Shown: in pieces, positions 1 through 64,000 of the stretch
How the letters are laid out: each line of letters opens with the position of its first letter
How positions within the stretch are numbered: position 1 is the stretch's first letter
Assembly: GCA_041660165.1 (NCBI GenBank)
Contig: JBAZWW010000002.1
Location: forward strand, 43,290-107,289
Reading direction: 5' to 3'
Length of the DNA: 64,000 nt
From: Patescibacteria group bacterium
Lineage (GTDB): Bacteria > Patescibacteriota > Patescibacteriia > UBA9934
The notes under the pieces: model-generated
Told to the model about the DNA's origin: nothing
The model's database searches: none
What the model saw: only the letters and a program-made list of their open reading frames with translations
Program-made: the position numbers and the translations under genes

Positions 1-8512: not shown

Positions 8513-9058
8513 ATGATCTCATTCATTGAAGGCATTTTGGCAGACCACGAAGCGGATGGCGTGGTGGTTAACGTCAACGGCGTTGGCTATAAACTTGCTG
8601 TTCCGCGAGTTACCTCGGAGGTTGGCGACAAGGTGAAATTCTACGTGGCCGAGGTCATTCGAGAAGATCGTTACGATCTCTATGGATTTTCGACAAGAGA
8701 CGAGCGCACGCTTTTTCATATTTTGACGGGTGTTCAAGGCGTTGGTCCAAAAATGGGTGCCAAGATCCTCGCCTCTGCCACGGCCGATGCCCTGCGCAAG
8801 CGCATCCAGCAGAGCGACGTCTCATTTTTCACCAGCATTTCCGGCGTGGGTAAAAAAACGGCGCAGAAAATCATCCTCGATCTTAAGGGTATTATTGTTG
8901 ATGGTGATGCTAAGGGTTCGATGGGCGAAAAATCCGATGAAGTGGTTGAGGCGCTTGAAAGTTTGGGCTATTCCCGTGAGGATATTTCTTCCGTCATGCC
9001 TCATGTAGTTGGTGAGACGGTAGAAAAGAGAGTAAAATCTGCGTTGAAGATGCTATGA
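8513..9058 (+). CDS. ruvA: Holliday junction DNA helicase RuvA
   Basis: MISFIEG start, GVGYKL and GVGPKMGAKIL helix-hairpin-helix motifs, about 180 aa. Confidence 0.85.
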   Translation: MISFIEGILADHEADGVVVNVNGVGYKLAVPRVTSEVGDKVKFYVAEVIREDRYDLYGFSTRDERTLFHILTGVQGVGPKMGAKILASATADALRKRIQQSDVSFFTSISGVGKKTAQKIILDLKGIIVDGDAKGSMGEKSDEVVEALESLGYSREDISSVMPHVVGETVEKRVKSALKML

Positions 9059-10029
9059 CCCCAGCGCAAGCATGGAACGATAAGATCCGACCCTTCCTTC
9101 CGCCCTTTGGCGGATTTTTGCAATCGTATGAGTGGGGCGAATTCCAAGAATCGCTTGGTTTCAAAGTGATTCGGATTTTCGAGGAATCCTCGAAGGGCAC
9201 GGTAGTCGCTCAGGTGATTGAACAACCGCTGAAATTTGGCAAAAAGTACTATTTGATTCCTAAGGGCCCACTTGGCAACGCCTCGCCAAAGACAATGATT
9301 GAGGTCCTCAAGCACAAACTCCCCAAGGCCGCTTTTTTGAAGATCGAACCTACCCAAAAAATAAAAGGTGGCGTCTTGATGCATGAACGGCATCCTCAGA
9401 CCACGGCAATGGTCAGTTTTCGCAAAAGCGGGGTTTCAAACCCCGCCCAGGTCGCGGACGATCTCCTCAATCGCATGAAACCCAAGACCCGCTACAACAT
9501 CAAGCTTGCCGAAAAGAAACATGTCACGATTCGTATTGCCGGTCCTGAGGCTTTTGGCGAGTTCATGGAGCTCATGAAAGACACGGCTAAGCGCGACGGC
9601 TTCTCGCTCCACTTGCCGGACAGGTATCTGAACATGCTCAAGGTATTGAAAGGAGGAGAATGCCGAGCGTTTCTCGCGTTTGCCGACTTTGAGGGCAAGG
9701 CCCTTGCCGTTAATCTCATGATCGACAGTTTTGGTGCCCGAACATATCTGCACGGTGCGTCGAGTAGTGAAAACCGCAATGTCATGGCGCCGTATGCTCT
9801 GCACTGGCATTTGATCAAAGACGCCGTTGAGAAGGGTATGCTGAGTTACGATTTCTGGGGGATCGCCCCCGTTGGCGCTAGCGATGATCATCCCTGGGCT
9901 GGCATTACTCGCTTCAAACTCGGCTTTGGCGCGGACGTAGTCGAAATGCCCGGCACGTTCGATTTACCGATCTCGAGTTTTTGGTACGGCGTTTATAAAT
10001 TGGCGAGAAGAATGAGCGGGCTTAAGTAG
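9055..10029 (+). CDS. FemAB-family peptidoglycan interpeptide-bridge aminoacyltransferase-like protein
   Basis: YNIKLAEK...TIRIA and FLAFADFEGKALAV regions typical of FemX/MurM. The start overlaps the ruvA stop (ATGA). Confidence 0.75.
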   Translation: MTPAQAWNDKIRPFLPPFGGFLQSYEWGEFQESLGFKVIRIFEESSKGTVVAQVIEQPLKFGKKYYLIPKGPLGNASPKTMIEVLKHKLPKAAFLKIEPTQKIKGGVLMHERHPQTTAMVSFRKSGVSNPAQVADDLLNRMKPKTRYNIKLAEKKHVTIRIAGPEAFGEFMELMKDTAKRDGFSLHLPDRYLNMLKVLKGGECRAFLAFADFEGKALAVNLMIDSFGARTYLHGASSSENRNVMAPYALHWHLIKDAVEKGMLSYDFWGIAPVGASDDHPWAGITRFKLGFGADVVEMPGTFDLPISSFWYGVYKLARRMSGLK

Positions 10030-10067
10030 TCTTTTAATTCTTACACATCGAGCATCCTATAAAAGCA

Positions 10068-10092
10068 CGAAACCCCCGGACCGAATGTCCAG
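10068..10092. terminator. hairpin, possible terminator
   Basis: CCCCCGGAC-n-GTCCAGGGGG imperfect stem after the stop at 10029. Confidence 0.3.
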
Positions 10093-10516
10093 GGGGTAGA
10101 TTGCTCCGCACGCGGGCGGGCTAAGGAATCTTTTTGCAGGTTTTCTTCCAGGCTGACAGCACCTTTTCTTGCACGTCGAGATTGACTTGTTGCTCGGTAA
10201 CCATCCGTTGGAGAACGTGGATCGTTTGTTGTTGTGAATAGCAATACGAGCCAAGAAGAAGGACGATGAGCAAGAAGAACGAGGACACAAGAATGCCGAT
10301 GGGCAAACTATGGTGTTCGGGAAGAGATTCTACGTATGTATTATTGTTGGTCACCTTGTCTCCAAAACAGAAAATTATACTAACTCCTTCACGCGGCTTG
10401 GTCAATGTTCATGCACTTGTTCACACGGCTGTCCAGGTTGAACACAATTTGTATCCTCCCCCTAGCCCCTCCGATTATTGGAGGGGGAAGCGGGAAATGC
10501 GTGATATAATGCACGC

Positions 10517-11653
10517 ATGCGAATAGGCATTGACGCACGATTTTTTGGTCCGCGGGTGGGGGGAGGCGGTTTAGGCCGTTATGTCTCTGAGTTGGTGAAC
10601 CATTTGCAGGAAATTGATCATGACAATGAGTACGTTATTTTTCTCAAAAAAGAAAATTTTCATGAGTTCGTGGTAACTGGCGGAAATTTTTCAAAAAAGA
10701 TGGTTGATGTGCCGTGGTACTCGCTGGCTGAGCAGACAATCATGCCGAGAGAAATTGCTCTCGCCAAAGTAGATTTCATGCACTATCCGCACTGGAATGT
10801 GCCGGTGTTTTCGCGCGTGCCGTTCATTGTGACGATTCATGATTTGATCTTACTTGAGGATCCAGCGTCCGCGCGTTCAACTACTCGTGGCGCGTTCGTG
10901 CATGGACTCAAACACGTCGGTTTTAGGATCGCGCTTGAGAGAGCCATTCATGGTTCTCGCCACATCATTGCCGTTTCCGAAGCCACCAAACGCTCCATCC
11001 TCAAACACTTTAAGGTGAAGCCGGCCAAGATTACTGTTATTCATAATGGAGTTTCTGAGCCAAAGACGGGGAAGGGCGTCTCACTCCGGGACCTTGGTGT
11101 TGTTCAGCCGTACTTCCTGTACGTGGGCAACATGTATCCGCACAAGAATCTTGATACGCTCGTTGAGGCCTTTATGGCGGTTCACGCTTCGCACCCCGAT
11201 GCTCAGCTGGTGATAGCCGGGAAGTATGATGAGTTCGGTAAGAAATTGTCACAAAAGACCGCCGAGCTCGGCCTGCCAAATGGTGCGGTGCGGTTTCTTA
11301 ACTTGCCCACGGATGAGGAGATCGGTGCGTTATACCGCAACGCCGTCATGCTTGCGTATCCGTCGAGAATCGAGGGTTTTGGCATCCCTCCTGTTGAGGC
11401 CTTGCTCGCCGGAACGCCCGTGATGGCCTCAAACACATCCTCAATGCCCGAGGTCTTGGGCGAGTTTGTGAAATACGTTGATCCTGACGATTCACAGGAC
11501 ATGGCGCGCATCATGGTGGATGCACTCGTCCACCAAGAAAAATGGGCTGGGTTGAAAACGCGCGGAATGGACTGGGCCAAGAGGTACAATTGGACTACCG
11601 CCTCCAGGCAAACGCTGGAAACATATTTGCTTCACGGCCCGCGCCGGAAATAA
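10517..11653 (+). CDS. glycosyltransferase family 4 (GT1 fold)
   Basis: MRIGIDARFF start, and a C-terminal EGFGIPPVEAL motif. Confidence 0.85.
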   Translation: MRIGIDARFFGPRVGGGGLGRYVSELVNHLQEIDHDNEYVIFLKKENFHEFVVTGGNFSKKMVDVPWYSLAEQTIMPREIALAKVDFMHYPHWNVPVFSRVPFIVTIHDLILLEDPASARSTTRGAFVHGLKHVGFRIALERAIHGSRHIIAVSEATKRSILKHFKVKPAKITVIHNGVSEPKTGKGVSLRDLGVVQPYFLYVGNMYPHKNLDTLVEAFMAVHASHPDAQLVIAGKYDEFGKKLSQKTAELGLPNGAVRFLNLPTDEEIGALYRNAVMLAYPSRIEGFGIPPVEALLAGTPVMASNTSSMPEVLGEFVKYVDPDDSQDMARIMVDALVHQEKWAGLKTRGMDWAKRYNWTTASRQTLETYLLHGPRRK

Positions 11654-14079
11654 TTGTGGAAAAAGAGGAAAACAAAAATGGCAAAAAGGTTATTCGGATC
11701 AAAAGAGGGGGAACACCCGTCTCTCCATTTATTGTTCGTCTTTCACATCCCGGCCAAGCACTTGAGAACGCGCGCGATCTGATTGCTGATCTGGCCGCCA
11801 GTTTTGTGATTGACGGTGATGATGAAGCGGGTGAGGCTGATCTGGTGGAAACAAGGTCTGCTGACGGAGAATGCATTATTGCCTTTGATGAGTTCAGAGA
11901 ACAATTGCTGGAAGACCGGCCAGTTTCCGCCCCCGAATCCACCCTGGCCCTAACCTTGGCTTCTCCTAGGATGGGAGGGGAATTCGCAAAATTTAAGGCT
12001 CTCGAAAAGTTCGACCTTCCAGATGAGCCCATTTTCTCTATTGTTCAAATAGCTCCGGTTGAAATTGATGTTGTAGAGCTCTTTGCGGATGATGGCCCTA
12101 CGGCGCTGGCTAAGAAGATCGTTGATCTCTTTTCTTGGAAGCGCGGACTGGCATCATTCGTGCTGGTCGCGTTTGTGCTCGCGGCCCCTTTGAATGCCGT
12201 GCAAGTCTTTGCCCACGCTCGCGGAACGGCAGACACGGTGCAGAATCAGGGGAAGTCCGCGCTTGAAGCATTTTTTAGAGGCGCCGGTTCATTGTCTGAC
12301 AAGAATTTCGATTCTGCGCAAAAAGATTTCTCAAGGGCCGCGGAGGATTTTGCTGACGCACAGTCTTCGCTTAACGATATGCACACGGCCGTAACGGCTG
12401 TGTTGACCGTCATCCCGCAGACTGACAAGACCATGAGTTCGGTCCGGGGGCTGATGAACGCCGGGGAGGAACTTTCCCAGACGGCCGAGATCCTTGCGCT
12501 GGCCGCGGATGACGTTGGCAGTCTCAAGTCCGCCACGCTGGTTGAAAAAATCGGCTTGCTGTCTACGTACGTTGAAAAAGCCGAACCGCATGTTGAATCA
12601 GCTGAGGCATCAATGAAGCGCGTTGATCCCAGTGTTGTCCCTGCCGAGTATTTCACCCGCGTTAAGGAACTCCAGGATAATTTGCCAAAACTGCACTCTG
12701 CCATGGGCGAGTTTGTCGAGTTTACCGACGCGCTGACCACGGTGCTTGGCGGTCATGGCCAGGTCAGATACCTGGCGGCCTTCCAAAACAACACTGAACT
12801 CCGGCCGACTGGAGGATTCGTGGGAAGTTTTGCCGAACTCGATGTGAAAGACGGTGCGATTGAAAAAATGAACGTGCCAACCGGCGGTTCGTACTCCGGA
12901 GAGGGCCAGCTGACGCAATATGTGGCCGCGCCGGGTCCGCTCCAGCTCTTAAAAGCCCGCTGGGAATTCCAGGACGCTAACTGGTTTCCGGATTTTCCTT
13001 CCTCGGCTAAGAAAATGCTCTGGTTCCACGGTTATGCCGGCGGACCCACTATGGACGGCGTGATCGCGGTCAATGCCACGTTCGTGCAGAAACTCCTTGG
13101 CGTTCTTGGGCCGGTTGAAATGCCGGCGTACGGCAGGACCATCACCGCCGACAATTTCCTGCTTGAAACGCAGAAGATCGTAGAACTGGAATACGATAAA
13201 ACGGAGAACGCGCCCAAGGCATTCATTGGGGATCTCGCTCCAGTATTACTCGATCGTCTAACAAGGGCTGATTATCCCACGCTTCTCAAAGTTCTCGATA
13301 TTTTGGGCAAGGGGATGGAGCAGAAGGACATCCAGGTCTACTTCCAGGACAACGCGCTTGAAGCGTCCATGGAAAGCCTTGGCTGGTCAGGTTCGGTCAA
13401 GTCAACAAGCGGGGACTATCTCATGGTAGTGGATACAAACCTTGGCGGAGGAAAAACGGACGGCGTAATTGATCAGGATGTAAACGTTGATGTGTCAATT
13501 GATGAGGCTGGCGCAGTGATTGATACCGTAACCATCAAAAAGACTCACCGCGGGATGAAGAATGAGCTGTTCCGCGGGTTGAATAACGTTGATTACCTTC
13601 GAGTGTATGTTCCGGAAGGGGCCGAGCTTCTTACGGCTTCAGGCTTCACTCCGCCCAGCGACTCGCTGTACAAGACGGCGAATGTCCCGCTTGGCATTGA
13701 TGAAGATTTGGCTGTGTCCATGAAAAATATCCGCAAGGACGCTTCGGGAACTGATATTTGGGAGGAAGACGGCAAGACGGTTTTTGGCAACTGGATGCAA
13801 ACCGCGCCGGGAACAGAGGAGACCGTGACATTTACCTACAAGTTGCCTTTGAAGGTTGAGCTGAATACTGAGCATTCGTTTTTATCGAGTGCTTCGCCGA
13901 TCTCGTATTCGCTTTTTCTTCAGAAACAGTCAGGCGTGGAAAAGCGCATCACGAATGTTCGCGTGAATCTCCCGCATGAGGTTCCAGTGTTGTGGACTTC
14001 AGCAGATGCTCAGGCAAATGTGACAGGGTACGCGACGAATGACCATGACGCTTTCTTTGGTTGGCTTTTTGCGCGCTAG
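11542..14079 (+). CDS. large membrane-anchored extracytoplasmic protein, hypothetical
   Basis: One TM segment (LASFVLVAFVLAAPL) then about 650 aa of extracellular-type sequence. The start is uncertain: ATG 11542 overlaps the upstream gene by 112 nt, and GTG 11656 or ATG 11968 are alternatives. Confidence 0.55.
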   Translation: MGWVENARNGLGQEVQLDYRLQANAGNIFASRPAPEIIVEKEENKNGKKVIRIKRGGTPVSPFIVRLSHPGQALENARDLIADLAASFVIDGDDEAGEADLVETRSADGECIIAFDEFREQLLEDRPVSAPESTLALTLASPRMGGEFAKFKALEKFDLPDEPIFSIVQIAPVEIDVVELFADDGPTALAKKIVDLFSWKRGLASFVLVAFVLAAPLNAVQVFAHARGTADTVQNQGKSALEAFFRGAGSLSDKNFDSAQKDFSRAAEDFADAQSSLNDMHTAVTAVLTVIPQTDKTMSSVRGLMNAGEELSQTAEILALAADDVGSLKSATLVEKIGLLSTYVEKAEPHVESAEASMKRVDPSVVPAEYFTRVKELQDNLPKLHSAMGEFVEFTDALTTVLGGHGQVRYLAAFQNNTELRPTGGFVGSFAELDVKDGAIEKMNVPTGGSYSGEGQLTQYVAAPGPLQLLKARWEFQDANWFPDFPSSAKKMLWFHGYAGGPTMDGVIAVNATFVQKLLGVLGPVEMPAYGRTITADNFLLETQKIVELEYDKTENAPKAFIGDLAPVLLDRLTRADYPTLLKVLDILGKGMEQKDIQVYFQDNALEASMESLGWSGSVKSTSGDYLMVVDTNLGGGKTDGVIDQDVNVDVSIDEAGAVIDTVTIKKTHRGMKNELFRGLNNVDYLRVYVPEGAELLTASGFTPPSDSLYKTANVPLGIDEDLAVSMKNIRKDASGTDIWEEDGKTVFGNWMQTAPGTEETVTFTYKLPLKVELNTEHSFLSSASPISYSLFLQKQSGVEKRITNVRVNLPHEVPVLWTSADAQANVTGYATNDHDAFFGWLFAR

Positions 14080-14080
14080 T

Positions 14081-15970
14081 ATGAAGAAGATCAAGCGCAT
14101 CCATCCAATCCGCAAATCGCCAAGGCGGGGTTTAAACCCCGCCCTCCACGCCAACCCCGCCAAGGGCATACAAGAATCGGAAATGGACGAGGGCTTGCGC
14201 GCAATTTATGGCAACAAGCCGGATGATTTGCATGTGATGACGTCTGGAGGTTCGCGTCTTACGTTTTTTTTGACTAGGATTGTGGCGGTACTCGCGGTTG
14301 CAACGGTGCTCGTGCTCGGCGGTTTATATCTTTCAAGCAAGGGTTTGCTCTTTAACCATACGTTTGTTCCGCTCGTACTTGCCGTTGAGGTTCCGCAGAA
14401 GCTCAAGAGCGGGGAAGCCGTGACCATTTCTATTCCGTATGAGAATCCGCAGAGCGTGCCGATCGCTTCACTTGAGATCAATGTAAACCTGCCCGTGGGA
14501 TTCCGCGTCACAAAATCCATTCCAGAGCCAACGGATTCAGCGGAGATGATTTATAAGCTTGGGAGCGTAAACGCCCACGACAAAGGTGTGATTACGATTG
14601 ACGGCCTTTGGTTGACGAGCACTCCGTCAACATCCGGCGTTCAAGCCATTGCCAGCTATAAGCCGGCCAATTTTGATTCTGATTTTTCGCAGATCGCCTC
14701 GGCTAATGTGGAAACTACGGACAGTGTGCTGACAACTAAGATGGAAGGTCCAGACACGGCCGCTCCGGGCGCGCCGATTAGCTACTCGGTGACGGTTACG
14801 AACACGGGAACTACCATCGTCTCCGGTGCGACCCTTGATCTAACTCTCCCCGTTGGCTTTTCTGTCTCAAAGAGCACGCCGGCCTTTGCGCCGGGGGACT
14901 TACCGCGGTGGTTGCTTGGTGATCTGAAACCGGCAGGCGAGGCCAAGGTTTCCGTTCTTGGCGTTTACGCCTCTGATGTGAACGGTTCATCGGGTGTTTC
15001 GGCAGTGATTTCGCTTTCCTCAACCGCCACCGCCAGCCAGCCCGTCCATTTACTGACGCAGGCTGAGACCTCGGTTAGTACAAACGTGAGTGGCGGAAAC
15101 ATTCGCCTGTCGCTCGTGGCGAACGGTTTGACGGGTGATGTCACAGTTGAACCTGGCAAGGATTTACGTCTTGGTTTCAGACTTGAAAACACCGGCACTA
15201 TGCCGATTATTGATGCCGTAGTTTTGCTCGACTTCCAGCCAGATAAGGGCGTGCCGATTGTTTGGGCCAAGGCGTCTCTTGACGGTGGAGTGATGACTAA
15301 GGATGGCATCCTGTTTGATGCAAAAAAAATCGGTATCGTGAACCCGAATGAGAAGAAAACCTTTAACTTGTCATTCCCAATCAAAGCAGAGCTGACCGCT
15401 ACGGACGCGCAGTCCTTTTCAGCCGTGGCCAGGGCTACAACTGCCGGCTCGACCATTCTCTCAACTCCCGTGAATGCCAAGGTAAACGCCACCGTGGCCT
15501 TTGCCGGCACAGCTCACTATTATTCTACTGACGGCGCAGCCATTGGCACGGGTCCCATGCCCCCGCAGGTTGGCCAGGCTACTTCTTATGAGGTCATGTG
15601 GACCGTCACGCATGGTTTGCACGCGCTTGAAAATCTTGCCGTCACCGCCGTTCTCCCCACGGGCGTCACTTTCTCTGCTCAGCAAGCTGCGGACGCTGGC
15701 GCGGTGACTTTTGACGAGGCCACCCGCACCGTTCACTGGGACGTGTCTGCTATCACTGCTGGCGCCTCCGCCCTTCACGCCAAATTCTACGTCACCGCCA
15801 CGCCTGAAGCCTCAGACGCCGGCAAACTCATGAAACTCCTTGGTAGTAGCTCTCTTCGAGTAACTGACTCTGACACTCAAGCGCGGATTGACAGAGATCT
15901 TGATCCCATGACGACTGAGCTTCCACTCGACACCTTTGCCGTGGGAAAGGGGATAGTCGTAGCGCCGTAG
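14081..15970 (+). CDS. cell-surface protein with DUF11-like repeats
   Basis: N-terminal TM, repeated xISYSVTVTNTGTTIVSGATLDLTLPVGF-type beta-sandwich repeats. Starts 2 nt after the upstream stop. Confidence 0.6.
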   Translation: MKKIKRIHPIRKSPRRGLNPALHANPAKGIQESEMDEGLRAIYGNKPDDLHVMTSGGSRLTFFLTRIVAVLAVATVLVLGGLYLSSKGLLFNHTFVPLVLAVEVPQKLKSGEAVTISIPYENPQSVPIASLEINVNLPVGFRVTKSIPEPTDSAEMIYKLGSVNAHDKGVITIDGLWLTSTPSTSGVQAIASYKPANFDSDFSQIASANVETTDSVLTTKMEGPDTAAPGAPISYSVTVTNTGTTIVSGATLDLTLPVGFSVSKSTPAFAPGDLPRWLLGDLKPAGEAKVSVLGVYASDVNGSSGVSAVISLSSTATASQPVHLLTQAETSVSTNVSGGNIRLSLVANGLTGDVTVEPGKDLRLGFRLENTGTMPIIDAVVLLDFQPDKGVPIVWAKASLDGGVMTKDGILFDAKKIGIVNPNEKKTFNLSFPIKAELTATDAQSFSAVARATTAGSTILSTPVNAKVNATVAFAGTAHYYSTDGAAIGTGPMPPQVGQATSYEVMWTVTHGLHALENLAVTAVLPTGVTFSAQQAADAGAVTFDEATRTVHWDVSAITAGASALHAKFYVTATPEASDAGKLMKLLGSSSLRVTDSDTQARIDRDLDPMTTELPLDTFAVGKGIVVAP

Positions 15971-15982
15971 GCCGTGTATCCC

Positions 15983-16006
15983 ATCCTGAGCGACAGCGAA
16001 GGATCT
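15983..16006 (+). repeat. palindromic repeat family copy (CATCCTGAGCGACAGCGAAGGATC)
   Basis: Same core, 13 nt after the surface-protein stop. Confidence 0.7.
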
Positions 16007-16049
16007 AGAGATGGTAGGTATTTTAGATATTGTGTAGGATAAATGTCAT

Positions 16050-16703
16050 ATGAAAACCGTCCTCATCACCGGTATTAGTCGTGGAATTGGCCGGGCGCTT
16101 GCTGAGAAGTTTCTTGAAAATGGTGATGTTGTGATTGGCACGTCAAGAACTGGTTCCGTTGATTTTGTTCACGAGAACCTGACAGTTATAGGGCTGGAGC
16201 TGACAGCTCCTGCCAGTATTGAGGCATGCGCAAAGAGCGTCCAGACGCTTGGGAAGAAGATTGATATTTTTATAAACAATGCCGGAGTGTGGGATGAGGG
16301 TGATGATACGGAAGAGGTGAATATTCCGGCCCTCCGCCGAACACTTGAGGTGAATCTTATTGCGCCCATTGCCTTCACTGAACAAATTCTTCAGCTCGTG
16401 AACCGCCGTGGACACATTGTGAATATTTCTTCCCGCCGGGGTTCGCTGGCTAATTTGAATGATACAAAATATCCGTCGTACAGTATTTCAAAAACGGCTT
16501 TGAACATGTTTACTCGGCTCCTGGCCGTTCGACTTGAGGGAAGAATCACCGTTTCTTCTGTTCATCCCGGCTCAGTCAAAACTGACATGAACCCCGACGG
16601 GAAGATATCTGCTCAAGAATCCGCTGACGATATCTTCAAACTCGCAAATTCAGATGTTGAGACCGGGCAATTCTGGTTTAAGGGCGAGAAGATGGCGTGG
16701 TAG
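16050..16703 (+). CDS. SDR-family short-chain dehydrogenase/reductase
   Basis: TGISRGIGRALA Rossmann motif, and a YxxxK catalytic pair (YPSYSISK). Confidence 0.85.
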   Translation: MKTVLITGISRGIGRALAEKFLENGDVVIGTSRTGSVDFVHENLTVIGLELTAPASIEACAKSVQTLGKKIDIFINNAGVWDEGDDTEEVNIPALRRTLEVNLIAPIAFTEQILQLVNRRGHIVNISSRRGSLANLNDTKYPSYSISKTALNMFTRLLAVRLEGRITVSSVHPGSVKTDMNPDGKISAQESADDIFKLANSDVETGQFWFKGEKMAW

Positions 16704-16705
16704 AT

Positions 16706-17530
16706 TTATTTCAACAATTTTCTAACTGTATTATTTGTTATCAACGACTTCATTTGGGTGATAGCAATTTCGTTTAGTTTGAGTAGCCGATCGCTTTGTG
16801 TTATCCCCATCTTAATAAACTCGGCATTGAAGCTTTCGAGGTTCGCTAGACAGACTAGTTGATGGACATCGGCATAATCCCGAATGTTACCGTCTTTGCC
16901 TCTGTGTTTTGCCCGCCATTGTTGAGCGGTCATGCCAAAGAGCGACATGTTGAGCACATCAGCCTCAGTTGCGTACGCTTTAGTTGCCTCGGCGAGAGAT
17001 AGCTTTTGCGGAATGACGACATTCTCTTTTATAGAATCTGTGTGAATCTTGTAGTTAATTTTCGTGAGCATGCGTTTGGCATCCCAGCCTACTGCCAAGC
17101 GTTCGTTTTCTTCTACCTTGAGTCTTTGGAACTCCTTTATGAGATAGAGCTTGAATTCCGGAGAAATCCAGGTGGCGAATTCAAAGGCGATGTCCTTGTG
17201 GGCAAATGTTCCTCCGCCATAACGGCCAGATTTGGTCAAAATACCGGTTGCATTGACTGCTTCAATCCAGCGCTTGGGCGTCAGAGAAAAGCTATTCGCG
17301 CCAGCACTGTTTTTAAACCCCTCGAATTCGAGGGGTTTAAAAGAGGGATTATTAATTTGTTCCCAAATTCCCAAAAATTCAATAGTATCCATTGTTCGCA
17401 TCCAATTCTGAATGAGATGATCCGTTCGATCCGTGTCCGTGTATCTCGCGATATCGGTTAACGAAATATAATCGGTCTCATTTTGGTTGAAAGTATGTAT
17501 TTGCAGTCCCAGGGTAATGATTTTCTTCAT
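16706..17530 (-). CDS. KilA-N domain protein
   Basis: MKKIITLGLQIHTFNQNETDYISLTDIARY... matches the widespread KilA-N domain family. The start is set at the internal MKK. Confidence 0.65.
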   Translation of the reverse strand: MKKIITLGLQIHTFNQNETDYISLTDIARYTDTDRTDHLIQNWMRTMDTIEFLGIWEQINNPSFKPLEFEGFKNSAGANSFSLTPKRWIEAVNATGILTKSGRYGGGTFAHKDIAFEFATWISPEFKLYLIKEFQRLKVEENERLAVGWDAKRMLTKINYKIHTDSIKENVVIPQKLSLAEATKAYATEADVLNMSLFGMTAQQWRAKHRGKDGNIRDYADVHQLVCLANLESFNAEFIKMGITQSDRLLKLNEIAITQMKSLITNNTVRKLLK

Positions 17531-17592
17531 ATCAATGGATGATGCATCAAGCCTCTTTAATGTTACTGAATTCCGTGACATTAGAATGTAGA

Positions 17593-18840
17593 TCATTTAT
17601 TCTCCGCCAGGGTCTTTTCTAGAGTCTGAATGAATTCCTCAATCGGCACTCCCTTGCCCCCGTTGTCTCGCTTGGCATCGAATACGGTTTCAAAGAGAAT
17701 CGACTCGAGTGTCTCCAGCGTCTTCCTGGCCGTTTCTTTCCACGTAAACATTTTTGCCTGTTCAAGCCCCTTCTTGATCAGTGTCGTCCGAAGTTTCTCA
17801 CCATCAGTTTCATGAAAGAGCTGGAGGAGCGCCTGAGTAATATCCTCGACGTTCAACGGATCGACGAGGATGGCAGAGTCGGCGGTTATTTCGGCCAGCG
17901 AGCTGGTAAACGAGGTGATGACGGGCACGCCGGAGGCCATGGCCTCAAGGACTGGCAAGCCGAAGCCCTCGTAGAATGAAGGGAAGAGAAAGGCCGAGGC
18001 ACCTCGGAACACGGCCGGCTTGTGCTTCTCAGGAACGTAGCCAAGGAACCGAATGTCAGCGCCGAACATGGCGCGTTCTTGGGCCTCGAGTACTCTGCGA
18101 TGATGGAAACCATTACCGCCCATGATAACGAGCGGGAGGGGAACACCACCCTTTGACCTGAATGAGTCGTAGGCCTCAATTACGCCCTCTATATTTTTAC
18201 GAGGTTCAAGCGTGGCGGCACAGAGCAAGTACTCGCGGTTAAGGTCATAAGTCGCTCGAAAGGTTTTGTCAGACGGCTGTTCGCGCGGGACAAATTTGGT
18301 TTGATCTACGCCAAGATGCGTGACGGCGATCTTTTCATTGGGGATTTTGTAGTAACCGTGAACGTCTGAGGCAGTTGCCTCGGATACGGCCAGAATCCCT
18401 TGGGCATTCGTGCAAAGCACGTCGATTTTTTGCAACTTTCGAGCTAGTCGGTCTTTTCTAGAAAAAAACTTTGGGAAAATAAGAAAACTGACATCATGCA
18501 CCGTGAATAGGTACGGAAGATTCGTCTTGATGACGTTGTGGTTTGGAAAGATCCAAACGTCGGGCGTTTTCGGCAGAAAGGACTCAAGTGTAAACGGCGA
18601 AAAGGGGAGGAGCAAGAGGAGGGAAAGAAGACGATTAGGAATTCGGACGTCAACCAAGTGGATATTCCGGCGTCTGATTTGCGGTACTCGGCGAAGAGAT
18701 ACCTCGGTTCCGCTCACAAAAACAAAAAAATCATCTTCCGGGCTTTCATCGGCCAGGTTCGTAATAAGCTCAAGGGTGTAATGGCCAACGCCTGTTAACC
18801 GCTCATTCGTGAGCGCCCGGGCGTCGATTGCGATTTTCAT
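17593..18840 (-). CDS. glycosyltransferase family 4
   Basis: MKIAIDARAL start, EGFGLPVLEAMASGVPVI motif. Confidence 0.85.
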   Translation of the reverse strand: MKIAIDARALTNERLTGVGHYTLELITNLADESPEDDFFVFVSGTEVSLRRVPQIRRRNIHLVDVRIPNRLLSLLLLLPFSPFTLESFLPKTPDVWIFPNHNVIKTNLPYLFTVHDVSFLIFPKFFSRKDRLARKLQKIDVLCTNAQGILAVSEATASDVHGYYKIPNEKIAVTHLGVDQTKFVPREQPSDKTFRATYDLNREYLLCAATLEPRKNIEGVIEAYDSFRSKGGVPLPLVIMGGNGFHHRRVLEAQERAMFGADIRFLGYVPEKHKPAVFRGASAFLFPSFYEGFGLPVLEAMASGVPVITSFTSSLAEITADSAILVDPLNVEDITQALLQLFHETDGEKLRTTLIKKGLEQAKMFTWKETARKTLETLESILFETVFDAKRDNGGKGVPIEEFIQTLEKTLAENK

Positions 18841-19918
18841 ACGCCTGCTCAACAAAGGCTAAAAGCTCTTTTCTGAATCGTTCCGTAGAGAATTTCTCGG
18901 CGTGGGCGCGGATAATCTGGGGATCATAGGCGTCAGCATGGAAGTTTTTGATGGACTCTATGAGCGCATCGGTCGTTTGCTCGGTGAAGAACGCTCCTGT
19001 AACTTCCTCGACTACCGTTTCAAGTGCCCCGCCTTTTTTGTAAGCAATAACCGGGCGTCCGGTAGCCATGGATTCCACCACCGTCATGCCAAAGTCCTCC
19101 TCCTGCGGATTAACAAAGGCTACGGCGTCAGCATACAGCCTGGCGCGTTCTTCGTCAGATACTCGGCCAAGAAACTGCACGTTTGCTCCGGCGCGCTTTT
19201 TCAAGTCCTCCTCAACGGGGCCAGTGCCAAAGATTTTGAGCGGGAGGCCAAGCTTCGTGAAGGCATCAACGACTAGATCGAATCTCTTGTAGGATACTAG
19301 TCTGCCACCGGCCAGATAGTATTTTTTGGGGCTGGCTGAGATCTGAAAACGCTCTACGTCCACGGGCGGGTGCATGACTACGCTGTCTTTGCCGTAGTAT
19401 TTCTTGATGCGGGCCTTCACAGTGTCAGAATTCGCCAAGAAATAATCAACTCTTTCCGCCGCCGCCCTGTCCCACAAGCGCAAGTGCGAGAGGATTGAAG
19501 GGAGCACCCATTTTACGATTTTTGGCACGCGCAATTCTGACACGTAGCTAGCTGTATCGCTCCAGAGGTAGCGGGTGGGCGTGTGGCAGTAGCAGATGTG
19601 GACAGTGTGGGGATGGGTGATGACGCCTTTGGCAAAGGCGCTCGCACTAGAAATAACTACGTCGAACTCGCTCAGGTCGTAACTCTCTGTGGCTGAAGGC
19701 ATGAGGGGGAGTGAATAGCGGAATAGGCGTTTGCCAAACGGCATCTTCTGTAGGAATGAGGGGCGAATATCCTTATGCCCAAAATCCGTGCGCATGCTCT
19801 CTGCATCGTAATAAAGCGTGTAGGTAGGCGCGTACGGCCAAATGGCCTGGAGCGCGGATAGTACCCGTTCTGCCCCGCCGTGCTGGATTAAGTGGTCATG
19901 GACAAGTGCGACGCGCAT
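18803..19918 (-). CDS. glycosyltransferase family 4
   Basis: MRVALVHDHL start, EDFGMTVVESMATGRPVIA motif. Confidence 0.85.
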   Translation of the reverse strand: MRVALVHDHLIQHGGAERVLSALQAIWPYAPTYTLYYDAESMRTDFGHKDIRPSFLQKMPFGKRLFRYSLPLMPSATESYDLSEFDVVISSASAFAKGVITHPHTVHICYCHTPTRYLWSDTASYVSELRVPKIVKWVLPSILSHLRLWDRAAAERVDYFLANSDTVKARIKKYYGKDSVVMHPPVDVERFQISASPKKYYLAGGRLVSYKRFDLVVDAFTKLGLPLKIFGTGPVEEDLKKRAGANVQFLGRVSDEERARLYADAVAFVNPQEEDFGMTVVESMATGRPVIAYKKGGALETVVEEVTGAFFTEQTTDALIESIKNFHADAYDPQIIRAHAEKFSTERFRKELLAFVEQAYENRNRRPGAHE

Positions 19919-19936
19919 AGGTCAGGTGGGGGGAAT

Positions 19937-21346
19937 CTATGATGCTCCTTTTCTGAAGAGTACGGCAAACGGAGTTTTGACGAGGATAATGAGATCAAGC
20001 CAGGGGCTCCAGTTCTCAATGTAGTACATATCTAGGCGGACTTCGTCCTCAAAGTCAAGGGTGGCCCGCCCGCTGATCTGCGAGAGTCCCGTAATGCCCG
20101 GTTTAATGGTTAAAACTCGCCGTTCGCCCGGCTTGTAGGCGGCCACCTCTTCCGGCAAGTGCGGTCTGGGGCCAACTAGGCTCATAGAGCCGGAAAGTAC
20201 GGCATAAAACTGGGGGATCTCGTCTAAACTCCAGGTTCTGATGAACCGGCCTACGCGGGTGACGCGAGGATCATCAGACAGCTTGAACAGCGGGGTACCC
20301 TCACGCTCGTTCCCATATTTCTTGATGAACGCAGGGTCGAATCGCAACTGATGCGCGTTTTTTATCATCGAGCGGAACTTCATGAAGGGAAACGGCTGGC
20401 CTTTCATGCCGATGCGTTTGATCGTAAAGAAAATGGGTCCGGGATTTTCGATGACTACGGCGAGTGCAATGATGACTTGGAGGGGGAGCGTTATAAGAAT
20501 GAGCAGGAGCGAGAGAATGATGTCGAACGTTCGTTTGTAAATAGCGCCCCAGCCGTCAAGTGGTGTTTTTGGCACCTCGATCACAGGCCGACCGCCGAAC
20601 GTATAGACGATGGGTTGCAGCGTACTGCCAGGGAAAAGATCGGCAGTGTAAAGGAATGACGTATGTTCAATATCGGCAAAAGTTTTGATGGCGGTCACTT
20701 CTGAACGCTCGGCATCGGTATTTGCCAGGAGAATGACGTCGAGTTCATTATCCCGCTTCAGTTTTTTTAAGCGATCCGCGGTTTCCTCGTTGAAATGGGC
20801 TGTGTGATAAATGGGGAAGTAACCAAGCGTGGGATGCTCGGCAAAATAGGCAACAAGTTCGTTCGCGCCTTTGGTCTTGCCGATAATCACCACATTCTGG
20901 ACGCCGATGCCGAACCGTCTGAGCGTGCGCTGGAGTACTCGGAGTGAAACTCTTTCGACGAGCAGGAAAATGACAGACAGTACCCAAGCTGCCAGCACAA
21001 TGAAGCGAGAATCGAACAGCTCGCGTGAGAAAAAGGCGATGGCCAGGACCACGGCAATACTCGCAAATGAGGCAACGACAACGCGGACAGCTTCGCTCGG
21101 CAGGCCCCTTGGCCTGACGTTATAGAGACCGGAAACCGCAAAGACTGCTATGTAAATGACGGCAACGGGGAGGACGAGCGTGAGGAACTCGCTAAAGGTC
21201 AGCTCAAAGGTTACCGGCCGAAAGGCTGTAAACCACGGGGCAAAGCGCAGGGCGTAGGCCGCCGTAGCTGCCAATAAAATCGCCAAATAATCCACCGGCA
21301 AAAATATTGCCGCAAATGCTAAGTCAGCGCGCTTCATACTGTCCAC
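19937..21346 (-). CDS. polyprenyl-phosphate sugar phosphotransferase (bacterial sugar transferase, WbaP/CpsE-like)
   Basis: Multi-TM N-terminus, then KFRSM...PRVTRVGRFIRTWSLDEIPQF...SLVGPRP motifs. Confidence 0.85.
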   Translation of the reverse strand: MDSMKRADLAFAAIFLPVDYLAILLAATAAYALRFAPWFTAFRPVTFELTFSEFLTLVLPVAVIYIAVFAVSGLYNVRPRGLPSEAVRVVVASFASIAVVLAIAFFSRELFDSRFIVLAAWVLSVIFLLVERVSLRVLQRTLRRFGIGVQNVVIIGKTKGANELVAYFAEHPTLGYFPIYHTAHFNEETADRLKKLKRDNELDVILLANTDAERSEVTAIKTFADIEHTSFLYTADLFPGSTLQPIVYTFGGRPVIEVPKTPLDGWGAIYKRTFDIILSLLLILITLPLQVIIALAVVIENPGPIFFTIKRIGMKGQPFPFMKFRSMIKNAHQLRFDPAFIKKYGNEREGTPLFKLSDDPRVTRVGRFIRTWSLDEIPQFYAVLSGSMSLVGPRPHLPEEVAAYKPGERRVLTIKPGITGLSQISGRATLDFEDEVRLDMYYIENWSPWLDLIILVKTPFAVLFRKGAS

Positions 21347-21362
21347 ATTTTAGCACGAACAG

Positions 21363-22043
21363 CTACTTTATCCTCCACATATCGTCCCTTGGATCAATGC
21401 GGAGTTCCTTAGGATCAGTTTTGGTCGAGTATTTGACGGGTGCGTCCTTGATGATTGCCAGGGGCATTCGTTCTTTCCCCTCGCCCATGACCAGCACCGC
21501 AGAAGACGCGAGCGTATCTGCCACGTTCGTCTGCGTCATCTTGAGCGCTCGGCCAAAAATGTCCGGCGTCCCGCGGTAATCTCGCAGGCCAAGGAAGCCA
21601 GCATAACCAATTGCCACGCCCGTTACGCCAGCTCGCAGAGGATAGAGCCGGCTGTCCGTGATCAGCACTCCGCACTTCTTGATCTTGTGCTTCTTGAGAA
21701 AGTGTTGGTGGATTTTTCGAGCTACCTCATACGGCTCCTTCGGCCAGAGAACAAGCTTGCCATCAGCATTGGATTCATCTACTCCCGCATTCGGGCCCCA
21801 GTGCCCATCTTTGAGTGTCAGATAGCAGTATTTTGTTTTGATCGCCTTTTCACTCTCTTGTCGAATAACTCGCGTCTTTCTCCCTTGAGTGTTCTCGACA
21901 ACCCGTCCCTGTGCGAGCGCAACAATTTTTGAGGTGATGACGAGTATTTCGCCGTTCTCAACCTTCGGCACAAAGGTGTCGATATAGTTTTCGAGTGATT
22001 GATGCGGTTTGAAAATGGTGCAGTGAATGGAGGTAATCATCAT
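21363..22043 (-). CDS. CofE-like gamma-glutamyl ligase family protein (F420-0:gamma-glutamyl ligase-like)
   Basis: GEILVITSKIVALAQGR and GPNAGVDESNADG resemble the CofE SKVVS / ANAGIDxSN motifs. Confidence 0.55.
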   Translation of the reverse strand: MMITSIHCTIFKPHQSLENYIDTFVPKVENGEILVITSKIVALAQGRVVENTQGRKTRVIRQESEKAIKTKYCYLTLKDGHWGPNAGVDESNADGKLVLWPKEPYEVARKIHQHFLKKHKIKKCGVLITDSRLYPLRAGVTGVAIGYAGFLGLRDYRGTPDIFGRALKMTQTNVADTLASSAVLVMGEGKERMPLAIIKDAPVKYSTKTDPKELRIDPRDDMWRIK

Positions 22044-22106
22044 AGGAGGTTTGGCGAGGAAGGTGTTTCTCCCTCCTCGCCTGGCGGTTGTTAGAGATTG
22101 TCGAGC

Positions 22107-22826
22107 TTATCCCGGCCAGCCGGCCAGAATAAAGGCGAGATGATTGGCTACTTCAGCCATCAGCGGTTTCTGGCGTATATGCGTGTTGAATTCCAGCTGG
22201 ATGGCTTCGAGTCCATGTTGGCCAGATTTTTCGGCAACTCGGCGCGTGATCCACCCGCCACGGTAACGCGCGCTGATGTTCTGCGTTTCGTCGGGCGAGA
22301 ACACCGCCTTGTACGGTCGGCCGAGCACTTCACTTCGGACGTTTCCGAGGTGCCTGGCGATTGTTTTATCCAGGCCGAGCCTGCAGGTTTTATGGCGGTC
22401 GGTTCCGAGCACTATGTCGTATTTTTCCGGGCCTGGGGACGTAGCGAATCCGTGAACGTCAATGAGGAGACACTCGCCGAATTCCGTCAGGCTGAGTTCG
22501 ATCGCTAGATCGAGCGCCCTGTGGAACATCTCGTATTCTTTCACGAATCCTTTCGCGAAAGGTTCGTTGTCCGGCTCTCGGTTCACATCCACATGTGAAC
22601 GGTGAAGGCCGAAGGAGACGGTGGAGGCGTAGACGCCGCGTGTTCCGAGTTCACGCTCAAGATGTCGGGCCAGGATCAGCGTTTCTTCGTCTCGCATTTC
22701 ACCCCAGTTCCTGGCAATCCAGAGCTTGGCCTCCTCACGGATGGCGGCCTCGGGAAAAGCGATTTTGCCGTCGTGGGGCACGGAGAGGATGATGGGACCG
22801 TTACCATAGCTCACCCGGGTATACAT
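22107..22826 (-). CDS. N-formylglutamate amidohydrolase family protein
   Basis: LSVPHDG ... HS ... VHGF motifs. AAGGAG lies 7 nt upstream of the ATG at 22826. Confidence 0.55.
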   Translation of the reverse strand: MYTRVSYGNGPIILSVPHDGKIAFPEAAIREEAKLWIARNWGEMRDEETLILARHLERELGTRGVYASTVSFGLHRSHVDVNREPDNEPFAKGFVKEYEMFHRALDLAIELSLTEFGECLLIDVHGFATSPGPEKYDIVLGTDRHKTCRLGLDKTIARHLGNVRSEVLGRPYKAVFSPDETQNISARYRGGWITRRVAEKSGQHGLEAIQLEFNTHIRQKPLMAEVANHLAFILAGWPG

Positions 22827-22850
22827 TGTCACTCCTTTGGTTGAAGGTAA

Positions 22851-22884
22851 GTAAAAAACAGAGAGACTGAACAGCTTCTCTGTT
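22851..22884 (-). terminator. rho-independent terminator on minus strand
   Basis: AACAGAGA-12nt-TCTCTGTT stem followed on the minus strand by TTTTTT. Lies between rnpB and the next minus-strand gene. Confidence 0.5.
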
Positions 22885-23002
22885 TGAACAGTTTTTAAAT
22901 GAAACTTGACCAGGTAGAAATAGTGCGGGTAAGCAACATAACGATGGGAAAGGTAACAATGTCTGAGGGCGATGACAAGAGATAGTGGGGATGAAACAAA
23001 AA

Positions 23003-23557
23003 ACCGCCCTTGCGGACGGTGTTTTGTGCGTGGGAAACCTATAAGCCGAATTCTGTCGGTTGGATCAGCGCGTTCGGTTTGATCCAGCCGTGACGACCAT
23101 CTCTCTAGCCCCATGATTGCTCATGGGATCGTGCGAGCTACCTAATTTGCTCTTGCACCAAGGCGGGTTTGCCGCACCCGTATGTCGCCATACTGGTGAG
23201 ACGAGTAGTCATTGCTGACACCTCGTCACTTTTCACTGTACTCCACCCGTCACTCACCGAAGTGAGGGGTGTGGGTGGGTAGCATAGTCTCTGTTGCTTC
23301 CTGTTTCATCTTTCGACGAACAGTGAACTGAGAAATTCTTGCGTTTTTCTCAGACTTTCCCTGGGCTTCCTCACGCCTGTGGGGGACAGCGCGAACGCCG
23401 GTATCCAGTCCCTCACCTGCGTAACTTCTTCCCGGTTGCCGTTAGCAACGCCTCTTTCCAATGTACATTGCTGTACACGGGGTGTTCGGACTTTCCTCCC
23501 CTAACGTAGTTCGGCTTAGCCGGACGAAGTGGGGCGGTCATCTAGTTTCCCAAGCAC
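23003..23557 (-). ncRNA. rnpB: RNase P RNA (bacterial type A-like)
   Basis: On the minus strand, GGAGGAAAGUCCGAAC (P4 5' strand) lies 60 nt from a predicted P1. ACAGAAUUCGGCUUAUAGG (P4 3' strand) is present. P1 pairs as GUGCUUGGGAAAC / GUUUCCCACGCAC. A 3' GNRA-capped hairpin plus U-run terminator follows. No ORF in the region. Confidence 0.7.
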
Positions 23558-23662
23558 GGGAATATTAGCAAAAATAATGATTATTGTAAAGTGAAACCCC
23601 GCCGTCCAGCTTGCGCAGGACTGGCGGGGCACGACGGTCACAACCGTCCGGTGGGATCAACT

Positions 23663-24352
23663 CTAGGCGGGCTCGAAGGGGGTTGCGAGTTCGAGCAGGA
23701 AGTTGTAGAGGTCCACCGTGGAAACGGTGGTTTGCCACCGGCGGTTTTCCTGCAGTTCCAACTGCTTTCGCCGAATGTCAGTCTCGCTGAAGACCTTGGC
23801 CGTGATGGCCTTAGTCGTCCAGAAGTCCAGGATGAGGCCGAGGGTGTTTACGGCCGTTACCGTGGACAGGCTCGGGAGCTCGGTCGTGATGACGGCCCGG
23901 TAATGGTCTGCCCGAGTATTCCATTCACCGCCTTCGAACGGCCTCAACATGGCCTTGACCTTGTCTGGGGTGAGATCACGAATGAGCGTTCCCCCGCGAT
24001 GTCTGAGATCCATCAGGCCATGGAGGAGGCTGAGTCCTGCGGCATCGGCCCGGACGTAGTCTTCAGCCCACGGCTGACGGCGGAAGCATCGATTGAGAAG
24101 GCTCGGCGCCTGTTTCTCAAGGAGGCTGAAGATGAGATCCTGCTCCGGCCGTGTTTTGGCATGTTTCCCGCGCCGGAGAAGCTCTGCCTCTTCGGGGGTC
24201 AGCGGGCGGACGAATTCCTTCTCTTCTTCATCCGGCTCGAAACGTAGTCGGCCCCACGGCAAAGTGCTGGGGGCACAGACGAGCTGAGCGGGAGCGGGCG
24301 AACTAATCTTTGGCGGTTGCGTCGGCCTATTCGGCGTTCGAGCATTGGACAT
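23663..24352 (-). CDS. hypothetical protein (GC-rich island)
   Basis: 229-aa ORF, more protein-like than the overlapping plus-strand ORF. No recognisable domain. Confidence 0.35.
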   Translation of the reverse strand: MSNARTPNRPTQPPKISSPAPAQLVCAPSTLPWGRLRFEPDEEEKEFVRPLTPEEAELLRRGKHAKTRPEQDLIFSLLEKQAPSLLNRCFRRQPWAEDYVRADAAGLSLLHGLMDLRHRGGTLIRDLTPDKVKAMLRPFEGGEWNTRADHYRAVITTELPSLSTVTAVNTLGLILDFWTTKAITAKVFSETDIRRKQLELQENRRWQTTVSTVDLYNFLLELATPFEPA

Positions 24353-24520
24353 GGCGTCCCTCGTTTAGGTGGGCGGTTGGGGTTTTGCCGTGTTCGGGGA
24401 GAACACAGCTGGGCCAGCGTAGAGAAAGGCTGACATTTCGTCAATAAAATTGGCTAATAAAAGGAAGACGCCCATCGTTCGGGGGAACGACAGGCGTTAG
24501 CAAAGATCGGGATCTACCGG

Positions 24521-25051
24521 CTAGTTCTTGGGCAGAGCGCCCATGAGAACGGCCAGGACGGCGGTCTTTTCGGTGAGCTTCTGGAGCTCATGCGTGGGCG
24601 CCAGGAGAACCTTGGTCGCGTAGGCCCTGAGGCTCGAAACACCGATCCCCATTCTACGGTTGACGACTCCATCCGCGATGTCGTCGAGGAACCGGGAGAT
24701 GAGCCCGCGACGCGAAGCGTCGTTGCTCGCGAGGAGATTCAGGATCCCCTCCAGGGAATCGAGACTGATGGCGCGATTCCAACGCTCCTTGAGGAGTCCG
24801 TTGATGATCCAGCAGACCCGTTTCACGTCATCGTCCGTACAGACCTGGTACTGGCACCCCCGTCTGACGCCCAGGGCGCCGGCGTGGAGGCAGTGGAGGA
24901 CCAGGAGGTCGGTTGCATCCGTCGCGGTGCTGATCGCGGCCACGAGGTCTTCCGTGACCGAGTCGGGGGCGACTCGGACGACGTGACGAATCCTGTGGGC
25001 GGGAACGGCCGTGGGGGGTGCTTTTTGTCGTGGCAACTCTGCGGTAGTCAT
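24521..25051 (-). CDS. hypothetical protein (GC-rich island)
   Basis: 176-aa ORF, no recognisable domain. Confidence 0.35.
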   Translation of the reverse strand: MTTAELPRQKAPPTAVPAHRIRHVVRVAPDSVTEDLVAAISTATDATDLLVLHCLHAGALGVRRGCQYQVCTDDDVKRVCWIINGLLKERWNRAISLDSLEGILNLLASNDASRRGLISRFLDDIADGVVNRRMGIGVSSLRAYATKVLLAPTHELQKLTEKTAVLAVLMGALPKN

Positions 25052-25227
25052 GGACTATCCATTGGTGGGCGAACTGTGGCGGTTTTGCGTCCGGGAGGAC
25101 GCTGTATCCAGGAAGGATACGCGGAGGAGTGTACTCCAAAAAATGAAAATAGTCAATAAAAAGTGGACAAAAGCAAACGCCCGCCAGACCCTGTGGGTAT
25201 GGCGGGCGTGCAGACGCCTGAAAGGAG

Positions 25228-25827
25228 CTAGTCCTTCCTGGGCGTGAACGAGAGGTTGAGCCGTTCGAGGACGTAGGCCGGGTCCGTCCGATCGGCGAGC
25301 TTCGCACTGTCCATCTCCGTGGAGATGAGGTACGCGTCGCCCTCCGTGAGGTAGATCTTGTTCGCCATGAAGGCGCAGTCCGGCTTCCTGTCAGCCAGAC
25401 GCTTCATGGTTTCAGCCAGGTCCCTGAGGAAGACCGGTACCACAGCCCGGCGGGCGTGGTCCGTCTTCAGGTCGTGGAGGAAGCTGACGAGCTCTTCGGG
25501 GGTGGCGTCTCCGTCTTTCCTGCGGAGGTTGAGCTCCTCGATCTGCTTGAGCTCGTTCAGCACGGCCCGGGCGTTGGTCTTCTTGCCCTTGCCCATCACG
25601 CCGTTCTCCCGCATGACGGGGATGCACTTGAGGCGGGCCAGGATGATCACGGCGAGCATGAGCTCGCTCAGATCGTCCATGGTGTTGAGCGAGTTCTTGA
25701 GCTCTACGCCAATCGGCACGCTGGCCTTGGGCTTCCGGTTTTGATCAGTGCGCTGGCCCTGGGTTCGGGGAGAGCCCTTGGCCGCGGTTGGCGGGAGATG
25801 TTCAGAGGTAGTCGACGACAGGTGCAT
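25228..25827 (-). CDS. hypothetical protein (GC-rich island)
   Basis: The start is set downstream of a hairpin at 25930..25956. The longer N-terminal extension is unlikely. Confidence 0.3.
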   Translation of the reverse strand: MHLSSTTSEHLPPTAAKGSPRTQGQRTDQNRKPKASVPIGVELKNSLNTMDDLSELMLAVIILARLKCIPVMRENGVMGKGKKTNARAVLNELKQIEELNLRRKDGDATPEELVSFLHDLKTDHARRAVVPVFLRDLAETMKRLADRKPDCAFMANKIYLTEGDAYLISTEMDSAKLADRTDPAYVLERLNLSFTPRKD

Positions 25828-25929
25828 GGAGACCCCAATGCAGTGACGGTTATTTGCCCCGAATGGAGCCGGAAGACGATACTGCCCGGCGGTCAAAATG
25901 TCAATCATTAGCCATAAAACAACGAACGC

Positions 25930-25956
25930 CACCTTCCGGTTAGGAAAGGTGGCGCA
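25930..25956 (-). terminator. hairpin, possible terminator
   Basis: CCACCTTCC-n-GGAAAGGTGG stem between two minus-strand island genes. Confidence 0.35.
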
Positions 25957-25978
25957 CGGTTTGACGAACGGGTTCCGT

Positions 25979-26164
25979 CTAGGTTTCGTCCGCGTGCATG
26001 TGCCCGAGGACGAGCACGCAGGCGCCGCCAGCAACGAAGCCGATGACGACTGACACTTCGTGGCTGACGAGCGAGTTCGTGACCGTGAGTGCGACCACGA
26101 AGGTTCCTGTCACCGCGATTTCTCCTAGGAGGTAGTCTGGAACCATTTTTTTCAAGAACTCCTG
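25979..26164 (-). CDS. small membrane protein
   Basis: MQEFLKKMVPDYLLGEIAVTGTFVVALTV...VVIGFVAGGACVLVL, two hydrophobic helices, 61 aa. Confidence 0.35.
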   Translation of the reverse strand, partial: QEFLKKMVPDYLLGEIAVTGTFVVALTVTNSLVSHEVSVVIGFVAGGACVLVLGHMHADET

Positions 26165-26189
26165 CATGTTCGTGTCTCCCGAATCGAGT

Positions 26190-26378
26190 TTAATAGTCGA
26201 GTTTGGTTTTGAGGATGATCGACGCGAGCGCGACGAGCATACCGGGTCCGAGGAAGAGCGTCTGCAGGTCGATGTCGACCTTCCCGACTGCATGAGCCAG
26301 GAAGAGGATCGAGAGACCGGCCATGGCGCTACCGCCAAGAACCTTGAAAATCAACACCAACTCTTGTGTAACGGTCAT
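26190..26378 (-). CDS. small membrane protein
   Basis: 62 aa, two hydrophobic helices (AMAGLSILFLAHAV / LFLGPGMLVALASIIL). Confidence 0.4.
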   Translation of the reverse strand: MTVTQELVLIFKVLGGSAMAGLSILFLAHAVGKVDIDLQTLFLGPGMLVALASIILKTKLDY

Positions 26379-26504
26379 TTGAAACCTCGGTGGGATAGGG
26401 TGGACACTGCGTGATGCAGAGCCCGGAAGGTGTACCTAGGTACGCTAGGCACAATTCAAATAATAGCACTTTCTGCCTTGTTTGTCAAGCAAAAAGTGCA
26501 AAAT

Positions 26505-27488
26505 CTAGGCTAAGGTTAGGCCCATCTTTTGTTTGACTTCAGCAATTTTTGCGCCGGCGATTGCTCCTGCTCTGGCACTCCCCTCGGCAATGACTTTTTC
26601 AAGTTCGTCGCGGTGCTTGAGGTATCCAGCAATCTCGGCCTGGAGCGGTGTAAGATGAACAATCAGGGCCTCAGCCACGTCATCCTTAAGGTCCTTCATG
26701 CCTTTGTCTACGTACTCGTCTGCAACTGCAAAGACCGAGCGTCCCTCAATGAGCGAGAGGATCGAGAGCAAATTAGCAACCCCGGGACGAGCCTCGTCAT
26801 ACCGCACCGTTGGTTCCGAGTCCGTGACCGCTGACCGAATTTTCTTGCGGATGACATCGGCTTCATCCATGAGCGAGATGTAGTTTTTGGGGGTAGGGGA
26901 GCTTTTGCTCATTTTTTTCTCTGGATTGTCGAGCCCCAGGAGCTTGGCTCCGTGCTCGGCGATCATTGGTTTAGGAATCACGAACGTCTCACCGAAGTCG
27001 CGGTTAAAGCGCTCTGCCAAATCTCGAGCTAGTTCGATGTGTTGCCGTTGATCCTCGCCTACAGGCACGCCAACCGCGTCATAAAGCAAAATATCAGCCG
27101 CTTGTAGAACGGGATAGGTGAAAAGTCCTACACTCACATTCTGTCCCTTGCTTTTTGCTTTGTCTTTGAATTGAATCATTCTTTCAACCTCGCCCATGCG
27201 AGCAACACATTGCATGATCCAGCCAAGCTCCGCATGCGCCGAGATTCTCGACTGTTGGACGATCGTTGCGCGTTTAGGGTCTATGCCCGCAGCCAAATAC
27301 GCCGCCGTGGCAAAGGCGATGTTATTCGACAGCTCGATAGGGTTTTGCGGAACTGTAATAGCGTGCAAATCAACGATCAGCATCGTGAGGTCATGTTCTT
27401 TCTGCAGTTCGACCGCCGGCTTCAGTGCGCCAAAGTAATTGCCGATGTGCAGAATGTTCGTTGGCTGGATGCCAGATAGAATACGCAT
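26505..27488 (-). CDS. trpS: tryptophanyl-tRNA synthetase
   Basis: TNILHIGNYFGA (HIGH-class), KMSKS present. Confidence 0.9.
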   Translation of the reverse strand: MRILSGIQPTNILHIGNYFGALKPAVELQKEHDLTMLIVDLHAITVPQNPIELSNNIAFATAAYLAAGIDPKRATIVQQSRISAHAELGWIMQCVARMGEVERMIQFKDKAKSKGQNVSVGLFTYPVLQAADILLYDAVGVPVGEDQRQHIELARDLAERFNRDFGETFVIPKPMIAEHGAKLLGLDNPEKKMSKSSPTPKNYISLMDEADVIRKKIRSAVTDSEPTVRYDEARPGVANLLSILSLIEGRSVFAVADEYVDKGMKDLKDDVAEALIVHLTPLQAEIAGYLKHRDELEKVIAEGSARAGAIAGAKIAEVKQKMGLTLA

Positions 27489-27566
27489 ATGCGACAGATT
27501 GTACACAGAATGACGAATAAACAAAAAGCCCCTTGTGAGGAGCCTTCTGTTCTCTGCCTTGAATTC

Positions 27567-29411
27567 TTAAACCTCGATAATCACAGGAAGCACCATTGGT
27601 CTGCGTTCCGTCTTCAGGAAGAGGAACTTGCCGAGCTCTTCGCGGATGGTTTCTTTGGCTTCTTCAGGGTCAAAGGGGATGGCGTGTTTGCCACGGAGGA
27701 TGCCCTCAATGTGTGCGCGGGTGAAGTCAATGAATTCCTTGTTGTCCTTCATGTGGAGGAACCCTCGGCTGACAATGTCAGGGGACTGCATGAGGTTGCC
27801 AGACTTTTTGTCGTACTGCGCAATGACTACGATCATGCCGTCTTCAGCCAGCGCTTGGCGGTCACGGAGCACCACCTGAGACACGTCGCCAACTCCGAGA
27901 CCGTCTACGAAGACGTAATCGGAATTCACTTTTTCGGGGGTGAGTTTGGCGTAAGAGGCGCCGTCTGAAAGCTTGCCCACTTCCACTACTTGGCCGTTAT
28001 CAGCCACAAACACGTTCTCTTCTTTCCAGCCCATGGAGTAAGCCACCTCGGCATTCTCACGCAGGAGGAAGTGGTTGCCCTCAATCGGCATGTAGTACTT
28101 GGGCTTGAAGAGAGATAGCATGAGCTTGATATCCTCTTTCATGGCGTGTCCGCCAGCATGCACGTCCATGAGGTCCTTGTGAATCACGCGAGCGCGCTTG
28201 CGGTAGAAGGTATCCTTCAAACGCTGGACTGAGGCTTCATTGCCAGGGATAACTGAGCTTGAGAAAATGACCGTGTCTTCCCGGTCTACCTTGATGAAGC
28301 GGTGCTCGTCATTGGCAATCCTCGACAAAGCTGCGCGTTTCTCACCCTGTGCGCCGGTGCAAATGATCGTTACCTTGTTTGGCGGGAGATCATTAGCCTC
28401 TTCGATCGGAATGATCGATTTTGCGCTAACTTGGATGTAGCCAAGCTCCTTGGCGATTTCTACGTTTGTTTTCATCGAGTAGCCATCAAGCGCAATCTTT
28501 CGACCGAGCTTTTCGGAAATTTCCATGAGTTGCTTCACGCGAGAGAGAAGGGAAGCGAAGGTGCCGACAATTACTCGGCCCTTGGCTTTTTCTAAGATGG
28601 CGTAGAGTTCTTCGCCAATGACCTTTTCAGATTTCTGATGTCCGGCACGGTCGGCATTGGTGGAGTCTCCCATGAGAAGCGTCACGCCGGCCTCGCCCAA
28701 ACGCGCCATTTTATGGAAGTCTGCTGGCGGAGCGCCTACCGGGTGGAAGTCGTATTTCCAGTCGCCCGTATGGCAAATGACGCCAGCGGGAGTTTCAATC
28801 ACAATGCCGGCTGAGTCCGGAATGTTGTGGTTAATGTGGAAGAAGTGCACCTTAAAAACGCCGAGCTGAAGTTCAGTATCAATGGCGATTGTTTTTACAT
28901 TGACTGTCGAGGTCGGAAAATCCGTCTGGCGCTTTTTGATGATGCCAGCGGCTACCGGAAGAGCGTAGACCGTAGGATTGCCGATGTTTTGAACCACGTG
29001 CGGAATGGCGCCAATGTGGTCATAGTGTCCGTGCGTAATAATGACTCCGCGGACATTTTTTTCTTTGCCCTTCAGATAGGACATGTTCGGGATGATGTAA
29101 TCAATTCCCGGCATGTCTTCATCAGGGAACTGAAGACCCATGTCTACCAAGATGATGTCATCCTTGTATTCAATGAGCGTACAGTTACGGCCAACTTCTT
29201 CAAGTCCGCCAAGCACGATCACCCGAACGGTGTCTCCCGAAGGGGATGAGAACGTGGTAGCGCGGGGCGCTACGGCCGGGCGGTCAACGGTTAACGGAAG
29301 CGCGGGCACCGCAATTGCGGGGCGGGCAAACGGTCGGCGCGTAGGGCGGGATGCCGTGGCGGACGTATTTGCGGGCGGTTTTGTAAACGAACTGGGTTTA
29401 AAATTTCCCAT
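27567..29411 (-). CDS. rnj: ribonuclease J
   Basis: Metallo-beta-lactamase HxHxDH (ITHGHYDHIG) and beta-CASP layout. Carries an about 60-aa low-complexity N-terminal extension. Confidence 0.85.
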   Translation of the reverse strand: MGNFKPSSFTKPPANTSATASRPTRRPFARPAIAVPALPLTVDRPAVAPRATTFSSPSGDTVRVIVLGGLEEVGRNCTLIEYKDDIILVDMGLQFPDEDMPGIDYIIPNMSYLKGKEKNVRGVIITHGHYDHIGAIPHVVQNIGNPTVYALPVAAGIIKKRQTDFPTSTVNVKTIAIDTELQLGVFKVHFFHINHNIPDSAGIVIETPAGVICHTGDWKYDFHPVGAPPADFHKMARLGEAGVTLLMGDSTNADRAGHQKSEKVIGEELYAILEKAKGRVIVGTFASLLSRVKQLMEISEKLGRKIALDGYSMKTNVEIAKELGYIQVSAKSIIPIEEANDLPPNKVTIICTGAQGEKRAALSRIANDEHRFIKVDREDTVIFSSSVIPGNEASVQRLKDTFYRKRARVIHKDLMDVHAGGHAMKEDIKLMLSLFKPKYYMPIEGNHFLLRENAEVAYSMGWKEENVFVADNGQVVEVGKLSDGASYAKLTPEKVNSDYVFVDGLGVGDVSQVVLRDRQALAEDGMIVVIAQYDKKSGNLMQSPDIVSRGFLHMKDNKEFIDFTRAHIEGILRGKHAIPFDPEEAKETIREELGKFLFLKTERRPMVLPVIIEV

Positions 29412-29527
29412 AATATCTGTCGAAACGGAGAAATAAAAATTAAGAATAATTCACTCCTGACAGTCGGCTCCCTCGAAAGGTTTCGGGAGAATCGACTGCA
29501 AGCAGTCTAGTTCGAACAAACAGTCAC

Positions 29528-29614
29528 TGGTGCGGGCGGAGAGACTCGAACTCTCAAGCCATTGCTGGCACAGGCTTCTGAGACCTGCGCGTATACCAAT
29601 TCCGCCACGCCCGC
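29528..29614 (-). tRNA. tRNA-Leu (anticodon CAG)
   Basis: 7-bp acceptor GCGGGCG/CGCCCGC, anticodon loop CUCAGAA, long variable arm, GTTCGAGTC T-loop, encoded CCA. Confidence 0.85.
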
Positions 29615-29674
29615 ATAGATTGTTCCCCTACCAAGGTATCACACTAGCATTTTAACCGCATTGCGTCAACGAGC

Positions 29675-31378
29675 TTATCTTTTGAAAACAGCCTTTGTTT
29701 TCTTGTACCACAGATTGATATTTGAAAATCGATCAGCCGGCAAATTGATGCGGGAGATATCCACGCCCTTCATCTCCGAGGTTGTCACGTAGACGTACGA
29801 AGGCTGGTAAAGGAAGGCAGCCACATGTCCGTCCGTGAGCAGTTTGCTGAGTGCAAGAAAAGCTTCATTGCGTTTTACTTCATTTGGGTTTGTTCGAATG
29901 ATGTTCATGGCGTCATCCGCTGTGCGGTTTGCAAAACCTGTGACGTTTAGGCCCGGTGAAGTTGCTTGAGAGGAATGCCAGTAAGGATAAGGATCAGGAA
30001 ACGCGCCATAAAGTTCGCTTGCTAAGAGCACATCAAAATTGCGATTTCGCAAAGCGTTTGTTTGGAGTTCATCTGAGCTCATGCCAAGGAGATTGACGCT
30101 CGCGCCCAAGAGTTCCCATTGGCGTTTGAGTTCATTGGCCGCTAGGGTAAGTTCAGCGGTTTCTGTGTAGGAGATGGCGATGGCCAACGGTTTGTCGCCC
30201 TTTATACGGACGGCGTTTCCATCTGTGAGTTTATAACCGCTCGTCTCAAGCGAGGCTACAGCGCCAGCAATGTCCGGGCCGGGGACGGAGCTTGGGGCTC
30301 CAGTCATTCCGGGGAGGAGGAGGCTTGTTATCGGCGCGCCATGTCCTCCGGTTGCGTCAAGAAGTTTTTGGCGGTCAAGGCTCTGATCAAGCGCCTTGCG
30401 GACATTTTGATCGGCCACAGCACCGGTTGACTTCAGATTGAAAAAGGCTGCCGTGTATTCGGGGATTGAGGGCCGAAGCACGGAGAGCGAATGGTCATCA
30501 GCGAGTTTTGATGCCTCCGTGAAAGGGACGGTGACCGCGCCTTCGATATTTTTATTGCGTAGAAGGTTCGGGAGTTCGTCTGTACTGCTGTAGAATTTTA
30601 ATTGGAGGGTATCAAGGTAGGGGACCCCGCGGTAAAAGTTCTTGTTTTTGGTGAGCGTGATGCTCCGGAGAGTTCCAAGATTATCTTTTGTGAGTTTTTC
30701 AAAGCGAAACGGGCCACTGCCAATGGGTTTGAGGTTTAATTCTGCTAGGCCGGCGGCGCTTGCGGGAATATTCGACCAAACCTGGGAGGGGAGGACGCCA
30801 ACGGTGAGGCTTGAAAGAAAAGGCGAGGATGGATTTGCAAGTGCGAAGGTGATGGTGCGAGCGTCCGGCGTATCAATGGTGACACCGTCAAAAGCTCCGG
30901 CAATGGGGCTATGGTATTCAGGGTTTTGGATGGCGCGAATAGTGAAGGCAACGTCTGCGGAAGTCAGTGCATCTCCATTGTGGAATTTTACATTATCTCG
31001 CAGGATGAAGGTGTAGGATTTACCATCCGGCGCCATGGCAAATGACGTGGCAAGGTCAGGCACAAGTCCATCCACTGGATCAAATCGCATGAGGCCTGAG
31101 TACACCAAGTGCGCGATATCATTATCAACATCGCTGGCGGAAGAATAGATAGGGTTAATACGGTACGGAGTTCCTGCAAGGCCTTCTGTGTAGGTTCCGC
31201 CGGATGCGGGTACTACGTCTTGATGTGCCGTGAGGAACCGGTATCCAAGGACAAAGGTTGCCAGGACGGCGATGAAAATCGCGCCCGAGGCCACACGTCT
31301 TTCTGTTTTTGAAAGAAGCCTTGGCAAATGCCAAAGCTGTCCAATGGTGGGAATACGACGATTTTTTTTGACGGACAA
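29675..31378 (-). CDS. ABC transporter substrate-binding protein, family 5 (Opp/Dpp-like)
   Basis: N-terminal TM anchor, family-5 SBP length, and a PIGSGPFRFEKL-like motif. Confidence 0.75.
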   Translation of the reverse strand: MSVKKNRRIPTIGQLWHLPRLLSKTERRVASGAIFIAVLATFVLGYRFLTAHQDVVPASGGTYTEGLAGTPYRINPIYSSASDVDNDIAHLVYSGLMRFDPVDGLVPDLATSFAMAPDGKSYTFILRDNVKFHNGDALTSADVAFTIRAIQNPEYHSPIAGAFDGVTIDTPDARTITFALANPSSPFLSSLTVGVLPSQVWSNIPASAAGLAELNLKPIGSGPFRFEKLTKDNLGTLRSITLTKNKNFYRGVPYLDTLQLKFYSSTDELPNLLRNKNIEGAVTVPFTEASKLADDHSLSVLRPSIPEYTAAFFNLKSTGAVADQNVRKALDQSLDRQKLLDATGGHGAPITSLLLPGMTGAPSSVPGPDIAGAVASLETSGYKLTDGNAVRIKGDKPLAIAISYTETAELTLAANELKRQWELLGASVNLLGMSSDELQTNALRNRNFDVLLASELYGAFPDPYPYWHSSQATSPGLNVTGFANRTADDAMNIIRTNPNEVKRNEAFLALSKLLTDGHVAAFLYQPSYVYVTTSEMKGVDISRINLPADRFSNINLWYKKTKAVFKR

Positions 31379-31497
31379 GACCTCGCGCCTAGCAAGTTCT
31401 GTAGCATCCGGAGATTCTAGTTTACGCGGATGCGACCGAGGTCCGGTACCTCGGTTTTTTGAAAATAAATGTGAAAAGGCAATTTTGGGTATAGAAA

Positions 31498-31713
31498 CTA
31501 GAACGTGAACAAAGTGTTTAGCAAGGCAACGGACAAGAATAAGACGGCCAGCACCACGGTTCCAGCGTGGAGTTTCTTTTCTACGCCCCGGCGGGTGCGG
31601 TACACGTTTCCGTCTCCGCCAAAGGCTAGGCCTGCCCCGCTTCCGCGGGCTTGGAGAAGGATAGCGGTCACCAGGAGGAGTGCTAAGGCAAGTTGGGCGA
31701 TGTTTAGAATCAT
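31498..31713 (-). CDS. secG: preprotein translocase subunit SecG
   Basis: MILNIAQLALALLLVTAILLQARGSGAGLAFGG, about 71 aa. Confidence 0.75.
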   Translation of the reverse strand: MILNIAQLALALLLVTAILLQARGSGAGLAFGGDGNVYRTRRGVEKKLHAGTVVLAVLFLSVALLNTLFTF

Positions 31714-31779
31714 ATCACGAAGAATGGTAGCAGGCCCGGCTGATTTCGTAAAGCAAACCATGGTATCCTTTGGGGGATT

Positions 31780-32505
31780 ATGATGGAGAGAGACCAATGG
31801 ATAGAGCGTGCCTTTGCTACCGCGGGAGCGGGTTTTTTCCTCTTACTTCTCGGCTTTTTCTCTTTTCGTATCTTCTCGTATTATCGGCAGATTCAGAAGG
31901 GCGAGATTGACCTTTCCGGCCTGAAGTTCTCCGCCACGGTTGTTCATGCATCTGATCTTGTGGACCTGGTGAAGACGGCCCCGGGAACCGGAGAGCTGGC
32001 CAGCAAAGACGACCCATCGCTAGGTAATCCGGACGCCAAAGTAACTGTAGTCGAGTTTGCAGATTTTGGTTGTTCATTTTCACAGCAAGAGAGCTACGTT
32101 GTCCGGGCGCTCGCCAAAGAGTTTCCTGATACGGTACGGTTCATTTACAGAGATTTTCCACTGCCTGATCTTCACCCCGGTGCGGATTTGGCCTCGGCCG
32201 GAGGAAACTGTGCCATGGATCAAGGAAAATTTTGGGAGTTTCACGATGTGCTCTATGCACATCCGGGTGAATTCACGCAGGATAATCTTGCTGGCTACGC
32301 AGAGGATGCTGGTCTTGAGGTGAACACATTCTCCTCTTGTCTTGCTTCCGGCAGATATCAAACGGAAGTAGCGAATGATCAGGTGGATGGCGTGAACGCT
32401 GGCGTGGTTGGTACTCCCACATTCTTTATTAACGGATCAAAAGTAGAAGGCGCAATCCCGTATGCCATCTTTAAAGAAGCTCTCAAGGCATTTACTCAAA
32501 ATTAG
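31780..32505 (+). CDS. DsbA-like thioredoxin-fold protein, CxxS variant
   Basis: N-terminal TM, then FADFGCSFSQQ where the canonical CxxC appears as C-S-F-S. Confidence 0.55.
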   Translation: MMERDQWIERAFATAGAGFFLLLLGFFSFRIFSYYRQIQKGEIDLSGLKFSATVVHASDLVDLVKTAPGTGELASKDDPSLGNPDAKVTVVEFADFGCSFSQQESYVVRALAKEFPDTVRFIYRDFPLPDLHPGADLASAGGNCAMDQGKFWEFHDVLYAHPGEFTQDNLAGYAEDAGLEVNTFSSCLASGRYQTEVANDQVDGVNAGVVGTPTFFINGSKVEGAIPYAIFKEALKAFTQN

Positions 32506-33946
32506 CGCCGTGGCGCTCATAGCAGCGTACGGGTTTGGCGGTGCCAAATCCGTCCAGCCAGTGTATGCGGAAACGGCTCCTGCTTGTGCGTGTTATTGTG
32601 GAACTCCGGATGCGGGTGCGGTTAAATTTTCAGCCGAGCAGGACGCCGGTGCTTGTCAGGCTTTCTGTACCAGCGTCCAGAAAGATTATCTGGGTTGTTT
32701 TCTCCCTGGATCGCAAAATCCTGAAAATGATCTGAAGTGCTGGACGCAGGATGAGTGTGCTCATTACGCTACGGATAAGATGGGCAATATCACAAAGGGA
32801 ACCTGGGGAGGTCAGAATGAAAAATGCGCCAGACCGTTGTCTAATGCTGATGTGGGATACTGTTACGCTCCCGGCCTGCCCGTTCATCTTGGGGTTCCGA
32901 TCCTTGGCACCGTTACTGTTGGTAGTTTTCCGGAATATCTGGCGCTCGTGTACAATTTTCTGTTGCCGGCCATGTCCCTCATTGCTGTCGTCATGCTCAT
33001 GATTGGCGGACTGGAATACGTGGTTTCCGGAGGAAGTTCAAAGCGGGTTGAGAAGGCAAAGACAAGGATCAAGAACGCCGTGGTAGGCCTCTTACTCCTT
33101 TTTTCCGCCTACACGATTGCGAACTTGCTAGACCCGCACCTGGTGAAGTTTGGCCAGTTGCGCGTTCCCCTGGTGAAGCAAGCGGTTCTTCTTGATCCGG
33201 CTTCTTCTTGCGAAAGTCTCCAGAATTATGGTTTTGAGGTTTCTCCCGGGGCCGGCGCTTGTGGAGAAAAGGGGGTGGTGACGAGCATTGATAACGTACA
33301 GGACGTAGCGAAGAATTCAAATGTAAAAGTGGGGAGCGAGTGTCCCTTTTTCGGATGCGATCTTGGGAGGACGTGCCTGTCCGGGGCCGATGGCAAGGGA
33401 ACGTGCGTAGCCTGTGCCGATGTGAATGCCGTGAGCGCAAGTTCCGGACTTTCCACACTTTCTCTTACGGAGGGGTTCGTGGGTCTTGCCCCAAGCGAAT
33501 ACGCCTGTTCTCAGATCCAACAAGCGACAGATAGCGCAGATCCAGATCCGAAGCATCAATATTTCTGTTCGTACGATGCCAACTATATTCATGCGTGTGA
33601 GAGCGCCGGAGCTTCTGAAGCAACGCCTTACATTGATTGTCCCGCAGATTCTACAGATGCTGGGAGTACGGATGATCCCTGTTCATTTTATGACACCGTC
33701 AATATCCTCCATCATCAGTTCGGGGAAGTATTTTATTCTAAGTCATTGGGTTCGGTCACGGGCGCTGACCTTTCTTTTGCCGCAAAGATTTGCGAGAAGG
33801 ATCCCTGCGGAGTGGCGCGGGCAAGGAACAAGACGTGTAGTTTATACGTGATCACGAACACCATATCAACGCTCGCAAATATTTTTACCGCGAACGAGGT
33901 GAATTTGACGAGTTTGCTTGACGCCCAGTGTCTCACTACGCATTAA
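32462..33946 (+). CDS. Cys-rich secreted/membrane protein with central two-helix hydrophobic hairpin (possible TrbC/VirB2-like pilin core)
   Basis: Signal-peptide-like N-terminus and about 30 Cys. A central LALVYNFLLPAMSLIAVVMLMIGG ... AVVGLLLLFSAYTIANLL pair is separated by a short basic loop. Confidence 0.5.
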   Translation: MPSLKKLSRHLLKISAVALIAAYGFGGAKSVQPVYAETAPACACYCGTPDAGAVKFSAEQDAGACQAFCTSVQKDYLGCFLPGSQNPENDLKCWTQDECAHYATDKMGNITKGTWGGQNEKCARPLSNADVGYCYAPGLPVHLGVPILGTVTVGSFPEYLALVYNFLLPAMSLIAVVMLMIGGLEYVVSGGSSKRVEKAKTRIKNAVVGLLLLFSAYTIANLLDPHLVKFGQLRVPLVKQAVLLDPASSCESLQNYGFEVSPGAGACGEKGVVTSIDNVQDVAKNSNVKVGSECPFFGCDLGRTCLSGADGKGTCVACADVNAVSASSGLSTLSLTEGFVGLAPSEYACSQIQQATDSADPDPKHQYFCSYDANYIHACESAGASEATPYIDCPADSTDAGSTDDPCSFYDTVNILHHQFGEVFYSKSLGSVTGADLSFAAKICEKDPCGVARARNKTCSLYVITNTISTLANIFTANEVNLTSLLDAQCLTTH

Positions 33947-33948
33947 AG

Positions 33949-33978
33949 CAAAAACTTCCGCGTTAGGCGGAAGTTTTT
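33949..33978. terminator. bidirectional rho-independent terminator
   Basis: AAAAACTTCCGC-gtta-GCGGAAGTTTTT between convergent genes. Overlaps the last codons of rplS. Confidence 0.65.
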
Positions 33979-34298
33979 GTGGGGACCATTTCTGTCATCT
34001 TGCGGGTGAAGCCTTTGGCAAAGGAGAGCTTAGCTCTGCGTACTCTGTACACCTTGACCGGTTCAATCTTCACAATGTTCGGGCTTGAGACCGGGAAAAT
34101 CTTTTCTACTCCAAAGCCGTTCGTTTCCTTGCGGATGGTAAAGGTCTTGGCCGTTCCGGCGCCTCTGATCACAAGAACCAGGCCTTCAAAAATCTGAACG
34201 CGCTCGCGGGTTTCCCCTTTGGCGTTCACATCTTGGATCTTTTCGTGGACGCGGAGGACGGCTCCGGGCACGATGGTTTTCATTTCGGCGTCTGTCAT
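33963..34298 (-). CDS. rplS: 50S ribosomal protein L19
   Basis: VQIFEGLVLVIRGAG...FTIRKETNGFGVEKIFP matches the L19 core. The start is set at MTDAEMK. Confidence 0.9.
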   Translation of the reverse strand: MTDAEMKTIVPGAVLRVHEKIQDVNAKGETRERVQIFEGLVLVIRGAGTAKTFTIRKETNGFGVEKIFPVSSPNIVKIEPVKVYRVRRAKLSFAKGFTRKMTEMVPTKTSA

Positions 34299-34332
34299 AC
34301 GGGCGGAAGTGTAGCGGAATGAGAAAGATACG

Positions 34333-34863
34333 TCAAGATTTTTCCACGACGCTAATGGGGGTTTCCCGGCTGGTATCAATGACCAAATCGTAATGGCTTG
34401 GGTCCTGGAAATCCACCCCGTACCACTTCTCATAGCGGGAAATGTTGCTCTCTAGGCGTTTTTCAATGACATTCTCTGCATCTTTTACTGATGAATAGAG
34501 AGGTTCGTCGGCTCTATTCGGGTTGTTTTTTCTGTCTTCAAAGACCCTTTCGGCGCCAATGGCGGGATCTACGGAGAGGAAGATTTTGACGCTCTGGGGG
34601 ATGAAATGCCAGGACAGCCAGCCATCAATAACAAAGTTATCCTCAGTTTGTCCCAGTTTCTCCTGGAAGGCATCTACGTCTTTGTCAGTAAACGCTTCGG
34701 TTTCTCCAAGTTTGTTGAATTCGTCTATAGTCATCCCGCGCGCCTCAGCCATTTTTCCGCGCATATCGCCAACGGAATATTTTTTCATCCCTAGGCGTTC
34801 CGCCAAAAGATGTTTGACCGTTGATTTTCCTGCACCAGCCAGGCCAGAGAGCGTGATGATCAT
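34333..34863 (-). CDS. cytidylate kinase-like P-loop kinase (archaeal-type (d)CMP kinase family)
   Basis: MIITLSGLAGAGKSTVKHLLAERLGMKKYSVGDMRG start. Confidence 0.65.
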   Translation of the reverse strand: MIITLSGLAGAGKSTVKHLLAERLGMKKYSVGDMRGKMAEARGMTIDEFNKLGETEAFTDKDVDAFQEKLGQTEDNFVIDGWLSWHFIPQSVKIFLSVDPAIGAERVFEDRKNNPNRADEPLYSSVKDAENVIEKRLESNISRYEKWYGVDFQDPSHYDLVIDTSRETPISVVEKS

Positions 34864-34882
34864 ATTTATATCGAGGCGGGGT

Positions 34883-35797
34883 TTAAACCCCGCTTTTGCG
34901 TTTGAGAGATGCGAGCGCTTCCGTGAGTTCTTTGGGGAGAGGGGCCTTCACGGTTTTTGTTTCGCCGTTTGGCAACTCGACAGTGAGCGATCGAGCATGC
35001 AGGAAAAGACGATCAAGCTTGATCGGTTTTATGTCTTTTCTGACGTAGAGAGTATCACCGGCCACGGGATGCCCGATGGCAAAGAAGTGCGCGCGAATTT
35101 GGTGCGTGCGTCCCGTTTCGATTTTTACGTCAAGCAAAGTTCCAACCGTATATCGGCCGATAACCTCGTAATGGGTAATTGCCGATTTGCCTTCTTGGGA
35201 CAGCGGTCTGGCGGCCATGCGAGCGCGAGTAGTTGAGCGAGCGATAGGGAAGTCGATCGTCCCCTGATTCTCTCGTACTGCTCCCATGACAAACACGGTG
35301 TAGTGCTTTTCCGTCAGTCGGCGAGCGAACTGTTGCTTGAGCCACTTGAAAGCTTTATCTGTTTTTGCAGCTACAAGCACTCCGGATGCGTCTTTGTCCA
35401 GGCGGTGCACGATTCCGGACCGGCCCTCAACCGCTCCCGCCTTTTTCATTTTGGGCGAGTGTTTGAGCAGGGAGTCAAGGAGAGCAAGCCCTTCCTGACC
35501 GGTTGCTCGATGCACCAGAACTCCAGACGGCTTATTTACGAAGATGACATCATCATCTTCAAAAAGAATGTCCAGTTTTGGCAAATCTGTCTTGCTGATC
35601 TTCTTTTTTGCCTCTTTGATTACTTCAACATGATCCTCTGGCGTGACCTCAAGATGGGCGGAAACCTTCTTTCCCTTCACGGTTATTAGGCCTTCTTTGA
35701 TGAATTTCTGGACTTGTGAACGGCTAATGCCAAGCGTGGACGCAAGAGCGATATCAAGCCTGGTTGGCGAATCAATTGTGAGAACGGTAGGTTTCAT
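34883..35797 (-). CDS. RluA-family pseudouridine synthase (RluD-like, with S4 domain)
   Basis: HRLDKDASGVLVAAKTD catalytic motif, with an S4-like N-terminus. Confidence 0.85.
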   Translation of the reverse strand: MKPTVLTIDSPTRLDIALASTLGISRSQVQKFIKEGLITVKGKKVSAHLEVTPEDHVEVIKEAKKKISKTDLPKLDILFEDDDVIFVNKPSGVLVHRATGQEGLALLDSLLKHSPKMKKAGAVEGRSGIVHRLDKDASGVLVAAKTDKAFKWLKQQFARRLTEKHYTVFVMGAVRENQGTIDFPIARSTTRARMAARPLSQEGKSAITHYEVIGRYTVGTLLDVKIETGRTHQIRAHFFAIGHPVAGDTLYVRKDIKPIKLDRLFLHARSLTVELPNGETKTVKAPLPKELTEALASLKRKSGV

Positions 35798-35884
35798 TGG
35801 AAAATCCTACCACGCTTGATCTAAATGGTAAAATAGAGTAATCTTAGCCCTGTCTGTGAATCGAAATTTAGACGGTTTTTGCCT

Positions 35885-35961
35885 GGATCCGTAGCTCAGT
35901 TGGTTAGAGCGCCGAGCTTATACCTCGGTGGTCCCTGGTTCGAGCCCAGGCGGATCCACCA
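35885..35961 (+). tRNA. tRNA-Ile (anticodon UAU)
   Basis: GGATCCG acceptor, AGCTCAGTTGGTTAGAGC D-arm, anticodon loop CUUAUAC, GGTTCGAGCCC T-arm, encoded CCA. Confidence 0.8.
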
Positions 35962-35967
35962 GAACAT

Positions 35968-36127
35968 TATGATTTTCATCCCCTTCCTCACCTTATTTCT
36001 TGCCGTATTTTTTGCTATCCTTGGTTCACGGCAGGAAAACCAGCTGTTTAAGACTTTTGCGGTTGTCCTGGCAATATCCGCCATTGGCGCGTCCATTGTG
36101 GTCTATCTGGCGTATTCCGCCCTCTAA
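35968..36127 (+). CDS. small membrane protein, hypothetical
   Basis: 52 aa, two hydrophobic helices, immediately after the tRNA. The track ORF 35879..36127 overlaps the tRNA and is trimmed. Confidence 0.3.
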
Positions 36128-36132
36128 GAGCT

Positions 36133-36540
36133 ATGCCCCACGAACCTCTCGGATTTTTGCTCGTCCTGGCGCTTCTGTGGTTTGTGTCCTTCTGGATCCT
36201 TGGCGGGGTCATCTTTGCGATTATTGGTTTAGTCCGCTTTTTACGCCTGAACAAAAACCGGTTTAGCTGTCTCTTCACTATCCTTTCAGCTCTCACCGGC
36301 TTTGGCGCTGCTTGGATGGGCCTTCTGGCTGCCCGGGCAAACGATGCTGAGGGCTGTCTTGATAACTCTACTACCTTCACTGGCATCACCCAGTTTTTCC
36401 CAAACCTTTTTTCCTGTTCTTCTCAGGAAGTGCTGTATTCAGCCGGCCTCTGGTTCCTCTTCCTCATGGCCGCCGGCATTGTCCTCCTCTTTTTCTCCCG
36501 CGCCCCAGAGCGCCCAAGGGATATGCATGGGAATGATTGA
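36133..36540 (+). CDS. membrane protein, hypothetical
   Basis: Four predicted hydrophobic segments. Confidence 0.4.
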   Translation: MPHEPLGFLLVLALLWFVSFWILGGVIFAIIGLVRFLRLNKNRFSCLFTILSALTGFGAAWMGLLAARANDAEGCLDNSTTFTGITQFFPNLFSCSSQEVLYSAGLWFLFLMAAGIVLLFFSRAPERPRDMHGND

Positions 36541-36579
36541 CAGTGGTTATGTTCGATCGTACACTCCGTTAGCAAAATT

Positions 36580-36657
36580 GGGGTGTATAGCGCAGTTGGT
36601 TAGCGCGTTTCCTTGACATGGAAAAGGTCGGAGGTTCGAGTCCTCCTACACCCACCA
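36580..36657 (+). tRNA. tRNA-Val (anticodon GAC)
   Basis: Acceptor GGGGTGT/ACACCC, anticodon loop UUGACAU, GGTTCGAGTCC T-arm, encoded CCA. Confidence 0.8.
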
Positions 36658-36661
36658 AAGA

Positions 36662-36689
36662 GTCCCACTAAACGGTGGGATTTTTTGTT
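36662..36689 (+). terminator. rho-independent terminator
   Basis: GTCCCAC-taaac-GGTGGGA followed by TTTTTT. Confidence 0.6.
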
Positions 36690-36750
36690 TGAAAGAAACC
36701 CCGCCTTCTGCTGTAGTATAAGTGTCCCGTCAGTACGGGGCTTTGCGCAT

Positions 36751-37305
36751 ATGGTTGAATCTTCAGATGAAGAATTAGCGCAACGTTCACAGGACGGCGA
36801 TCATTTAGCGTTTGGCGTCCTGGTAGAACGGTATGAAAAGAAGCTTCTGAGCTATGGCCGGCGATTCCTCTCCCAAAGAGAAGAAATTGCTGACCTGGTG
36901 CAAGAGGTATTTTTAAAGTCGTACGCCAATTTGAAAAGCTTTGACGTTACCAGGCGGTTTTCACCCTGGATTTATCGCATAGCGCATAACGTGTTTGTGA
37001 CTGCGCTCAAGAAGCGGAAGTTTGAAGCGGTGCCGTTTTTTGATCCTGACACGCTCTTTCCGCATCCGGTGGCCAAGGAAACGGCCGATGGAGATGCTTA
37101 TGAGCAGGAACTCCGGGCTATGCTCGATAAATCCTTGAATCAACTCGACAAAAAATACCGGGAACCGCTGGTGCTGTTTTATTATCAGGAACTTGATTAT
37201 GAAGACATAGCGGACATTCTCCACATCCCCGTGAACACGGTGGGGGTCAGACTCAAACGGGGGAGGGAAGCGATGAGGAAGATGCTAGAGGCGGAAAAGA
37301 AATAA
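36751..37305 (+). CDS. ECF-type RNA polymerase sigma-70 family factor
   Basis: Region 2 (DLVQEVFLKSY...FSPWIYRIAHN) and region 4 helix-turn-helix (YEDIADILHIPVNTVGVRLKRGR). Confidence 0.8.
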   Translation: MVESSDEELAQRSQDGDHLAFGVLVERYEKKLLSYGRRFLSQREEIADLVQEVFLKSYANLKSFDVTRRFSPWIYRIAHNVFVTALKKRKFEAVPFFDPDTLFPHPVAKETADGDAYEQELRAMLDKSLNQLDKKYREPLVLFYYQELDYEDIADILHIPVNTVGVRLKRGREAMRKMLEAEKK

Positions 37306-37306
37306 T

Positions 37307-38035
37307 ATGGAAAATCAAACAACCCAATTTTCCTTAAAGGATTCCATCCTCGCCAAGATTGACGACGGCGGGGTGAAAATGGTTCCCAAGTGGCACTTTG
37401 TCTTCATGACGGTGATCACCGGTCTTGGCGTGGCCGTCACCTTTTTTGTGGTCCTCTTTTTGACCACCTTTGTGCTCTTTGCCCTTCATCAGGCCGGTAC
37501 GGGCGTTCTGCCGGAGTTCGGTCTCCCGGGCGTGAAAGGATTTTTCTCTGCGTTGCCGTGGATTCCGATCGCGATCGCCATTGTGCTAGCCGTTCTCCTT
37601 GAGATTCTCTTACTGCGTTACGCCTTTGCGTACAAACAGCCTCTTCTCTACTCAGTTCTGCTTGTAGCCGGGGTTATTGCGCTTAGCTCCGTCATTGTTG
37701 GTGTGGCGAAGGTGCATGAACGAGTTTACACGTTTTCTGAAGACCAGCAGGTTCCGCTCATCCAACCGTTCTACCGGGCCTTTGCCGAACCCGAAGATAT
37801 TGATATTCATCGCGGGATTATTGATGAACTCCATGAGCACAACTTCATTTTGAGAAGCATTGGCGGGCAGACGGTCATTGTAAATATCGTTCCGCAAACA
37901 CGAATTGTACCCACCACCGCCGTCCGTGTAGGCGAGTTTGTAGTGGTTTTTGGCGAGGATGAAGACGGTGTGGTCCGCGCCATTGGCGTGCATGCGCTTC
38001 CGGGCAGAGTTAGACCTCAGATGATTCGGCCGTAA
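37307..38035 (+). CDS. membrane protein, possible anti-sigma factor partner
   Basis: Starts 1 nt after the sigma-factor stop. Has 3-4 TM helices and then a soluble C-terminal domain. Confidence 0.45.
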   Translation: MENQTTQFSLKDSILAKIDDGGVKMVPKWHFVFMTVITGLGVAVTFFVVLFLTTFVLFALHQAGTGVLPEFGLPGVKGFFSALPWIPIAIAIVLAVLLEILLLRYAFAYKQPLLYSVLLVAGVIALSSVIVGVAKVHERVYTFSEDQQVPLIQPFYRAFAEPEDIDIHRGIIDELHEHNFILRSIGGQTVIVNIVPQTRIVPTTAVRVGEFVVVFGEDEDGVVRAIGVHALPGRVRPQMIRP

Positions 38036-39245
38036 CAGATTTCCGAGGGAATCTTTGGTTCATCACCCTCTCGATATGCCGGTATTTAGAAGGCGGAAGA
38101 AGGGCGAGCGCCAAATGAAGGGCTTCTTTTTCTCCTGATGTTTTGGTGTTATCAGACAGTGTTCGTATGAGATTTGCCGTGTCCGTAAATTTGTCACGGT
38201 ATCCATCACGCAGGAGTCTAACGTCAGGGAGAATGTTGCTTGAGTGTTCCGTGGAAAGAAATTGGTTTAAGAGCTCGATAATTTCCTGGCTATATTTTCC
38301 GGCAGTTGAAAATCTATTGCTGGCGGTCACGAATGTTTGCTTTTGATGACTTTCCCCATAGCCTTCGGCTTCTATGTTTTCCAATTCGGATAATATTTCT
38401 TCCTGATTTCCGTCAATAAGTTTTTCCGGGGTCAAATTTTTGAGTTGTTGGCTGTAGATTTTAAGTATGTCCGGCGTTTTACCAGTTTTTTCAAGATTGG
38501 TGATGCTCATGAGAAGCATTCGCAAATATTGTACGCGCGGAGCAGCCGGCAGAGAAGCTCCTTCAAGCAGATTGTGAATGCTCTCATGCCTTTTTGTTCG
38601 GCGTGATTCCTTGTCTCTTTTGATTAGGCTAACGGGAGATCGGCGGATATGCAGGCCGATGGTTTCTCCGCCTGCTGGTAGAATAGCCGAAATGACGCCC
38701 GGTTCAGTTAGGGCATATACGTTAAGGGCGTCGAATTCTAGAATGAAGTCAGAGACGGCTAGTGGTTTCTTTGGCTGTAGACGCTGGTTAACATGCGGAG
38801 CGATGTACTTCGGATGTTCCTCAAAATGCCGTGTGGTAAAGAATTTACTTGTTACGTTGTCAGCCATTTCAGCCATTATCCAGGTGAACCGAGCTTCCTC
38901 ATCTTGAGCAAGCTCTTGGAACTCATTGAGTAGTTTGGTGCTTTCTGCGGTGTTTAGTTTCTCTGTATTTAGGCGCACGGCTAAATCTGCCAGACGCGAG
39001 TATTTTAAGAGAGTTTCCGGGGATGAGGCAGAAAGTACGCGCTGGTTTTCATTTTCCATTTTTTTCGCTACGTCTTCCGGATCATCCGTTTTTTTCAGAC
39101 GCTTCACTTCCGAATAAAAAACTTCCATTAGCCGGAGTTTCTTCTCAAGATTTTCAAGGAGGTTTTCTCTTCTTTCCTCCCAAGTTTTTCCGGCTTCAAC
39201 TGCGCGGACAACGGCTGGATTCTTTTCTCGGTTATGGCCTTCCAT
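38010..39245 (-). CDS. hypothetical protein
   Basis: The start at MEGHNREK lies 5 nt downstream of the cca stop. The longer extension overlaps cca. Confidence 0.45.
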   Translation of the reverse strand: MEGHNREKNPAVVRAVEAGKTWEERRENLLENLEKKLRLMEVFYSEVKRLKKTDDPEDVAKKMENENQRVLSASSPETLLKYSRLADLAVRLNTEKLNTAESTKLLNEFQELAQDEEARFTWIMAEMADNVTSKFFTTRHFEEHPKYIAPHVNQRLQPKKPLAVSDFILEFDALNVYALTEPGVISAILPAGGETIGLHIRRSPVSLIKRDKESRRTKRHESIHNLLEGASLPAAPRVQYLRMLLMSITNLEKTGKTPDILKIYSQQLKNLTPEKLIDGNQEEILSELENIEAEGYGESHQKQTFVTASNRFSTAGKYSQEIIELLNQFLSTEHSSNILPDVRLLRDGYRDKFTDTANLIRTLSDNTKTSGEKEALHLALALLPPSKYRHIERVMNQRFPRKSVTAESSEV

Positions 39246-39249
39246 ATTA

Positions 39250-40578
39250 CTAGATGGCGCTTCTGGCAAACTCAAGCGCATCCGCCTTGGTGTGAACACG
39301 GCCGGACAGTTGCTCGTTGCGGATTTTTTCCAGTAGTTGTCTGAGGTGCGGGCCCGGGGAGAGACCGAGGGAGAGAAGGTCTCGGCCTCGAACGAGAGAT
39401 TCATCGGGGGTGGCTGACAGGGATTCCTTGCGCCGTTTCGCCAAATACCAGCGTTCACGAGTGAGTGACTTCCGACCGCCTGTGACAGCCAGGGCGTGCA
39501 AAAAGAGGAGCAGATCATCGCCACGCTTCTCCTCAAAAATATGCTCAAACTGCGCCGGTGACATTTCATCCGGTGATTGTTCTTCAAGGATGTTTCGATA
39601 TTTCAGAAGGAAGGGAATGTCCGCCATCATGGCTGATCCCTCGGCGAGCAAGGGCAGGTGCAATCGTTCAAGTGTCCGCTCGAAAACTTTCTTGCTCTCG
39701 TCCTCAAACAACGCAAACATGGCGGCCATAATAACTGAACTGCTGGCGCCGTGGTCAGCTAAGTCTTCGAGTATGGTTGTAGCATGATCGAGTCCTGGAA
39801 TGTTGTGCTGATGAGCCAAGTCTTTAAGCTTGTGCAGTTCGGGAGCTAAGTGTTCGATCACCCCGCTATCCCAGAAGTGTTTAAGTGCCTCTTTTGGGGC
39901 TCGAGTGAGAGCATCAACAACTTCTCGGCCAAGCTCGGCACGGGCGATATGGTATCTGGCATGTCCAGCTTCATCACTGCTTGTCCTATTGAGGTGATGG
40001 CCGTGGGAAGTAATTGCTTGCCACGCATCATCAGCTACTCGGAAACCAAGCTCGCTTGCTAATCGCAAGAATCGGGCCATGCGAATCGGGTCTTCATGGA
40101 ACCTGTCTTCGGGTTTCCCGATCGTTCGCAACGTTCGCTCCTCAATATCCCGCAGTCCATCAAATGGGTCATGCATCACGCCGTCTCTGATGGAATACGC
40201 CATGGCGTTGATTGTTGCATCTCGCCTGGCAAGGTCATGATTGATCGGCAAAGTGTGATGCCTGGTTTCTTCGAGTCGTCTATCGCTCGCATGCCAAATG
40301 TTTGAAGCCGGCAAACGAATGTCCAAGTCCTGCGGGATGTTTCGGTATTTTTTGTACTCGGTGAGCATTACCTCTGGCATGCCGTGGACAACCAGATGAA
40401 TCCCTCGTGGCGTGCGACCGAGGACCGCGTCTCTAGCTGTGCCACCAGTTACCAAAACATCGGTCTCAGGATGTTCCTTCATGAACGGGAAAGCCCAAGA
40501 AAGTTGCGGGGAATCCGCAACAAATCTCCCGACTCTGACGTGCGCGGGAACATGGCGTGCGTAGGAAAGCGCAAGCAT
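39250..40578 (-). CDS. cca: CCA tRNA nucleotidyltransferase (pol-beta NTase head plus HD domain)
   Basis: VTGGTARDAVLGRTPRGIHLVV GGxxRD motif, with an HD-type region downstream. The start could be 40482 (MKEHPETD). Confidence 0.8.
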   Translation of the reverse strand: MLALSYARHVPAHVRVGRFVADSPQLSWAFPFMKEHPETDVLVTGGTARDAVLGRTPRGIHLVVHGMPEVMLTEYKKYRNIPQDLDIRLPASNIWHASDRRLEETRHHTLPINHDLARRDATINAMAYSIRDGVMHDPFDGLRDIEERTLRTIGKPEDRFHEDPIRMARFLRLASELGFRVADDAWQAITSHGHHLNRTSSDEAGHARYHIARAELGREVVDALTRAPKEALKHFWDSGVIEHLAPELHKLKDLAHQHNIPGLDHATTILEDLADHGASSSVIMAAMFALFEDESKKVFERTLERLHLPLLAEGSAMMADIPFLLKYRNILEEQSPDEMSPAQFEHIFEEKRGDDLLLFLHALAVTGGRKSLTRERWYLAKRRKESLSATPDESLVRGRDLLSLGLSPGPHLRQLLEKIRNEQLSGRVHTKADALEFARSAI

Positions 40579-40660
40579 GTGTAAATTATAGCAGATTTAC
40601 ACAGATTAGTTTGGCACGACAGATTTAACACAGATCGCACATCTGTGTTCATCTGTCCTG

Positions 40661-41803
40661 TTACTTGATCTGTGTCAATACATTCTTCAAATGCCCAATA
40701 ACATGTCGTTCAGCTTCAACAATATCGCTTTCGGAAATATTTAGCCTGGAAGACTCTTTGGTGCCGGATGCTTTGAACGGGGCGCTGAGGGCCAGGGCAT
40801 CAAGAGGTCGTTCGGCAAAAAGCCTGCCGGCTACGTAGCCGTCTTTGTGTTCGTACAGCAAAACTACTACTTTGGCTGTTGGTGTAGTTGAAAGAAGCTC
40901 TGACACAATGTCATCAAGCGCGTCATCTTTAGCAGATGCCTGGGAGAAGTCGCTTCTGGTTAAAACTGACCACACAAGCCCGATGGCTGGTTCAGATTTG
41001 AGACGGGACAAGGCTCGTCCCCACAGCTTTAGTGTTTCGACCGAGCGAGTTCGGTAGAGTTTTTCAACAATCTCTTCGCGGTCAGCGCCCTTAGCGATGA
41101 GTGCGCTGGCGGTTTCGAGGGTTTTCGGCGAAACGTTCGGCGTGCGGAAGCTCTTGGTTTTGGCAATCATGCCGGTCAGAAAAGCGCTGGCGATATCTTT
41201 GTCGATCAAATTTGGATCGAGTTTTTCGAACAGATTAAACAACGTCTCGCCAACGCTCGTAGCCCCAACGTCAACTAGGTTGAATTGTCCAAAGTGTTCA
41301 TTGCCCTGGGTGTGGTCAACGTTGATGATGGGCGTTTCAAAAAAGAAACCGGCATACTTGGTTTGCAGGGCGCCTAGACTCTTGAGGTCGCCCGCCCCAA
41401 GCGTGATCACCAGGTCATACCTGTACGCGGTGGTGGCGATTTTCACGTCATCACGCTCCCAGAATCCGCTTTTGGGCGAAATGTGAATGCGCAATTCGTC
41501 GCCGTTTTTGCTGTAGGACAGCTCATCTACCGCTGCCTTGCCAACATTGAGATGAATGGTGAGCGAGCGCAAGTTTGGCACGTCACCCTTTACCTCTTTG
41601 GTATTCTTCAAAAATGAGAGCGACTCCGGGGCCCGGCCACCGGATGAAATGATCTCCGCTTCTTTGCCGAGTTTCTTCAAGATGGCTGACAACGCAAACG
41701 CGCTCGCAAAATGATCCACATGCCCTAGCTCTGGCAACACGATGACGGGCCGTTCGGCTCTTTTCAACGCGTACAGGATTTGGTCTGGCAGGGTAAGGGA
41801 CAT
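40661..41803 (-). CDS. DHH-family phosphoesterase-like (NrnA-like) with a degenerate DHH motif
   Basis: GHVDHFASAFAL (motif I-like), NVDHTQGN (DHT in place of DHH), and VDVGATSVGE (motif IV). Confidence 0.5.
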   Translation of the reverse strand: MSLTLPDQILYALKRAERPVIVLPELGHVDHFASAFALSAILKKLGKEAEIISSGGRAPESLSFLKNTKEVKGDVPNLRSLTIHLNVGKAAVDELSYSKNGDELRIHISPKSGFWERDDVKIATTAYRYDLVITLGAGDLKSLGALQTKYAGFFFETPIINVDHTQGNEHFGQFNLVDVGATSVGETLFNLFEKLDPNLIDKDIASAFLTGMIAKTKSFRTPNVSPKTLETASALIAKGADREEIVEKLYRTRSVETLKLWGRALSRLKSEPAIGLVWSVLTRSDFSQASAKDDALDDIVSELLSTTPTAKVVVLLYEHKDGYVAGRLFAERPLDALALSAPFKASGTKESSRLNISESDIVEAERHVIGHLKNVLTQIK

Positions 41804-41865
41804 AGAAGATAAGGGGGAACCTTATATTGGGCGGGTGAGACAGTCAAGCTTGCACTGTGTTTTAG

Positions 41866-41990
41866 GCCCTCGGGATGTCGCTGACTCTGCTCGGGCGATT
41901 TCGGTCAGTCGAACTATTTCTGAAAATGCGGTGGATATCGACTTCCCAAAAATCGCTATTCCGAGCTGTCGTCAGCAACATCCCTCGGGC
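41866..41990. repeat. degenerate inverted repeat related to the palindromic family
   Basis: GCCCTCGGGATGTCGCTGAC ... GTCAGCAACATCCCTCGGGC arms carrying the CATCCCGAG-type motif, in a GC-rich intergenic region. Confidence 0.3.
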
Positions 41991-42067
41991 CCGTCTCAAA
42001 TGCAAGGCCCGCCACGGAAGGACCGGGCGGGCAGGACGGGACTGCGGAGAAGGCGCGGGCGGGGTGC

Positions 42068-42397
42068 TTACCGCTTCAGCGTGATTTCTCGGCGTTCGGG
42101 ATTGATGCTGGTGTTTGGCCAGCCGGTGACTTGGTACCGCCTGACCAGCTCGGCTGATACGCGGGGGGTCAGTCGGGTCTTGCCAACGGGCAAGCTGACG
42201 ACAACCACCGTCTTGTGAGGATAATCCCTGGCCATGGCGTCATCGATTTCCGGTTCGCACTTCTTGACGGTTTGCGTTTCATCTGCCGACAACGCGTTCT
42301 CTGCGTTCATGAACATGCGGTCTCCCGGTCTGATGGCGCCTAAAATGTTACGCCCGTCAAAAAGGTTGTCAATGCAAGAAGTTGCCCGCAAATCCAT
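42068..42397 (-). CDS. hypothetical protein
   Basis: 109-aa ORF with no recognisable domain. Confidence 0.35.
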   Translation of the reverse strand: MDLRATSCIDNLFDGRNILGAIRPGDRMFMNAENALSADETQTVKKCEPEIDDAMARDYPHKTVVVVSLPVGKTRLTPRVSAELVRRYQVTGWPNTSINPERREITLKR

Positions 42398-42420
42398 TTT
42401 CCACTATCCTCATGTGAGTT

Positions 42421-45081
42421 ATGCAAGAAATGCCAAAAGCGTACGAGCCTCAGGGAAAAGAAGACGCCCTTTATGAGCTGTGGCTCAAGAGCGAGTACTT
42501 TAACCCCGATAAACTGCCCAATCTCGATCAACGGACCGAGACTTTTTCAATTGTCCTCCCACCCCCGAATGTTACGGGCACGCTCCACATGGGCCATGCG
42601 ACCATGCTCGCTATTGAGGATGCGATGGTGCGTTACGCTCGGTTAAGCGGGAAGCGGACGCTTTGGATTCCGGGAACTGACCATGCCGCGATCGCGACGC
42701 AATCGAAGGTTGAAGGCATGATTTTCAAAGAAGAAAAGAAAACTCGTTATGACCTTGGCCGAGAGGTATTCCTCGATCGCGTTCGCGCGTTCGCGCAGGA
42801 GAGTCACGATACTATCGTTAATCAAGCGAAGAAGATGGGCGCCTCGGTGGATTGGTCACGTGAGGCATATACGCTCGACAAAACCAGAAATAAGGCCGTC
42901 AACGTTGCGTTCAAACAAATGTATGATGACGGTTTGGTTTACCGCGGTTATCGCGTTATCAATTGGGATCCGATTGGTCAGACCACTATTGCTGATGACG
43001 AAATAGTTTACAAAGAAACGACAGCAATGTTGTACACGTTCAAATATTCGAAAGATTTTCCGATTTCAATTTCGACAACTCGACCAGAAACTAAAGTTGG
43101 CGACACAGCAGTGGCGGTACATCCAACAGATAAGCGTTACAAGAAATTTATCGGACAAGAGTTCGCCGTCGAGTTCGCTGGCAGTAACTTGAAGATCAAA
43201 ATTGTCGGCGATGAATCGGTTGATCCAGAATTCGGAACTGGCGCGCTTGGCGTCACTCCAGCGCATAGTTCGATCGACTTTGATATTTCTAAGCGCCATG
43301 AGTTGCCGATGATTCAAGTTATTGGCGAAGATGGCAAGATGATGAAGACGGCGGGGGAGCTGGTAGCTGGCTTGAGTACAAAAAGTGCTCGGGAGAAAGT
43401 TGTGGAATGGTTGCGCGAAAATTCTTTGCTTGAAAGCGAAGAAGAATCAAAACAAAACTTGTCTACAGCCGAGCGAACTGGCGGAATCATTGAGCCTTTG
43501 CCCAAGTTGCAATGGTTCATTGGCGTGAACACAGAATTTGTTCGCGACGGAAAAAGGGTGACGCTGAAGGGACTGATGCAAGAGGCGGTGCGTTCAAAAG
43601 CGATTGACATTCTTCCCGACAGATTCGAAAAGACATATTTCCATTGGATTGATAATCTCCGCGACTGGAATATCAGCCGTCAGATTTGGTTTGGCCACAG
43701 AGTTCCCGTTTGGTATCGCGAGGTCCAGTCCCCGAGCGTAGGCGAGGGGCCTAGAGGTGGGGATTTGGTGGTCGGCGAAAGGCCAGATGGAGATGGTTGG
43801 ACCCAGGACGAGGATACGCTCGACACTTGGTTCTCTTCTGGTCTTTGGACGTTTTCGACGCTCGGTTGGCCCGATAAGACGAAGGACCTCGAGTTCTATC
43901 ACCCAACGAGCGTGCTTGAAACCGGTTACGACATCATCTTCTTCTGGGTAGCGCGCATGATTCTTATGTCTACGTATCTGCTCGGCGAAGTGCCGTTCAA
44001 GACGGTGTACCTTCACGGGCTCGTCCGTGACGAGCAAGGCCGAAAGATGAGTAAGTCGCTCGGCAACATTATCAATCCGCTCGACATGATTGAGAAGTTC
44101 GGAGCCGATGCAACTCGTCTCTCGTTGGTTCTCGGCAACACGCCGGGGAACGATCTGAAGCTGTCCGAGGAGAAGATTGCCGGCTTCCGAAATTTCACGA
44201 ACAAGTTGTGGAATATCTCACGTTTTATCCTTTCAAAATCACAATTTGTACAAATTGTACAAAATCCAATTCCTAAAACTCTCGCCGACAGATGGATCCT
44301 CGGTCGATTCTCTGAAGTAGTCGAAAAAGTAACGAAGCTTCACGAGGCTTACGATCTCTCCCTCGCCGGTGAGATCTTGCGCGAGTTTACATGGAGCGAA
44401 TTCGCCGACTGGTACCTCGAGATCGCGAAAATTGAGGGCGACAAAGATGAAATCCTGCTCTTTATCCTTGAACGCTTGCTCATCCTCTGGCACCCGTTCA
44501 TGCCATTCGTGACCGAAGAGATTTACAAGAATTTTGATAAAGGCCTCATCATGGTGGCCAAGTGGCCGAGCGATGTGAATTATGCGCTCGCCGATGATGA
44601 TAAGAAAACCATGACCAGCCTGCAGGAAATTGTTGGCGCTATCCGCAATGTTCGTTCCGAACGCAAACTCGATACTAAGAAAGAACTTGGCGTGGCCATT
44701 CTCTCTGGCGGAAAGGGGCTGGTGAGCGAGGGGATGATCGAAGGAGTGAAACCGCTGTTTCCGATTATTGAGAAACTCGGTAGAACATTACCGATTAAAA
44801 CTGAAGACCAGGAGGGGACAGTCAAGGTGATCGCTGGCGGATTCACCGTGGCCATTTCGCTTGAAGGCGTCGTTGATGTCGCCAAGGAGCGCGCTCGGTT
44901 AGAAAAAGAACTTGATCAAACAAAGACGTACGTGGCGAGTATGCTTGTGAAGCTGTCCAATAAGGACTTTGTGGCTCGCGCCCCAGAAAATGTTATTGAT
45001 CTTGAGCGTGACCGCCTGGCCCAGGCCGAAAAGAAGGCTGAGGCGCTTGAAGCGGAACTTAAAGCGCTACTTGAGGCATAA
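42421..45081 (+). CDS. valS: valyl-tRNA synthetase
   Basis: PPNVTGTLHMGHA, KMSKSLGN, C-terminal coiled-coil. The region where a Cys knuckle is normally found is instead repeat-derived (see findings). Confidence 0.95.
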   Translation: MQEMPKAYEPQGKEDALYELWLKSEYFNPDKLPNLDQRTETFSIVLPPPNVTGTLHMGHATMLAIEDAMVRYARLSGKRTLWIPGTDHAAIATQSKVEGMIFKEEKKTRYDLGREVFLDRVRAFAQESHDTIVNQAKKMGASVDWSREAYTLDKTRNKAVNVAFKQMYDDGLVYRGYRVINWDPIGQTTIADDEIVYKETTAMLYTFKYSKDFPISISTTRPETKVGDTAVAVHPTDKRYKKFIGQEFAVEFAGSNLKIKIVGDESVDPEFGTGALGVTPAHSSIDFDISKRHELPMIQVIGEDGKMMKTAGELVAGLSTKSAREKVVEWLRENSLLESEEESKQNLSTAERTGGIIEPLPKLQWFIGVNTEFVRDGKRVTLKGLMQEAVRSKAIDILPDRFEKTYFHWIDNLRDWNISRQIWFGHRVPVWYREVQSPSVGEGPRGGDLVVGERPDGDGWTQDEDTLDTWFSSGLWTFSTLGWPDKTKDLEFYHPTSVLETGYDIIFFWVARMILMSTYLLGEVPFKTVYLHGLVRDEQGRKMSKSLGNIINPLDMIEKFGADATRLSLVLGNTPGNDLKLSEEKIAGFRNFTNKLWNISRFILSKSQFVQIVQNPIPKTLADRWILGRFSEVVEKVTKLHEAYDLSLAGEILREFTWSEFADWYLEIAKIEGDKDEILLFILERLLILWHPFMPFVTEEIYKNFDKGLIMVAKWPSDVNYALADDDKKTMTSLQEIVGAIRNVRSERKLDTKKELGVAILSGGKGLVSEGMIEGVKPLFPIIEKLGRTLPIKTEDQEGTVKVIAGGFTVAISLEGVVDVAKERARLEKELDQTKTYVASMLVKLSNKDFVARAPENVIDLERDRLAQAEKKAEALEAELKALLEA
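43728..43767 (+). repeat. palindromic repeat family copy inside the valS CDS
   Basis: GTCCCCGAGCGTAGGCGAGGGGCCTAGAGGTGGGGATTTGG aligns over about 40 nt with the copy at 3420..3460, including the AGAGGTGGG tail. Confidence 0.55.
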
Positions 45082-45152
45082 TACGCTCGCAGACTCCCCC
45101 TTAGCCCCCTCTTGGAAAGAGGGGGAGCGCACCTGATACAAAACGCACCACT

Positions 45153-46343
45153 ATGAACTCATCAGACCAACAAATCGCCGAATTCCTCACCAGGAGCGTA
45201 GAGAATGTCTACCCTAAACGGGAGGCGCTTGAGATGATGCTCGAAAGCGGAAAAACTATTCGAGTTTATCTTGGCGTAGACCCAACCGGTCCGACTCTGC
45301 ACATTGGCCATGCGATTGCGATGCGCAAACTCGCTGAACTTCAACGGATGGGGCACGAAGTCATTTTGCTGATCGGTGATTTCACCGCCATGATCGGGGA
45401 CCCGACGGACAAGACTGCCACGAGGAAACGGTTGACTCGCGAAGAAGTGCTCGACAATTGTAAAACGTATCAAGAGCAGGCCTCAAAAATTTTGAATTTC
45501 TCCGGCTCGAATCCGGCCAAGCTCATGTTTAACAGTGAATGGTTGCGTAAGATGACACTCGAGGACGCGCTCGAGCTCGCTTCGCACTACACGGTTCAGC
45601 AGATGATGGAGCGCGATATGTTTGCGAAACGGTGGGAAGCAAAAAAAGAGATTCATCTCCCTGAGTTTTTGTATCCGCTTATGCAGGGTTATGATTCGGT
45701 CGCCATGGACGTTGATCTCGAGATCGGTGGGAACGATCAGACTTTCAATATGCTTGTTGGACGCACACTCATGCGTGAGATCAAAGGCAAGGAGAAAATG
45801 GTGATGACGATCAAGTTGCTCGCAGATGCGACTGGCAAAAAGATGGGCAAGACTGAGGGCAACATGATTTCTCTGGCCGACAGTGGTGAGGAGATGTATG
45901 GCAAGGTGATGAGCTGGACGGACGGGATGATTTTGAGCGGGTTCGAGCTTTGTACGGACGTGCCGGTGAATGAGATCGTCGAAATTGGCAAAAAGATGGA
46001 AGCGGGAGAGAATCCTGTGGAGTTCAAGCACCGCTTGGCCTACGAAATCGTTGCCGGCTTCATTGATGATGCTTCTGCAGATCACGCCGCCGAGCAGTTT
46101 ATGAGCGTCCATAAGGCCGGCGAGGTTCCTGATGACGTCTCGGAACTCTCGGTCGGTGCAGGCATGACGCTGGCTGATGTCCTCGTTGGTTCCGAACTCG
46201 TTCCTTCAAAGGCCGAGGTGCGTCGGCAAATCTCGCAAGGTGGAGTGAAAGTCGACGGAGTTGTTGCCGAAGATCAGATGATGATGGTGAAGGCAGGTTC
46301 GATTATCCAGAAAGGAAAGAGATTTTTTGTGCGCGCTGTCTAA
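45153..46343 (+). CDS. tyrS: tyrosyl-tRNA synthetase
   Basis: GPTLHIGHA and KMGKTEGN (KMSKS-class), plus a C-terminal S4-like domain. Confidence 0.9.
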   Translation: MNSSDQQIAEFLTRSVENVYPKREALEMMLESGKTIRVYLGVDPTGPTLHIGHAIAMRKLAELQRMGHEVILLIGDFTAMIGDPTDKTATRKRLTREEVLDNCKTYQEQASKILNFSGSNPAKLMFNSEWLRKMTLEDALELASHYTVQQMMERDMFAKRWEAKKEIHLPEFLYPLMQGYDSVAMDVDLEIGGNDQTFNMLVGRTLMREIKGKEKMVMTIKLLADATGKKMGKTEGNMISLADSGEEMYGKVMSWTDGMILSGFELCTDVPVNEIVEIGKKMEAGENPVEFKHRLAYEIVAGFIDDASADHAAEQFMSVHKAGEVPDDVSELSVGAGMTLADVLVGSELVPSKAEVRRQISQGGVKVDGVVAEDQMMMVKAGSIIQKGKRFFVRAV

Positions 46344-48048
46344 TATGTACGCACTTGACCAAGCAAAAAAAGAGATCCTTCTGTCGCTTAAAAAAGCGCT
46401 CGGGAAAACATATTCGGTCACGCCGGATATGCTGGTTACTCCGCCCAAGCCGGAGTACGGCGATTTGAGTTTCCCGTGTTTTGATCTGGCTAAGGGGATG
46501 AAGCGGAACCCTGCAGAAATTGCCATAGAGCTGTCCGCGAAAATGGCGCCCATGCCATTAGTGCCAAAAATCACGGCGCTTGGCCCGTATGTGAATTTTA
46601 CGTTTGACGATGTGGCGTTTACCGAGCACGTTCTTTCCGATATTTCAAAAATGAAAGCTCGCTACGGCAAATCAACCACCGGCAAGGGCAAGAAAGTACT
46701 GGTCGAGTACGTCAATTTCAACACGCACAAAGAAGTGCACGTTGGCCATCTCAGAAATCTCACGCTCGGCAAAGCTGTGGTGAACATTTTGCGAATGAAT
46801 GGTTTTGACGTGACTCCCGTCTCGTATATTAACGACCTCGGCAACAATGTTGCTCGCTGTTTGTGGGGCCTGATTCATCTGCATCCAGGCGAGGAACCGC
46901 AAGGGGACAAGTTGAATTTCCTTGGCCGAGTGTACACGGAGGCCACGCTGGCGATTGGCGAGGATGAGGCCAAGCGCGCGCAAGTTTCTGAGATCCAGCG
47001 GAAGCTCGAAAACATGGAGGGCGATGTAGTTCCTCTTTGGAAAAAGACGCACAAGTGGTCCATGGACGGCATGAAGGAAATTTTTGGCGACTTTGCTTTG
47101 GAACTTGACAAGATTTATTTGGAACACGAAATCATTGCGGACACGCATGAGATTGTGAAGCGTTTGCTGACGGAAGGAATTGCGCGTGTTTCAGAGGGGG
47201 CGGTGATTGTTGACCTTGAGGCTGAGGGATTAGGCGTGAATCTCCTGCGCAAATCTGACGGCACGCTTCTTTATAATGCGAAGGATCTAGCGCTCGCTTA
47301 TAGAAAAGAAACTGATTACGCTGCTGACCGTTCGATTATTGTGGTGGACGCCCGGCAGGCGCTTGCTTTCAAGCAACTGTCAGCCACGCTCAAACGCATG
47401 GACTTCCCGCGAGAAGTGATTCATCTTGCGTTTGATTTTGTAACCTTGCCGGAAGGTGCAATGAGTTCGCGCAAGGGGAACATTGTTCGTTGGACGGAAC
47501 TGCGGGATGCCATGAAAGAGAAGCTGGTCGAGTCTACGAAAACCCGTCATCCGGAATGGCGGGTGCGGAAGATTGAAGCCACGGCGCGCGCGCTGACGTA
47601 CTCGGCCGTGACGTTCATGATGCTCCGCCAGGATCCGGACAAGATCATTACGTTTGATATGGATGAGGCCATGGCCACGGACGGTTTTACCGGCCCGTAT
47701 CTCCTCTATACCATTGCGCGCATTGAGAGCATAAAAAAGAAGGCGCCGATGAAACTTTTGTCTGCCCCAGCTTTGCTGACGCATGAGAAAGAACGGGAGC
47801 TGATGCGATTGCTCGCAAAGTACCCGCTCATTCTTGCACAGGCCGGCGCGCAGTATCGCCCGTCCACCATTGCCCAGTACGGTTTTGATCTGGCGCAAAA
47901 GTTCGCGGGTTATTATGAGGTGGCTAGGATTATTGACGAATCGAACCCGGAATTGTCAGGCGCCCGCTTGGCACTGGCCGATGCGGTACGGCAGGTGTTA
48001 GCAAATCTTTGCGAGGTCTTGGGGCTTGTGATAGTGAAGGAGATGTAA
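46327..48048 (+). CDS. argS: arginyl-tRNA synthetase
   Basis: NTHKEVHVGHLRN class I motif, C-terminal DALR-type anticodon-binding region. Overlaps the tyrS end by 17 nt. Confidence 0.9.
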   Translation: MCALSNMYALDQAKKEILLSLKKALGKTYSVTPDMLVTPPKPEYGDLSFPCFDLAKGMKRNPAEIAIELSAKMAPMPLVPKITALGPYVNFTFDDVAFTEHVLSDISKMKARYGKSTTGKGKKVLVEYVNFNTHKEVHVGHLRNLTLGKAVVNILRMNGFDVTPVSYINDLGNNVARCLWGLIHLHPGEEPQGDKLNFLGRVYTEATLAIGEDEAKRAQVSEIQRKLENMEGDVVPLWKKTHKWSMDGMKEIFGDFALELDKIYLEHEIIADTHEIVKRLLTEGIARVSEGAVIVDLEAEGLGVNLLRKSDGTLLYNAKDLALAYRKETDYAADRSIIVVDARQALAFKQLSATLKRMDFPREVIHLAFDFVTLPEGAMSSRKGNIVRWTELRDAMKEKLVESTKTRHPEWRVRKIEATARALTYSAVTFMMLRQDPDKIITFDMDEAMATDGFTGPYLLYTIARIESIKKKAPMKLLSAPALLTHEKERELMRLLAKYPLILAQAGAQYRPSTIAQYGFDLAQKFAGYYEVARIIDESNPELSGARLALADAVRQVLANLCEVLGLVIVKEM

Positions 48049-48105
48049 GTGAAGAACAGATAAACACAGATCGAGTAAACACGACAGATTAAACACAGAT
48101 ATTAT

Positions 48106-48471
48106 ATGGCAAAAAATACGGGGGGAGAGACAATAATAGCTCGTGGGGTTCGGATAGAAGGGGATTTTATTGCCGAAGGCGATATCATCATTGAAGGCGA
48201 GGTGAGAGGGAAGATTTCTACGGCAGGGGATTTGCGGATCGGCGAAGATGCGCACGTGGAGGCAGATATTAAGGCGGTCAACGCGGTTATTGCTGGAGAC
48301 GTTCACGGCAATATGGTGGTAGAGTCCAGACTTGATCTTTTAGCATCCTCTCATGTTTCGGGCGATGTAAGGGTGGACACGCTGGCGGTAGAAGCTGGCG
48401 CGCAGGTGAATGGCACGATTCATATGGGCGCGGAGGAAGTAAAAACTAAGAAAAAAGGGAGTGAGGAGTAA
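48106..48471 (+). CDS. bactofilin-family polymer-forming protein
   Basis: Repetitive beta-helical G-x-V/I-x-G pattern (IEGDFIAEGDIIIEGEVRGKI ...), about 120 aa. Confidence 0.75.
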   Translation: MAKNTGGETIIARGVRIEGDFIAEGDIIIEGEVRGKISTAGDLRIGEDAHVEADIKAVNAVIAGDVHGNMVVESRLDLLASSHVSGDVRVDTLAVEAGAQVNGTIHMGAEEVKTKKKGSEE

Positions 48472-48473
48472 GT

Positions 48474-49214
48474 GTGTACTCCTACATTTACGATGAATCT
48501 CTTGAGGACCGCCGGCATGAGCGGGAAATCGCTCTGGTTGAAACGCGGTTGACGGATCTTGGCATCACCGGGAAAATTGTCCGCCTGGCGCTTTTTCGTG
48601 ATGCCGTGCGCGTGATGCGGGAGGAAGTGCGTTCAGGGATCACTACCATTGTTGCCGTGGGCAATGATGAGACGCTATATCGGGCGATTGAAGCGGTGGG
48701 GGATTCAAAAGTGGTTGTGGCCTTTATTCCGATTGGCTCAACCACGCCCATGGCGGATCTCCTTGGTATTCCACAGGGTATGGCCGCGTGCGATATTCTT
48801 TCCGCAAGATTAGTGGCGGATATGGATTTGGGCGAGGTAAACGGACGCCGGTTTCTGCACGCCGCTAAGCTTGACGGTACGCAGGCCACGGTGTTGTGCG
48901 ACGGTCTTTTCACGGCTATTCCTTTGAAGAAATGTACAATGGAGATCAGGAATTTGTACCATCCTGACGCTGTTGCCAGCGCGGATCCCACGGACGGGAA
49001 GCTGACGCTAGTGATCCGCGTGCCAAGATTTTCTTTACTAAAAAAACGGGAAGATGTGAGTATTATCCCGTTTAAAAAGGCGCGTTTTTTCCTGCAAGGC
49101 GGGGGCACTATGGTGGTGGACGGAGAAGAAGTAACGGCCGAAGAATTTGATGTGCGGGCTATTCCTGGGCGTTTGCGTCTGGTGACGGGGAAAGAACGGA
49201 AATTTGGAGTTTGA
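48474..49214 (+). CDS. DAGK-catalytic-domain-like lipid kinase homolog (YegS/BmrU-like) with degenerate GGDG motif
   Basis: IVAVGNDETLYRA stands where IVAVGGDGT is expected. Confidence 0.45.
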   Translation: MYSYIYDESLEDRRHEREIALVETRLTDLGITGKIVRLALFRDAVRVMREEVRSGITTIVAVGNDETLYRAIEAVGDSKVVVAFIPIGSTTPMADLLGIPQGMAACDILSARLVADMDLGEVNGRRFLHAAKLDGTQATVLCDGLFTAIPLKKCTMEIRNLYHPDAVASADPTDGKLTLVIRVPRFSLLKKREDVSIIPFKKARFFLQGGGTMVVDGEEVTAEEFDVRAIPGRLRLVTGKERKFGV

Positions 49215-49650
49215 TCTTTTTGAGGGTGAGGAGGACATGGACGCCAAGGATAACAAGAATGAGAGAGAGGCCGGCGCTCACCATGCAATATTTGCAAATG
49301 GCGTGAATTACAAACAGCTGAAGCCCCACGAGCCAGGCCGAGGTGAAGATGCTGGCAATACTGAGGACGGAAACCGCCGTGAGCGCGTGCTCAACACCAA
49401 ATTCGCGGTAGACGAGCGCGCCAAAAAACATGGTGATGTAGAAGAGCATACCAATCAGCGAGAGAGGAATTCCGAAGACGCTGGAGTACGCGCTCTGTGA
49501 AACCGTTTCACATCCGCTTGAGGCCCCGCACCTGAGCGGAGTGCCGAATACTTTGTGCGCGGTCAGGTATCCGGAGTCCATGAGGCCAAGCATGGCGAGC
49601 GCCATAATGCCTCCAGCTACGCGTCTTAGTCCCTGGTCAATTTTTGTCAT
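49159..49650 (-). CDS. vitamin K epoxide reductase (VKOR) family protein
   Basis: Loop Cys pair RCGASSGC and a TM CKYC active-site motif. The 3' end overlaps the upstream convergent gene by 56 nt. Confidence 0.7.
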   Translation of the reverse strand: MTKIDQGLRRVAGGIMALAMLGLMDSGYLTAHKVFGTPLRCGASSGCETVSQSAYSSVFGIPLSLIGMLFYITMFFGALVYREFGVEHALTAVSVLSIASIFTSAWLVGLQLFVIHAICKYCMVSAGLSLILVILGVHVLLTLKKIKLQISVLSPSPDANAQE

Positions 49651-49726
49651 AATAAAGCGATAGTACTACTGCTTGCGGGGTGTGTACAAATGCACCGCCT
49701 TTGAGACGCCGGTGCTATACTCCTAA

Positions 49727-49771
49727 ACACAACATATAGTGTGTGCCACTTATGCACACCACTATATGCTG
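49727..49771 (+). promoter_or_regulatory. two NrdR-box-like palindromes
   Basis: ACAACATATAGTGTGT and ACACCACTATATGCTG, upstream of the zinc-ribbon ORF and the nrdD operon. Spacing is about 27 nt, which is not the canonical 21 or 31-32. Confidence 0.3.
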
Positions 49772-49781
49772 GAAATCGCGT

Positions 49782-49976
49782 ATGTCCTGTGTTCTGAAAG
49801 AATACCGTTGCCACGGGTGCCAAAAACTCCTTTTTAAGGGAGTCATCGTGGATAGCGTGATTGAGATAAAATGCCGGACGTGCCACGCCCTCAATACTAT
49901 TGAGGAGCGCAGTGCGAACGAGTATTTGTGCGGGATTGTGCCGTGTCCGCATAGGGTGCCGGTTGGGAAAACCTAG
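49782..49976 (+). CDS. small zinc-ribbon protein
   Basis: CHGC ... CRTC pair, 64 aa. Has faint resemblance to the NrdR N-terminal zinc ribbon. Confidence 0.4.
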   Translation: MSCVLKEYRCHGCQKLLFKGVIVDSVIEIKCRTCHALNTIEERSANEYLCGIVPCPHRVPVGKT

Positions 49977-50000
49977 AAAAATCCATAAGAAGCTCCAGAA

Positions 50001-50022
50001 GCTCACCCCAGGTGAGTTTTTA
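50001..50022 (+). terminator. hairpin plus T-run immediately upstream of the nrdD start
   Basis: CTCACC-cca-GGTGAG then TTTTTATTT, 13 nt before the nrdD ATG. Confidence 0.5.
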
Positions 50023-50034
50023 TTTATTTCTTTT

Positions 50035-51879
50035 ATGAATGAAGCGCTCAAGCAGACAGGAGCCACGGTGGACGTGGGGAAGACCATTGGCGAATACCTG
50101 GCCAAGGCCGATTGGCGGGTCAATGCCAATTCGAATCAAGGATTTTCGCTTGGCGGGATGATTTTGAACACCGCCGGAAAGGTGACCGCCAATTATTGGC
50201 TGTCGCATGTCTACCCGTCCGCAGTGGGTGAGGCGCACCGAGACGGCTCGGTTCATATTCATGACTTGGATATGTTTTCCGGCTATTGCGCTGGCTGGAG
50301 CCTCCGCGCCTTGCTTGAGGAGGGTTTTAACGGCGTAGCGGAGAAGATTGAGTCCGGTCCGCCAAAGCATCTGTCTTCCGCGGTGGCGCAAATGGTGAAT
50401 TTTCTTGGCACGCTCCAGAACGAATGGGCTGGCGCGCAGGCCTTTTCCAGTTTTGACACGTACCTGGCTCCCTTTGTGAAAAAGTATGAGCTTGAAATGC
50501 GGGAAGAGCTGACCGCTTCCGGGGCCACGTTTCCAAGCGAGGCAGACCTTGAAAAATATATTGAGGATCGGGTGTATAAGTACGTTCACCAGCAAGTACA
50601 ATCATTCGTCTTTAATTTGAACATTCCCTCGCGCTGGGGGACGCAGACGCCGTTTACCAATATCACGCTTGACTGGGATTGTCCGGACGATTTGAAGCCG
50701 AAGCGTTTGTTGCTCGGTGGAAAACCCTTTGCGTATACCTTTGGCGAACTAGGGAAACAGATGGACATGGTTAACCGCGCGTTCATTGAGGTTATGATGA
50801 AGGGTGATGAAAAAGGAAGGACGTTTACGTTTCCGATCCCTACCTATAACGTGACTAAGGATTTTGCCTGGGAAGATCCTAAGAACCTTCCGCTTTTCGA
50901 AATGACTGCCAAATACGGCACGCCGTATTTCCAGAACTTTGTGAATTCTGATTTGAACCCTGGTGATGTACGAAGCATGTGTTGCCGGTTGCAGTTGAAC
51001 CTAAATGAACTTAGAAAGCGCGGAGGCGGGCTCTTCGGCTCAGCGGAAATGACGGGTTCGATCGGCGTGGTCACGGTGAACGCAGCGAGAATCGGTTATG
51101 AATACAAGGGCGACCGGGAAGGGTTCATGCGGCGCATTGGCGAACTCATGGAACTTGGTAAAACCTCGCTTGAAATTAAACGCAAAGTAATTCAGGAATG
51201 GATTGATGTGGGCCTGTTCCCGTTCACCAAGCGGTATCTTGGTTACTTGCGCAATCACTTTTCTACTATCGGCGTGAACGGTATCAATGAAGCGATCAGA
51301 AACTTTACGGATGATAAGGAAAATGTAGCTACGCCATGGGGCCAGGCATTTGCAACTGAGATACTCGACTTCATGCGTCTCAAACTTGCTGACTTCCAGG
51401 AAGAGACAAAACACTTCTATAACCTTGAAGCCACGCCAGCGGAAGGTGCAACCTACCGCTTTGCAAAGGAAGACCAAAAGCGGTTTGCGGGCATTCTCCA
51501 GGCAGGAACGTTTGAAGCGCCGTATTACACTAATTCATCTCAGCTTCCTGTGGGTTATACGGATGATGTGTTCCTGGCGCTTGAACTTCAAGATGCCCTT
51601 CAGACAAAATATACCGGTGGAACCGTCTTCCACGCGTACATGACGGAACGTTTGCCAAGCGGAGAGCACTGCAGAAATCTAGTGCGGAAAATTTTGTCTC
51701 GCTTCCGGCTTCCGTATATTACGATCACACCTACGTTCTCTATCTGCCCTAAGCACGGTTACCTCACGGGGGAATGGGACTGGTGCCCCAAGTGCGATAC
51801 AGAGAAGGGCGTGTCTCAGGCTCCGCGTCTAGATCCCGTGATTCGCTTGAAGCACGAAAGCGCGCTCTCCGCTAAATAA
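50035..51879 (+). CDS. nrdD: anaerobic ribonucleoside-triphosphate reductase (class III), core without the glycyl-radical motif
   Basis: Class III RNR length and motifs (CCRLQLNLNEL), C-terminal zinc ribbon CPKHG...CPKCD. No RVxGY glycyl-radical motif before the stop. Confidence 0.85.
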   Translation: MNEALKQTGATVDVGKTIGEYLAKADWRVNANSNQGFSLGGMILNTAGKVTANYWLSHVYPSAVGEAHRDGSVHIHDLDMFSGYCAGWSLRALLEEGFNGVAEKIESGPPKHLSSAVAQMVNFLGTLQNEWAGAQAFSSFDTYLAPFVKKYELEMREELTASGATFPSEADLEKYIEDRVYKYVHQQVQSFVFNLNIPSRWGTQTPFTNITLDWDCPDDLKPKRLLLGGKPFAYTFGELGKQMDMVNRAFIEVMMKGDEKGRTFTFPIPTYNVTKDFAWEDPKNLPLFEMTAKYGTPYFQNFVNSDLNPGDVRSMCCRLQLNLNELRKRGGGLFGSAEMTGSIGVVTVNAARIGYEYKGDREGFMRRIGELMELGKTSLEIKRKVIQEWIDVGLFPFTKRYLGYLRNHFSTIGVNGINEAIRNFTDDKENVATPWGQAFATEILDFMRLKLADFQEETKHFYNLEATPAEGATYRFAKEDQKRFAGILQAGTFEAPYYTNSSQLPVGYTDDVFLALELQDALQTKYTGGTVFHAYMTERLPSGEHCRNLVRKILSRFRLPYITITPTFSICPKHGYLTGEWDWCPKCDTEKGVSQAPRLDPVIRLKHESALSAK

Positions 51880-51904
51880 TTATTGTCTTTATAAAAACGC
51901 TTCT

Positions 51905-52129
51905 ATGGATTCCCTGAATAGTGCCGTGGGTTGCGAGGGCCAGGCTACACTCCCGGAGAGGACGCGGTGCGAAGTGTGGACGCGCGTCATGGGCTATCAC
52001 CGTCCCGTGGCCTACTTCAACATCGGCAAGAAGTCAGAACATTATTCACGCAAGCATTTTGACGCCTGCGTTGACGGCAATTCCGCGTTTTCGGCGCAGT
52101 ACGCTCCGGCAACTGCGGCCTTATGCTAA
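51905..52129 (+). CDS. NrdD C-terminal glycyl-radical domain encoded as a separate ORF
   Basis: RCEVWTRVMGYHRPVAYFNIGKKSEHYSRKHF matches the class III RNR glycyl-radical consensus. It is in a different frame, 25 nt after the nrdD stop. Its stop overlaps the nrdG start (ATGCTAA). Confidence 0.6.
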   Translation: MDSLNSAVGCEGQATLPERTRCEVWTRVMGYHRPVAYFNIGKKSEHYSRKHFDACVDGNSAFSAQYAPATAALC

Positions 52130-52827
52130 TCTCCGGCATCCAGCCCTGCACCTTCCTTGACTATCCGAACAAAACGGCCTGCATAGTCTTCACGCCGGGG
52201 TGCAATTTCCGTTGTGCGTATTGTCATAATCCCGAATTTGTTCTCCCTGAGCGGATTGCAAAATTACGGCCAAACTTCATTCCAGAGGAGACGTTCTTCC
52301 GGTTTCTTGATCGGCGGACAGATCTCCTTGACGGGGTGGTAGTAACGGGAGGAGAACCAACGCTCATGCCGGATTTGCTTGAGTTTTTGCGCAAGGTGAA
52401 GGACAAGGGGTTTAAGACAAAATTGGACACAAATGGCAATCGTCCGGCGGTGCTCAAGCGTGCGCTTGACGAAGGACTTGTTGATTACGTGGCCATGGAT
52501 GTGAAAACCAGCTTGGCCGAGTATAAAAACCTGGCCGGCATTCTGGCTGACCCTGATAAGATTGCGGAAAGCATTGAGATTCTTAAAGCAAGTCCGGTTG
52601 AGAGTGAATTCCGCTGTACCATCCTCAAAGAGTTTCATCCGCAGAGAGTCCTTGATGACATGGCAGAGCTTCTGGCGGGTGCTAAGATTTTTTATCTCCA
52701 AAAGTTTAGACCAGGCGTGACCCTCAAAGAAGAGGCGGGGGGATACCATCCATTTACGAACGAGGAAACGGAGGAGATTGCAAATTTCTTCCGCCAGACC
52801 GTTCCTAGTGTTATTATTCGAGCATAA
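52123..52827 (+). CDS. nrdG: anaerobic ribonucleotide reductase activating protein (radical SAM)
   Basis: CNFRCAYCHNPE CxxxCxxC motif. Confidence 0.85.
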   Translation: MLISGIQPCTFLDYPNKTACIVFTPGCNFRCAYCHNPEFVLPERIAKLRPNFIPEETFFRFLDRRTDLLDGVVVTGGEPTLMPDLLEFLRKVKDKGFKTKLDTNGNRPAVLKRALDEGLVDYVAMDVKTSLAEYKNLAGILADPDKIAESIEILKASPVESEFRCTILKEFHPQRVLDDMAELLAGAKIFYLQKFRPGVTLKEEAGGYHPFTNEETEEIANFFRQTVPSVIIRA

Positions 52828-52828
52828 T

Positions 52829-53323
52829 ATGAAATATACATCTGAGCAGTTGGTGTGGGTCAGTGCGCGGTTTGCCATGGGCTTCATTTTCTTCTGGGCG
52901 TATCTTGATAAGCTGTTCGGACTTGGTTTTGCTACGGCGTCCGGCAAGTCATGGCTTGACGGCGTTTCACCAACTACGGGTTTCCTTGGCCACTCATCGG
53001 GCTGGTTTGCGGGTGCCTTCCAGGCGCTTGCGGGGAGCGGGGTGGTTGATGTCCTCTTCATGTTTGGGCTTCTGCTTATTGGCCTGGCGCTTCTTCTTGG
53101 TGTTGGCATGCGCGTGGCTGGCTGGGCTGGCGCACTCATGGTGCTCCTCATGTGGCTCGCTAAGTTTCCGCCGGTCCAAAACCCCATCATTGATGAACAC
53201 ACGGTCTATCTCATTGTTCTTATCGGCCTTGCCGTGACAAGCACAAAGCCCGGTCGGATTTTTGGCCTTGGTCAGGCGTGGGCAAAGACGGCTCTCGTGA
53301 AGAAATACCCTGTACTCGAATAA
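52829..53323 (+). CDS. DoxX-family membrane protein
   Basis: Four-TM DoxX-like layout. The start is 2 nt after the nrdG stop. Confidence 0.7.
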   Translation: MKYTSEQLVWVSARFAMGFIFFWAYLDKLFGLGFATASGKSWLDGVSPTTGFLGHSSGWFAGAFQALAGSGVVDVLFMFGLLLIGLALLLGVGMRVAGWAGALMVLLMWLAKFPPVQNPIIDEHTVYLIVLIGLAVTSTKPGRIFGLGQAWAKTALVKKYPVLE

Positions 53324-53343
53324 GCTTCCCAATCTTCAAAAGA

Positions 53344-53378
53344 AAAAGCATCCGGAATTCCGGATGCTTTTTTTTTGT
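53344..53378. terminator. bidirectional rho-independent terminator
   Basis: AAAAAGCATCCGG-aatt-CCGGATGCTTTTTTTTT between convergent genes. Confidence 0.7.
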
Positions 53379-53384
53379 TGGGCT

Positions 53385-54107
53385 CTATTTTTGAGTTGTA
53401 GTATCTACAGGTGGTGTGGCCGGAGCTTGCTCTGCCGGAGTAGCGGTCGTAAGCGCGTCATCAAGGAGTTTCTTAAAGGCCGGATATCCATTTGGATTAT
53501 CAATGGTCTTGCCATTCAAGAAGAACGTAGGCGTGCCGTTAATGCCGGCGCGGACTCCGCCCTGGTAATCTTTGGTGACGGTTGTCTTGCTCTCATTGCT
53601 GTTCATGTACTTCTCAAAGTCATCTACATTGAGGCTGAGGCTTTTTGCATAGCCCTTCAGCGTCTCGCGGGGATCGGGCTGGTCTACCCAATCGCTTTGC
53701 TTGGCGAACAAGAGCTGGGCATATTGAAAGAACTGTCCCTGTTTTCCAGCGGCCTCTGAGGCCCGGGCGGCAATTTCTGCATTAGGGTGTTTGGAGTAAA
53801 TGGGGAAGTGGCGGAAAACGAATCGAACCTTGTCCGAGTAATCCACCATCAGTTTTTCCACGAGCGGAGCATATGCTCCACAGGCCGGACATTGGAAATC
53901 TGAGTACTCGACTAGTGTAACGGCTGAATCAAGCTTACCCGTCACGTGATCCGTGGGCAGGATGTCATTGGCCAGGGGAGAGCCAACCTGCGTGCTGTCC
54001 TGCATCTTGGCCACGAGGACAAGGAAGCCGAGGACGGCAACGATGCCAACTGCCCAGGCAACGATGGTCCCAACCTTCTTCATAACCGTTTGTTTATCCA
54101 TTTGCAT
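53385..54107 (-). CDS. DsbA-like thiol:disulfide oxidoreductase (CPAC active site)
   Basis: N-terminal TM anchor, then YSDFQCPACGAY thioredoxin motif. Confidence 0.7.
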   Translation of the reverse strand: MQMDKQTVMKKVGTIVAWAVGIVAVLGFLVLVAKMQDSTQVGSPLANDILPTDHVTGKLDSAVTLVEYSDFQCPACGAYAPLVEKLMVDYSDKVRFVFRHFPIYSKHPNAEIAARASEAAGKQGQFFQYAQLLFAKQSDWVDQPDPRETLKGYAKSLSLNVDDFEKYMNSNESKTTVTKDYQGGVRAGINGTPTFFLNGKTIDNPNGYPAFKKLLDDALTTATPAEQAPATPPVDTTTQK

Positions 54108-54191
54108 AGTAGGAAAAGGGTAGCACAGCCCCATAAAAAACAAAACGACCCCACTTCGTCCAGCTGAGCTGGACTACGTTGGGGGTCGCTT

Positions 54192-54277
54192 TGGTGCGCG
54201 AGAGAGGACTCGAACCTCCACACCATTGCTGGCACCAGCCCCTCAAGCTGGCGTGTCTACCATTTCACCACTCGCGC
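54192..54277 (-). tRNA. tRNA-Leu (anticodon GAG)
   Basis: Acceptor GCGCGAG/CTCGCGC, 3-bp D-stem, anticodon loop UUGAGGG, long variable arm, encoded CCA. Confidence 0.85.
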
Positions 54278-54362
54278 ATAGCTCAATGAACGCGAATACT
54301 ATACTTGAGGAATCGGCCCTTGGCAAGAAGGTTTTCGTCTAGTACACTGACGCGGATTTGGA

Positions 54363-54439
54363 ATTTGTTCATGGACGCTTAGCTCAGCTGGTTAGAGCGA
54401 CTCGTTTACACCGAGTAGGTCGAGGGTTCGAACCCCCCA
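54363..54439 (+). tRNA. tRNA-Val (anticodon UAC)
   Basis: Acceptor GGACGCT/AGCGTCC, anticodon stem ACTCG/CGAGT, loop UUUACAC, encoded CCA. Confidence 0.8.
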
Positions 54440-54440
54440 G

Positions 54441-54516
54441 CGTCCACCACGGGCCCTTAGCGCAGCTGGTAGCGCGTTTCCATGGCATGGAAAAGGTCAC
54501 CGGTTCGATCCCGGTA
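54441..54516 (+). tRNA. tRNA-Ala (anticodon GGC)
   Basis: Acceptor GGGCCCT/AGGGTCC with G-U, anticodon loop AUGGCAU, encoded CCA. Starts 2 nt after tRNA-Val. Confidence 0.8.
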
Positions 54517-54605
54517 GGGTCCACCACAAGAAGATGTCTCGAACAGAGATGTCTTTTTGTTTTTTGGGGTACAATGGCCGTAAGGAATTCTTTGACGAGC
54601 GATTT

Positions 54606-54863
54606 ATGATTATTCGCATTTTGATCGGCGCGGGTGTTTCGCTTGCTGGTTTGCTTATTGTTTGGAAAACGCAGATCATGCTGGATTCTGTGGGGCCTAT
54701 TGAATGGGCAGAGAAGACGTTTGGCGGGGGAGGGTCTAGGTTGTTTTATAAACTTTTGGGGACGCTGATCATCCTTATCGGCTTCCTGGTAATTACGAAC
54801 CTCTTTAATACTATTGTGGGCGGTGCCGTTTCGTCAGTGTTTGGCGGAGCTAAACAGTACTAG
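54606..54863 (+). CDS. small membrane protein, hypothetical
   Basis: Two hydrophobic helices. The start is set at MIIRILIGAG. Confidence 0.35.
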   Translation: MIIRILIGAGVSLAGLLIVWKTQIMLDSVGPIEWAEKTFGGGGSRLFYKLLGTLIILIGFLVITNLFNTIVGGAVSSVFGGAKQY

Positions 54864-54865
54864 GT

Positions 54866-55420
54866 ATGGCTGGAAGCGACTTTCTTCATCCCGAACGACT
54901 AATGGACGCTGGTGGCGTTCGTTACGGCATGCACGTTGCAGATATTGGGTCCGGGGCCAGCGGACACCTTGTCTTCCCGCTGGCTGAGAGAGTGGGAGAG
55001 GAGGGGAAGATCTACGCTGTTGATGTCCAGCCCGGGGCACTTGAGATGATTGAGGGTCTTCGCCGGCTGAGAGGGGTACATCATTTGCAGACCGTGTGGG
55101 GCGATGTTGAGGCTGAGAATGGCATCAATATTCCCGAACAATCACTTGATCTGGCCTTCCTTGTGAACACGCTCTGGACGCTGAAGAACCATGCCTTTGC
55201 CATTGAGCAATTGCGCGGGCTGATGAAGAATGACGGCCGGATTGTTGTGCTTGAGTGGAATCCTCAGACCCCGCATCCGCTGGCTCCGCCCAAGGAATTA
55301 CGGCTTTATGATGAGCCGTGCGACGCCCATTTTTCCAAAGGCGGATTTCACCCTGTGGAAGCTTTTCGTTTGAACCCTTGGCAATGGGGCAGGATTTATG
55401 TACCCTCCCGGGCAATATGA
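54866..55420 (+). CDS. class I SAM-dependent methyltransferase
   Basis: Motif I VADIGSGASG, and a motif II-like AVDVQP. Confidence 0.7.
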   Translation: MAGSDFLHPERLMDAGGVRYGMHVADIGSGASGHLVFPLAERVGEEGKIYAVDVQPGALEMIEGLRRLRGVHHLQTVWGDVEAENGINIPEQSLDLAFLVNTLWTLKNHAFAIEQLRGLMKNDGRIVVLEWNPQTPHPLAPPKELRLYDEPCDAHFSKGGFHPVEAFRLNPWQWGRIYVPSRAI

Positions 55421-55824
55421 TGAAACTTTTGACCGTCTCTTTCTGGTTCCAGAATCCTCCGCTCGCCATGAGTTCTGCGTTCAATGGCGGTTTCTTTATC
55501 TTCTTTGCTCTTTTGGCCATTGGCGGAGCGTTACTCAGTATTCTGAGCAAGCGCTCGCTCAAGGACGCCTATGATAAGCAAGCGTTCCGCATGAGCGCCG
55601 CCATGATGGGCTGGCTGTCCTTCTTGGGCTTTGTCTGGCTTTTTAACTCTTTTGAGGAAGTGCAGATCTTTGGCGTCAGAGCCTGGTTTCTGCTGTGGGT
55701 GCTTGTGGCCATGGCCTGCATTATCCGCGTGGTGAAGTTTGTGAAAAAGGATGCGCCCAAGCTTCGAGAAACAAATGCGTCGAGGTCTGCGGTGAACGCG
55801 TACTTGCCTCGGAGAGCTCGCTAG
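55417..55824 (+). CDS. membrane protein, hypothetical
   Basis: Four hydrophobic segments. The start overlaps the methyltransferase stop (ATGA). Confidence 0.45.
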   Translation: MMKLLTVSFWFQNPPLAMSSAFNGGFFIFFALLAIGGALLSILSKRSLKDAYDKQAFRMSAAMMGWLSFLGFVWLFNSFEEVQIFGVRAWFLLWVLVAMACIIRVVKFVKKDAPKLRETNASRSAVNAYLPRRAR

Positions 55825-55829
55825 TCTCC

Positions 55830-55905
55830 ACCCTGAGGCTAACGCCGAAGGGTCCGACCCTCTCCGCAGTGAGAGCCGGATCCTTCGCTCTCGCTCAGGA
55901 TGGGA
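55830..55905. repeat. palindromic repeat family, composite copy
   Basis: CCTGAGGCTAACGCCGAAGG plus GGGTCCGACCC plus reverse GGATCCTTCGCTCTCGCTCAGGATGG. Homologous to 8426..8486. Confidence 0.65.
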
Positions 55906-55915
55906 TCTTATACTT

Positions 55916-56272
55916 ATGGTCGAAGTCAGAAGAAGAACCGGAAATCATGGCGAGGATCTAGCTGCGGAGTTTTTGATAAAAAAAGGTTACGAAATTTTGG
56001 ATCGTCAGTTCCTGACTCGATTAGGCGAACTCGATCTCGTGGCCCGTGACGGCCGGGAGATCGTTTTTGTTGAAGTGAAGGCTCGTCACGGCGCCGAGTT
56101 CGGCCACCCCGAAGAATCCGTGACCCCCAGCAAGTTGCGCAAAATCGCCAACACCGCTCAGCTCTACGTTCGCCAAAAAGGCTTGCTCGACATACCCTTT
56201 CGCATTGACGTGATCGCCATTCGGCTCGATCTAAGCCCGATTGAGATTGTGCACTTGGAGAATGTTTCGTAG
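55916..56272 (+). CDS. yraN: YraN-family (UPF0102) endonuclease-like protein
   Basis: GEDLAAEFLIKKGYEIL ... ELDLVARDGREIVFVEVKAR. Confidence 0.75.
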   Translation: MVEVRRRTGNHGEDLAAEFLIKKGYEILDRQFLTRLGELDLVARDGREIVFVEVKARHGAEFGHPEESVTPSKLRKIANTAQLYVRQKGLLDIPFRIDVIAIRLDLSPIEIVHLENVS

Positions 56273-56302
56273 ACTCATTGATAGAATGAAAACTGACGGA
56301 GT

Positions 56303-57247
56303 ATGTACATCGTCACAGCCGGCAAGGCCTTTAATGATATAGACGCTTACGGGTGCGCCATTGCTTACGCCGAGTTATTGCGGTTTGAGGGTAAGGAGGT
56401 GAAGGCCGTATTCATTGGACCGCTTAACCACTCGGTAACCCCTCTCGCGATTGAACAGGGAGGAGAGTATTTGGCGCAGTGTTCGCCGACTGCTGATGAC
56501 CGGGTTGTGTACGTTGATCTTTCTGATGCGAGGCATTTTGCGTTTCCCGACCTCAATGAGTCGCAGATTTTTGAAATTTACGATCACCACTACGGCTTTG
56601 AGGACTATTGGGCTCCGCGTTTGGGCGAGCGGTCTCACATTGAACGTGTTGGTGCCGCTGGGACACTAATTTGGGAAGAATTCGTGAAGCGCGGTTTCTC
56701 GAAGAGTATCTCATCTTCAAGCGCGAATCTTCTCGCGCTCGCCATTTTGCAGAATACGTTAAACTTTACTTCTTCGGAGACCAACGGACGCGATCACCAA
56801 GCGTTCGCCGAACTCGCGCAGTACCTGACGATGGCGAGCGGCTGGCAGAAACGGTACTTTGACGAGTGTTCTAAGGGCGTGCATGAGCATTTTGCAGAAA
56901 CACTCGAAAACGACACGAAGAAAATTGAAAAATATTTTGGTGCTCAAGACTTTATTTTCTCGCAGTTGGAGATAACCGAGGAGCCGATTGCGTTCATCGA
57001 TCAGTATAAGGATGAGATCGATGCTTTTTGGTCGATGTTCCCGAATGGTCGTCATCTCATAAACATTGCTGACATCTCATCGAAGACGTCACTTTTGTAT
57101 TCTGATGATGCTCAATGGTTGTTTGAGGCGCTTCGATCAATATTCCCGGAGGTGACCCGAACCTCGGAGTCGTGGATTGAGATTCCGATTCATCAACGAA
57201 AGCAGATATTGAAATTGTTCAATGCGAATCCGATAGCCCACCTCTAG
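56303..57247 (+). CDS. DHH-family phosphoesterase (NrnA/pyrophosphatase-like)
   Basis: Motif I NDIDAYGCAIA, motif II VDLSD, motif III IYDHHYG, motif IV VGAAGT. Confidence 0.7.
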   Translation: MYIVTAGKAFNDIDAYGCAIAYAELLRFEGKEVKAVFIGPLNHSVTPLAIEQGGEYLAQCSPTADDRVVYVDLSDARHFAFPDLNESQIFEIYDHHYGFEDYWAPRLGERSHIERVGAAGTLIWEEFVKRGFSKSISSSSANLLALAILQNTLNFTSSETNGRDHQAFAELAQYLTMASGWQKRYFDECSKGVHEHFAETLENDTKKIEKYFGAQDFIFSQLEITEEPIAFIDQYKDEIDAFWSMFPNGRHLINIADISSKTSLLYSDDAQWLFEALRSIFPEVTRTSESWIEIPIHQRKQILKLFNANPIAHL

Positions 57248-57270
57248 ATCCTTCGCCTACGCTCAGGATC
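57247..57270 (-). repeat. palindromic repeat family copy (reverse orientation)
   Basis: GATCCTTCGCCTACGCTCAGGATC, immediately after the stop. Confidence 0.7.
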
Positions 57271-57374
57271 TGATGCACATGAATCCGATCCTAGACTTGC
57301 ACGATTTGGTTCTTATGGTATCCTCTCTGCATAAGAACTCGGCCAGTGGCCGGGTTCGTTGCTTAAATAGAGAT

Positions 57375-58646
57375 ATGTCCAGCCCCATTGAACAAGCCAT
57401 AAGACAGATTTGCGAGGAAAAGGGATTGAGCTATGAGTCCGTCATTGAGACGATTGAGTCGGCTCTCTCAGCTGCTTACCGAAAAGATTTTGGCGATAAG
57501 TATCACAACCTTGAGTCTGAGTTTGATCCGGAGACCGGCGGGGTTCGGGTTTTTGACGTGAAGACGGTGGTTGAGGATATTTCGGAAGAGGAACTCGAAG
57601 AAGTCCGCAAGAAGGAGGCTGAAGAATCCGCTGCGCGTGAAGCCCGCCGAGCTTTGGGCGAGTTCATGCCGGTTGAGGTGCAGTCGCCAACTGATGAAGT
57701 CCCGAAATACAACCCAAAGACCAACGTCATGCTGTCTGAGGCGAAGATTTTGAAGGGCGGATCAAAGGTGGGGGATGTGCTCAGAACAGAGCTGCCAATT
57801 CCTGGCGAGTTCGGTCGTATGGCAGCGATGACCGCCAAGCAGGTCATTACGCAGAAATTGCGCGAAGCAGAGCGCGAAATTATCTTTAGCGAGTTTAAGG
57901 GTGTTGAGGGAACGGTTATTACGGGAACTGTGCAGAGACGCGAGGGACGCATTGTTTTGGTTGACATTGGTAGAACCGCCGGCATCTTGAAGCCGGAAGA
58001 CCAGATGTTGAGCGACCGCTACCGTTCGAACGACCGTTTGCAGGTGTATGTTCGCGAGGTCTCGCTCGGCCCGCGCGGTCCGCAGATTTTGCTGTCCCGC
58101 ACGCATGAGGCGCTCGTCAAGCATTTGTTTGAGGTAGAGATTCCAGAAATCGGCGAAGGCACGGTAGAGATCCGCGCCATTGCTCGCGAAGCTGGGGCGA
58201 GAACAAAGATCGCCGTCTCCTCGAAAGATCCTCAAATTGATCCTATTGGAGCATGTATCGGCCAGCGCGGAACCCGCATCCAGACGGTCATTGCGGAACT
58301 TGCCGGCGAAAAAATTGACATTATTGAATGGAATGACAATCCGAAGGAATTCATTGAGCACGCGCTTGCTCCAGCTAAGGTGGTTGGCGTCAACGTGAAT
58401 GAAGAGGAGCGCACCGCTACGGTGCTTGTCATCCCCGAACAGTTGTCACTTGCCATTGGCCGTGGCGGACAAAACGTCCGTTTGGCTGCTCGGCTGACGG
58501 GCTGGAAAGTGAACATTCAGGAAGTGACGCCTGAAGGAGCGCCAATTGTCACTGCAGAACCCATTGAGGAACCCGCCGGCGAGACGCAAGAAAGCGAGGT
58601 TTCCAACCCCGCCCAGGTTACTGACGTGATACCGAGCGCCGAGTAA
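57375..58646 (+). CDS. nusA: transcription termination/antitermination factor NusA
   Basis: N-terminal domain, an S1-like region, two KH domains (IGACIGQRGTRIQ; LAIGRGGQNVRLAARLTGW). Start set at MSSPIEQ. Confidence 0.9.
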   Translation: MSSPIEQAIRQICEEKGLSYESVIETIESALSAAYRKDFGDKYHNLESEFDPETGGVRVFDVKTVVEDISEEELEEVRKKEAEESAAREARRALGEFMPVEVQSPTDEVPKYNPKTNVMLSEAKILKGGSKVGDVLRTELPIPGEFGRMAAMTAKQVITQKLREAEREIIFSEFKGVEGTVITGTVQRREGRIVLVDIGRTAGILKPEDQMLSDRYRSNDRLQVYVREVSLGPRGPQILLSRTHEALVKHLFEVEIPEIGEGTVEIRAIAREAGARTKIAVSSKDPQIDPIGACIGQRGTRIQTVIAELAGEKIDIIEWNDNPKEFIEHALAPAKVVGVNVNEEERTATVLVIPEQLSLAIGRGGQNVRLAARLTGWKVNIQEVTPEGAPIVTAEPIEEPAGETQESEVSNPAQVTDVIPSAE

Positions 58647-58649
58647 CGT

Positions 58650-59456
58650 ATGAACATCATTGGCGATATCCTGACCGCGCTCCTGTATCAGCCGATCTAC
58701 AACATGCTGATCTTTGTATATGGCGTTTTTCCCTGGGGTGGATTAGGCCTTGGCATCATCGTTGTCACGCTCGTGATAAAAGTGCTGACGTTGCCACTCA
58801 CGTATAAGTCAATGAAGGCACAGAAGGAACTTCAGGAAATCCAGCCAAAGATTGAAGCCATTAAAGCAAAGTACAAGGGAGACTCTGCCAAGCAGGAAGT
58901 GATGGCCAAGGAACTCATGGGCATCTACAAGCTCCACAACGTAAACCCATTCGCCTCTTGTTTGCCGACTATTCTCCAGTTAGTTGTGTTTATCTCATTG
59001 TTCAAAGCGCTCACGGCGGGCCTAAAATCAGTTGATCTTGGGCTCCTGTATCCGTTTGTTCATGATCCGGGGTTGTTGAGCCATATGTTTTTGGGCATGG
59101 ACTTGGCCCACGTATCCATTCCTCTCGGTATCCTTTCAGCAGGGATGCAATACTTCCAGGCCAAACAAATGGTAGGAAGCCGTCCGCCAAAAGCGGTGAG
59201 ACAGGGGCCGAACGGCTCGGAAGCTATGGATGAAGACATGACCGCTACCATGAACAAGATGACGCTGACCATGTTGCCGATCATGATGCTGGTCATGGGT
59301 GTTACCACGCTTCCGGGCGGTACCACGCTCTACATCTTTGTGAGCACGCTCATCACGTATCTCATGTATATCGTGTTCCTCCAGCCTCCGGCTCCCTCGG
59401 CGAGTACGCCGGCATCAATTGTTGGCGAGATCGTTTCATCAGAGAAGCGCACTTAG
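58650..59456 (+). CDS. yidC: membrane protein insertase YidC (short form)
   Basis: KSMKAQKELQEIQPKIEAIKAKYK...NPFASCLPTILQLVVFISLFKAL conserved core. Confidence 0.85.
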   Translation: MNIIGDILTALLYQPIYNMLIFVYGVFPWGGLGLGIIVVTLVIKVLTLPLTYKSMKAQKELQEIQPKIEAIKAKYKGDSAKQEVMAKELMGIYKLHNVNPFASCLPTILQLVVFISLFKALTAGLKSVDLGLLYPFVHDPGLLSHMFLGMDLAHVSIPLGILSAGMQYFQAKQMVGSRPPKAVRQGPNGSEAMDEDMTATMNKMTLTMLPIMMLVMGVTTLPGGTTLYIFVSTLITYLMYIVFLQPPAPSASTPASIVGEIVSSEKRT

Positions 59457-59463
59457 CACTTTC

Positions 59464-59530
59464 TCCATCCCGAGCTATGCGAGGGATCCGACCTTCACCG
59501 GTGAGGGTCGGATCCCTCCTGTCGTCGGGG
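59464..59530 (+). repeat. palindromic repeat family, extended degenerate copy
   Basis: CATCCCGAGCTATGCGAGGGATCCGACC ... GGTCGGATCCCTCC ... GGGATGAGG. Confidence 0.6.
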
Positions 59531-59592
59531 TGGGATGAGGCATCGAGGTGTACACAAAGCCCGATGAGTTCGGGCTTTTGTGTTAGAATCGG

Positions 59593-60621
59593 TTGGCTAT
59601 GCACCTCAAGAAGAGACTTTTGAAAACGTTATTTTTCGCTGCAGGGCTTGCTCTGGGCGCCGGCATCTTTGGGGTTTTGATTTATCGCACGGGGACGCAC
59701 GACGTCCTTGTGAGTCTCTTGGCCTTTGGCGTTGTTCCACTTTTGGGCTTTATCGGCATTTCAATTCTTAACTTTGGCGTGTATACCTTTCGTTGGAAGT
59801 TGATTCTGGACCCCATGCTTGCGCCCGAGAAGCGGATTCCGTACTACAAAATGTTTTTGAACCGCATGAGCGGATTTGCCGCGGGCTATCTCACGCCCGC
59901 CGCCCAAGTAGCCGGCGAGCCGATCCGCGTGGCCATGCTTCATGGCGATGGTGTACCGGTGAAAGTGGCTACCAGTTCTGTGGTGCTTGATTTAGCTTTT
60001 GAGATAACTGCTTTTGTGACGTACGTTGCTATGGGCATTGGTTTTGCTCTTGTGCAGGGCCTTGGCACCGGCCCGGGATTATATTGGTCAGTGCTTTTTA
60101 TTTCAGTTTTGCTGGTGTTCATGATTGGTTTTTTTGTAGCAACCATCACAGGCAATGGCTTCTTTCACCACATGCTCAGGGTTTCAAGATTAAGCCGTTA
60201 TAAGGCTATTGCGAGTTTTGAGCATTGGCTCATAGAAACGGAAATTCTGATGAGCGAGTTTTTTGTGGGAAGAACCGTGCGCATCCTGGTCGTTATTGGC
60301 CTGTCCCTCATTATGGCTACGTTTAAGGCGGTTGAAGCTATTTTCATTGCCCACTTCTTTGGGGTGAACATCAAGATCACGGACGCGCTTCTCATGAGTA
60401 CGCTTCCGGGGGTAGCGCTTCTCTTGCCGGTGCCTGCTGGCCTTGGCGTGTATGAGGGAAGCAACACGGCGCTGTTTGACCTTCTGCATCTTCCCATCAA
60501 TCCGGTGGCGTACACGATCGTTATCCGCCTGCGTGACTTTTTGTTCATCGGCATCGGTGTTTGCTACGCTGTGATTCGGGGCGAAGCGTTATTTTTCAAG
60601 AAGTATGACGGAAAGTCTTGA
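59593..60621 (+). CDS. flippase-like / lysylphosphatidylglycerol-synthase-TM-like (UPF0104) membrane protein
   Basis: Eight predicted TM segments with the UPF0104 pattern (RWKLIL..., AGYLTPAAQVAGEPIR). Confidence 0.6.
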   Translation: MAMHLKKRLLKTLFFAAGLALGAGIFGVLIYRTGTHDVLVSLLAFGVVPLLGFIGISILNFGVYTFRWKLILDPMLAPEKRIPYYKMFLNRMSGFAAGYLTPAAQVAGEPIRVAMLHGDGVPVKVATSSVVLDLAFEITAFVTYVAMGIGFALVQGLGTGPGLYWSVLFISVLLVFMIGFFVATITGNGFFHHMLRVSRLSRYKAIASFEHWLIETEILMSEFFVGRTVRILVVIGLSLIMATFKAVEAIFIAHFFGVNIKITDALLMSTLPGVALLLPVPAGLGVYEGSNTALFDLLHLPINPVAYTIVIRLRDFLFIGIGVCYAVIRGEALFFKKYDGKS

Positions 60622-61504
60622 GCGATCAATCGTCCGTACCGTTGCCTATTTTTCGCATTTTTCGTATCCGCTGACTTCTTTCGAGGTTTGGAAATGGCTC
60701 CTCATGCCTGAGCGCAAGTATTCTTTGGCCGAGGTCTCTCTTGCACTTGACGAATCTTCATTGCTCGAAAAATCATTATCACGGCATGGAGGATTCATTG
60801 GTCTCGGTAATGTAGAATTACAGGCGAGCGACCGGCGGGACAGGCTGAAGGATGCTCTTCGAAAATATGAGAAATTAAACACTTTTCTGAGGTTCCTCTC
60901 TCGATTACCGTTTATTGAAGGAATCGCCGTTTGTAACTCGCTCGCTTTTCATCACACCACAAGCGAAAGTGATATTGATCTCTATATTGTGACCAAGCCC
61001 AAGAGGACATGGTCCGCCAGACTATGCTCCACTTTTCCCTTGATGCTTTTGAGACAACGGCCGGGAGAGACATTGGTTGACCCCTTGTGCCTCAGTTTTT
61101 TTGCGTCGAGTACGGCTATGAATCTTGAACCCATCAAAATTGCCGAGCAAGATCCGTATTTGGCGTATTGGGCTATGACCCTCATTCCGCTCGTTGACCG
61201 TTCTGGTTGTTATCGGGAATTCGCCGAAATCAACGAATGGGCTCGCGCTGTTTTACCGCATGCTGAGCCGGTGAAACGCGCGCCGGCTTTTCGGCCAATG
61301 ACTCGGCGGGTGTTCATACCCATCCCGCTCAAGGAGGTGCTCGCTCGAAAACTCCAAGAAGATCGTTTTCCGCAAAAGATTCGCTCGCTGATGAATTTGG
61401 ATACTCGTGTGATCGTGAATGAGCACATGCTCAAGTTTCATGATGATGACAGACGCTTAGAGATCGCCTCGGCCCTTGATGAAAAAATGAAAGCCTTCGT
61501 ATGA
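60605..61504 (+). CDS. hypothetical protein
   Basis: 299-aa ORF overlapping the upstream end by 17 nt. No confident domain. Confidence 0.45.
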   Translation: MTESLERSIVRTVAYFSHFSYPLTSFEVWKWLLMPERKYSLAEVSLALDESSLLEKSLSRHGGFIGLGNVELQASDRRDRLKDALRKYEKLNTFLRFLSRLPFIEGIAVCNSLAFHHTTSESDIDLYIVTKPKRTWSARLCSTFPLMLLRQRPGETLVDPLCLSFFASSTAMNLEPIKIAEQDPYLAYWAMTLIPLVDRSGCYREFAEINEWARAVLPHAEPVKRAPAFRPMTRRVFIPIPLKEVLARKLQEDRFPQKIRSLMNLDTRVIVNEHMLKFHDDDRRLEIASALDEKMKAFV

Positions 61505-62814
61505 AACTGGAAAAACAACATGCTTTGACCGTTATTCTCACCGCCTTTGCCTTTCTTCTTCCTTGGCAGGCTAGGTATATGTTTGCGTCAAGTACTATTG
61601 CCGGCTCCGGCACTGAGTACGGCGTGATGAGCGTGTACGTGACGGAAGTATTTTTAGTCCTCGGCCTGTTGCTTGCCTATGGATTCATGGGCTGGCCTAA
61701 GCTTGAAAAAGCGAATAAGACGCCTGCTCTCCGCGCGCTCGTTCTCATTGGCGTTATCGCGCTCAGTGTCATTTTTTCAACGCACCTCAGCTTATCCTCT
61801 GCACTTTTCATCCACCTTTTCTCTGCGCTTGTTTTCTTCTTGGCGCTTCTTGATTCCCGCGTGAACTTGAGGGCGGTTATTGCCGGTTTTTGCGCGGGGC
61901 TTGTTCCCTCAGTCATCCTTGGTTTTTTTCAAGTAATAACTGGAGGGTCCGGTGCTTCAACGCTTCTTGGTCTTGCCTCAAGAGACGCTACCCATCCTGG
62001 TGATGCGGTGATCGTGCTCTCTGGCGGAACGCGGGTACTGCGCGCGTATGGATCTTTCCCGCACCCGAATATTTTTGGCGGATACTTGGCAGTTGGCGCG
62101 GTTGGGTCAGCTATCCTGTATTTGCGTGAAAAGGTTCAATTGAAGAAGAATATTTTCATGGCGGTATTTTTCGTACTCATGTTTGGTTTGCTCCTCACGC
62201 TTTCACGTTCCGCCGCTCTTGGTCTGGCGCTTGGCACTGGTCTTTCGCTTCTGGTCATTCGCATGAAGAACGTTGCTACGGCGCGGATTGCCGTTATCCC
62301 GATTGCCGTTGTGGTGATCGGCATCGCGGTCAGTGCAACGATTTTTGCGCCTGGTTTGGTGGCTGATACTCGGGGCGGGGGAGCCACGGAAGTGCAATCG
62401 CTGGTTGAACGGGGGTCACAGTATGTGGATTTTTTTCACCTGGAAACGGTTGCCACCATCCCGCAACTCTTTATTGGTCATGGCTTTGGCGGATACGTTT
62501 TTGATTTGGCCTCTGAGTATCCGAACCGCAGTGTTTGGGATTACCAGCCCATTCACAGCGTTCCGCTCCTCATCCTTGAGGAAGTTGGCTTGCTTGGTGC
62601 CATCGCGGCCATTTACTGGGCGTCGAGCATTGATAAGATGAACTTTGCCCGCTTCCCTAACCGCGATGCCGTGTCTGCCTTTGCCATGGGCAATGTGGTG
62701 CTAGTCATCCTCTTTTTCGATCATTACTTGTGGTCTTCCTACGCCGGTTTGTGCCTGCTCGCATTCGTGATGGCGTTAACCGTGCGCATGGGCGAAGATG
62801 AGCGTTCTTTATAG
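61501..62814 (+). CDS. O-antigen ligase / Wzy-like membrane protein
   Basis: Multi-TM protein with a LLTLSRSAALGLALG motif typical of the Wzy_C family. Confidence 0.7.
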   Translation: MKLEKQHALTVILTAFAFLLPWQARYMFASSTIAGSGTEYGVMSVYVTEVFLVLGLLLAYGFMGWPKLEKANKTPALRALVLIGVIALSVIFSTHLSLSSALFIHLFSALVFFLALLDSRVNLRAVIAGFCAGLVPSVILGFFQVITGGSGASTLLGLASRDATHPGDAVIVLSGGTRVLRAYGSFPHPNIFGGYLAVGAVGSAILYLREKVQLKKNIFMAVFFVLMFGLLLTLSRSAALGLALGTGLSLLVIRMKNVATARIAVIPIAVVVIGIAVSATIFAPGLVADTRGGGATEVQSLVERGSQYVDFFHLETVATIPQLFIGHGFGGYVFDLASEYPNRSVWDYQPIHSVPLLILEEVGLLGAIAAIYWASSIDKMNFARFPNRDAVSAFAMGNVVLVILFFDHYLWSSYAGLCLLAFVMALTVRMGEDERSL

Positions 62815-62819
62815 ACAGA

Positions 62820-62943
62820 GGCCCGAGGAATCATTGACGACAGCTCGGAATAGCATTTTTTGGGAGGCCAATATCCAAAGTATTTTCAGAAAATAGTTTG
62901 GCCGACCGAAAATGCCCGAGCCGAGTCAATGATTCCTCGGGCC
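62820..62943. repeat. perfect 19-bp inverted repeat flanking an 86-bp spacer
   Basis: GGCCCGAGGAATCATTGAC at 62820..62838 and its exact reverse complement at 62925..62943. Confidence 0.8.
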
Positions 62944-62988
62944 TTTCCATTTAAAGATTTTCACTATAAGCTTTTCATAGGAGGCATC

Positions 62989-63408
62989 ATGTACTTTCGC
63001 CACAGCCGAGGGATGTGGATTCCGGTGGAGTTAGAGCCGGGAGACCGCGTAGTGGTGGACGGCAAGACGCGCATTTTTCGCGCCGTGAAGTACTTGTCAG
63101 CGCCGAGCCGGGTTCGTCTTGGCCCTTTGCGCAACTTGGCCATGGGCTTGGTACAACCCCGCTGGGAGCGCCTGTGGATGAAGCTGTCAGACGGCCGGCA
63201 CGTGGATCAGCTGGCCCTGCCGGGCACGCTTGATGCTGTCTTCCCTGACGGTGATCAACCGCTCGTCCTCATCAGACGGGTATACGGACCGTTGGCGCTT
63301 GGCGGACAGGCTTTGGAGTGGCGTGAGGACACTGACGCCGGCCGGCGCATCCTCAAACAACGCTCGTGGAGTGCGGGCGTGCGTACCGGTTCCGTGGGTC
63401 CTTCTTGA
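62989..63408 (+). CDS. hypothetical protein (GC-rich)
   Basis: AGGAGG lies 6 nt upstream of the ATG at 62989. 139 aa with no domain. Confidence 0.45.
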   Translation: MYFRHSRGMWIPVELEPGDRVVVDGKTRIFRAVKYLSAPSRVRLGPLRNLAMGLVQPRWERLWMKLSDGRHVDQLALPGTLDAVFPDGDQPLVLIRRVYGPLALGGQALEWREDTDAGRRILKQRSWSAGVRTGSVGPS

Positions 63409-63506
63409 GCATCTGCTTGAGGAGGGCCTGTTTCGTTTAAAAAACGCAACGCCGCCCATCGTGGAGACGACGTGCGGCGGACGGAGTAGCGGCGACCGAG
63501 TGGTCG

Positions 63507-63683
63507 CTAGTTGTAGACGTAGATCGTGTACACGGTCTGTCCCTTGCGGACGCGGGTGTAGACGATGACCACCACCAAGGCGGTCACGATAGGGGCCAGG
63601 ATGATCCCGGCCACGTTTTGAATGAACCAGACCGCTGTTTGGGCGGCGATTTCCCACGTGGCGAGAAGTTTTTTTGCGGTCAT
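63507..63683 (-). CDS. small membrane protein
   Basis: MTAKKLLATWEIAAQTAVWFIQNVAGIILAPIVTALVVVIVY, with GGAGGG 7 nt upstream of the start. Confidence 0.5.
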   Translation of the reverse strand: MTAKKLLATWEIAAQTAVWFIQNVAGIILAPIVTALVVVIVYTRVRKGQTVYTIYVYN

Positions 63684-63792
63684 TTTTAGACCCTCCAAAT
63701 GGGTGAGATCTCGAATCGTTACAATTAAAATTGTACCACAAAAACGGCCTTTTGTCAAGGCTGTTTTTGTTTATTCATTGCTAATATTAGCC

Positions 63793-63981
63793 TTATTCTG
63801 TCTCTTTATCGAGAATTCGCTCTAAGACGAAGAACCCGTGTCTTACCTTGCTAGGCTTGATCTCGCGCTCCCGTTTCATCCGGAACCCTTGGCCCTCAAA
63901 ATAGGCTTCCCAATCCTGTTGATTTTTATAGTTGTGCGGTCCATGGCTCAAAACCTCCGTATTTAGGAGCTTATCCATCAT
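63793..63981 (-). CDS. hypothetical small protein
   Basis: 62-aa ORF near the window edge. Confidence 0.3.
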   Translation of the reverse strand: MMDKLLNTEVLSHGPHNYKNQQDWEAYFEGQGFRMKREREIKPSKVRHGFFVLERILDKETE

Positions 63982-64000
63982 GACTGTGGTCTTCCGCTCC

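Follow-up and report, generated by a model that had tools for sequence, protein, structure and literature searches.

We consider that the GC-rich block lying between trpS and rnpB in this genome is probably a hypervariable locus specific to the Candidatus Uhrbacteria clade (CPR/Patescibacteria), which is inherited vertically and occupies a fixed slot, and that its odd composition does not reflect a recent import; our confidence in this reading as a whole is moderate. A GC-rich block recurs in the slot across relatives, and for that reason the odd base composition is not taken here as a sign of recent gene transfer. If so, features that a textbook would read as 'alien DNA' (a jump in GC, a deviant oligonucleotide signature, orphans and small membrane proteins) can belong stably to a native locus and be inherited with it, and composition-based horizontal-transfer calls in CPR genomes would misfile the trpS-rnpB block.

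Composition and gene content of the block

The window is the whole stretch of DNA analysed, 64 kb in length. Positions 23600-26420 had a GC content of 0.598, compared with a window mean of 0.517, which was the maximum among all 2.8-kb windows and about 4 sd above their mean. The block was also the strongest dinucleotide-signature outlier (delta* of 100 vs. a mean of 48, sd 15; rank 1 of 306) and fell within the region of lowest tetranucleotide correlation in the window (0.66 vs. 0.82). The GC-rich block that a preliminary description had placed between rnpB and trpS was thus recovered, and the windowed GC and tetranucleotide calculations that it proposed revealed a deviation from the rest of the window. 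The block adjoins rnpB on the 5' (upstream) side rather than at a 3' end; after rnpB comes a cluster of glycosyltransferase genes. The features, from trpS to rnpB, are as follows.

26505-27524, minus strand: trpS, the conserved upstream anchor
26460..26488, minus strand: predicted promoter P1, TTGACA-17-TATTAT with a TG extension, 11/12 matches, directly downstream of trpS; would drive both small membrane-protein genes
26190..26378, minus strand: p62, 62 aa, two hydrophobic segments (residues 6 and 38), hairpin topology; GAGG Shine-Dalgarno upstream; GC3 0.73
25979..26164, minus strand: p61, 61 aa, two hydrophobic segments, second gene of the operon, 25 nt after p62; GGAG Shine-Dalgarno upstream; GC3 0.76
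25926..25955, minus strand: T1, predicted intrinsic terminator of the p62-p61 operon, 12-bp stem with 7 GC pairs and a T-rich tail
25876..25904, minus strand: predicted promoter P2, TTGACA-17-TATCGT, for p199
25228..25827, minus strand: p199, basic (pI 9.05), modelled as all-helical, with a disordered Pro/Arg/Lys-rich N tail; GC3 0.875
25177..25209, minus strand: T2, predicted terminator after p199, 15-nt arms, 93% complementary, then a T run
25128..25156, minus strand: predicted promoter P3, TTGACT-17-TACACT, for p176; promoter and leader 95-98% identical to the closest relative, L084
24521..25051, minus strand: p176, distantly paralogous to p199, core hypervariable; 32% identity to the L084 orthologue
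24468..24497, minus strand: T3, predicted terminator after p176, 13 pairs, 7 of them GC, T-rich tail
24416..24444, minus strand: P4, putative promoter TTGACG-17-TACGCT, for p229; read from the sequence and an alignment of the upstream region, below the scanner threshold
23663..24352, minus strand: p229, hypervariable, with a Pro-rich N tail and a domain predicted as all-helical by a model of moderate confidence
23597..23629, minus strand: terminator-like GC hairpin after p229 (CCCCGCC...GGCGGGG, then TTTCACTTT) that abuts the rnpB promoter; read from the sequence, not reported by the scanner
23562-23590, minus strand: rnpB promoter TTTACA-17-TAATAT, part of the conserved downstream anchor 23026..23590
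23026-23553, minus strand: rnpB, RNase P RNA gene (RF00010), 115.5 bits

The block holds five minus-strand genes (62, 61, 199, 176, and 229 aa) in four predicted transcription units, each of which appears to have its own sigma-70-like promoter-like site and hairpin terminator, the first being the p62-p61 operon. Seven promoter-like sites were found where 1.2 were expected, all on the minus strand. P2 lies inside a 268-aa TTG-extended ORF, indicating that the 199-aa ATG start is the real start of p199, and P4 has the same layout as P2 and P3 (terminator, T-run, ATTGAC). An equivalent 11/12 promoter follows trpS in two relatives, L005 (11012-11040) and L010 (11045-11073). All five reading frames of the preliminary description were present, its two adjacent small two-helix membrane proteins both showed two hydrophobic segments, and the internal hairpin that it placed at 25930..25956 lies at 25926-25955 and corresponds to T1.

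Judged from the sequence, the minus-strand ORFs appear to be real genes, because their frames have coding periodicity with GC3 far above GC2 (0.71-0.88 vs. 0.32-0.47), Shine-Dalgarno sites are present, an in-frame indel separates them from L084, dN/dS is below 1 for p199 and p229, and proteins match with E values down to 1e-24 in DNA of only about 50% identity. That they are instead chance open frames in non-coding GC-rich DNA, such as a large structured RNA beside rnpB, is barely conceivable. GC-rich DNA does give long ORFs on both strands (218, 189, and 151 aa on the plus strand here), gene callers disagree in the block, and GC richness is typical of structural RNAs; but the strong three-base periodicity occurs in the minus-strand frames only, the start and stop positions are kept in L084, and Rfam returned no family inside the block. 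The earlier wording 'only minus-strand ORFs' therefore holds for the genes but not literally, since the three plus-strand ORFs exist; their codon-position GC identified them as antisense shadows, and they were rejected as genes. One public annotation of this contig has the 189-aa antisense ORF in place of p176, and annotations of the trpS-rnpB region need care for this reason.

The most conserved gene of the block is p199, which has 74% identity to its L084 orthologue, with an in-frame 30-nt indel between the two, and 34% identity to a 184-aa protein of L004. It also matched a 179-aa gene of L084 in tblastn (29%, E 1.6e-6), on the basis of which p199 and p176 are regarded as tandem paralogues. 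Each of p199, p176, and p229 combines a Pro/Arg/Lys-rich N-terminal tail with a predicted helical body. The soluble proteins of the block had zero predicted transmembrane segments and, by eye, no N-terminal signal peptide; the pI exceeded 8.5 in 20 of 25 soluble block proteins, many of which had Pro/Arg/Lys-rich tails. The absence of recognisable domains claimed earlier was upheld, as Pfam, PHROG, PADLOC, and NCBIfam gave no match for the block proteins and revealed no known defence or toxin-antitoxin family. A structural check had been proposed for the three larger proteins. Structure prediction gave helical models of low to moderate confidence (pLDDT 61-66; the AF2 model of p199, at pLDDT 61, had helices throughout), and fold searches with the models of the block proteins returned no informative match.

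The trpS-rnpB slot in relatives

In the relatives recovered, the slot was at one chromosomal position between the core genes trpS and rnpB. The order trpS, GC-rich block, rnpB was found in L004-L006 and L008-L012 with a GC rise of +0.06 to +0.14, and a weak rise of +0.02 was observed in L007. TrpS identity was 61-88% in the L004-L012 set and as low as 55% across all recovered Uhrbacteria relatives. The same order was present in the metagenome contigs L087, L102, and L104 and partially in L089, L093, and L100, and GC-rich DNA upstream of rnpB was also found in L095, L098, L101, L103, and L084-L086. Across nine genomes, the block GC was 0.57-0.63 compared with a host GC of 0.42-0.53 (mean offset +0.104, r 0.74). 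A comparable GC rise was absent from 23 of 25 other CPR and assorted trpS loci.

The layout recurred in nearly all recovered Uhrbacteria: the genes are co-oriented and GC3-rich, with membrane proteins first, followed by mostly basic helical orphans. Gene content differs between sub-clades while the membrane-then-soluble layout persists, and in more distant relatives the place of the small membrane pair is taken by larger 3-4-TM proteins with Gly/His-rich C-terminal tails. Since hhalign detected no link between block families of different sub-clades, we speak of the same module across the clade tentatively, by position, orientation, composition, and architecture. The comparison of sister genomes called for earlier thus gave no patchy pattern, the GC-rich block being found in nearly all recovered relatives. 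Syntenic conservation together with housekeeping annotations had been named as evidence against a foreign or accessory block; the former was found across the lineage and the latter was not. A lineage-specific accessory module, one of the readings offered at that time, is supported in amended form: position and architecture are clade-wide, and sequence and gene content are hypervariable.

The other readings offered, horizontally acquired cargo and a prophage remnant, fared worse. An island or prophage remnant recently inserted between trpS and rnpB in this genome would account for the block being the top outlier of the window in GC, dinucleotide signature, and tetranucleotide use, for every block gene being an orphan, and for a small membrane-protein pair that resembles a holin pair in topology only. 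We nevertheless regard it as very unlikely, and largely refuted by synteny, because the slot is GC-rich with co-oriented orphans in nearly all Uhrbacteria relatives recovered. In agreement with the earlier statement that no integrase or repeat boundary was found, there were no att repeats or other flanking direct repeats around the block and no integrase gene in or beside it. IMG/VR, INPHARED (DNA and protein), PLSDB, and BFVD gave no block match (best E of 0.28 in the BFVD fold search), nor did PHROG, no donor homologues were detected, and a search for phage-like neighbours of the membrane-protein pair found none. An exhaustive phmmer search with p229 over 1.84 billion proteins returned only two further homologues, both beside rnpB in the same gene neighbourhood; searches with p199 and p176 returned themselves and the L084 orthologue of p176, and nothing further. 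The promoters and terminators inside the block are, moreover, as conserved as the flanking housekeeping genes, or more so. As for a diversity-generating retroelement, no repeat in the 64-kb window paired with the block beyond a chance 41-nt match of 76% identity, and no reverse transcriptase was present among the neighbouring genes.

Divergence and codon usage

The coding cores and their surroundings have diverged very differently. Between the window and L084, the flanking genes (FGase, F420 ligase, Bac_transf, and GT4) were 81-94% identical, with dN of 0.04-0.11 and dN/dS of 0.04-0.15, whereas in the block p176 and p229 were 32% and 36% identical, with dN of 0.57-0.71 and dN/dS of 0.31-0.90. 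In an independent pair, L004 and L005, the flanks were 72-90% identical and the block proteins 19-33%. At the DNA level, the comparison with L084 was a mosaic in which regulatory regions were 85-98% identical and coding cores 40-55%; in this one close genome pair, the intergenic DNA at the p199 segment was 95-98% identical, and the coding cores marked a steep drop in identity. In p176, the 5 residues at the start and the 15 at the end matched those of the orthologue exactly, and the core was about 45% identical in DNA. These comparisons show that the protein cores of the block diverge about 10 times faster than the flanking genes, while promoters, leaders, terminators, and gene termini are kept. 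The dS of p176 was 0.79, similar to that of the flanks, at a dN/dS of 0.90, and p199 had the lowest dS, 0.23 compared with 0.56-0.96 in the flanks, although dS is shaky in strongly codon-biased and highly diverged genes.

Third codon positions accounted for nearly all of the GC enrichment, which recurred in almost every relative and was strongest in the most conserved gene. Third positions in the block had C and T frequencies of 0.47 and 0.115, compared with 0.30 and 0.25 in the host, while the intergenic GC was only 0.53 vs. 0.48. In the window and five relatives, rplS was the most block-like host gene in C/(C+T); its C-over-T preference was 0.76 vs. 0.73-0.91 in the block, with one ribosomal-protein gene compared per genome. 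Four of the five block genes favoured G over A in third position (0.69-0.87; 0.54 in p61), whereas rplS did not (0.42-0.52). The codon signature is accordingly not purely of the highly expressed type, which is a point against our reading.

An ancient mobile or virus-derived module captured in the Uhrbacteria ancestor could also leave such a pattern, as could cassettes swapped in repeatedly from a pool of extrachromosomal DNA, as yet unsampled and with a GC content of about 60%, with the trpS/rnpB flanks and the promoter/terminator modules as homology arms. This explanation is unlikely, though of some weight. The near-constant block GC over a wide host range is consistent with it and, by fitting exchange with a shared external gene pool, counts against our own reading. 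The mosaic points the same way, with the p199 segment closer to L084 than the flanks are and the p176 and p229 cores near-random in DNA; so do the lack of detectable homology between block families of different sub-clades and the basic N-terminal arms on many soluble proteins. Basic arms of this kind are common in nucleic-acid-packaging proteins. However, no viral, plasmid, or out-of-slot copy of any block gene was found, the exhaustive search included; the flank-like dS of p176 fits fast protein evolution in place and not imported ancient alleles; and the block GC still tracks that of the host. CPR mobile elements are poorly sampled, so that missing mobile homologues are weak evidence.

We find it doubtful that the block simply encodes very abundant, housekeeping-like clade proteins, such as basic nucleoid- or RNA-associated proteins with membrane partners, whose GC3 and C-ending bias would come from translational selection alone and whose fast evolution would reflect low structural constraint and not conflict. 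Near-consensus predicted promoters and strong terminators for each unit, a C/(C+T) that peaks in rplS among host genes and is higher still in the block, the coincidence of the highest GC3 and the lowest dS in p199, the barely raised intergenic GC, and the prevalence of basic, tailed soluble proteins all agree with it. Abundant proteins normally evolve slowly, though, and dN here exceeds the flank values about tenfold; rplS lacks the G-over-A preference; and the Pro-, Arg-, and Ala-rich tails may stem from GC pressure on unconstrained sequence.

Possible mechanism and comparison with known systems

In an inherited hypervariable locus, GC3 richness would not be left over from a foreign origin; a force resembling selection would act on synonymous sites and maintain it where it is. 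Such a force could be selection for high expression, at the level of codons or of mRNA, or GC-biased gene conversion (gBGC) in a recombination-prone slot. Recombination has been linked to GC3 in bacteria (PMC4450053); by our own estimate, the GC3 rise of +0.2 to +0.3 exceeds what published gBGC effects suggest. The block may diversify by rapid substitution and by homologous exchange that uses its conserved flanks and regulatory modules as anchors. Judging by promoter quality and codon bias, expression of the products may be high. Membrane-embedded partners and basic cytoplasmic proteins, the latter of which might bind nucleic acid, probably make up an interface for interaction or conflict that evolves fast. 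We give a low probability to the slot being a type of locus not described before, in which orphans with their own transcription units are arrayed throughout the clade, with synonymous-site GC long held high and near-neutral protein divergence; it would be either an intense hotspot of GC-biased gene conversion or a new self/non-self or phage/host conflict system of small membrane and basic helical proteins.

Replacement flexible genomic islands, as described by Lopez-Perez, Martin-Cuadrado and Rodriguez-Valera (2014; PMC4033161), occupy a fixed, core-gene-bounded chromosomal position in all related genomes; in the closely related strains compared there, they carry recognisable genes for structures exposed on the cell. 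Like the block, they contain different or unalignable genes in a similar layout, identity falls steeply at their edges, and in both cases homologous recombination through the flanks is the suspected route of exchange. Such islands usually span tens of kb and are typically not GC-enriched. The block, in contrast, is 1-3 kb long, consists only of orphans, is GC3-enriched, persists across a family-level CPR clade, and keeps its internal regulatory modules while the coding cores vary.

Native genes of high expression and biased codon usage are falsely flagged by composition-based HGT detectors, and the block resembles them as a GC3/codon outlier without foreign origin whose C-ending preference parallels rplS. 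Compositionally atypical native genes are, however, normally slow-evolving and universally conserved (ribosomal proteins, EF-Tu), whereas the block genes are orphans that evolve about 10 times faster than their neighbours and also prefer G-ending codons. Conserved ends with hypervariable cores under diversifying selection are known from flagellin fliC, agr specificity groups, and hsdS target-recognition domains. Similarly, p176 keeps its ends and flanking regulatory DNA around its divergent core, the neighbouring genes being about 90% identical; it shares no homology or domain with those loci, and neither a partner enzyme nor a receptor nor a secretion signal was found for it.

Short, well bounded, strongly promoted (as predicted), and quick to diversify, the gene set of the block seems to be confined to a single CPR lineage. 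It offers an entry point to what episymbiont-like bacteria diversify, and against what, and to whether strong local GC3 enrichment in bacteria arises from codon selection or from biased gene conversion.

The pair p62/p61 recalls holin/antiholin or two-peptide bacteriocin/immunity pairs, being adjacent proteins of about 60 aa with two hydrophobic segments each that would be co-transcribed from a predicted strong promoter; unlike such pairs, it had no PHROG or Pfam match, endolysin, transporter, leader peptide, or phage neighbours. By eye, p62 is similar in its loop to the small ORF that comes first after trpS in each of L004 and L005, and these two ORFs have a mutual identity of only 33%.

Genes and transcription units between trpS and rnpB

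All five minus-strand ORFs proposed for the GC-rich block in the preliminary description proved to exist. They have a GC3 of 0.71-0.88 and a GC2 of 0.32-0.47, the profile of real genes in GC-rich DNA; the plus-strand ORFs of 218, 189, and 151 aa show its mirror image in codon-position GC, as antisense shadows do. As had been proposed for a pair of small membrane proteins, two hydrophobic segments were found in each of p62 and p61 (block proteins are named by their length in amino acids). What had been recorded as an internal hairpin is a T-tailed terminator with a 12-bp stem at 25926-25955. Within 22.8-26.7 kb, all seven promoter-like sites lie on the minus strand, with 1.2 expected by chance. 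Promoters (P1-P4) and hairpins, including terminators T1-T3, split the block into four units:

26505-27524, minus: trpS
26460-26488: P1 (TTGACA-17-TATTAT with TG), unit 1, followed by p62, p61, and T1
25876-25904: P2, unit 2, followed by p199 and T2 (25177-25209)
25128-25156: P3, unit 3, followed by p176 and T3 (24468-24497)
24416-24444: P4 (weaker, by eye), unit 4, followed by p229 and a GC hairpin adjoining the rnpB promoter
23562-23590: rnpB promoter
23026-23553, minus: rnpB, RNase P RNA (Rfam, 115.5 bits; gathering score 100)

The regions upstream of p199, p176, and p229 share one layout, namely a terminator, a T run, ATTGAC, 17 nt, and TAnnnT, and Shine-Dalgarno motifs were found upstream of p62, p61, and p229. 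Since P2 lies inside a 268-aa TTG-extended ORF, the real gene is the shorter, 199-aa one. The public gene call of the ENA record gives p199 as an N-extended 226-aa form (25228-25908, minus) and, in place of p176, the antisense 189-aa ORF (24590-25159, plus); the Logan gene calls contain the same five genes as described here. Over the 21 kb compared, a single mismatch and a single gap separated the ENA metagenome contig (257 kb) from the window.

The same slot in related genomes

The nearest TrpS relatives of the window are MAGs named Candidatus Uhrbacteria, and p176 appears in NCBI as a hypothetical protein from a Patescibacteria MAG. For comparison, 20-kb loci of species-representative genomes were retrieved via trpS. 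In the two closest of these, L004 and L005 (TrpS 86-88% identical), two ORFs for small membrane proteins come after trpS, then one ORF of 184-218 aa and one of 154-177 aa, with rnpB next in line; this stretch has a GC of 0.58-0.62 against a background of 0.47-0.50. Six further loci (L006 and L008-L012; TrpS 61-63%) carry a co-oriented GC-rich block of 1.8-2.9 kb between the same two genes; in L007 it is short and weak. Searching JGI metagenomes for a degenerate rnpB motif yielded 18 more contigs, with the same pattern wherever the sequence sufficed. Across nine genomes the block had a GC of 0.57-0.63 and the host 0.42-0.53 (mean offset +0.104, r = 0.74). Of 25 further trpS loci (other CPR and assorted), 23 lacked a comparable GC rise after trpS; of the remaining two, L042, a Parcubacteria MAG, has a smaller GC-rich version followed by the same Bac_transf gene, and L062 has a GC-rich, non-coding kilobase. 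The recurrence of the GC-rich slot in sister genomes indicates that the block is a positional constant of the clade and not an insertion peculiar to the window genome.

The distant sub-clade encodes larger proteins with 3-4 TM segments and Gly/His-rich tails (e.g., GGGGGHH), together with a better conserved soluble family. In L006, L008-L012, and the metagenome contigs L087 and L104, the first genes after trpS encode a membrane protein with such an end, for example GGGGGGHGAKPKAGGHH, PSGGGGGHH, or GGGGGKGGH; in L012 this gene is split into two ORFs. The L062 kilobase (11475-12475; GC 0.60 in a 0.40-GC Patescibacteria contig) lies some 0.5 kb beyond the end of trpS, with a 141-aa ORF in between. 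Neither coding periodicity nor an Rfam hit at the gathering threshold was seen in it; it may represent a structured RNA that is highly divergent or has yet to be described.

Base composition and rate of evolution

The GC richness noted by eye for 23600-26420 was borne out by measurement: the block has a GC of 0.598 versus a window mean of 0.517, the maximum among all 2.8-kb windows and about 4 sd above their mean. In sliding windows, GC stands at 0.58-0.63 from about 23.5 to 26.2 kb, up from about 0.52, and drops back ahead of trpS. As a dinucleotide-signature outlier the block ranked first of 306 (delta* = 100 versus a mean of 48, sd 15), and the tetranucleotide correlation was lowest in its region (0.66 versus 0.82). 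This anomaly is mainly a third-codon-position effect.

Third-position base frequencies in block genes and host genes
C: block 0.47, host 0.30
T: block 0.115, host 0.25
G: block 0.31, host 0.28
A: block 0.105, host 0.165

Intergenic GC was 0.53 in the block versus 0.48 in the host. Outside the block, the highest third-position C/(C+T) in the window belongs to rplS (0.76), which was also top or among the highest in five relatives (0.65-0.78); rplS lacks the G-over-A preference of the block genes. Strong strand asymmetry at third positions was observed throughout the L004, L005, L007, L010, and L012 loci, where C/(C+T) is about 0.5-0.65 for genes co-oriented with trpS and about 0.25-0.45 for the opposite strand, so that codon-bias comparisons there have to be made within one strand.

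The rate of evolution was assessed against L084, a close relative. When p229 was searched exhaustively with phmmer, just two more homologues came up (37% and 30% identity). Each sits immediately upstream of rnpB, and one of the two contigs is L084.

Divergence between the window and L084
Flanks (FGase, F420 ligase-like, Bac_transf, GT4): identity 81-94%, dN 0.04-0.11, dS 0.56-0.96, dN/dS 0.04-0.15
p199: identity 74%, dN 0.12, dS 0.23, dN/dS 0.52
p176: identity 32%, dN 0.71, dS 0.79, dN/dS 0.90
p229: identity 36%, dN 0.57, dS 1.84, dN/dS 0.31

In 60-nt steps the identity profile is a mosaic: identity is 73-98% in promoters, leaders, terminators, and the codons at either end of p176, and 40-55% in the p176 and p229 cores. 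The independent pair L004/L005 gave the same contrast, with block proteins 19-33% and flanks 72-90% identical. A match between p199 and the p176 orthologue of L084 (29% identity, E 1.6e-6) shows p199 and p176 to be tandem paralogues. Between block families of different sub-clades, hhalign detected no homology.

In p199, the most conserved gene of the block, the highest GC3 coincides with the lowest dS. Taken together with the third-position bias, the modest intergenic GC, and the rplS parallel, this points to a selection-like force acting in place on synonymous sites; the same data speak against both unameliorated foreign DNA and simple local hypermutation. Candidate forces would be codon-level or mRNA-level selection, or GC-biased gene conversion, for which an increase of GC3 in bacterial genes that recombine has been reported (PMC4450053).

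Affinities of the block and neighbouring loci

Searches of Pfam, PHROGs, PADLOC, and NCBIfam with the five window proteins, and of Pfam with ten block proteins from distant relatives, gave nothing significant. Word-indexed homology searches returned self-matches and one orthologue only. No match was obtained in a JGI metagenome scan with a p199 plus L004 alignment, in IMG/VR scans for p229, p176, and p199, in BLAST against phages (block DNA, p229, p199) or plasmids (block DNA), or in a BFVD structure search. PDB profile searches, run for three families, produced no hit other than L22 at E 0.18, a match we treated as chance. No earlier description of the locus was found in the literature. AlphaFold models from three-sequence alignments were all-helical with only moderate confidence (p229, pLDDT 66 and pTM 0.66; p199, pLDDT 61). 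The soluble block proteins are mostly basic (pI > 8.5 in 20 of 25), and many have Pro/Arg/Lys-rich N tails, which may be functional, for example in nucleic-acid binding, or may result from GC pressure acting on sequence under little constraint.

The preliminary description had offered horizontally acquired cargo, a prophage remnant, or a lineage-specific module. The first two readings are not supported, as the slot is GC-rich in sister genomes and comes without integrase, att repeats, or phage matches; the block likewise matched no known defence or TA family. The third holds in amended form: the position is constant across the clade, and the content is hypervariable. No TR/VR repeats or reverse transcriptase were found at or around the block either, and a DGR target was rejected. 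Integron cassettes were rejected on the ordinary T-tailed terminators, the promoter of each gene, and the lack of an integrase. An RNase P protein cofactor, an idea arising from adjacency to the unusually long rnpB, had no evidence behind it.

The nearest concept is the replacement flexible genomic island (PMC4033161), which likewise combines a fixed position and conserved flanks with unalignable content, but the block differs from it in size, GC direction, gene types, and phylogenetic depth. A second resemblance is to native genes with biased codon usage, which composition methods flag in error, although those evolve slowly and the block evolves fast. Given no family, defence, phage, or solved-structure match, moderate models, and no mobility or DGR parts, we commit only to a class of explanation, that of a natively inherited, strongly promoted, hypervariable locus of the interaction or conflict type. 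We infer high expression of its genes and a role in conflict or at an interface. Their cores would diversify through fast substitution and probably through homologous exchange, with the conserved flanks and the regulatory modules as its anchors. That a hypervariable native locus keeps a strong GC3 anomaly is unusual and can be tested.

Several features of the surroundings were also recorded. The RNase P RNA is long (528 nt versus a 367-position model) and its score is low, and its orthologues in L004 (~13094-13564) and L005 (~13112-13561) were not reported at the gathering threshold. Its lineage-specific insertions vary even among close relatives, L084 (~2190-3140) having an extra insertion of ~55 nt. 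A 37-nt hairpin in its 5' part (23498-23534), present in L005 and not in L004, is 86% complementary to a terminator-like hairpin (54149-54185) just downstream of a minus-strand tRNA (54195-54277). Between rnpB and Bac_transf lies a gene pair (21363-22823, minus) resembling N-formylglutamate amidohydrolase (PF05013) and F420-0:gamma-glutamyl ligase (PF01996). The pair occurs in the window and L084, with only a weaker FGase-like match in L092; in L004, L005, and L086, rnpB leads directly to Bac_transf.

Acquired DNA is more plausible in two low-GC stretches (16000-17600 and 3500-5100; GC 0.44-0.47) than in the GC-rich block. The first encodes a KilA-N domain protein (16706-17596), the second a RhuM-family protein (4118-5110) beside a SET-domain protein (3449-3988). 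A dispersed palindromic repeat of ~40 nt (GATCCTGAGCGnAGGCGAAGGATC...), which looks like a REP or MITE-type element, has at least five copies, mostly at gene ends (3420-3461, 6378-6412, 15974-16014, 43726-43761, and 57229-57280). Direct repeats of ~80 nt (6290-6367 and 7289-7371) flank an ORF at 6323-7285.

Follow-up and report, generated by a model that had tools for sequence, protein, structure and literature searches.

A conserved single-cysteine DsbA-type protein encoded directly upstream of a cysteine-rich hairpin protein in Patescibacteria

Introduction

What can a DsbA-type protein do for a cysteine-rich neighbour when its active site retains a single cysteine? In textbook accounts, bacterial DsbA enzymes are oxidases with a CxxC motif, and single-cysteine chemistry is known from eukaryotic ERp44, Eug1p and TMX5. 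The question is raised by a two-gene locus, A-B, of a tiny-genome groundwater bacterium (Patescibacteria/CPR), located in a 64 kb stretch of DNA (64,000 nt, here called the window) that represents about a quarter of a 257 kb contig. The original prediction, made from this stretch only, described A as a CxxS variant of DsbA and B as a secreted protein with a pilin-type hairpin, in a CPR setting; the host is indeed a CPR/Patescibacteria bacterium. The favoured reading, to which a probability of roughly 40% is assigned, is that A may serve B specifically, as a single-cysteine isomerase or covalent chaperone that acts via Cys98.

Results

The A-B locus

Both genes lie on the forward strand in overlapping reading frames:

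31780..32505, + strand: ORF A, membrane-anchored DsbA/BdbD-type thioredoxin-fold protein, 241 aa (Pfam, AlphaFold, Foldseek)
32462..33946, + strand: ORF B, predicted exported hairpin-anchored Cys-rich protein, 494 aa, 26 Cys (ORF, Pfam, homologues)
32462..32505, + strand: A/B overlap, 44 nt, end of A and start of B in different frames

In the public annotation A begins at 31783 (240 aa); the NCBI record of B is entitled 'MAG: pilin [Patescibacteria group bacterium]'. The stop of A overlaps the start region of B, as the original prediction stated, and the 44-nt overlap is identical in size at 4/4 orthologous loci (43–46% identical). Residues M1, L4, K5, S8, H10, I14 and S15 at the N-terminus of B are unchanged among five aligned orthologues. 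Both ORFs are conserved in dozens of further assemblies and are thus real genes, not chance ORFs. secG is divergent from A, with ~20 nt separating the two starts, and the locus sits amid housekeeping genes, orthologous loci likewise being found in housekeeping blocks. A promoter/terminator scan of the locus gave counts not above those in shuffled sequence. A and B would form a two-gene operon whose transcription leads away from secG, and the overlap of their frames suggests that translation is coupled.

ORF A has a DsbA fold and a C-S-F-S active site

The main features of A, other than the overlap with B, are:

31810..31866, + strand: N-terminal hydrophobic anchor, residues 11–29, AFATAGAGFFLLLLGFFSF (hydropathy)
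32071..32082, + strand: active-site motif C98-S-F-S101, TGT TCA TTT TCA, at the DsbA CxxC position (sequence, homologue alignment)
32209..32211, + strand: Cys144, half of a non-catalytic Cys pair, in the helical insertion (invariant in 120 homologues)
32338..32340, + strand: Cys187, partner of Cys144 (homologue and outgroup alignments)
32410..32421, + strand: cis-proline loop G211-T-P-T214 of the thioredoxin fold (GTPT in 120 homologues bar one STPT)

A matches Pfam Thioredoxin_4 (PF13462; E = 2.5e-25, 90 bits, cut-off 23.2) and DSBA (PF01323; E = 6.5e-19, 68.9 bits, cut-off 25.6), the only two families reported at E ≤ 1, so that a DsbC-type N-terminal dimerisation domain found no Pfam match. 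The AlphaFold model (pLDDT 88.3) has a thioredoxin fold with a helical insertion domain, and a single long helix spans residues 2–40. The best Foldseek matches in the PDB are C. diphtheriae DsbA/TsdA, 3gyk and BdbD (E ~1e-12 to 1e-11), those to DsbA, TsdA, BdbD and ScsC having a probability of 1.00. A shares fold, family HMMs, Thr-cisPro loop and N-terminal membrane tether with the membrane-anchored or lipoprotein DsbA/BdbD/MdbA-type oxidases of monoderms (C. diphtheriae DsbA/TsdA, 4pwp/7unn; B. subtilis BdbD, 3eu4; S. pomeroyi, 3gyk). However, the closest solved DsbA-type structures do not contain the additional conserved Cys pair of A, and the catalytic CxxC dithiol of these oxidases is absent: the motif reads C-S-F-S, a natural CxxS variant, confirming this part of the original prediction. 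In the segments flanking the anchor, K+R content on the N-terminal side equals or exceeds that on the C-terminal side in 95/120 homologues, with close means (2.70 vs 2.17), so that the charge rule only mildly favours an N-in/C-out orientation.

A sub-threshold match to the (seleno)lipoprotein family NF041057 raised the question of selenocysteine. Ser101 as a recoded or selenocysteine codon was ruled out, as the codon is TCA and the Ser codons of all examined orthologues are TCN.

CxxS is a trait of the lineage

The original prediction held that a dedicated monothiol redox partner would be something new. Cxx[S/T] was found in 117 of the 120 closest DsbA homologues of A (42–93% identity), in contrast to the CxxC of the monoderm oxidases, and CxxS is a lineage-wide trait in these alignments rather than a quirk of one locus. 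Cys98 is invariant (120/120), and mean column identity in the catalytic domain of the family is 53%. In a neighbour-joining tree the second active-site position has switched between Cys and Ser/Thr at least three times: L065 (CPNC) and L079 (CPNS) are sisters, for example, and a trio with CPYC is nested within the CxxS clade. The predominance of Ser/Thr at the resolving position, together with this repeated switching, points to a conserved function that does not depend on the second Cys. C144/C187 could in principle replace the resolving cysteine, but this was ruled out: CxxC outgroups belonging to other phyla have the pair as well, and it is a structural feature.

Repeated loss of the second Cys, toggling between CxxC and CxxS, and an anaerobic lifestyle are also what would be expected if A were a redox-dead remnant, either a non-covalent chaperone or functionless, with CxxS resulting from relaxed selection in an anaerobe unable to re-oxidise DsbA. 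This is extremely improbable, given that Cys98, the cis-Pro loop and C144/C187 are maintained over 120 homologues of such divergence, and the column identity of the catalytic domain is unlike that of a decaying gene. The combination of an invariant nucleophilic Cys, cis-Pro loop and DsbA fold argues for purifying selection on a working thiol site, not decay.

Redox context in the window

A second DsbA-type gene is located 21 kb from A:

53385..54143, − strand: DsbA-type paralogue with canonical C-P-A-C motif (Pfam, hmmsearch, alignment)

This paralogue matches Thioredoxin_4 (1.1e-28) and, by hmmsearch, a DsbA profile (1e-44), and does not carry the C144/C187 pair. Translation of this paralogue probably begins at 54107, 54101 or 54083. 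The presence of a canonical CxxC DsbA in the same window makes a division of labour with A possible. VKOR/DsbB, the re-oxidising partner of DsbA, was not found among the multi-TM proteins of the window, nor was DsbD/CcdA found in the same 64 kb. From the NrdD/NrdG genes in the window, the organism looks anaerobic.

A could still be an oxidase, with Cys98 charged as a small-thiol mixed disulfide (cystine or another low-molecular-weight disulfide) or sulfenate, whose oxidising equivalent would then be passed to B, introducing disulfides with no need of CxxC, DsbB/VKOR or quinone. The failure to find VKOR/DsbB in the window and the apparently anaerobic lifestyle are consistent with this, as are two precedents: for a clostridial DsbA, small-molecule disulfides can do the recycling and no partner enzyme is needed (PMC12453122), and work cited in PMC12453122 shows that one cysteine is enough for activity of S. 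gordonii SdbA. However, single-Cys SdbA keeps the C-terminal cysteine, not the N-terminal one, the VKOR/DsbB search covered about a quarter of the contig, and the CPAC paralogue is available for oxidation. A role for A as an oxidase is accordingly considered distinctly unlikely, and isomerase or covalent chaperone activity remains the preferred reading.

ORF B carries a pilin-family hairpin between two Cys-rich domains

The following features were identified in B:

32462..32569, + strand: signal-peptide-like N-terminus, residues 1–36, ending VYA|E (read from sequence)
32570..32881, + strand: N-terminal Cys-rich putative ectodomain, residues 37–140, 10 Cys, starting C-A-C-Y-C (Cys conservation; no Pfam domain)
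32927..33127, + strand: two-helix hydrophobic hairpin with basic loop, residues 156–222 (PF18895, model, hydropathy)
32939..33130, + strand: PF18895 match, residues 160–223 (profile positions 9–71 of 71)
33179..33943, + strand: C-terminal Cys-rich putative ectodomain, residues 240–494, 16 Cys (Cys conservation; no Pfam/PDB match)

The N-terminus, read as signal-peptide-like from the outset, has a basic n-region and hydrophobic core followed by VYA|E, and the AxA-type site is aligned in all B homologues. The original count of about 30 cysteines was too high; there are 26, with 10 on the N-terminal side of the hairpin and 16 on the C-terminal side. Hydropathy peaks at ~167–183 and 214–216, and the model places the hairpin helices at ~156–188 and ~193–222, separated by the loop SGGSSKRVEKAKTRIK.

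The hairpin passes the cut-off for PF18895 (T4SS_pilin; E = 2.3e-10, 40.8 bits vs 26.6), and 14/15 members of the B family match this profile. For PF04956 (TrbC/VirB2) the score is below the cut-off (12.8 vs 27.9 bits, E = 0.14), and one of the 15 family members reaches E = 0.0014. A pilin-type hairpin between Cys-rich domains, as originally proposed, thus holds for PF18895 and not for TrbC/VirB2. Searching PDB sequences with the hairpin profile gave chance matches to membrane proteins and nothing else; neither VirB2 nor TraA nor any other pilin was among them. In the AlphaFold2 model of B (12 usable homologues) a helical hairpin is visible, in agreement with the prediction, but at a pLDDT of 57.7 the model cannot confirm a pilin fold, and Foldseek of this model against the PDB returned nothing below E = 0.5.

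VirB2-like pilins have been retrieved from 1,948 CPR assemblies with PF18895, PF04956 and T4SS-class pilin profiles, and typical PF18895/VirB2-like pilins of Patescibacteria are small and often arrayed near virB4 (bioRxiv 10.1101/2025.01.22.634366). B belongs to the same hairpin family but differs in length (494 aa), in having two large Cys-rich domains, in being single-copy and in its position in a housekeeping block with no T4SS genes within ~30 kb. As VirB4, VirB6 and other T4SS genes were not found anywhere in the window, its gene content does not support a link between B and either a T4SS or a pilus.

Cysteines are the most conserved part of the B family

The B family comprises at least 209 representatives (E ≤ 1e-30), and family statistics are based on 150 representatives from an exhaustive search (122 for conservation, 129 for evenness of Cys counts). 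A third search with a profile of 15 B sequences returned essentially the same 13 proteins. Across the 122 representatives, 25/26 Cys columns are conserved at 92–100%, compared with 18% for other columns: all ten in the N-domain (92–99%) and 15/16 in the C-domain (99–100%). The number of cysteines in the C-domain is even in 128/129 representatives and that in the N-domain is usually 10. Some orthologues have 27 cysteines in total, the extra Cys being in the signal-peptide region. Cys4 metal sites would call for multiples of four, and the counts of 18, 22 and 26 speak against them. Closely spaced cysteines, as in C-A-C-Y-C, mispair readily and are typical of isomerase clients (substrates of DsbC and PDI).

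These counts also bear on the possibility that A works like ERp44 in retention or assembly, keeping B (or oligomers of B) at the membrane by a reversible mixed disulfide to one particular cysteine, with release solely on assembly into a pilus-like or other surface structure. The CxFS motif resembles CRFS of ERp44, which works in this way (PMC3699783), B has a pilin-family hairpin, and orthologues with 27 cysteines occur. However, the overwhelmingly even counts in both Cys-rich domains and the location of the extra Cys in the signal-peptide region mean that no conserved unpaired Cys is evident in B, and T4SS/assembly genes were not found nearby in the window, making retention improbable compared with isomerisation or chaperoning through Cys98.

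Conservation of the A-B pairing

Co-occurrence of the two genes in related genomes, expected if the original prediction was correct, was examined in Uhrbacteria/Magasanikbacteria-like genomes (21 loci). A hairpin-anchored Cys-rich gene lies directly downstream of the DsbA gene in 20/21 of these sampled loci, the PF18895-hairpin gene being −73 to +161 nt from it, while such a neighbour was seen at 0/68 other DsbA loci from other lineages. Pairs are co-conserved with identities to the window proteins as low as ~32% (DsbA) and ~17–24% (B). A sister genome carries a second, independent pair in a different neighbourhood, consisting of a DsbA-like protein with CETC and the hairpin protein P0009 (4-nt overlap). 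Homology of the first 6-Cys module of B to the repeated N-terminal modules of P0009 was considered because of similar Cys spacing and was rejected (BLASTP E = 1.9).

Five paired loci retain CxxC, so that CxxS is not required for the partnership; the pairing is, on this evidence, older than the CxxS change, and loss of the second Cys could be neutral. A difference in Cys pattern between partners of CxxC and CxxS proteins was ruled out, as the partner at one of the five, the CPYC-linked locus L087, also has 26 Cys.

The whole block TrpRS-RNaseJ-SBP5-SecG/A-B/L19-Cmk-RluD is syntenic across the clade, and part of the co-conservation of A and B is therefore inherited synteny, not independent evidence. 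A might thus be a general extracytoplasmic thiol-disulfide oxidoreductase with many exported clients, placed next to secG and B through block synteny, with B at most one client. The housekeeping setting, the divergent secG gene with its start ~20 nt away, conservation of the entire block in Uhrbacteria/Magasanikbacteria-like genomes and L034, a CxxS member with no pilin neighbour, fit such a role. On the other hand, A-B adjacency survives breaks in downstream synteny (L023, L060, L070 and L090), DsbA and pilin genes are paired a second time in an unrelated neighbourhood, and the separate CPAC DsbA could do the general job. In addition, B has 26 Cys (5.3%) compared with 0–1 in the other large exported proteins of the window, where B would be the obvious client of A. 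A general role is consequently rated as rather unlikely. The adjacency put forward in the original prediction is well conserved, and neither of the two outcomes that the prediction named as counting against it was observed. Gene order suggests that the partnership of A with B may be 'dedicated'.

Discussion

Proposed function of A

From the sequence features, the CxxS motif, the gene pairing and the Cys scaffold we infer a topology for both proteins, B as the substrate of A, and isomerase chemistry, as follows. B would be exported by Sec and anchored by its hairpin, its basic loop facing the cytoplasm and its two Cys-rich domains the exterior, the latter probably locked by ~13 disulfides (5 + 8). 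A would be tethered at the same membrane face as these ectodomains, where Cys98 could attack wrongly paired disulfides of B to give a transient A-S-S-B mixed disulfide, resolved by one of B's own thiols with release of A. The net activity of A on B would be disulfide isomerisation or proof-reading plus covalent chaperoning. Without a second active-site Cys, A would have no oxidised, inactive lock and hence no need of a DsbD-like reductase, a property that would fit a minimal genome. Oxidising equivalents would have a separate source, for which the CPAC DsbA paralogue and small-molecule disulfides are candidates.

Comparison with known isomerases and covalent chaperones

DsbC/DsbG-type isomerases have an N-terminal dimerisation domain and a CxxC held reduced by DsbD, and the F-plasmid protein TrbB also depends on DsbD. 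In A there is no dimerisation domain (no Pfam match), and DsbD/CcdA was not found in the window. The missing domain is one counterpoint to an isomerase role; another is that a monothiol isomerase risks becoming trapped in mixed disulfides.

A closer parallel in gene arrangement is the T4SS of the F plasmid, in which the Cys-rich Tra proteins are served by TrbB, a disulfide isomerase/chaperone encoded by the system itself (PMC11315126). Like A, TrbB and Salmonella BcfH (PDB 7jve, among the Foldseek matches of A) are encoded beside Cys-rich surface or secretion proteins thought to be their clients, and both have been proposed to combine isomerase and chaperone functions. However, they keep CxxC and belong to complete pilus/T4SS operons of diderm hosts, whereas A is monothiol and comes from a CPR host with no T4SS machinery in the neighbourhood. 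In chemistry, the nearest counterparts are the CxxS proteins of the eukaryotic PDI family, which act via mixed disulfides (ERp44, CRFS, PMC3699783; TMX5, PMC11443168; reviewed in PMC12384036). Their single-cysteine, client-selective covalent chaperoning and isomerisation may resemble the action of A, a likeness of mechanism by analogy: they have a PDI a-domain and reside in the ER/Golgi, while A has the DsbA helical insertion and no specific homology to them beyond the thioredoxin fold.

Implications for the lineage

A literature search covering few subscription journals found no co-mention of DsbA and 'Candidate Phyla Radiation'. A large natural DsbA clade with the nucleophilic Cys alone, under strong purifying selection, would bring the chemistry of ERp44, Eug1p and TMX5 to bacteria. 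It could also explain how an apparently anaerobic organism with a reduced genome proof-reads ~13 disulfides with no DsbD/VKOR-type gene visible nearby. More tentatively, the lineage-wide monothiol DsbA might work independently of a reductase, as isomerase or covalent chaperone, for one dedicated client, a 13-disulfide surface protein anchored through its pilin-type hairpin, each Cys-rich hairpin protein having its own upstream DsbA paralogue, in a minimal form of oxidative folding for anaerobic, quinone-less, ultra-small cells. The B family itself is singled out by its size (≥209 representative clusters), by a Cys scaffold that is its most conserved part and by matching no known fold; it belongs to the conserved core genome of Uhrbacteria/Magasanikbacteria-like CPR and, as a putative surface protein, is a candidate for a role in cell-cell contact. 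If the proposed function of A is correct, such a minimal system may build cysteine-knotted surface structures for contact with the host.

ORF A is a DsbA-family protein with a monothiol active site

Both overlapping genes of the original prediction, a CxxS-type DsbA-like ORF followed by a cysteine-rich ORF, are present:

31780–32505, + strand: ORF A, DsbA-type protein (241 aa)
31867–31910: juxtamembrane motif of ORF A (residues 30–44)
32071–32082, + strand: ORF A active site C98-S-F-S101 (TGT TCA TTT TCA), at the position of the DsbA CxxC
32462–33946, + strand: ORF B (494 aa), starting 44 nt inside ORF A

ORF A matches the Pfam families Thioredoxin_4 (E = 2.5e-25) and DSBA (E = 6.5e-19), both far over the cut-offs, which confirms the thioredoxin-fold identity first assigned to it. 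It has a single N-terminal hydrophobic anchor and two cysteines beside Cys98 (C144 and C187). AlphaFold2 modelling (25 homologues) was confident (pLDDT 88.3), with a long N-terminal helix leading through a poorly ordered linker to a thioredoxin domain with a helical insertion. Foldseek comparison with the PDB, and concordantly a profile-to-PDB sequence search, placed it nearest to membrane-tethered or lipoprotein DsbA-type enzymes, the closest being Corynebacterium diphtheriae DsbA/TsdA, Silicibacter pomeroyi 3gyk, Bacillus BdbD, Wolbachia alpha-DsbA, ScsC and BcfH (PDB 7jve, a Foldseek match). ORF A is a DsbA/Thioredoxin_4 member by sequence and fold, yet fails the catalytic hallmark of the family.

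Among the 120 closest database clusters (42–93% identity; those named are Patescibacteria/Uhrbacteria), 117 carry Cxx[S/T] (CPYS in 73, CPFS in 29) and only three CPYC, while Cys98, C144, C187 and the G-T-P-T cis-proline loop do not vary apart from one STPT. The nucleophilic cysteine is strongly constrained and the resolving cysteine dispensable. That ORF A is a redox-dead remnant seems very improbable. In a neighbour-joining tree of DsbA homologues the resolving position changed independently at least three times: the CPYC trio sits within the CxxS clade, and of the DsbA loci in other genomes (L handles) L065 (CPNC) is closely sister to L079 (CPNS) and L060 has CPNT. Across the lineage the active site is monothiol, a trait that evolved repeatedly.

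A recoded stop at the serine position was ruled out, as every serine codon examined in the family is TCN, a single step from the cysteine codons. C144/C187 as a substitute for the resolving cysteine was also rejected: in the alignment the pair occurs in CxxC relatives (Chloroflexi, Saccharibacteria and others) and is therefore an ancestral structural feature.

Most of the 120 homologues share a conserved motif just C-terminal to the anchor, W-R-V-F-x-[FY]-Y-[RQ]-Q-I-[QK]-x-G. For both DsbA paralogues of the window the nearest NCBIfam model is NF041057 (‘Rcas_1661 thioredoxin-like (seleno)lipoprotein’), far under cut-off. The Rokubacteria locus L053 has only a truncated ORF without active site, which could reflect an in-frame TGA.

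ORF B combines a pilin-type hairpin with two cysteine-rich domains

ORF B has a signal-peptide-like N-terminus (basic n-region, hydrophobic core, then VYA|E) and 26 cysteines, fewer than the approximately 30 predicted, with 10 before the centre and 16 after. Two central hydrophobic helices are linked by SGGSSKRVEKAKTRIK. This hairpin, expected to be VirB2-like, passes PF18895 (T4SS_pilin; 40.8 bits, cut-off 26.6) but fails PF04956 (TrbC/VirB2; 12.8 bits, cut-off 27.9). A 256,942-bp contig in the public databases encodes an identical protein, annotated ‘MAG: pilin [Patescibacteria group bacterium]’; ‘pilin’ is here a family label and a pilin role is putative. The structural model was poor (pLDDT 57.7; helices at 156–188 and 193–222) and had no Foldseek match in the PDB, nor did either cysteine-rich domain match a family in a Pfam scan.

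A word-indexed search returned only four full-length homologues, whereas an exhaustive profile search gave 209 representative clusters (most of them full-length) at E ≤ 1e-30 and 20,995 at E ≤ 1e-3, corresponding to the hairpin superfamily. Of 129 full-length representatives, 128 have an even cysteine count in the C-terminal domain (16 in 72 proteins, 18 in 33, 20 in 11, and up to 34), and the N-terminal domain mostly has 10. Across 122 aligned representatives, conservation is 92–100% in 25 of the 26 cysteine columns, against averages of 18% for other columns outside the hairpin and 47% within it. Even parity and counts (18, 22, 26) not divisible by four argue for disulfides rather than Cys4 metal sites, and point to about 5 + 8 disulfides in ORF B. 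The six K/R residues of the basic loop would, by the positive-inside rule, place the loop in the cytoplasm and both cysteine-rich domains outside.

Hairpins 52–69% identical to that of ORF B occur in four homologous proteins (P0006, P0010, P0012 and P0013) fused to peptidoglycan-hydrolase-type domains, 3D (PF06725) or NlpC/P60 (PF00877), which suggests that the hairpin is a modular, portable membrane anchor for varied extracellular domains. The first six cysteines of ORF B (32570–32700; CxCxC-x18-C-x3-C-x9-C) resemble in spacing a six-cysteine module doubled at the N-termini of paralogues P0007–P0010; BLASTP between the two regions gave E = 1.9, leaving homology unsupported.

The gene pair is conserved and predates the monothiol trait

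All four ORF B orthologues of 43–46% identity lie in an identical arrangement (the RNase J, SBP_bac_5 and SecG genes facing one way, the DsbA-pilin pair on the opposite strand, then L19, Cmk and RluD), and all four reproduce the 44-nt overlap. A DsbA profile scan of one genome per GTDB species yielded 80 loci, whose ORFs were searched with a hairpin HMM derived from those matches. A hairpin-containing cysteine-rich gene lies directly 3′ of the DsbA gene in 11/80, and a PF18895 gene immediately 3′ in 4/4 further loci picked from the protein tree.

DsbA loci paired with a hairpin gene
Profile scan, Cxx[S/T] (7): L007, L008, L009, L010, L060, L070, L079
Profile scan, CxxC (4): L021, L023, L028, L065
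Picked from tree: P0056 (CPYC), P0091 (CVYS), P0062 (CKYS), P0113 (CPYS)

L034 (CxxS) has RpiB/Rpe downstream and no hairpin gene. The other 68 loci (Chloroflexi, Myxococcota, Acidobacteriota, archaea and other CPR) had no hairpin neighbour by the HMM (0/68), and all with a readable motif are CxxC. Within the clade, including the window, 20 of 21 loci are paired (15 Cxx[S/T] and five CxxC, one of the latter also with a 26-cysteine partner); the surrounding block is itself syntenic, so these are not 20 independent observations. The anticipated co-occurrence is real and in large part shared synteny. Three features exceed what synteny alone would give. Adjacency is kept despite altered downstream genes (different genes over 3–4 kb in L023, L060 and L070; UvrA in L090), the pair is the sole + strand unit between two − strand blocks, and the genome of orthologue P0004 has a second pair elsewhere, between ClpB-like and RadA-like genes:

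L091, 9363–11602: DsbA-like protein (213 aa, C-E-T-C) and P0009 (PF18895 hairpin, 533 aa, 20 Cys), 4-nt overlap

The strongest argument in these data for a functional link is that the same gene logic recurs at two unrelated loci. DsbA-hairpin pairing predates the monothiol trait and is present at more than one locus; of the proposed dedicated monothiol partner, the CxxS site stands, while the trait belongs to the lineage and the pairing is older.

secG and ORF A are divergent with start codons ~20 nt apart (31761–31783), so each promoter must lie within the other gene. The stops of ORF B and convergent L19 are 16 nt apart, with no terminator-like hairpin found between them in a scan.

Other features of the window

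36133–36540, + strand: 135-aa protein, three predicted TM segments, three cysteines
49900–52827: NrdD and NrdG (radical-SAM activase), anaerobic ribonucleotide reductase (NrdD E = 1e-169)
52778–53323, + strand: cysteine-free multi-TM ORF (181 aa), no family match, convergent on the second DsbA gene
53385–54143, − strand: second DsbA-type protein, C-P-A-C (Thioredoxin_4 E = 1.1e-28)

Pfam scans of substantial ORFs, including all multi-TM proteins, together with precomputed annotations identified no VirB4, VirB6 or other T4SS component and no VKOR, DsbB or CcdA in the 64 kb. The CPAC paralogue lacks the C144/C187 pair in the alignment and adjoins tRNA-Leu, and has no hairpin gene as a neighbour; several further loci from CPR and archaea (L016, L017, L029, L037 and L050) also carry ‘FQCPAC’ paralogues. 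The 181-aa ORF overlaps the nrdG end by 50 nt. ORF B is the only cysteine-rich exported protein in the window (SBP_bac_5, DUF4012 and DUF11 proteins hold 0–1 cysteines). That ORF A is instead a general housekeeping oxidoreductase is unlikely.

The 135-aa protein has no Pfam or NCBIfam match; phmmer matched it to an ORF at the equivalent position in L007, and L002 and L087–L089 have gene calls of 129–135 aa without Pfam match there. A tRNA-Ile with anticodon TAT (UAU) lies at 35885–35961 (+ strand); such tRNAs are uncommon in bacteria, where AUA is normally read by a lysidine-modified CAU tRNA. G+C content is 0.605 at 24001–26000 (~0.51 elsewhere in the window), where ORFs 23663–24352, 24590–25159 and 25228–26034 have no Pfam match. 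Genes for SET-domain, RhuM-family (E = 5e-110) and KilA-N proteins (3449–5481 and 16706–17596), amid housekeeping and glycosyltransferase genes, may be what is left of mobile or defence elements.

Proposed role and relation to known systems

CxxS thioredoxin-fold proteins such as ERp44 and TMX5 form no intramolecular active-site disulfide, only mixed disulfides (PMC3699783, PMC11443168). We tentatively favour (probability about 0.4) a role for ORF A in acting on ORF B cysteines through Cys98 mixed disulfides. Tethered next to the Sec exit site, ORF A would scan nascent ORF B, whose closely spaced C-A-C-Y-C and 13 disulfides would be prone to mispairing; Cys98 would attack wrong disulfides and the thiols of ORF B would release it. 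Having no second cysteine, ORF A would not be inactivated by oxidation and would require no DsbD-type reductase. Oxidising equivalents could come from the CPAC paralogue or small-molecule disulfides, the latter known to recycle a clostridial DsbA (PMC12453122). Against this role stand the CxxC kept at five paired loci, one with a 26-cysteine partner, co-conservation that is largely shared synteny, and flanking charges that support the ORF A orientation only weakly. An oxidase charged by small disulfides is rather improbable, and an ERp44-like retention or assembly factor more doubtful still.

Functionally, the nearest precedents are two disulfide enzymes encoded in pilus/T4SS operons, F-plasmid TrbB (PMC11315126) and BcfH. 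VirB2-like pilins are already known as widespread in CPR; retrieved with PF18895, PF04956 and T4SS-class pilin profiles, they were reported in 1,948 CPR assemblies, often as arrays near virB4 (bioRxiv 10.1101/2025.01.22.634366). ORF B, in contrast, is single-copy in a housekeeping block with no T4SS gene near, and, although a PF18895 member by score, is atypical at 494 aa with two large ectodomains. Literature searches, with most subscription journals outside their coverage, found no paper on DsbA and ‘Candidate Phyla Radiation’ and nothing on CxxS DsbA in Patescibacteria. The finding holds up, on firmer ground than could be known from the original prediction and with its emphasis shifted: a monothiol DsbA with an atypical PF18895 protein is a fresh variation on known kinds, not a new category. 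NrdD and NrdG indicate an anaerobic lifestyle, which makes heavy extracellular disulfide bonding notable.

Follow-up and report, generated by a model that had tools for sequence, protein, structure and literature searches.

The valyl-tRNA synthetase gene (valS) studied here carries, within its reading frame, a short segment resembling a repeat found between genes elsewhere on the same contig, which raises the question of whether a housekeeping gene has acquired a mobile element or whether the resemblance reflects chance, ancestral ValRS sequence, or a nucleic-acid signal kept by selection. Throughout, the window denotes the whole stretch of DNA that was analysed, 64,000 nucleotides from a Patescibacteria contig. 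The identity of the gene is clear: its 886-aa open reading frame (42421..45081, + strand) matches the database protein P0001 at 100%, with the database gene call starting 3 codons downstream of the ORF start, has thousands of ValRS homologues with the domains PF00133, PF08264 and PF10458, and lies in a gene order, valS-tyrS-argS, that is kept in relatives.

Comparison of filled and empty alleles at the codon level delimits the inserted element to 36 nt, or 12 codons (43726..43761, +), corresponding to a net gain of 12 aa. The codons CAG TCC CCG AGC GTA GGC GAG GGG CCT AGA GGT GGG encode QSPSVGEGPRGG, and the peptide quoted with its flanks in the initial annotation (...PVWYREVQSPSVGEGPRGGDLVVGERPDGDGWTQDEDTLDTWFSS) is present as given within the 886-aa frame. 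Alignment and pair counts define a hairpin core (43728..43751, +) in which the arms GTCCCC and GGGGCC and the mismatches G·A and A·G are arranged around GC-GTAG-GC. The core is followed by an SD-like tail, AGAGGTGGG (43753..43761, +), which encodes RGG and is an exact 9-mer common to the copies at 3445 and 57237(-); an in-frame TTG (43765-43767) lies 3 nt past this tail. The right end of the element can be placed only to within a few nt, since on the family tail consensus it would run via GATTTGG to 43768.

The valS segment is a genuine member of a repeat family, and its resemblance to other members is far beyond chance. It had initially been aligned with the copy downstream of ileS, and the two quoted 41-mers are indeed found at 43728 and 3420, with 30/41 positions identical. 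A better partner is the intergenic copy at 57237-57267(-), from which the valS copy differs at 4/31 positions; in 30 Markov shuffles of the window, no match came within 8 mismatches. An intergenic copy on the metagenome contig L089 is identical to valS 43730-43761 at 32/32 nt. By chance, the 64-kb window would be expected to contain the core GAGCGYAGGCGARGG 0.58 times and the tail AGAGGTGGG 0.40 times; the observed counts are 5 and 3, respectively.

Members of the family follow a common plan of outer stem, tandem G·A, 2-bp inner stem, tri- or tetraloop and SD-like tail, extending over ~36-46 nt, with covarying arms of 5-7 bp and the tail YAGAGGTGG(N3)ATTGG. A structural definition free of sequence recovers 9 perfect hairpins in the window versus 0.075 in shuffles. 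When 14 copies are aligned, 90% of cells are paired, compared with 35-52% when the partner is slid, 5/8 pairs are changed on both sides and 0/500 shuffles reach the covariation score; across the family, the sequence of loop and tail is conserved while the arms covary. Intergenic copies show the canonical fold. Folded as RNA, the valS copy does not outperform shuffles (z = -1.2) and favours an alternative pairing, which gives no reason to posit a specially stable mRNA structure. Searches against Rfam 15 gave no match for the hairpin, only tRNAs and RNase P reaching the gathering threshold; at E values up to 5 over 3300-8600, a region with six copies, only chance-level matches were obtained, and the enlarged RNase P RNA contains no family copy. 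The copies do not have the form of intrinsic terminators, in which a T-run directly follows a G+C-rich hairpin; no copy is followed by a T-run, YAGAGGTGG or CCG/CTGATTGG being found instead. No consistent GTAG or CGTC tag is present in the 12 nt flanking either arm, GTAG occurring only as the tetraloop of one sub-family. Likewise, the flanks of the intergenic copies share no target motif, no target-site duplication is evident at valS or the intergenic copies, with neither a consistent TSD nor a consistent terminal tag, and Pfam identifies no transposase, RAYT-like or IS gene among the 50 ORFs scanned in the 64-kb window of this 257-kb contig. The element can be read through in one of three forward frames and two of three reverse frames. 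A metagenome scan for hairpin plus tail returned 3 loci, indicating that the sub-family is lineage-restricted.

The valS element is an insertion into a loop that measures 18 aa in the clade and 30 aa in the window. In agreement with the initial reading of the segment as inserted rather than ancestral, the peptide is present, among the 120 closest ValRS proteins, only in the window's P0001 and in P0002 (89% identical). Close orthologues for the comparison of filled and empty alleles were obtained from exact-protein look-ups, as a ValRS scan of genome contigs gave relatives of at most 61% identity only. The valS gene of P0005, a 78% relative, provides a clean empty site in DNA (TGG TAC AAG GGC GAG GAG TTA GCC GTT GGC GAA), and the ValRS P0006 has a related copy of the element at the loop. 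The filled allele has been assembled from two separate sources, the window's own contig (ENA, P0001) and the JGI contig L081, which diverge by 19% at the nucleotide level around it; within the element they show just two differences, which together form a compensatory stem pair (C-G/T-A). The window/L081 and L083 copies have a common right junction (...AGA GGT GGK followed by GAT), and a bootstrapped tree places the empty P0005 allele (96%) between these two filled lineages, with P0006 as outgroup at 70% bootstrap only. Such an arrangement requires either that insertion recurred at one junction or that the element was lost precisely. Unrelated extra peptides occupy the same ValRS loop in at least 12 other lineages; for example, those of L001 and L083 match repeats elsewhere on their own contigs. 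The L007 ValRS contains the family hairpin in-frame, in reverse orientation and in doublet form.

A second aminoacyl-tRNA synthetase gene had also been claimed to carry an in-frame copy, and it does. In ileS (isoleucyl-tRNA synthetase, 988 aa; 455..3421, +), the hairpin part CAGTCCCTGAGCGTCAGCGAAGGGCCT (2771..2797, +) is separated from the tail part GGAGGTGGCGGATTGGCT (2855..2872, +) by a nested insertion of 57 nt (2798..2854, +), which has a strong self-fold (-25.6 kcal/mol), is missing from L086 and has no other copy in the 64-kb window. The two copies are translated in a common frame, as QSLSVSEGP in ileS and QSPSVGEGP in valS, and are identical at 26/30 nt (87%), closer to each other than to most intergenic copies. 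Relatives of 84-91% identity include empty, filled and nested ileS alleles: the 87% relative is empty, with a 7-aa linker, whereas a filled allele is present at 91% and again at 84%, where the tail AGAGGTGGGCTATTGGA is complete. Since the tail is present in the copies of relatives and the empty allele is without RGG, the tail belongs to the element. The filled allele occurs in three assemblies (L086, L090 and the window), and all 42 nt of the element are identical between the window and L086 despite the nested insert that splits the window copy. Left junctions differ among the ileS copies; the L088 copy is flanked by an 8-nt direct repeat, TGGATGGT, that overlaps the tail consensus and brings the net gain to 46 + 8 = 54 nt.

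The window contains at least 12 family copies, 10 of them intergenic and situated in short spacers at gene ends, where several overlap stop codons. The copy at 3419..3461 (+), consisting of hairpin and full tail (AGAGGTGGGCTATTGGA), overlaps and supplies the ileS stop TGA and is missing from three relatives, which end GGTTTCTAG. The copy closest to that of valS within the window (57229..57271, -) lies between a DHH-like gene and nusA and occupies the entire 25-nt spacer, with the complement of its tail forming the TAG stop of the DHH-like gene. Downstream of a DUF11 gene, the copy at 15981..16015 (+) has a degenerate tail, AGAGATGGT. A composite palindrome at 6296..6403 contains two family hairpins (6296-6320 + and 6378-6403 -), and another at 7295..7375 (+) contains one (7295-7319); the L088 junction orthologous to the latter has a 4-nt spacer. 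An inverted doublet at 8425..8504 (8425-8449 + and 8479-8504 -) separates a hypothetical gene from ruvA and provides, through the TGA in CCTGAGC, the stop codon of the upstream gene; in relatives both genes overlap at this junction (ATGA). Further intergenic hairpins are found at 55878..55903 (-), with the tetraloop GAGA, and, downstream of yidC, at 59465..59489 (+), where the hairpin forms the head of a longer palindrome. Apart from the doublets at 8425/8504 and 6296/6403 and in the L007 valS, most copies, including that in valS, are singletons. The femAB-like gene and nusA of the window contain in-frame hairpins of a second family. The family studied here also has an in-frame hairpin in a hypothetical gene of L087, which is not counted as a demonstrated insertion because the orthologues compared offer no clean empty allele. 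The elements had been suspected of being mobile, and insertion polymorphism at five window sites (valS, ileS, the ileS stop codon and two intergenic junctions) supports this, as does a hairpin density of 9 per 64 kb here versus 22 per 1.42 Mb of other loci, roughly nine-fold.

The position of the insert within ValRS appears compatible with the protein fold. The AlphaFold model (mean pLDDT 82) drops to pLDDT values below 50 at exactly residues 435-447, the stretch linking strands 430-433 and 449-451 at the tip of a predicted beta-hairpin, so that the insert is predicted to form a disordered, Gly/Ser/Pro-rich loop at the protein surface. The initial annotation had pointed out that many ValRS proteins have a Cys knuckle in this stretch and that none is present here. 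The position is correct: in Thermus thermophilus ValRS (PDB 1GAX), a CxxC…CxxC knuckle (WYCEDCQ...SCEACGS) sits at the tip where the valS insert lies, and the loop of the window protein has no Cys between PxWY and DEDxxDTWFSS. Any suggestion that the repeat replaced the knuckle does not hold, since close relatives free of the repeat are also without it. The knuckle occurs in 8/120 closest orthologues and is missing across the whole sub-clade, with or without the repeat; it was lost in the clade prior to insertion, and its loss and the element are therefore not causally linked.

Synonymous sites diverge less within the element than in the host genes. Third codon positions are conserved at 13/14 in the valS element versus 56% in the host gene, and at 14/14 versus 58% for ileS (binomial test, P = 0.003 and 0.0005, respectively). 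A sliding-window control places the valS element in the top 6.2% of windows and the ileS element in the top 2.9%, which weakens P to about 0.06 and 0.03 and makes the conservation suggestive only. A purely neutral passenger is not expected to show the element's higher third-position conservation, which is only partly explained.

Several other explanations of the valS segment can be weighed against these data. The resemblance might be accidental or the segment ancestral, as loop length alone betrays no insertion, the 30 aa of the window resembling E. coli or Thermus ValRS. However, the shuffles never approach the observed match, an intergenic copy on L089 is identical over its full compared length, 118/120 closest orthologues are without the peptide, the loop of the clade is shorter, and the empty site exists in DNA; together, the orthologue, empty-site and shuffle results refute this explanation and leave it a negligible probability. 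Repeats are able to cause chimeric joins, and the copy might have been misjoined into valS during metagenome assembly, but the filled valS allele comes from two independent sources that differ substantially around it, the filled ileS allele is found in three assemblies, and reading frame and length are intact. The similarity of the ileS and valS copies could alternatively point to exchange between these paralogous genes, yet the element occupies non-homologous positions in the two enzymes, and the flanks are without similarity. Assembly artefact and exchange, taken together, are scarcely credible.

Other explanations accept the insertion and assign it a function or a target. The hairpin and SD-like tail may constitute a functional nucleic-acid element kept by selection in the mRNAs or genes of aminoacyl-tRNA synthetases, where it could act as a site of protein binding, processing or ribosome pausing, or as a signal for internal initiation. 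This would agree with the synonymous conservation in two independent gene pairs, with the intact identity of the split ileS copy to L086, with the compensatory character of the sole differences between the window and L081, with the conservation of loop and tail alongside covarying arms, and with the presence of a GAGGTGG tail followed by an in-frame TTG 5 nt on in both valS (43765) and ileS (2867). We nevertheless regard such a function as unlikely, because the conservation is only moderately unusual among sliding windows, close relatives manage without the element at both sites, the valS RNA prefers another pairing, and Rfam offers no match. In addition, the intergenic L089 copy carries the identical arm variant, so that the seemingly compensatory difference may stem from distinct source copies or from conversion instead of selection in situ. 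Site specificity, in which the element repeatedly targets the same valS and ileS junctions (e.g., through homology between tail and target) or excises precisely, would account for the right junction shared by the window/L081 and L083 alleles on either side of an empty one, and for the filled, empty, filled, empty succession of ileS alleles, with different element variants, down the identity ladder. It appears improbable, given that unrelated inserts have entered the same loops in many lineages, a pattern for which filtering by selection suffices without any targeting, that the left junctions of the ileS copies differ, that intergenic flanks have no target motif in common, and that the outgroup position of P0006 is modestly supported. 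A broader proposition, that the in-CDS copies are selected as an RNA or DNA signal (pause, internal TTG start or factor binding) and/or result from repeated targeting of the same junctions, and that such hairpins are a major source of lineage-specific insertions in the CPR, is conceivable but doubtful.

The explanation we favour, and consider probable, is that a non-autonomous, REP/MITE-like hairpin has recently inserted in-frame into valS and is translated as a tolerated passenger loop. Under this explanation, family copies would have spread through this Patescibacteria (Uhrbacteria-like) genome, most of them settling in very short intergenic spacers, often overlapping or supplying stop codons. 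Insertions in coding sequences would persist only if their length is a multiple of three, their frame is free of stops and they fall in a surface loop that tolerates them structurally. Such a site would be provided by the beta-hairpin tip that bears the Zn knuckle in other ValRS, and the element would simply be translated there as the disordered, Gly/Ser/Pro-rich 12-residue loop QSPSVGEGPRGG. By analogy with REP/RAYT systems and IS200/IS605-type single-strand transposition, spread may proceed through transposition-like copying of the DNA hairpin by a trans-acting enzyme encoded elsewhere, and the encoded valS peptide is presumably a neutral passenger.

Comparable elements are known from other genomes. 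The Rickettsia palindromic elements (RPE; Ogata et al. 2000, reviewed in PMC10969869) are palindromic repeats of ~100-150 bp, confined to Rickettsia, with copies located in-frame within genes. The present family resembles RPE in comprising intergenic as well as in-frame intragenic copies that are absent from orthologues, in affecting unrelated and often essential genes, in the translation of an extra peptide at positions compatible with the fold, and in a small, reduced host genome. It is set apart by length (36-54 nt), architecture (tandem-G·A hairpin and SD-like tail) and host (Patescibacteria). REP elements and REPINs are short (20-40 bp) hairpin repeats associated with RAYT transposases (PMC3733652, PMC3116915), and intragenic REPs, including recurrence at the same site in recB, are documented (PMC3733652). 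The present family shares with them short hairpin repeats mostly located just downstream of genes, some inverted doublets (8425/8504 here), a species-specific copy number, and occasional in-frame copies, including copies at the same gene site in different species. In contrast to REPs, it has no GTAG or CGTC end tag, its loop is conserved and internally structured in place of a long stem, its conserved 3' tail is RBS-like, and no RAYT was found among the window ORFs scanned. Bacterial MITEs with intragenic copies include ERIC, RU-1/2/3 and Correia elements (PMC2759123, PMC10969869); like these, the family is non-autonomous, has short inverted ends, and can produce in-frame fusions, stop codons or regulatory signals for neighbours. 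MITEs typically measure 50-500 bp and have clear TIRs, TSDs and a parent IS, whereas the element here is one small hairpin, and no parent IS is present in the 64-kb window.

Small mobile hairpins also occur in the protein-coding genes of fungal mitochondria, likewise compact genomes, where they are known as GC-cluster, double-hairpin and byp elements, the last being skipped via translational bypassing. The valS element differs from byp in its intact frame, and hosts and sequences are unrelated; its frame and multiple-of-three length indicate plain translation rather than bypassing. In-frame palindromic repeats in essential genes are textbook knowledge for Rickettsia and catalogued for some REP families, and no description of them in the Candidate Phyla Radiation was found in the literature searched. 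The element is of a known kind, in-gene selfish DNA of the Rickettsia type, in a new phylum and belonging to what appears to be a new element family.

Two hairpin families are present in-frame in four housekeeping genes (valS, ileS, femAB-like and nusA) within one 64-kb window, and the same ValRS loop has received independent repeat-derived inserts in many Patescibacteria lineages. Repeat insertion hence offers a testable origin for many lineage-specific insertions in CPR proteins, and it would be a mistake to take such segments for functional motifs or for the loss or gain of a Zn knuckle. By bringing an RBS-like tail and supplying stop codons in spacers of 25-100 nt, these elements may also affect gene punctuation in very compact genomes.

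The source organism is a Patescibacteria bacterium near Candidatus Uhrbacteria, with valS at 42421..45081 (an 886-aa ORF). Between PVWY and DEDTLDTWFSS, most of the 120 closest ValRS proteins have a loop of 18 aa ([RK]GEE[IL]xVGExPxGxGWxQ); the window ValRS loop has 30 aa, and the extra dozen recurs among the 120 only in an 89%-identical relative (P0002, locus L081). The window DNA reads TGG TAT CGC GAG GTC CAG TCC CCG AGC GTA GGC GAG GGG CCT AGA GGT GGG GAT TTG GTG GTC GGC GAA, against TGG TAC AAG GGC GAG GAG TTA GCC GTT GGC GAA at the empty site of a syntenic, 78%-identical relative (P0005, locus L082), a net gain of 36 nt. Judged from these alignments, the valS segment is an insertion. An assembly artefact was rejected as the origin of the filled allele, since two data sets assembled it independently, and their nucleotide sequences around the element diverge by 19%. 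A 77%-identical relative (P0006, locus L083) carries a related copy, CTG ACC CTG AGC GAA GGC GAA GGG TCT AGA GGT GGT, whose right junction matches that in the window; a (GAAAGTC)n repeat lies in front. On that contig the (GAAAGTC/GAAAGTG)n repeat has four occurrences (3494-3530, 4048-4085, 2481-2498 and 7882-7906), three inside valS, where it encodes ...SKVESGKSK..., and one in a spacer following argS; it is another repeat family decorating the same protein.

The initial annotation had paired a 41-mer in valS (starting at 43728) with an intergenic counterpart (starting at 3420 and overlapping the ileS stop codon). Both are present, identical at 30/41 positions, and the description of the valS copy is borne out, with closer partners now found. 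valS positions 43731-43761 differ from an intergenic copy at 57237-57267(-) at 4/31 positions, and 30 Markov-shuffled windows contained no site with ≤8 mismatches to this segment. A 1.8-kb metagenome contig (L089) has an intergenic copy, 17 nt before the start of a gene, that equals valS 43730-43761 at 32/32 nt. Within the window, the core GAGCGYAGGCGARGG occurs 5 times (0.58 expected) and the tail AGAGGTGGG 3 times (0.40 expected).

The claim that a second aminoacyl-tRNA synthetase gene carries an in-frame copy also held for ileS (455..3421), again with filled and empty alleles among relatives. Between PF[ML]PFLAEMIW and SVHLxxWP, the IleRS of an 87% relative has 7 aa (QELGKED), that of a 91% relative has QDLHPAQSSGESSQSLSVSEGPRGGGLAQDGA and that of an 84% relative has QDLMDGRSQSPSEGEGPRGGLLDGD. 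The DNA of the last, ...CAG TCC CCG AGC GAA GGC GAG GGG CCT AGA GGT GGG CTA TTG GAT..., includes the same 17-nt tail as intergenic copies in the window. RGG is missing from the empty IleRS allele, which assigns this tail to the element. In the window, a nested insert of 57 nt (2798-2854) separates the hairpin of the ileS copy (2771-2797) from its tail. This insert is absent in the 91% relative, folds strongly on itself into two hairpins (-25.6 kcal/mol) and is without a second copy in the window.

This family has at least 12 copies in the window, 2 in coding sequence (ileS and valS) and 10 in short spacers (3419, 6296, 6378(-), 7295, 8425, 8479(-), 15981, 55878(-), 57246(-) and 59465). The apparent 12-nt loop is itself structured: from the outside inwards, the hairpin consists of an outer stem (5-7 bp), tandem G·A/A·G, an inner stem (2 bp) and a loop of 3-4 nt. 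Defined by this architecture alone, with arm sequence unconstrained, there are 9 perfect instances in the window versus 0.075 in shuffles. An alignment of 14 copies has 90% of its cells paired (35-52% with slid partners) and both-sided changes at 5/8 pairs, with arms ATCCT/AGGAT, ATCCC/GGGAT, ATCTC/GAGAT or ACCCT/AGGGT and inner stem GC/GC or AC/GT; its covariation score was equalled by 0/500 shuffles. In the sub-family to which the valS copy belongs, the hairpin extends into a Shine-Dalgarno-like tail, YAGAGGTGG(N3)ATTGG. A search of Rfam returned no family matching the hairpin, and the copies have no T-run and are therefore not intrinsic terminators. The same architecture is sporadic in other phyla, with 22 matches in 1.42 Mb of fetched loci (~13x chance); its density in the window is about nine-fold higher than in those loci.

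Sequence comparison indicates that the intergenic copies are likewise polymorphic. For example, ileS takes its stop codon from the copy at 3419 (GGT TTT TGA-TCC...), which 3/3 relatives lack; their ileS ends GGT TTC TAG. The junction of two hypothetical genes is a ~100-nt composite palindrome in the window versus a 4-nt spacer in the 84% ileS relative (L088). In the window, two inverted hairpins precede ruvA as a doublet, and a TGA within their CCTGAGC ends the upstream gene; the same gene pair overlaps in relatives. Nothing but the copy at 57246-57271(-) separates a DHH-like gene from nusA (a 25-nt spacer), and the DHH-like gene takes its TAG stop from the complement of the copy's tail.

In an AlphaFold model of ValRS built from 50 orthologues (mean pLDDT 82), residues 435-447 (VQSPSVGEGPRGG) are predicted at pLDDT <50 and form a beta-hairpin tip, flanked by strands 430-433 and 449-451. 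The initial annotation had placed the repeat where ValRS normally carries a Cys knuckle. The position stands, as 1GAX (T. thermophilus ValRS) has its CxxC...CxxC knuckle over the same stretch (WYCEDCQ...SCEACGS) and 8/120 orthologues keep a four-Cys version; the knuckle, however, is absent throughout the sub-clade, with or without the repeat. This loop is an insertion hot spot, with unrelated extra peptides in at least 12 lineages on a tree built without it. In Uhrbacteria RIFOXYB12_FULL_58_10 (L001), the extra loop peptide KVGKVGEVREVGE derives from tandem AGGTTGGGG-like DNA, which has a reverse-oriented match (E = 6e-6) in the spacer immediately before valS (positions 11297-11386 and 9963-9993). 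Read from sequence, the element has 1/3 stop-free frames on the forward strand (…LSVGEGPRGG…) and 2/3 on the reverse strand. The copies in valS and ileS are all read in the open frame of the forward strand; an exception, at another site, is an inverted doublet of this hairpin class, including a reverse-oriented copy, in the ValRS of locus L007 (…HSEARRGEES…GSFADAQD…). This doublet, from more distant Patescibacteria, is in-frame at ~3550-3640 (valS residues ~625-655, at the start of the anticodon-binding region) and absent in five other ValRS compared.

The best-supported reading is that of a non-autonomous REP/MITE-like hairpin multiplying in this lineage. By analogy with REP/RAYT and IS200/IS605, it would spread in the form of a DNA hairpin, mobilised by an enzyme acting in trans; a scan of 50 ORFs, within a quarter of the contig, found no such gene. 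Copies in coding DNA would survive only if in-frame, stop-free and in a permissive loop, and a survivor would be translated as a disordered passenger segment. Alternatively, the in-CDS element may be a functional RNA or DNA element, a possibility kept alive by several features. The window and L081 valS differ at 2 of 42 element nucleotides, which form one compensatory pair (CCCT…AGGG vs CCCC…GGGG). Third codon positions are identical at 13/14 in the valS element versus 56% in the remainder of the gene, and at 14/14 versus 58% in ileS, where the element is identical at 42/42 nucleotides; in both genes the tail GAGGTGG is followed 5 nt on by an in-frame TTG. However, in a sliding-window control 6.2% of the 14-codon windows of valS and 2.9% of those of ileS are equally conserved, so that these comparisons are suggestive, not decisive, of nucleotide-level conservation beyond that of a neutral passenger. 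Site-specific targeting by the element is also kept alive, because in a bootstrapped tree the empty P0005 allele falls (96%) between filled lineages with an identical right junction, a placement that requires either repeated insertion at one junction or precise loss.

Other repeats and expansions were observed in the same genomes. A second hairpin family, GCGGGGTTTMAAACCCCGC + CCAGGT..., is in-frame in two window genes in the same reading frame, encoding ..KSGVSNPAQVA.. in a femAB-like CDS (9425-9460) and ..ESEVSNPAQVTD.. at the 3' end of nusA (58591-58626); further copies lie at 14121-14156 and at 34874-34893, the latter followed by TTTT and terminator-like. The FemAB orthologue of L088 is without these residues; at this position the orthologue of the 87% ileS relative (L087) carries another insert, of 14 aa. 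L087, with an empty ileS site, has a hairpin-plus-tail copy in-frame at 13809-13850 in a hypothetical gene upstream of ruvA (LILSVGEGFRRGLVD), in a loop that is variable among orthologues; none of those compared offers a clean empty allele. In the valS-tyrS spacer (45092-45133), a G+C-rich hairpin (CCCCCTCTTGGAAAGAGGGGG plus flanks) has 97.6% identity over 42 nt to positions 5102-5143 of contig L091, where it adjoins a family-1 hairpin; it is a further repeat family common to both contigs. A 44-nt direct repeat (40592-40635 and 48057-48100; 77% identity, ACAGAT/ACACAGAT units) sits downstream of two convergent gene ends. Although genes are otherwise tightly packed in this genome, the ~600 nt upstream of valS (41803-42421) hold Arg-rich ORFs only and no convincing gene; in relatives this place is taken by Ham1-like and DUF5678 genes or by a shorter spacer. 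The class A RNase P RNA (23026-23553 (-)) covers 528 nt where the model has 367 positions. It is much enlarged in the P3 loop, after P4, around P9/P10 and in P12, and no copy of the hairpin family is among these expansions. Pfam matches of 162 residues to the 119-position NusA_N profile in nusA (57273-58646) and of 209 versus 163 for YidC in yidC (58650-59456) suggest further lineage-specific insertions, which might be repeat-derived. ARAGORN reports a tRNA-Ile with anticodon UAU at 35885-35961 (+); reading AUA in this way is unusual in bacteria, most of which use a lysidine-modified CAU.

In-frame Rickettsia palindromic elements (RPEs) and intragenic REPs are documented, including same-site recurrence in recB of two Xanthomonas species (PMC10969869; PMC3733652). 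The present element works alike, but it falls outside the size and taxon that define RPEs, and the GTAG or CGTC end tag that defines REPs was looked for at the family copies and is absent. The initial interpretation, in-frame insertion of a repeat that is or was mobile, is supported by the filled and empty alleles in valS and ileS and by the intergenic polymorphism: a REP/RPE-like hairpin is inserted in-frame into essential genes. While such insertion is already known, the literature searched held no report of it for Patescibacteria, and what is new here is the phylum and a previously uncurated hairpin architecture. As the second hairpin family is also in-frame in the femAB-like gene and nusA, the in-frame hairpin phenomenon is general in this genome.
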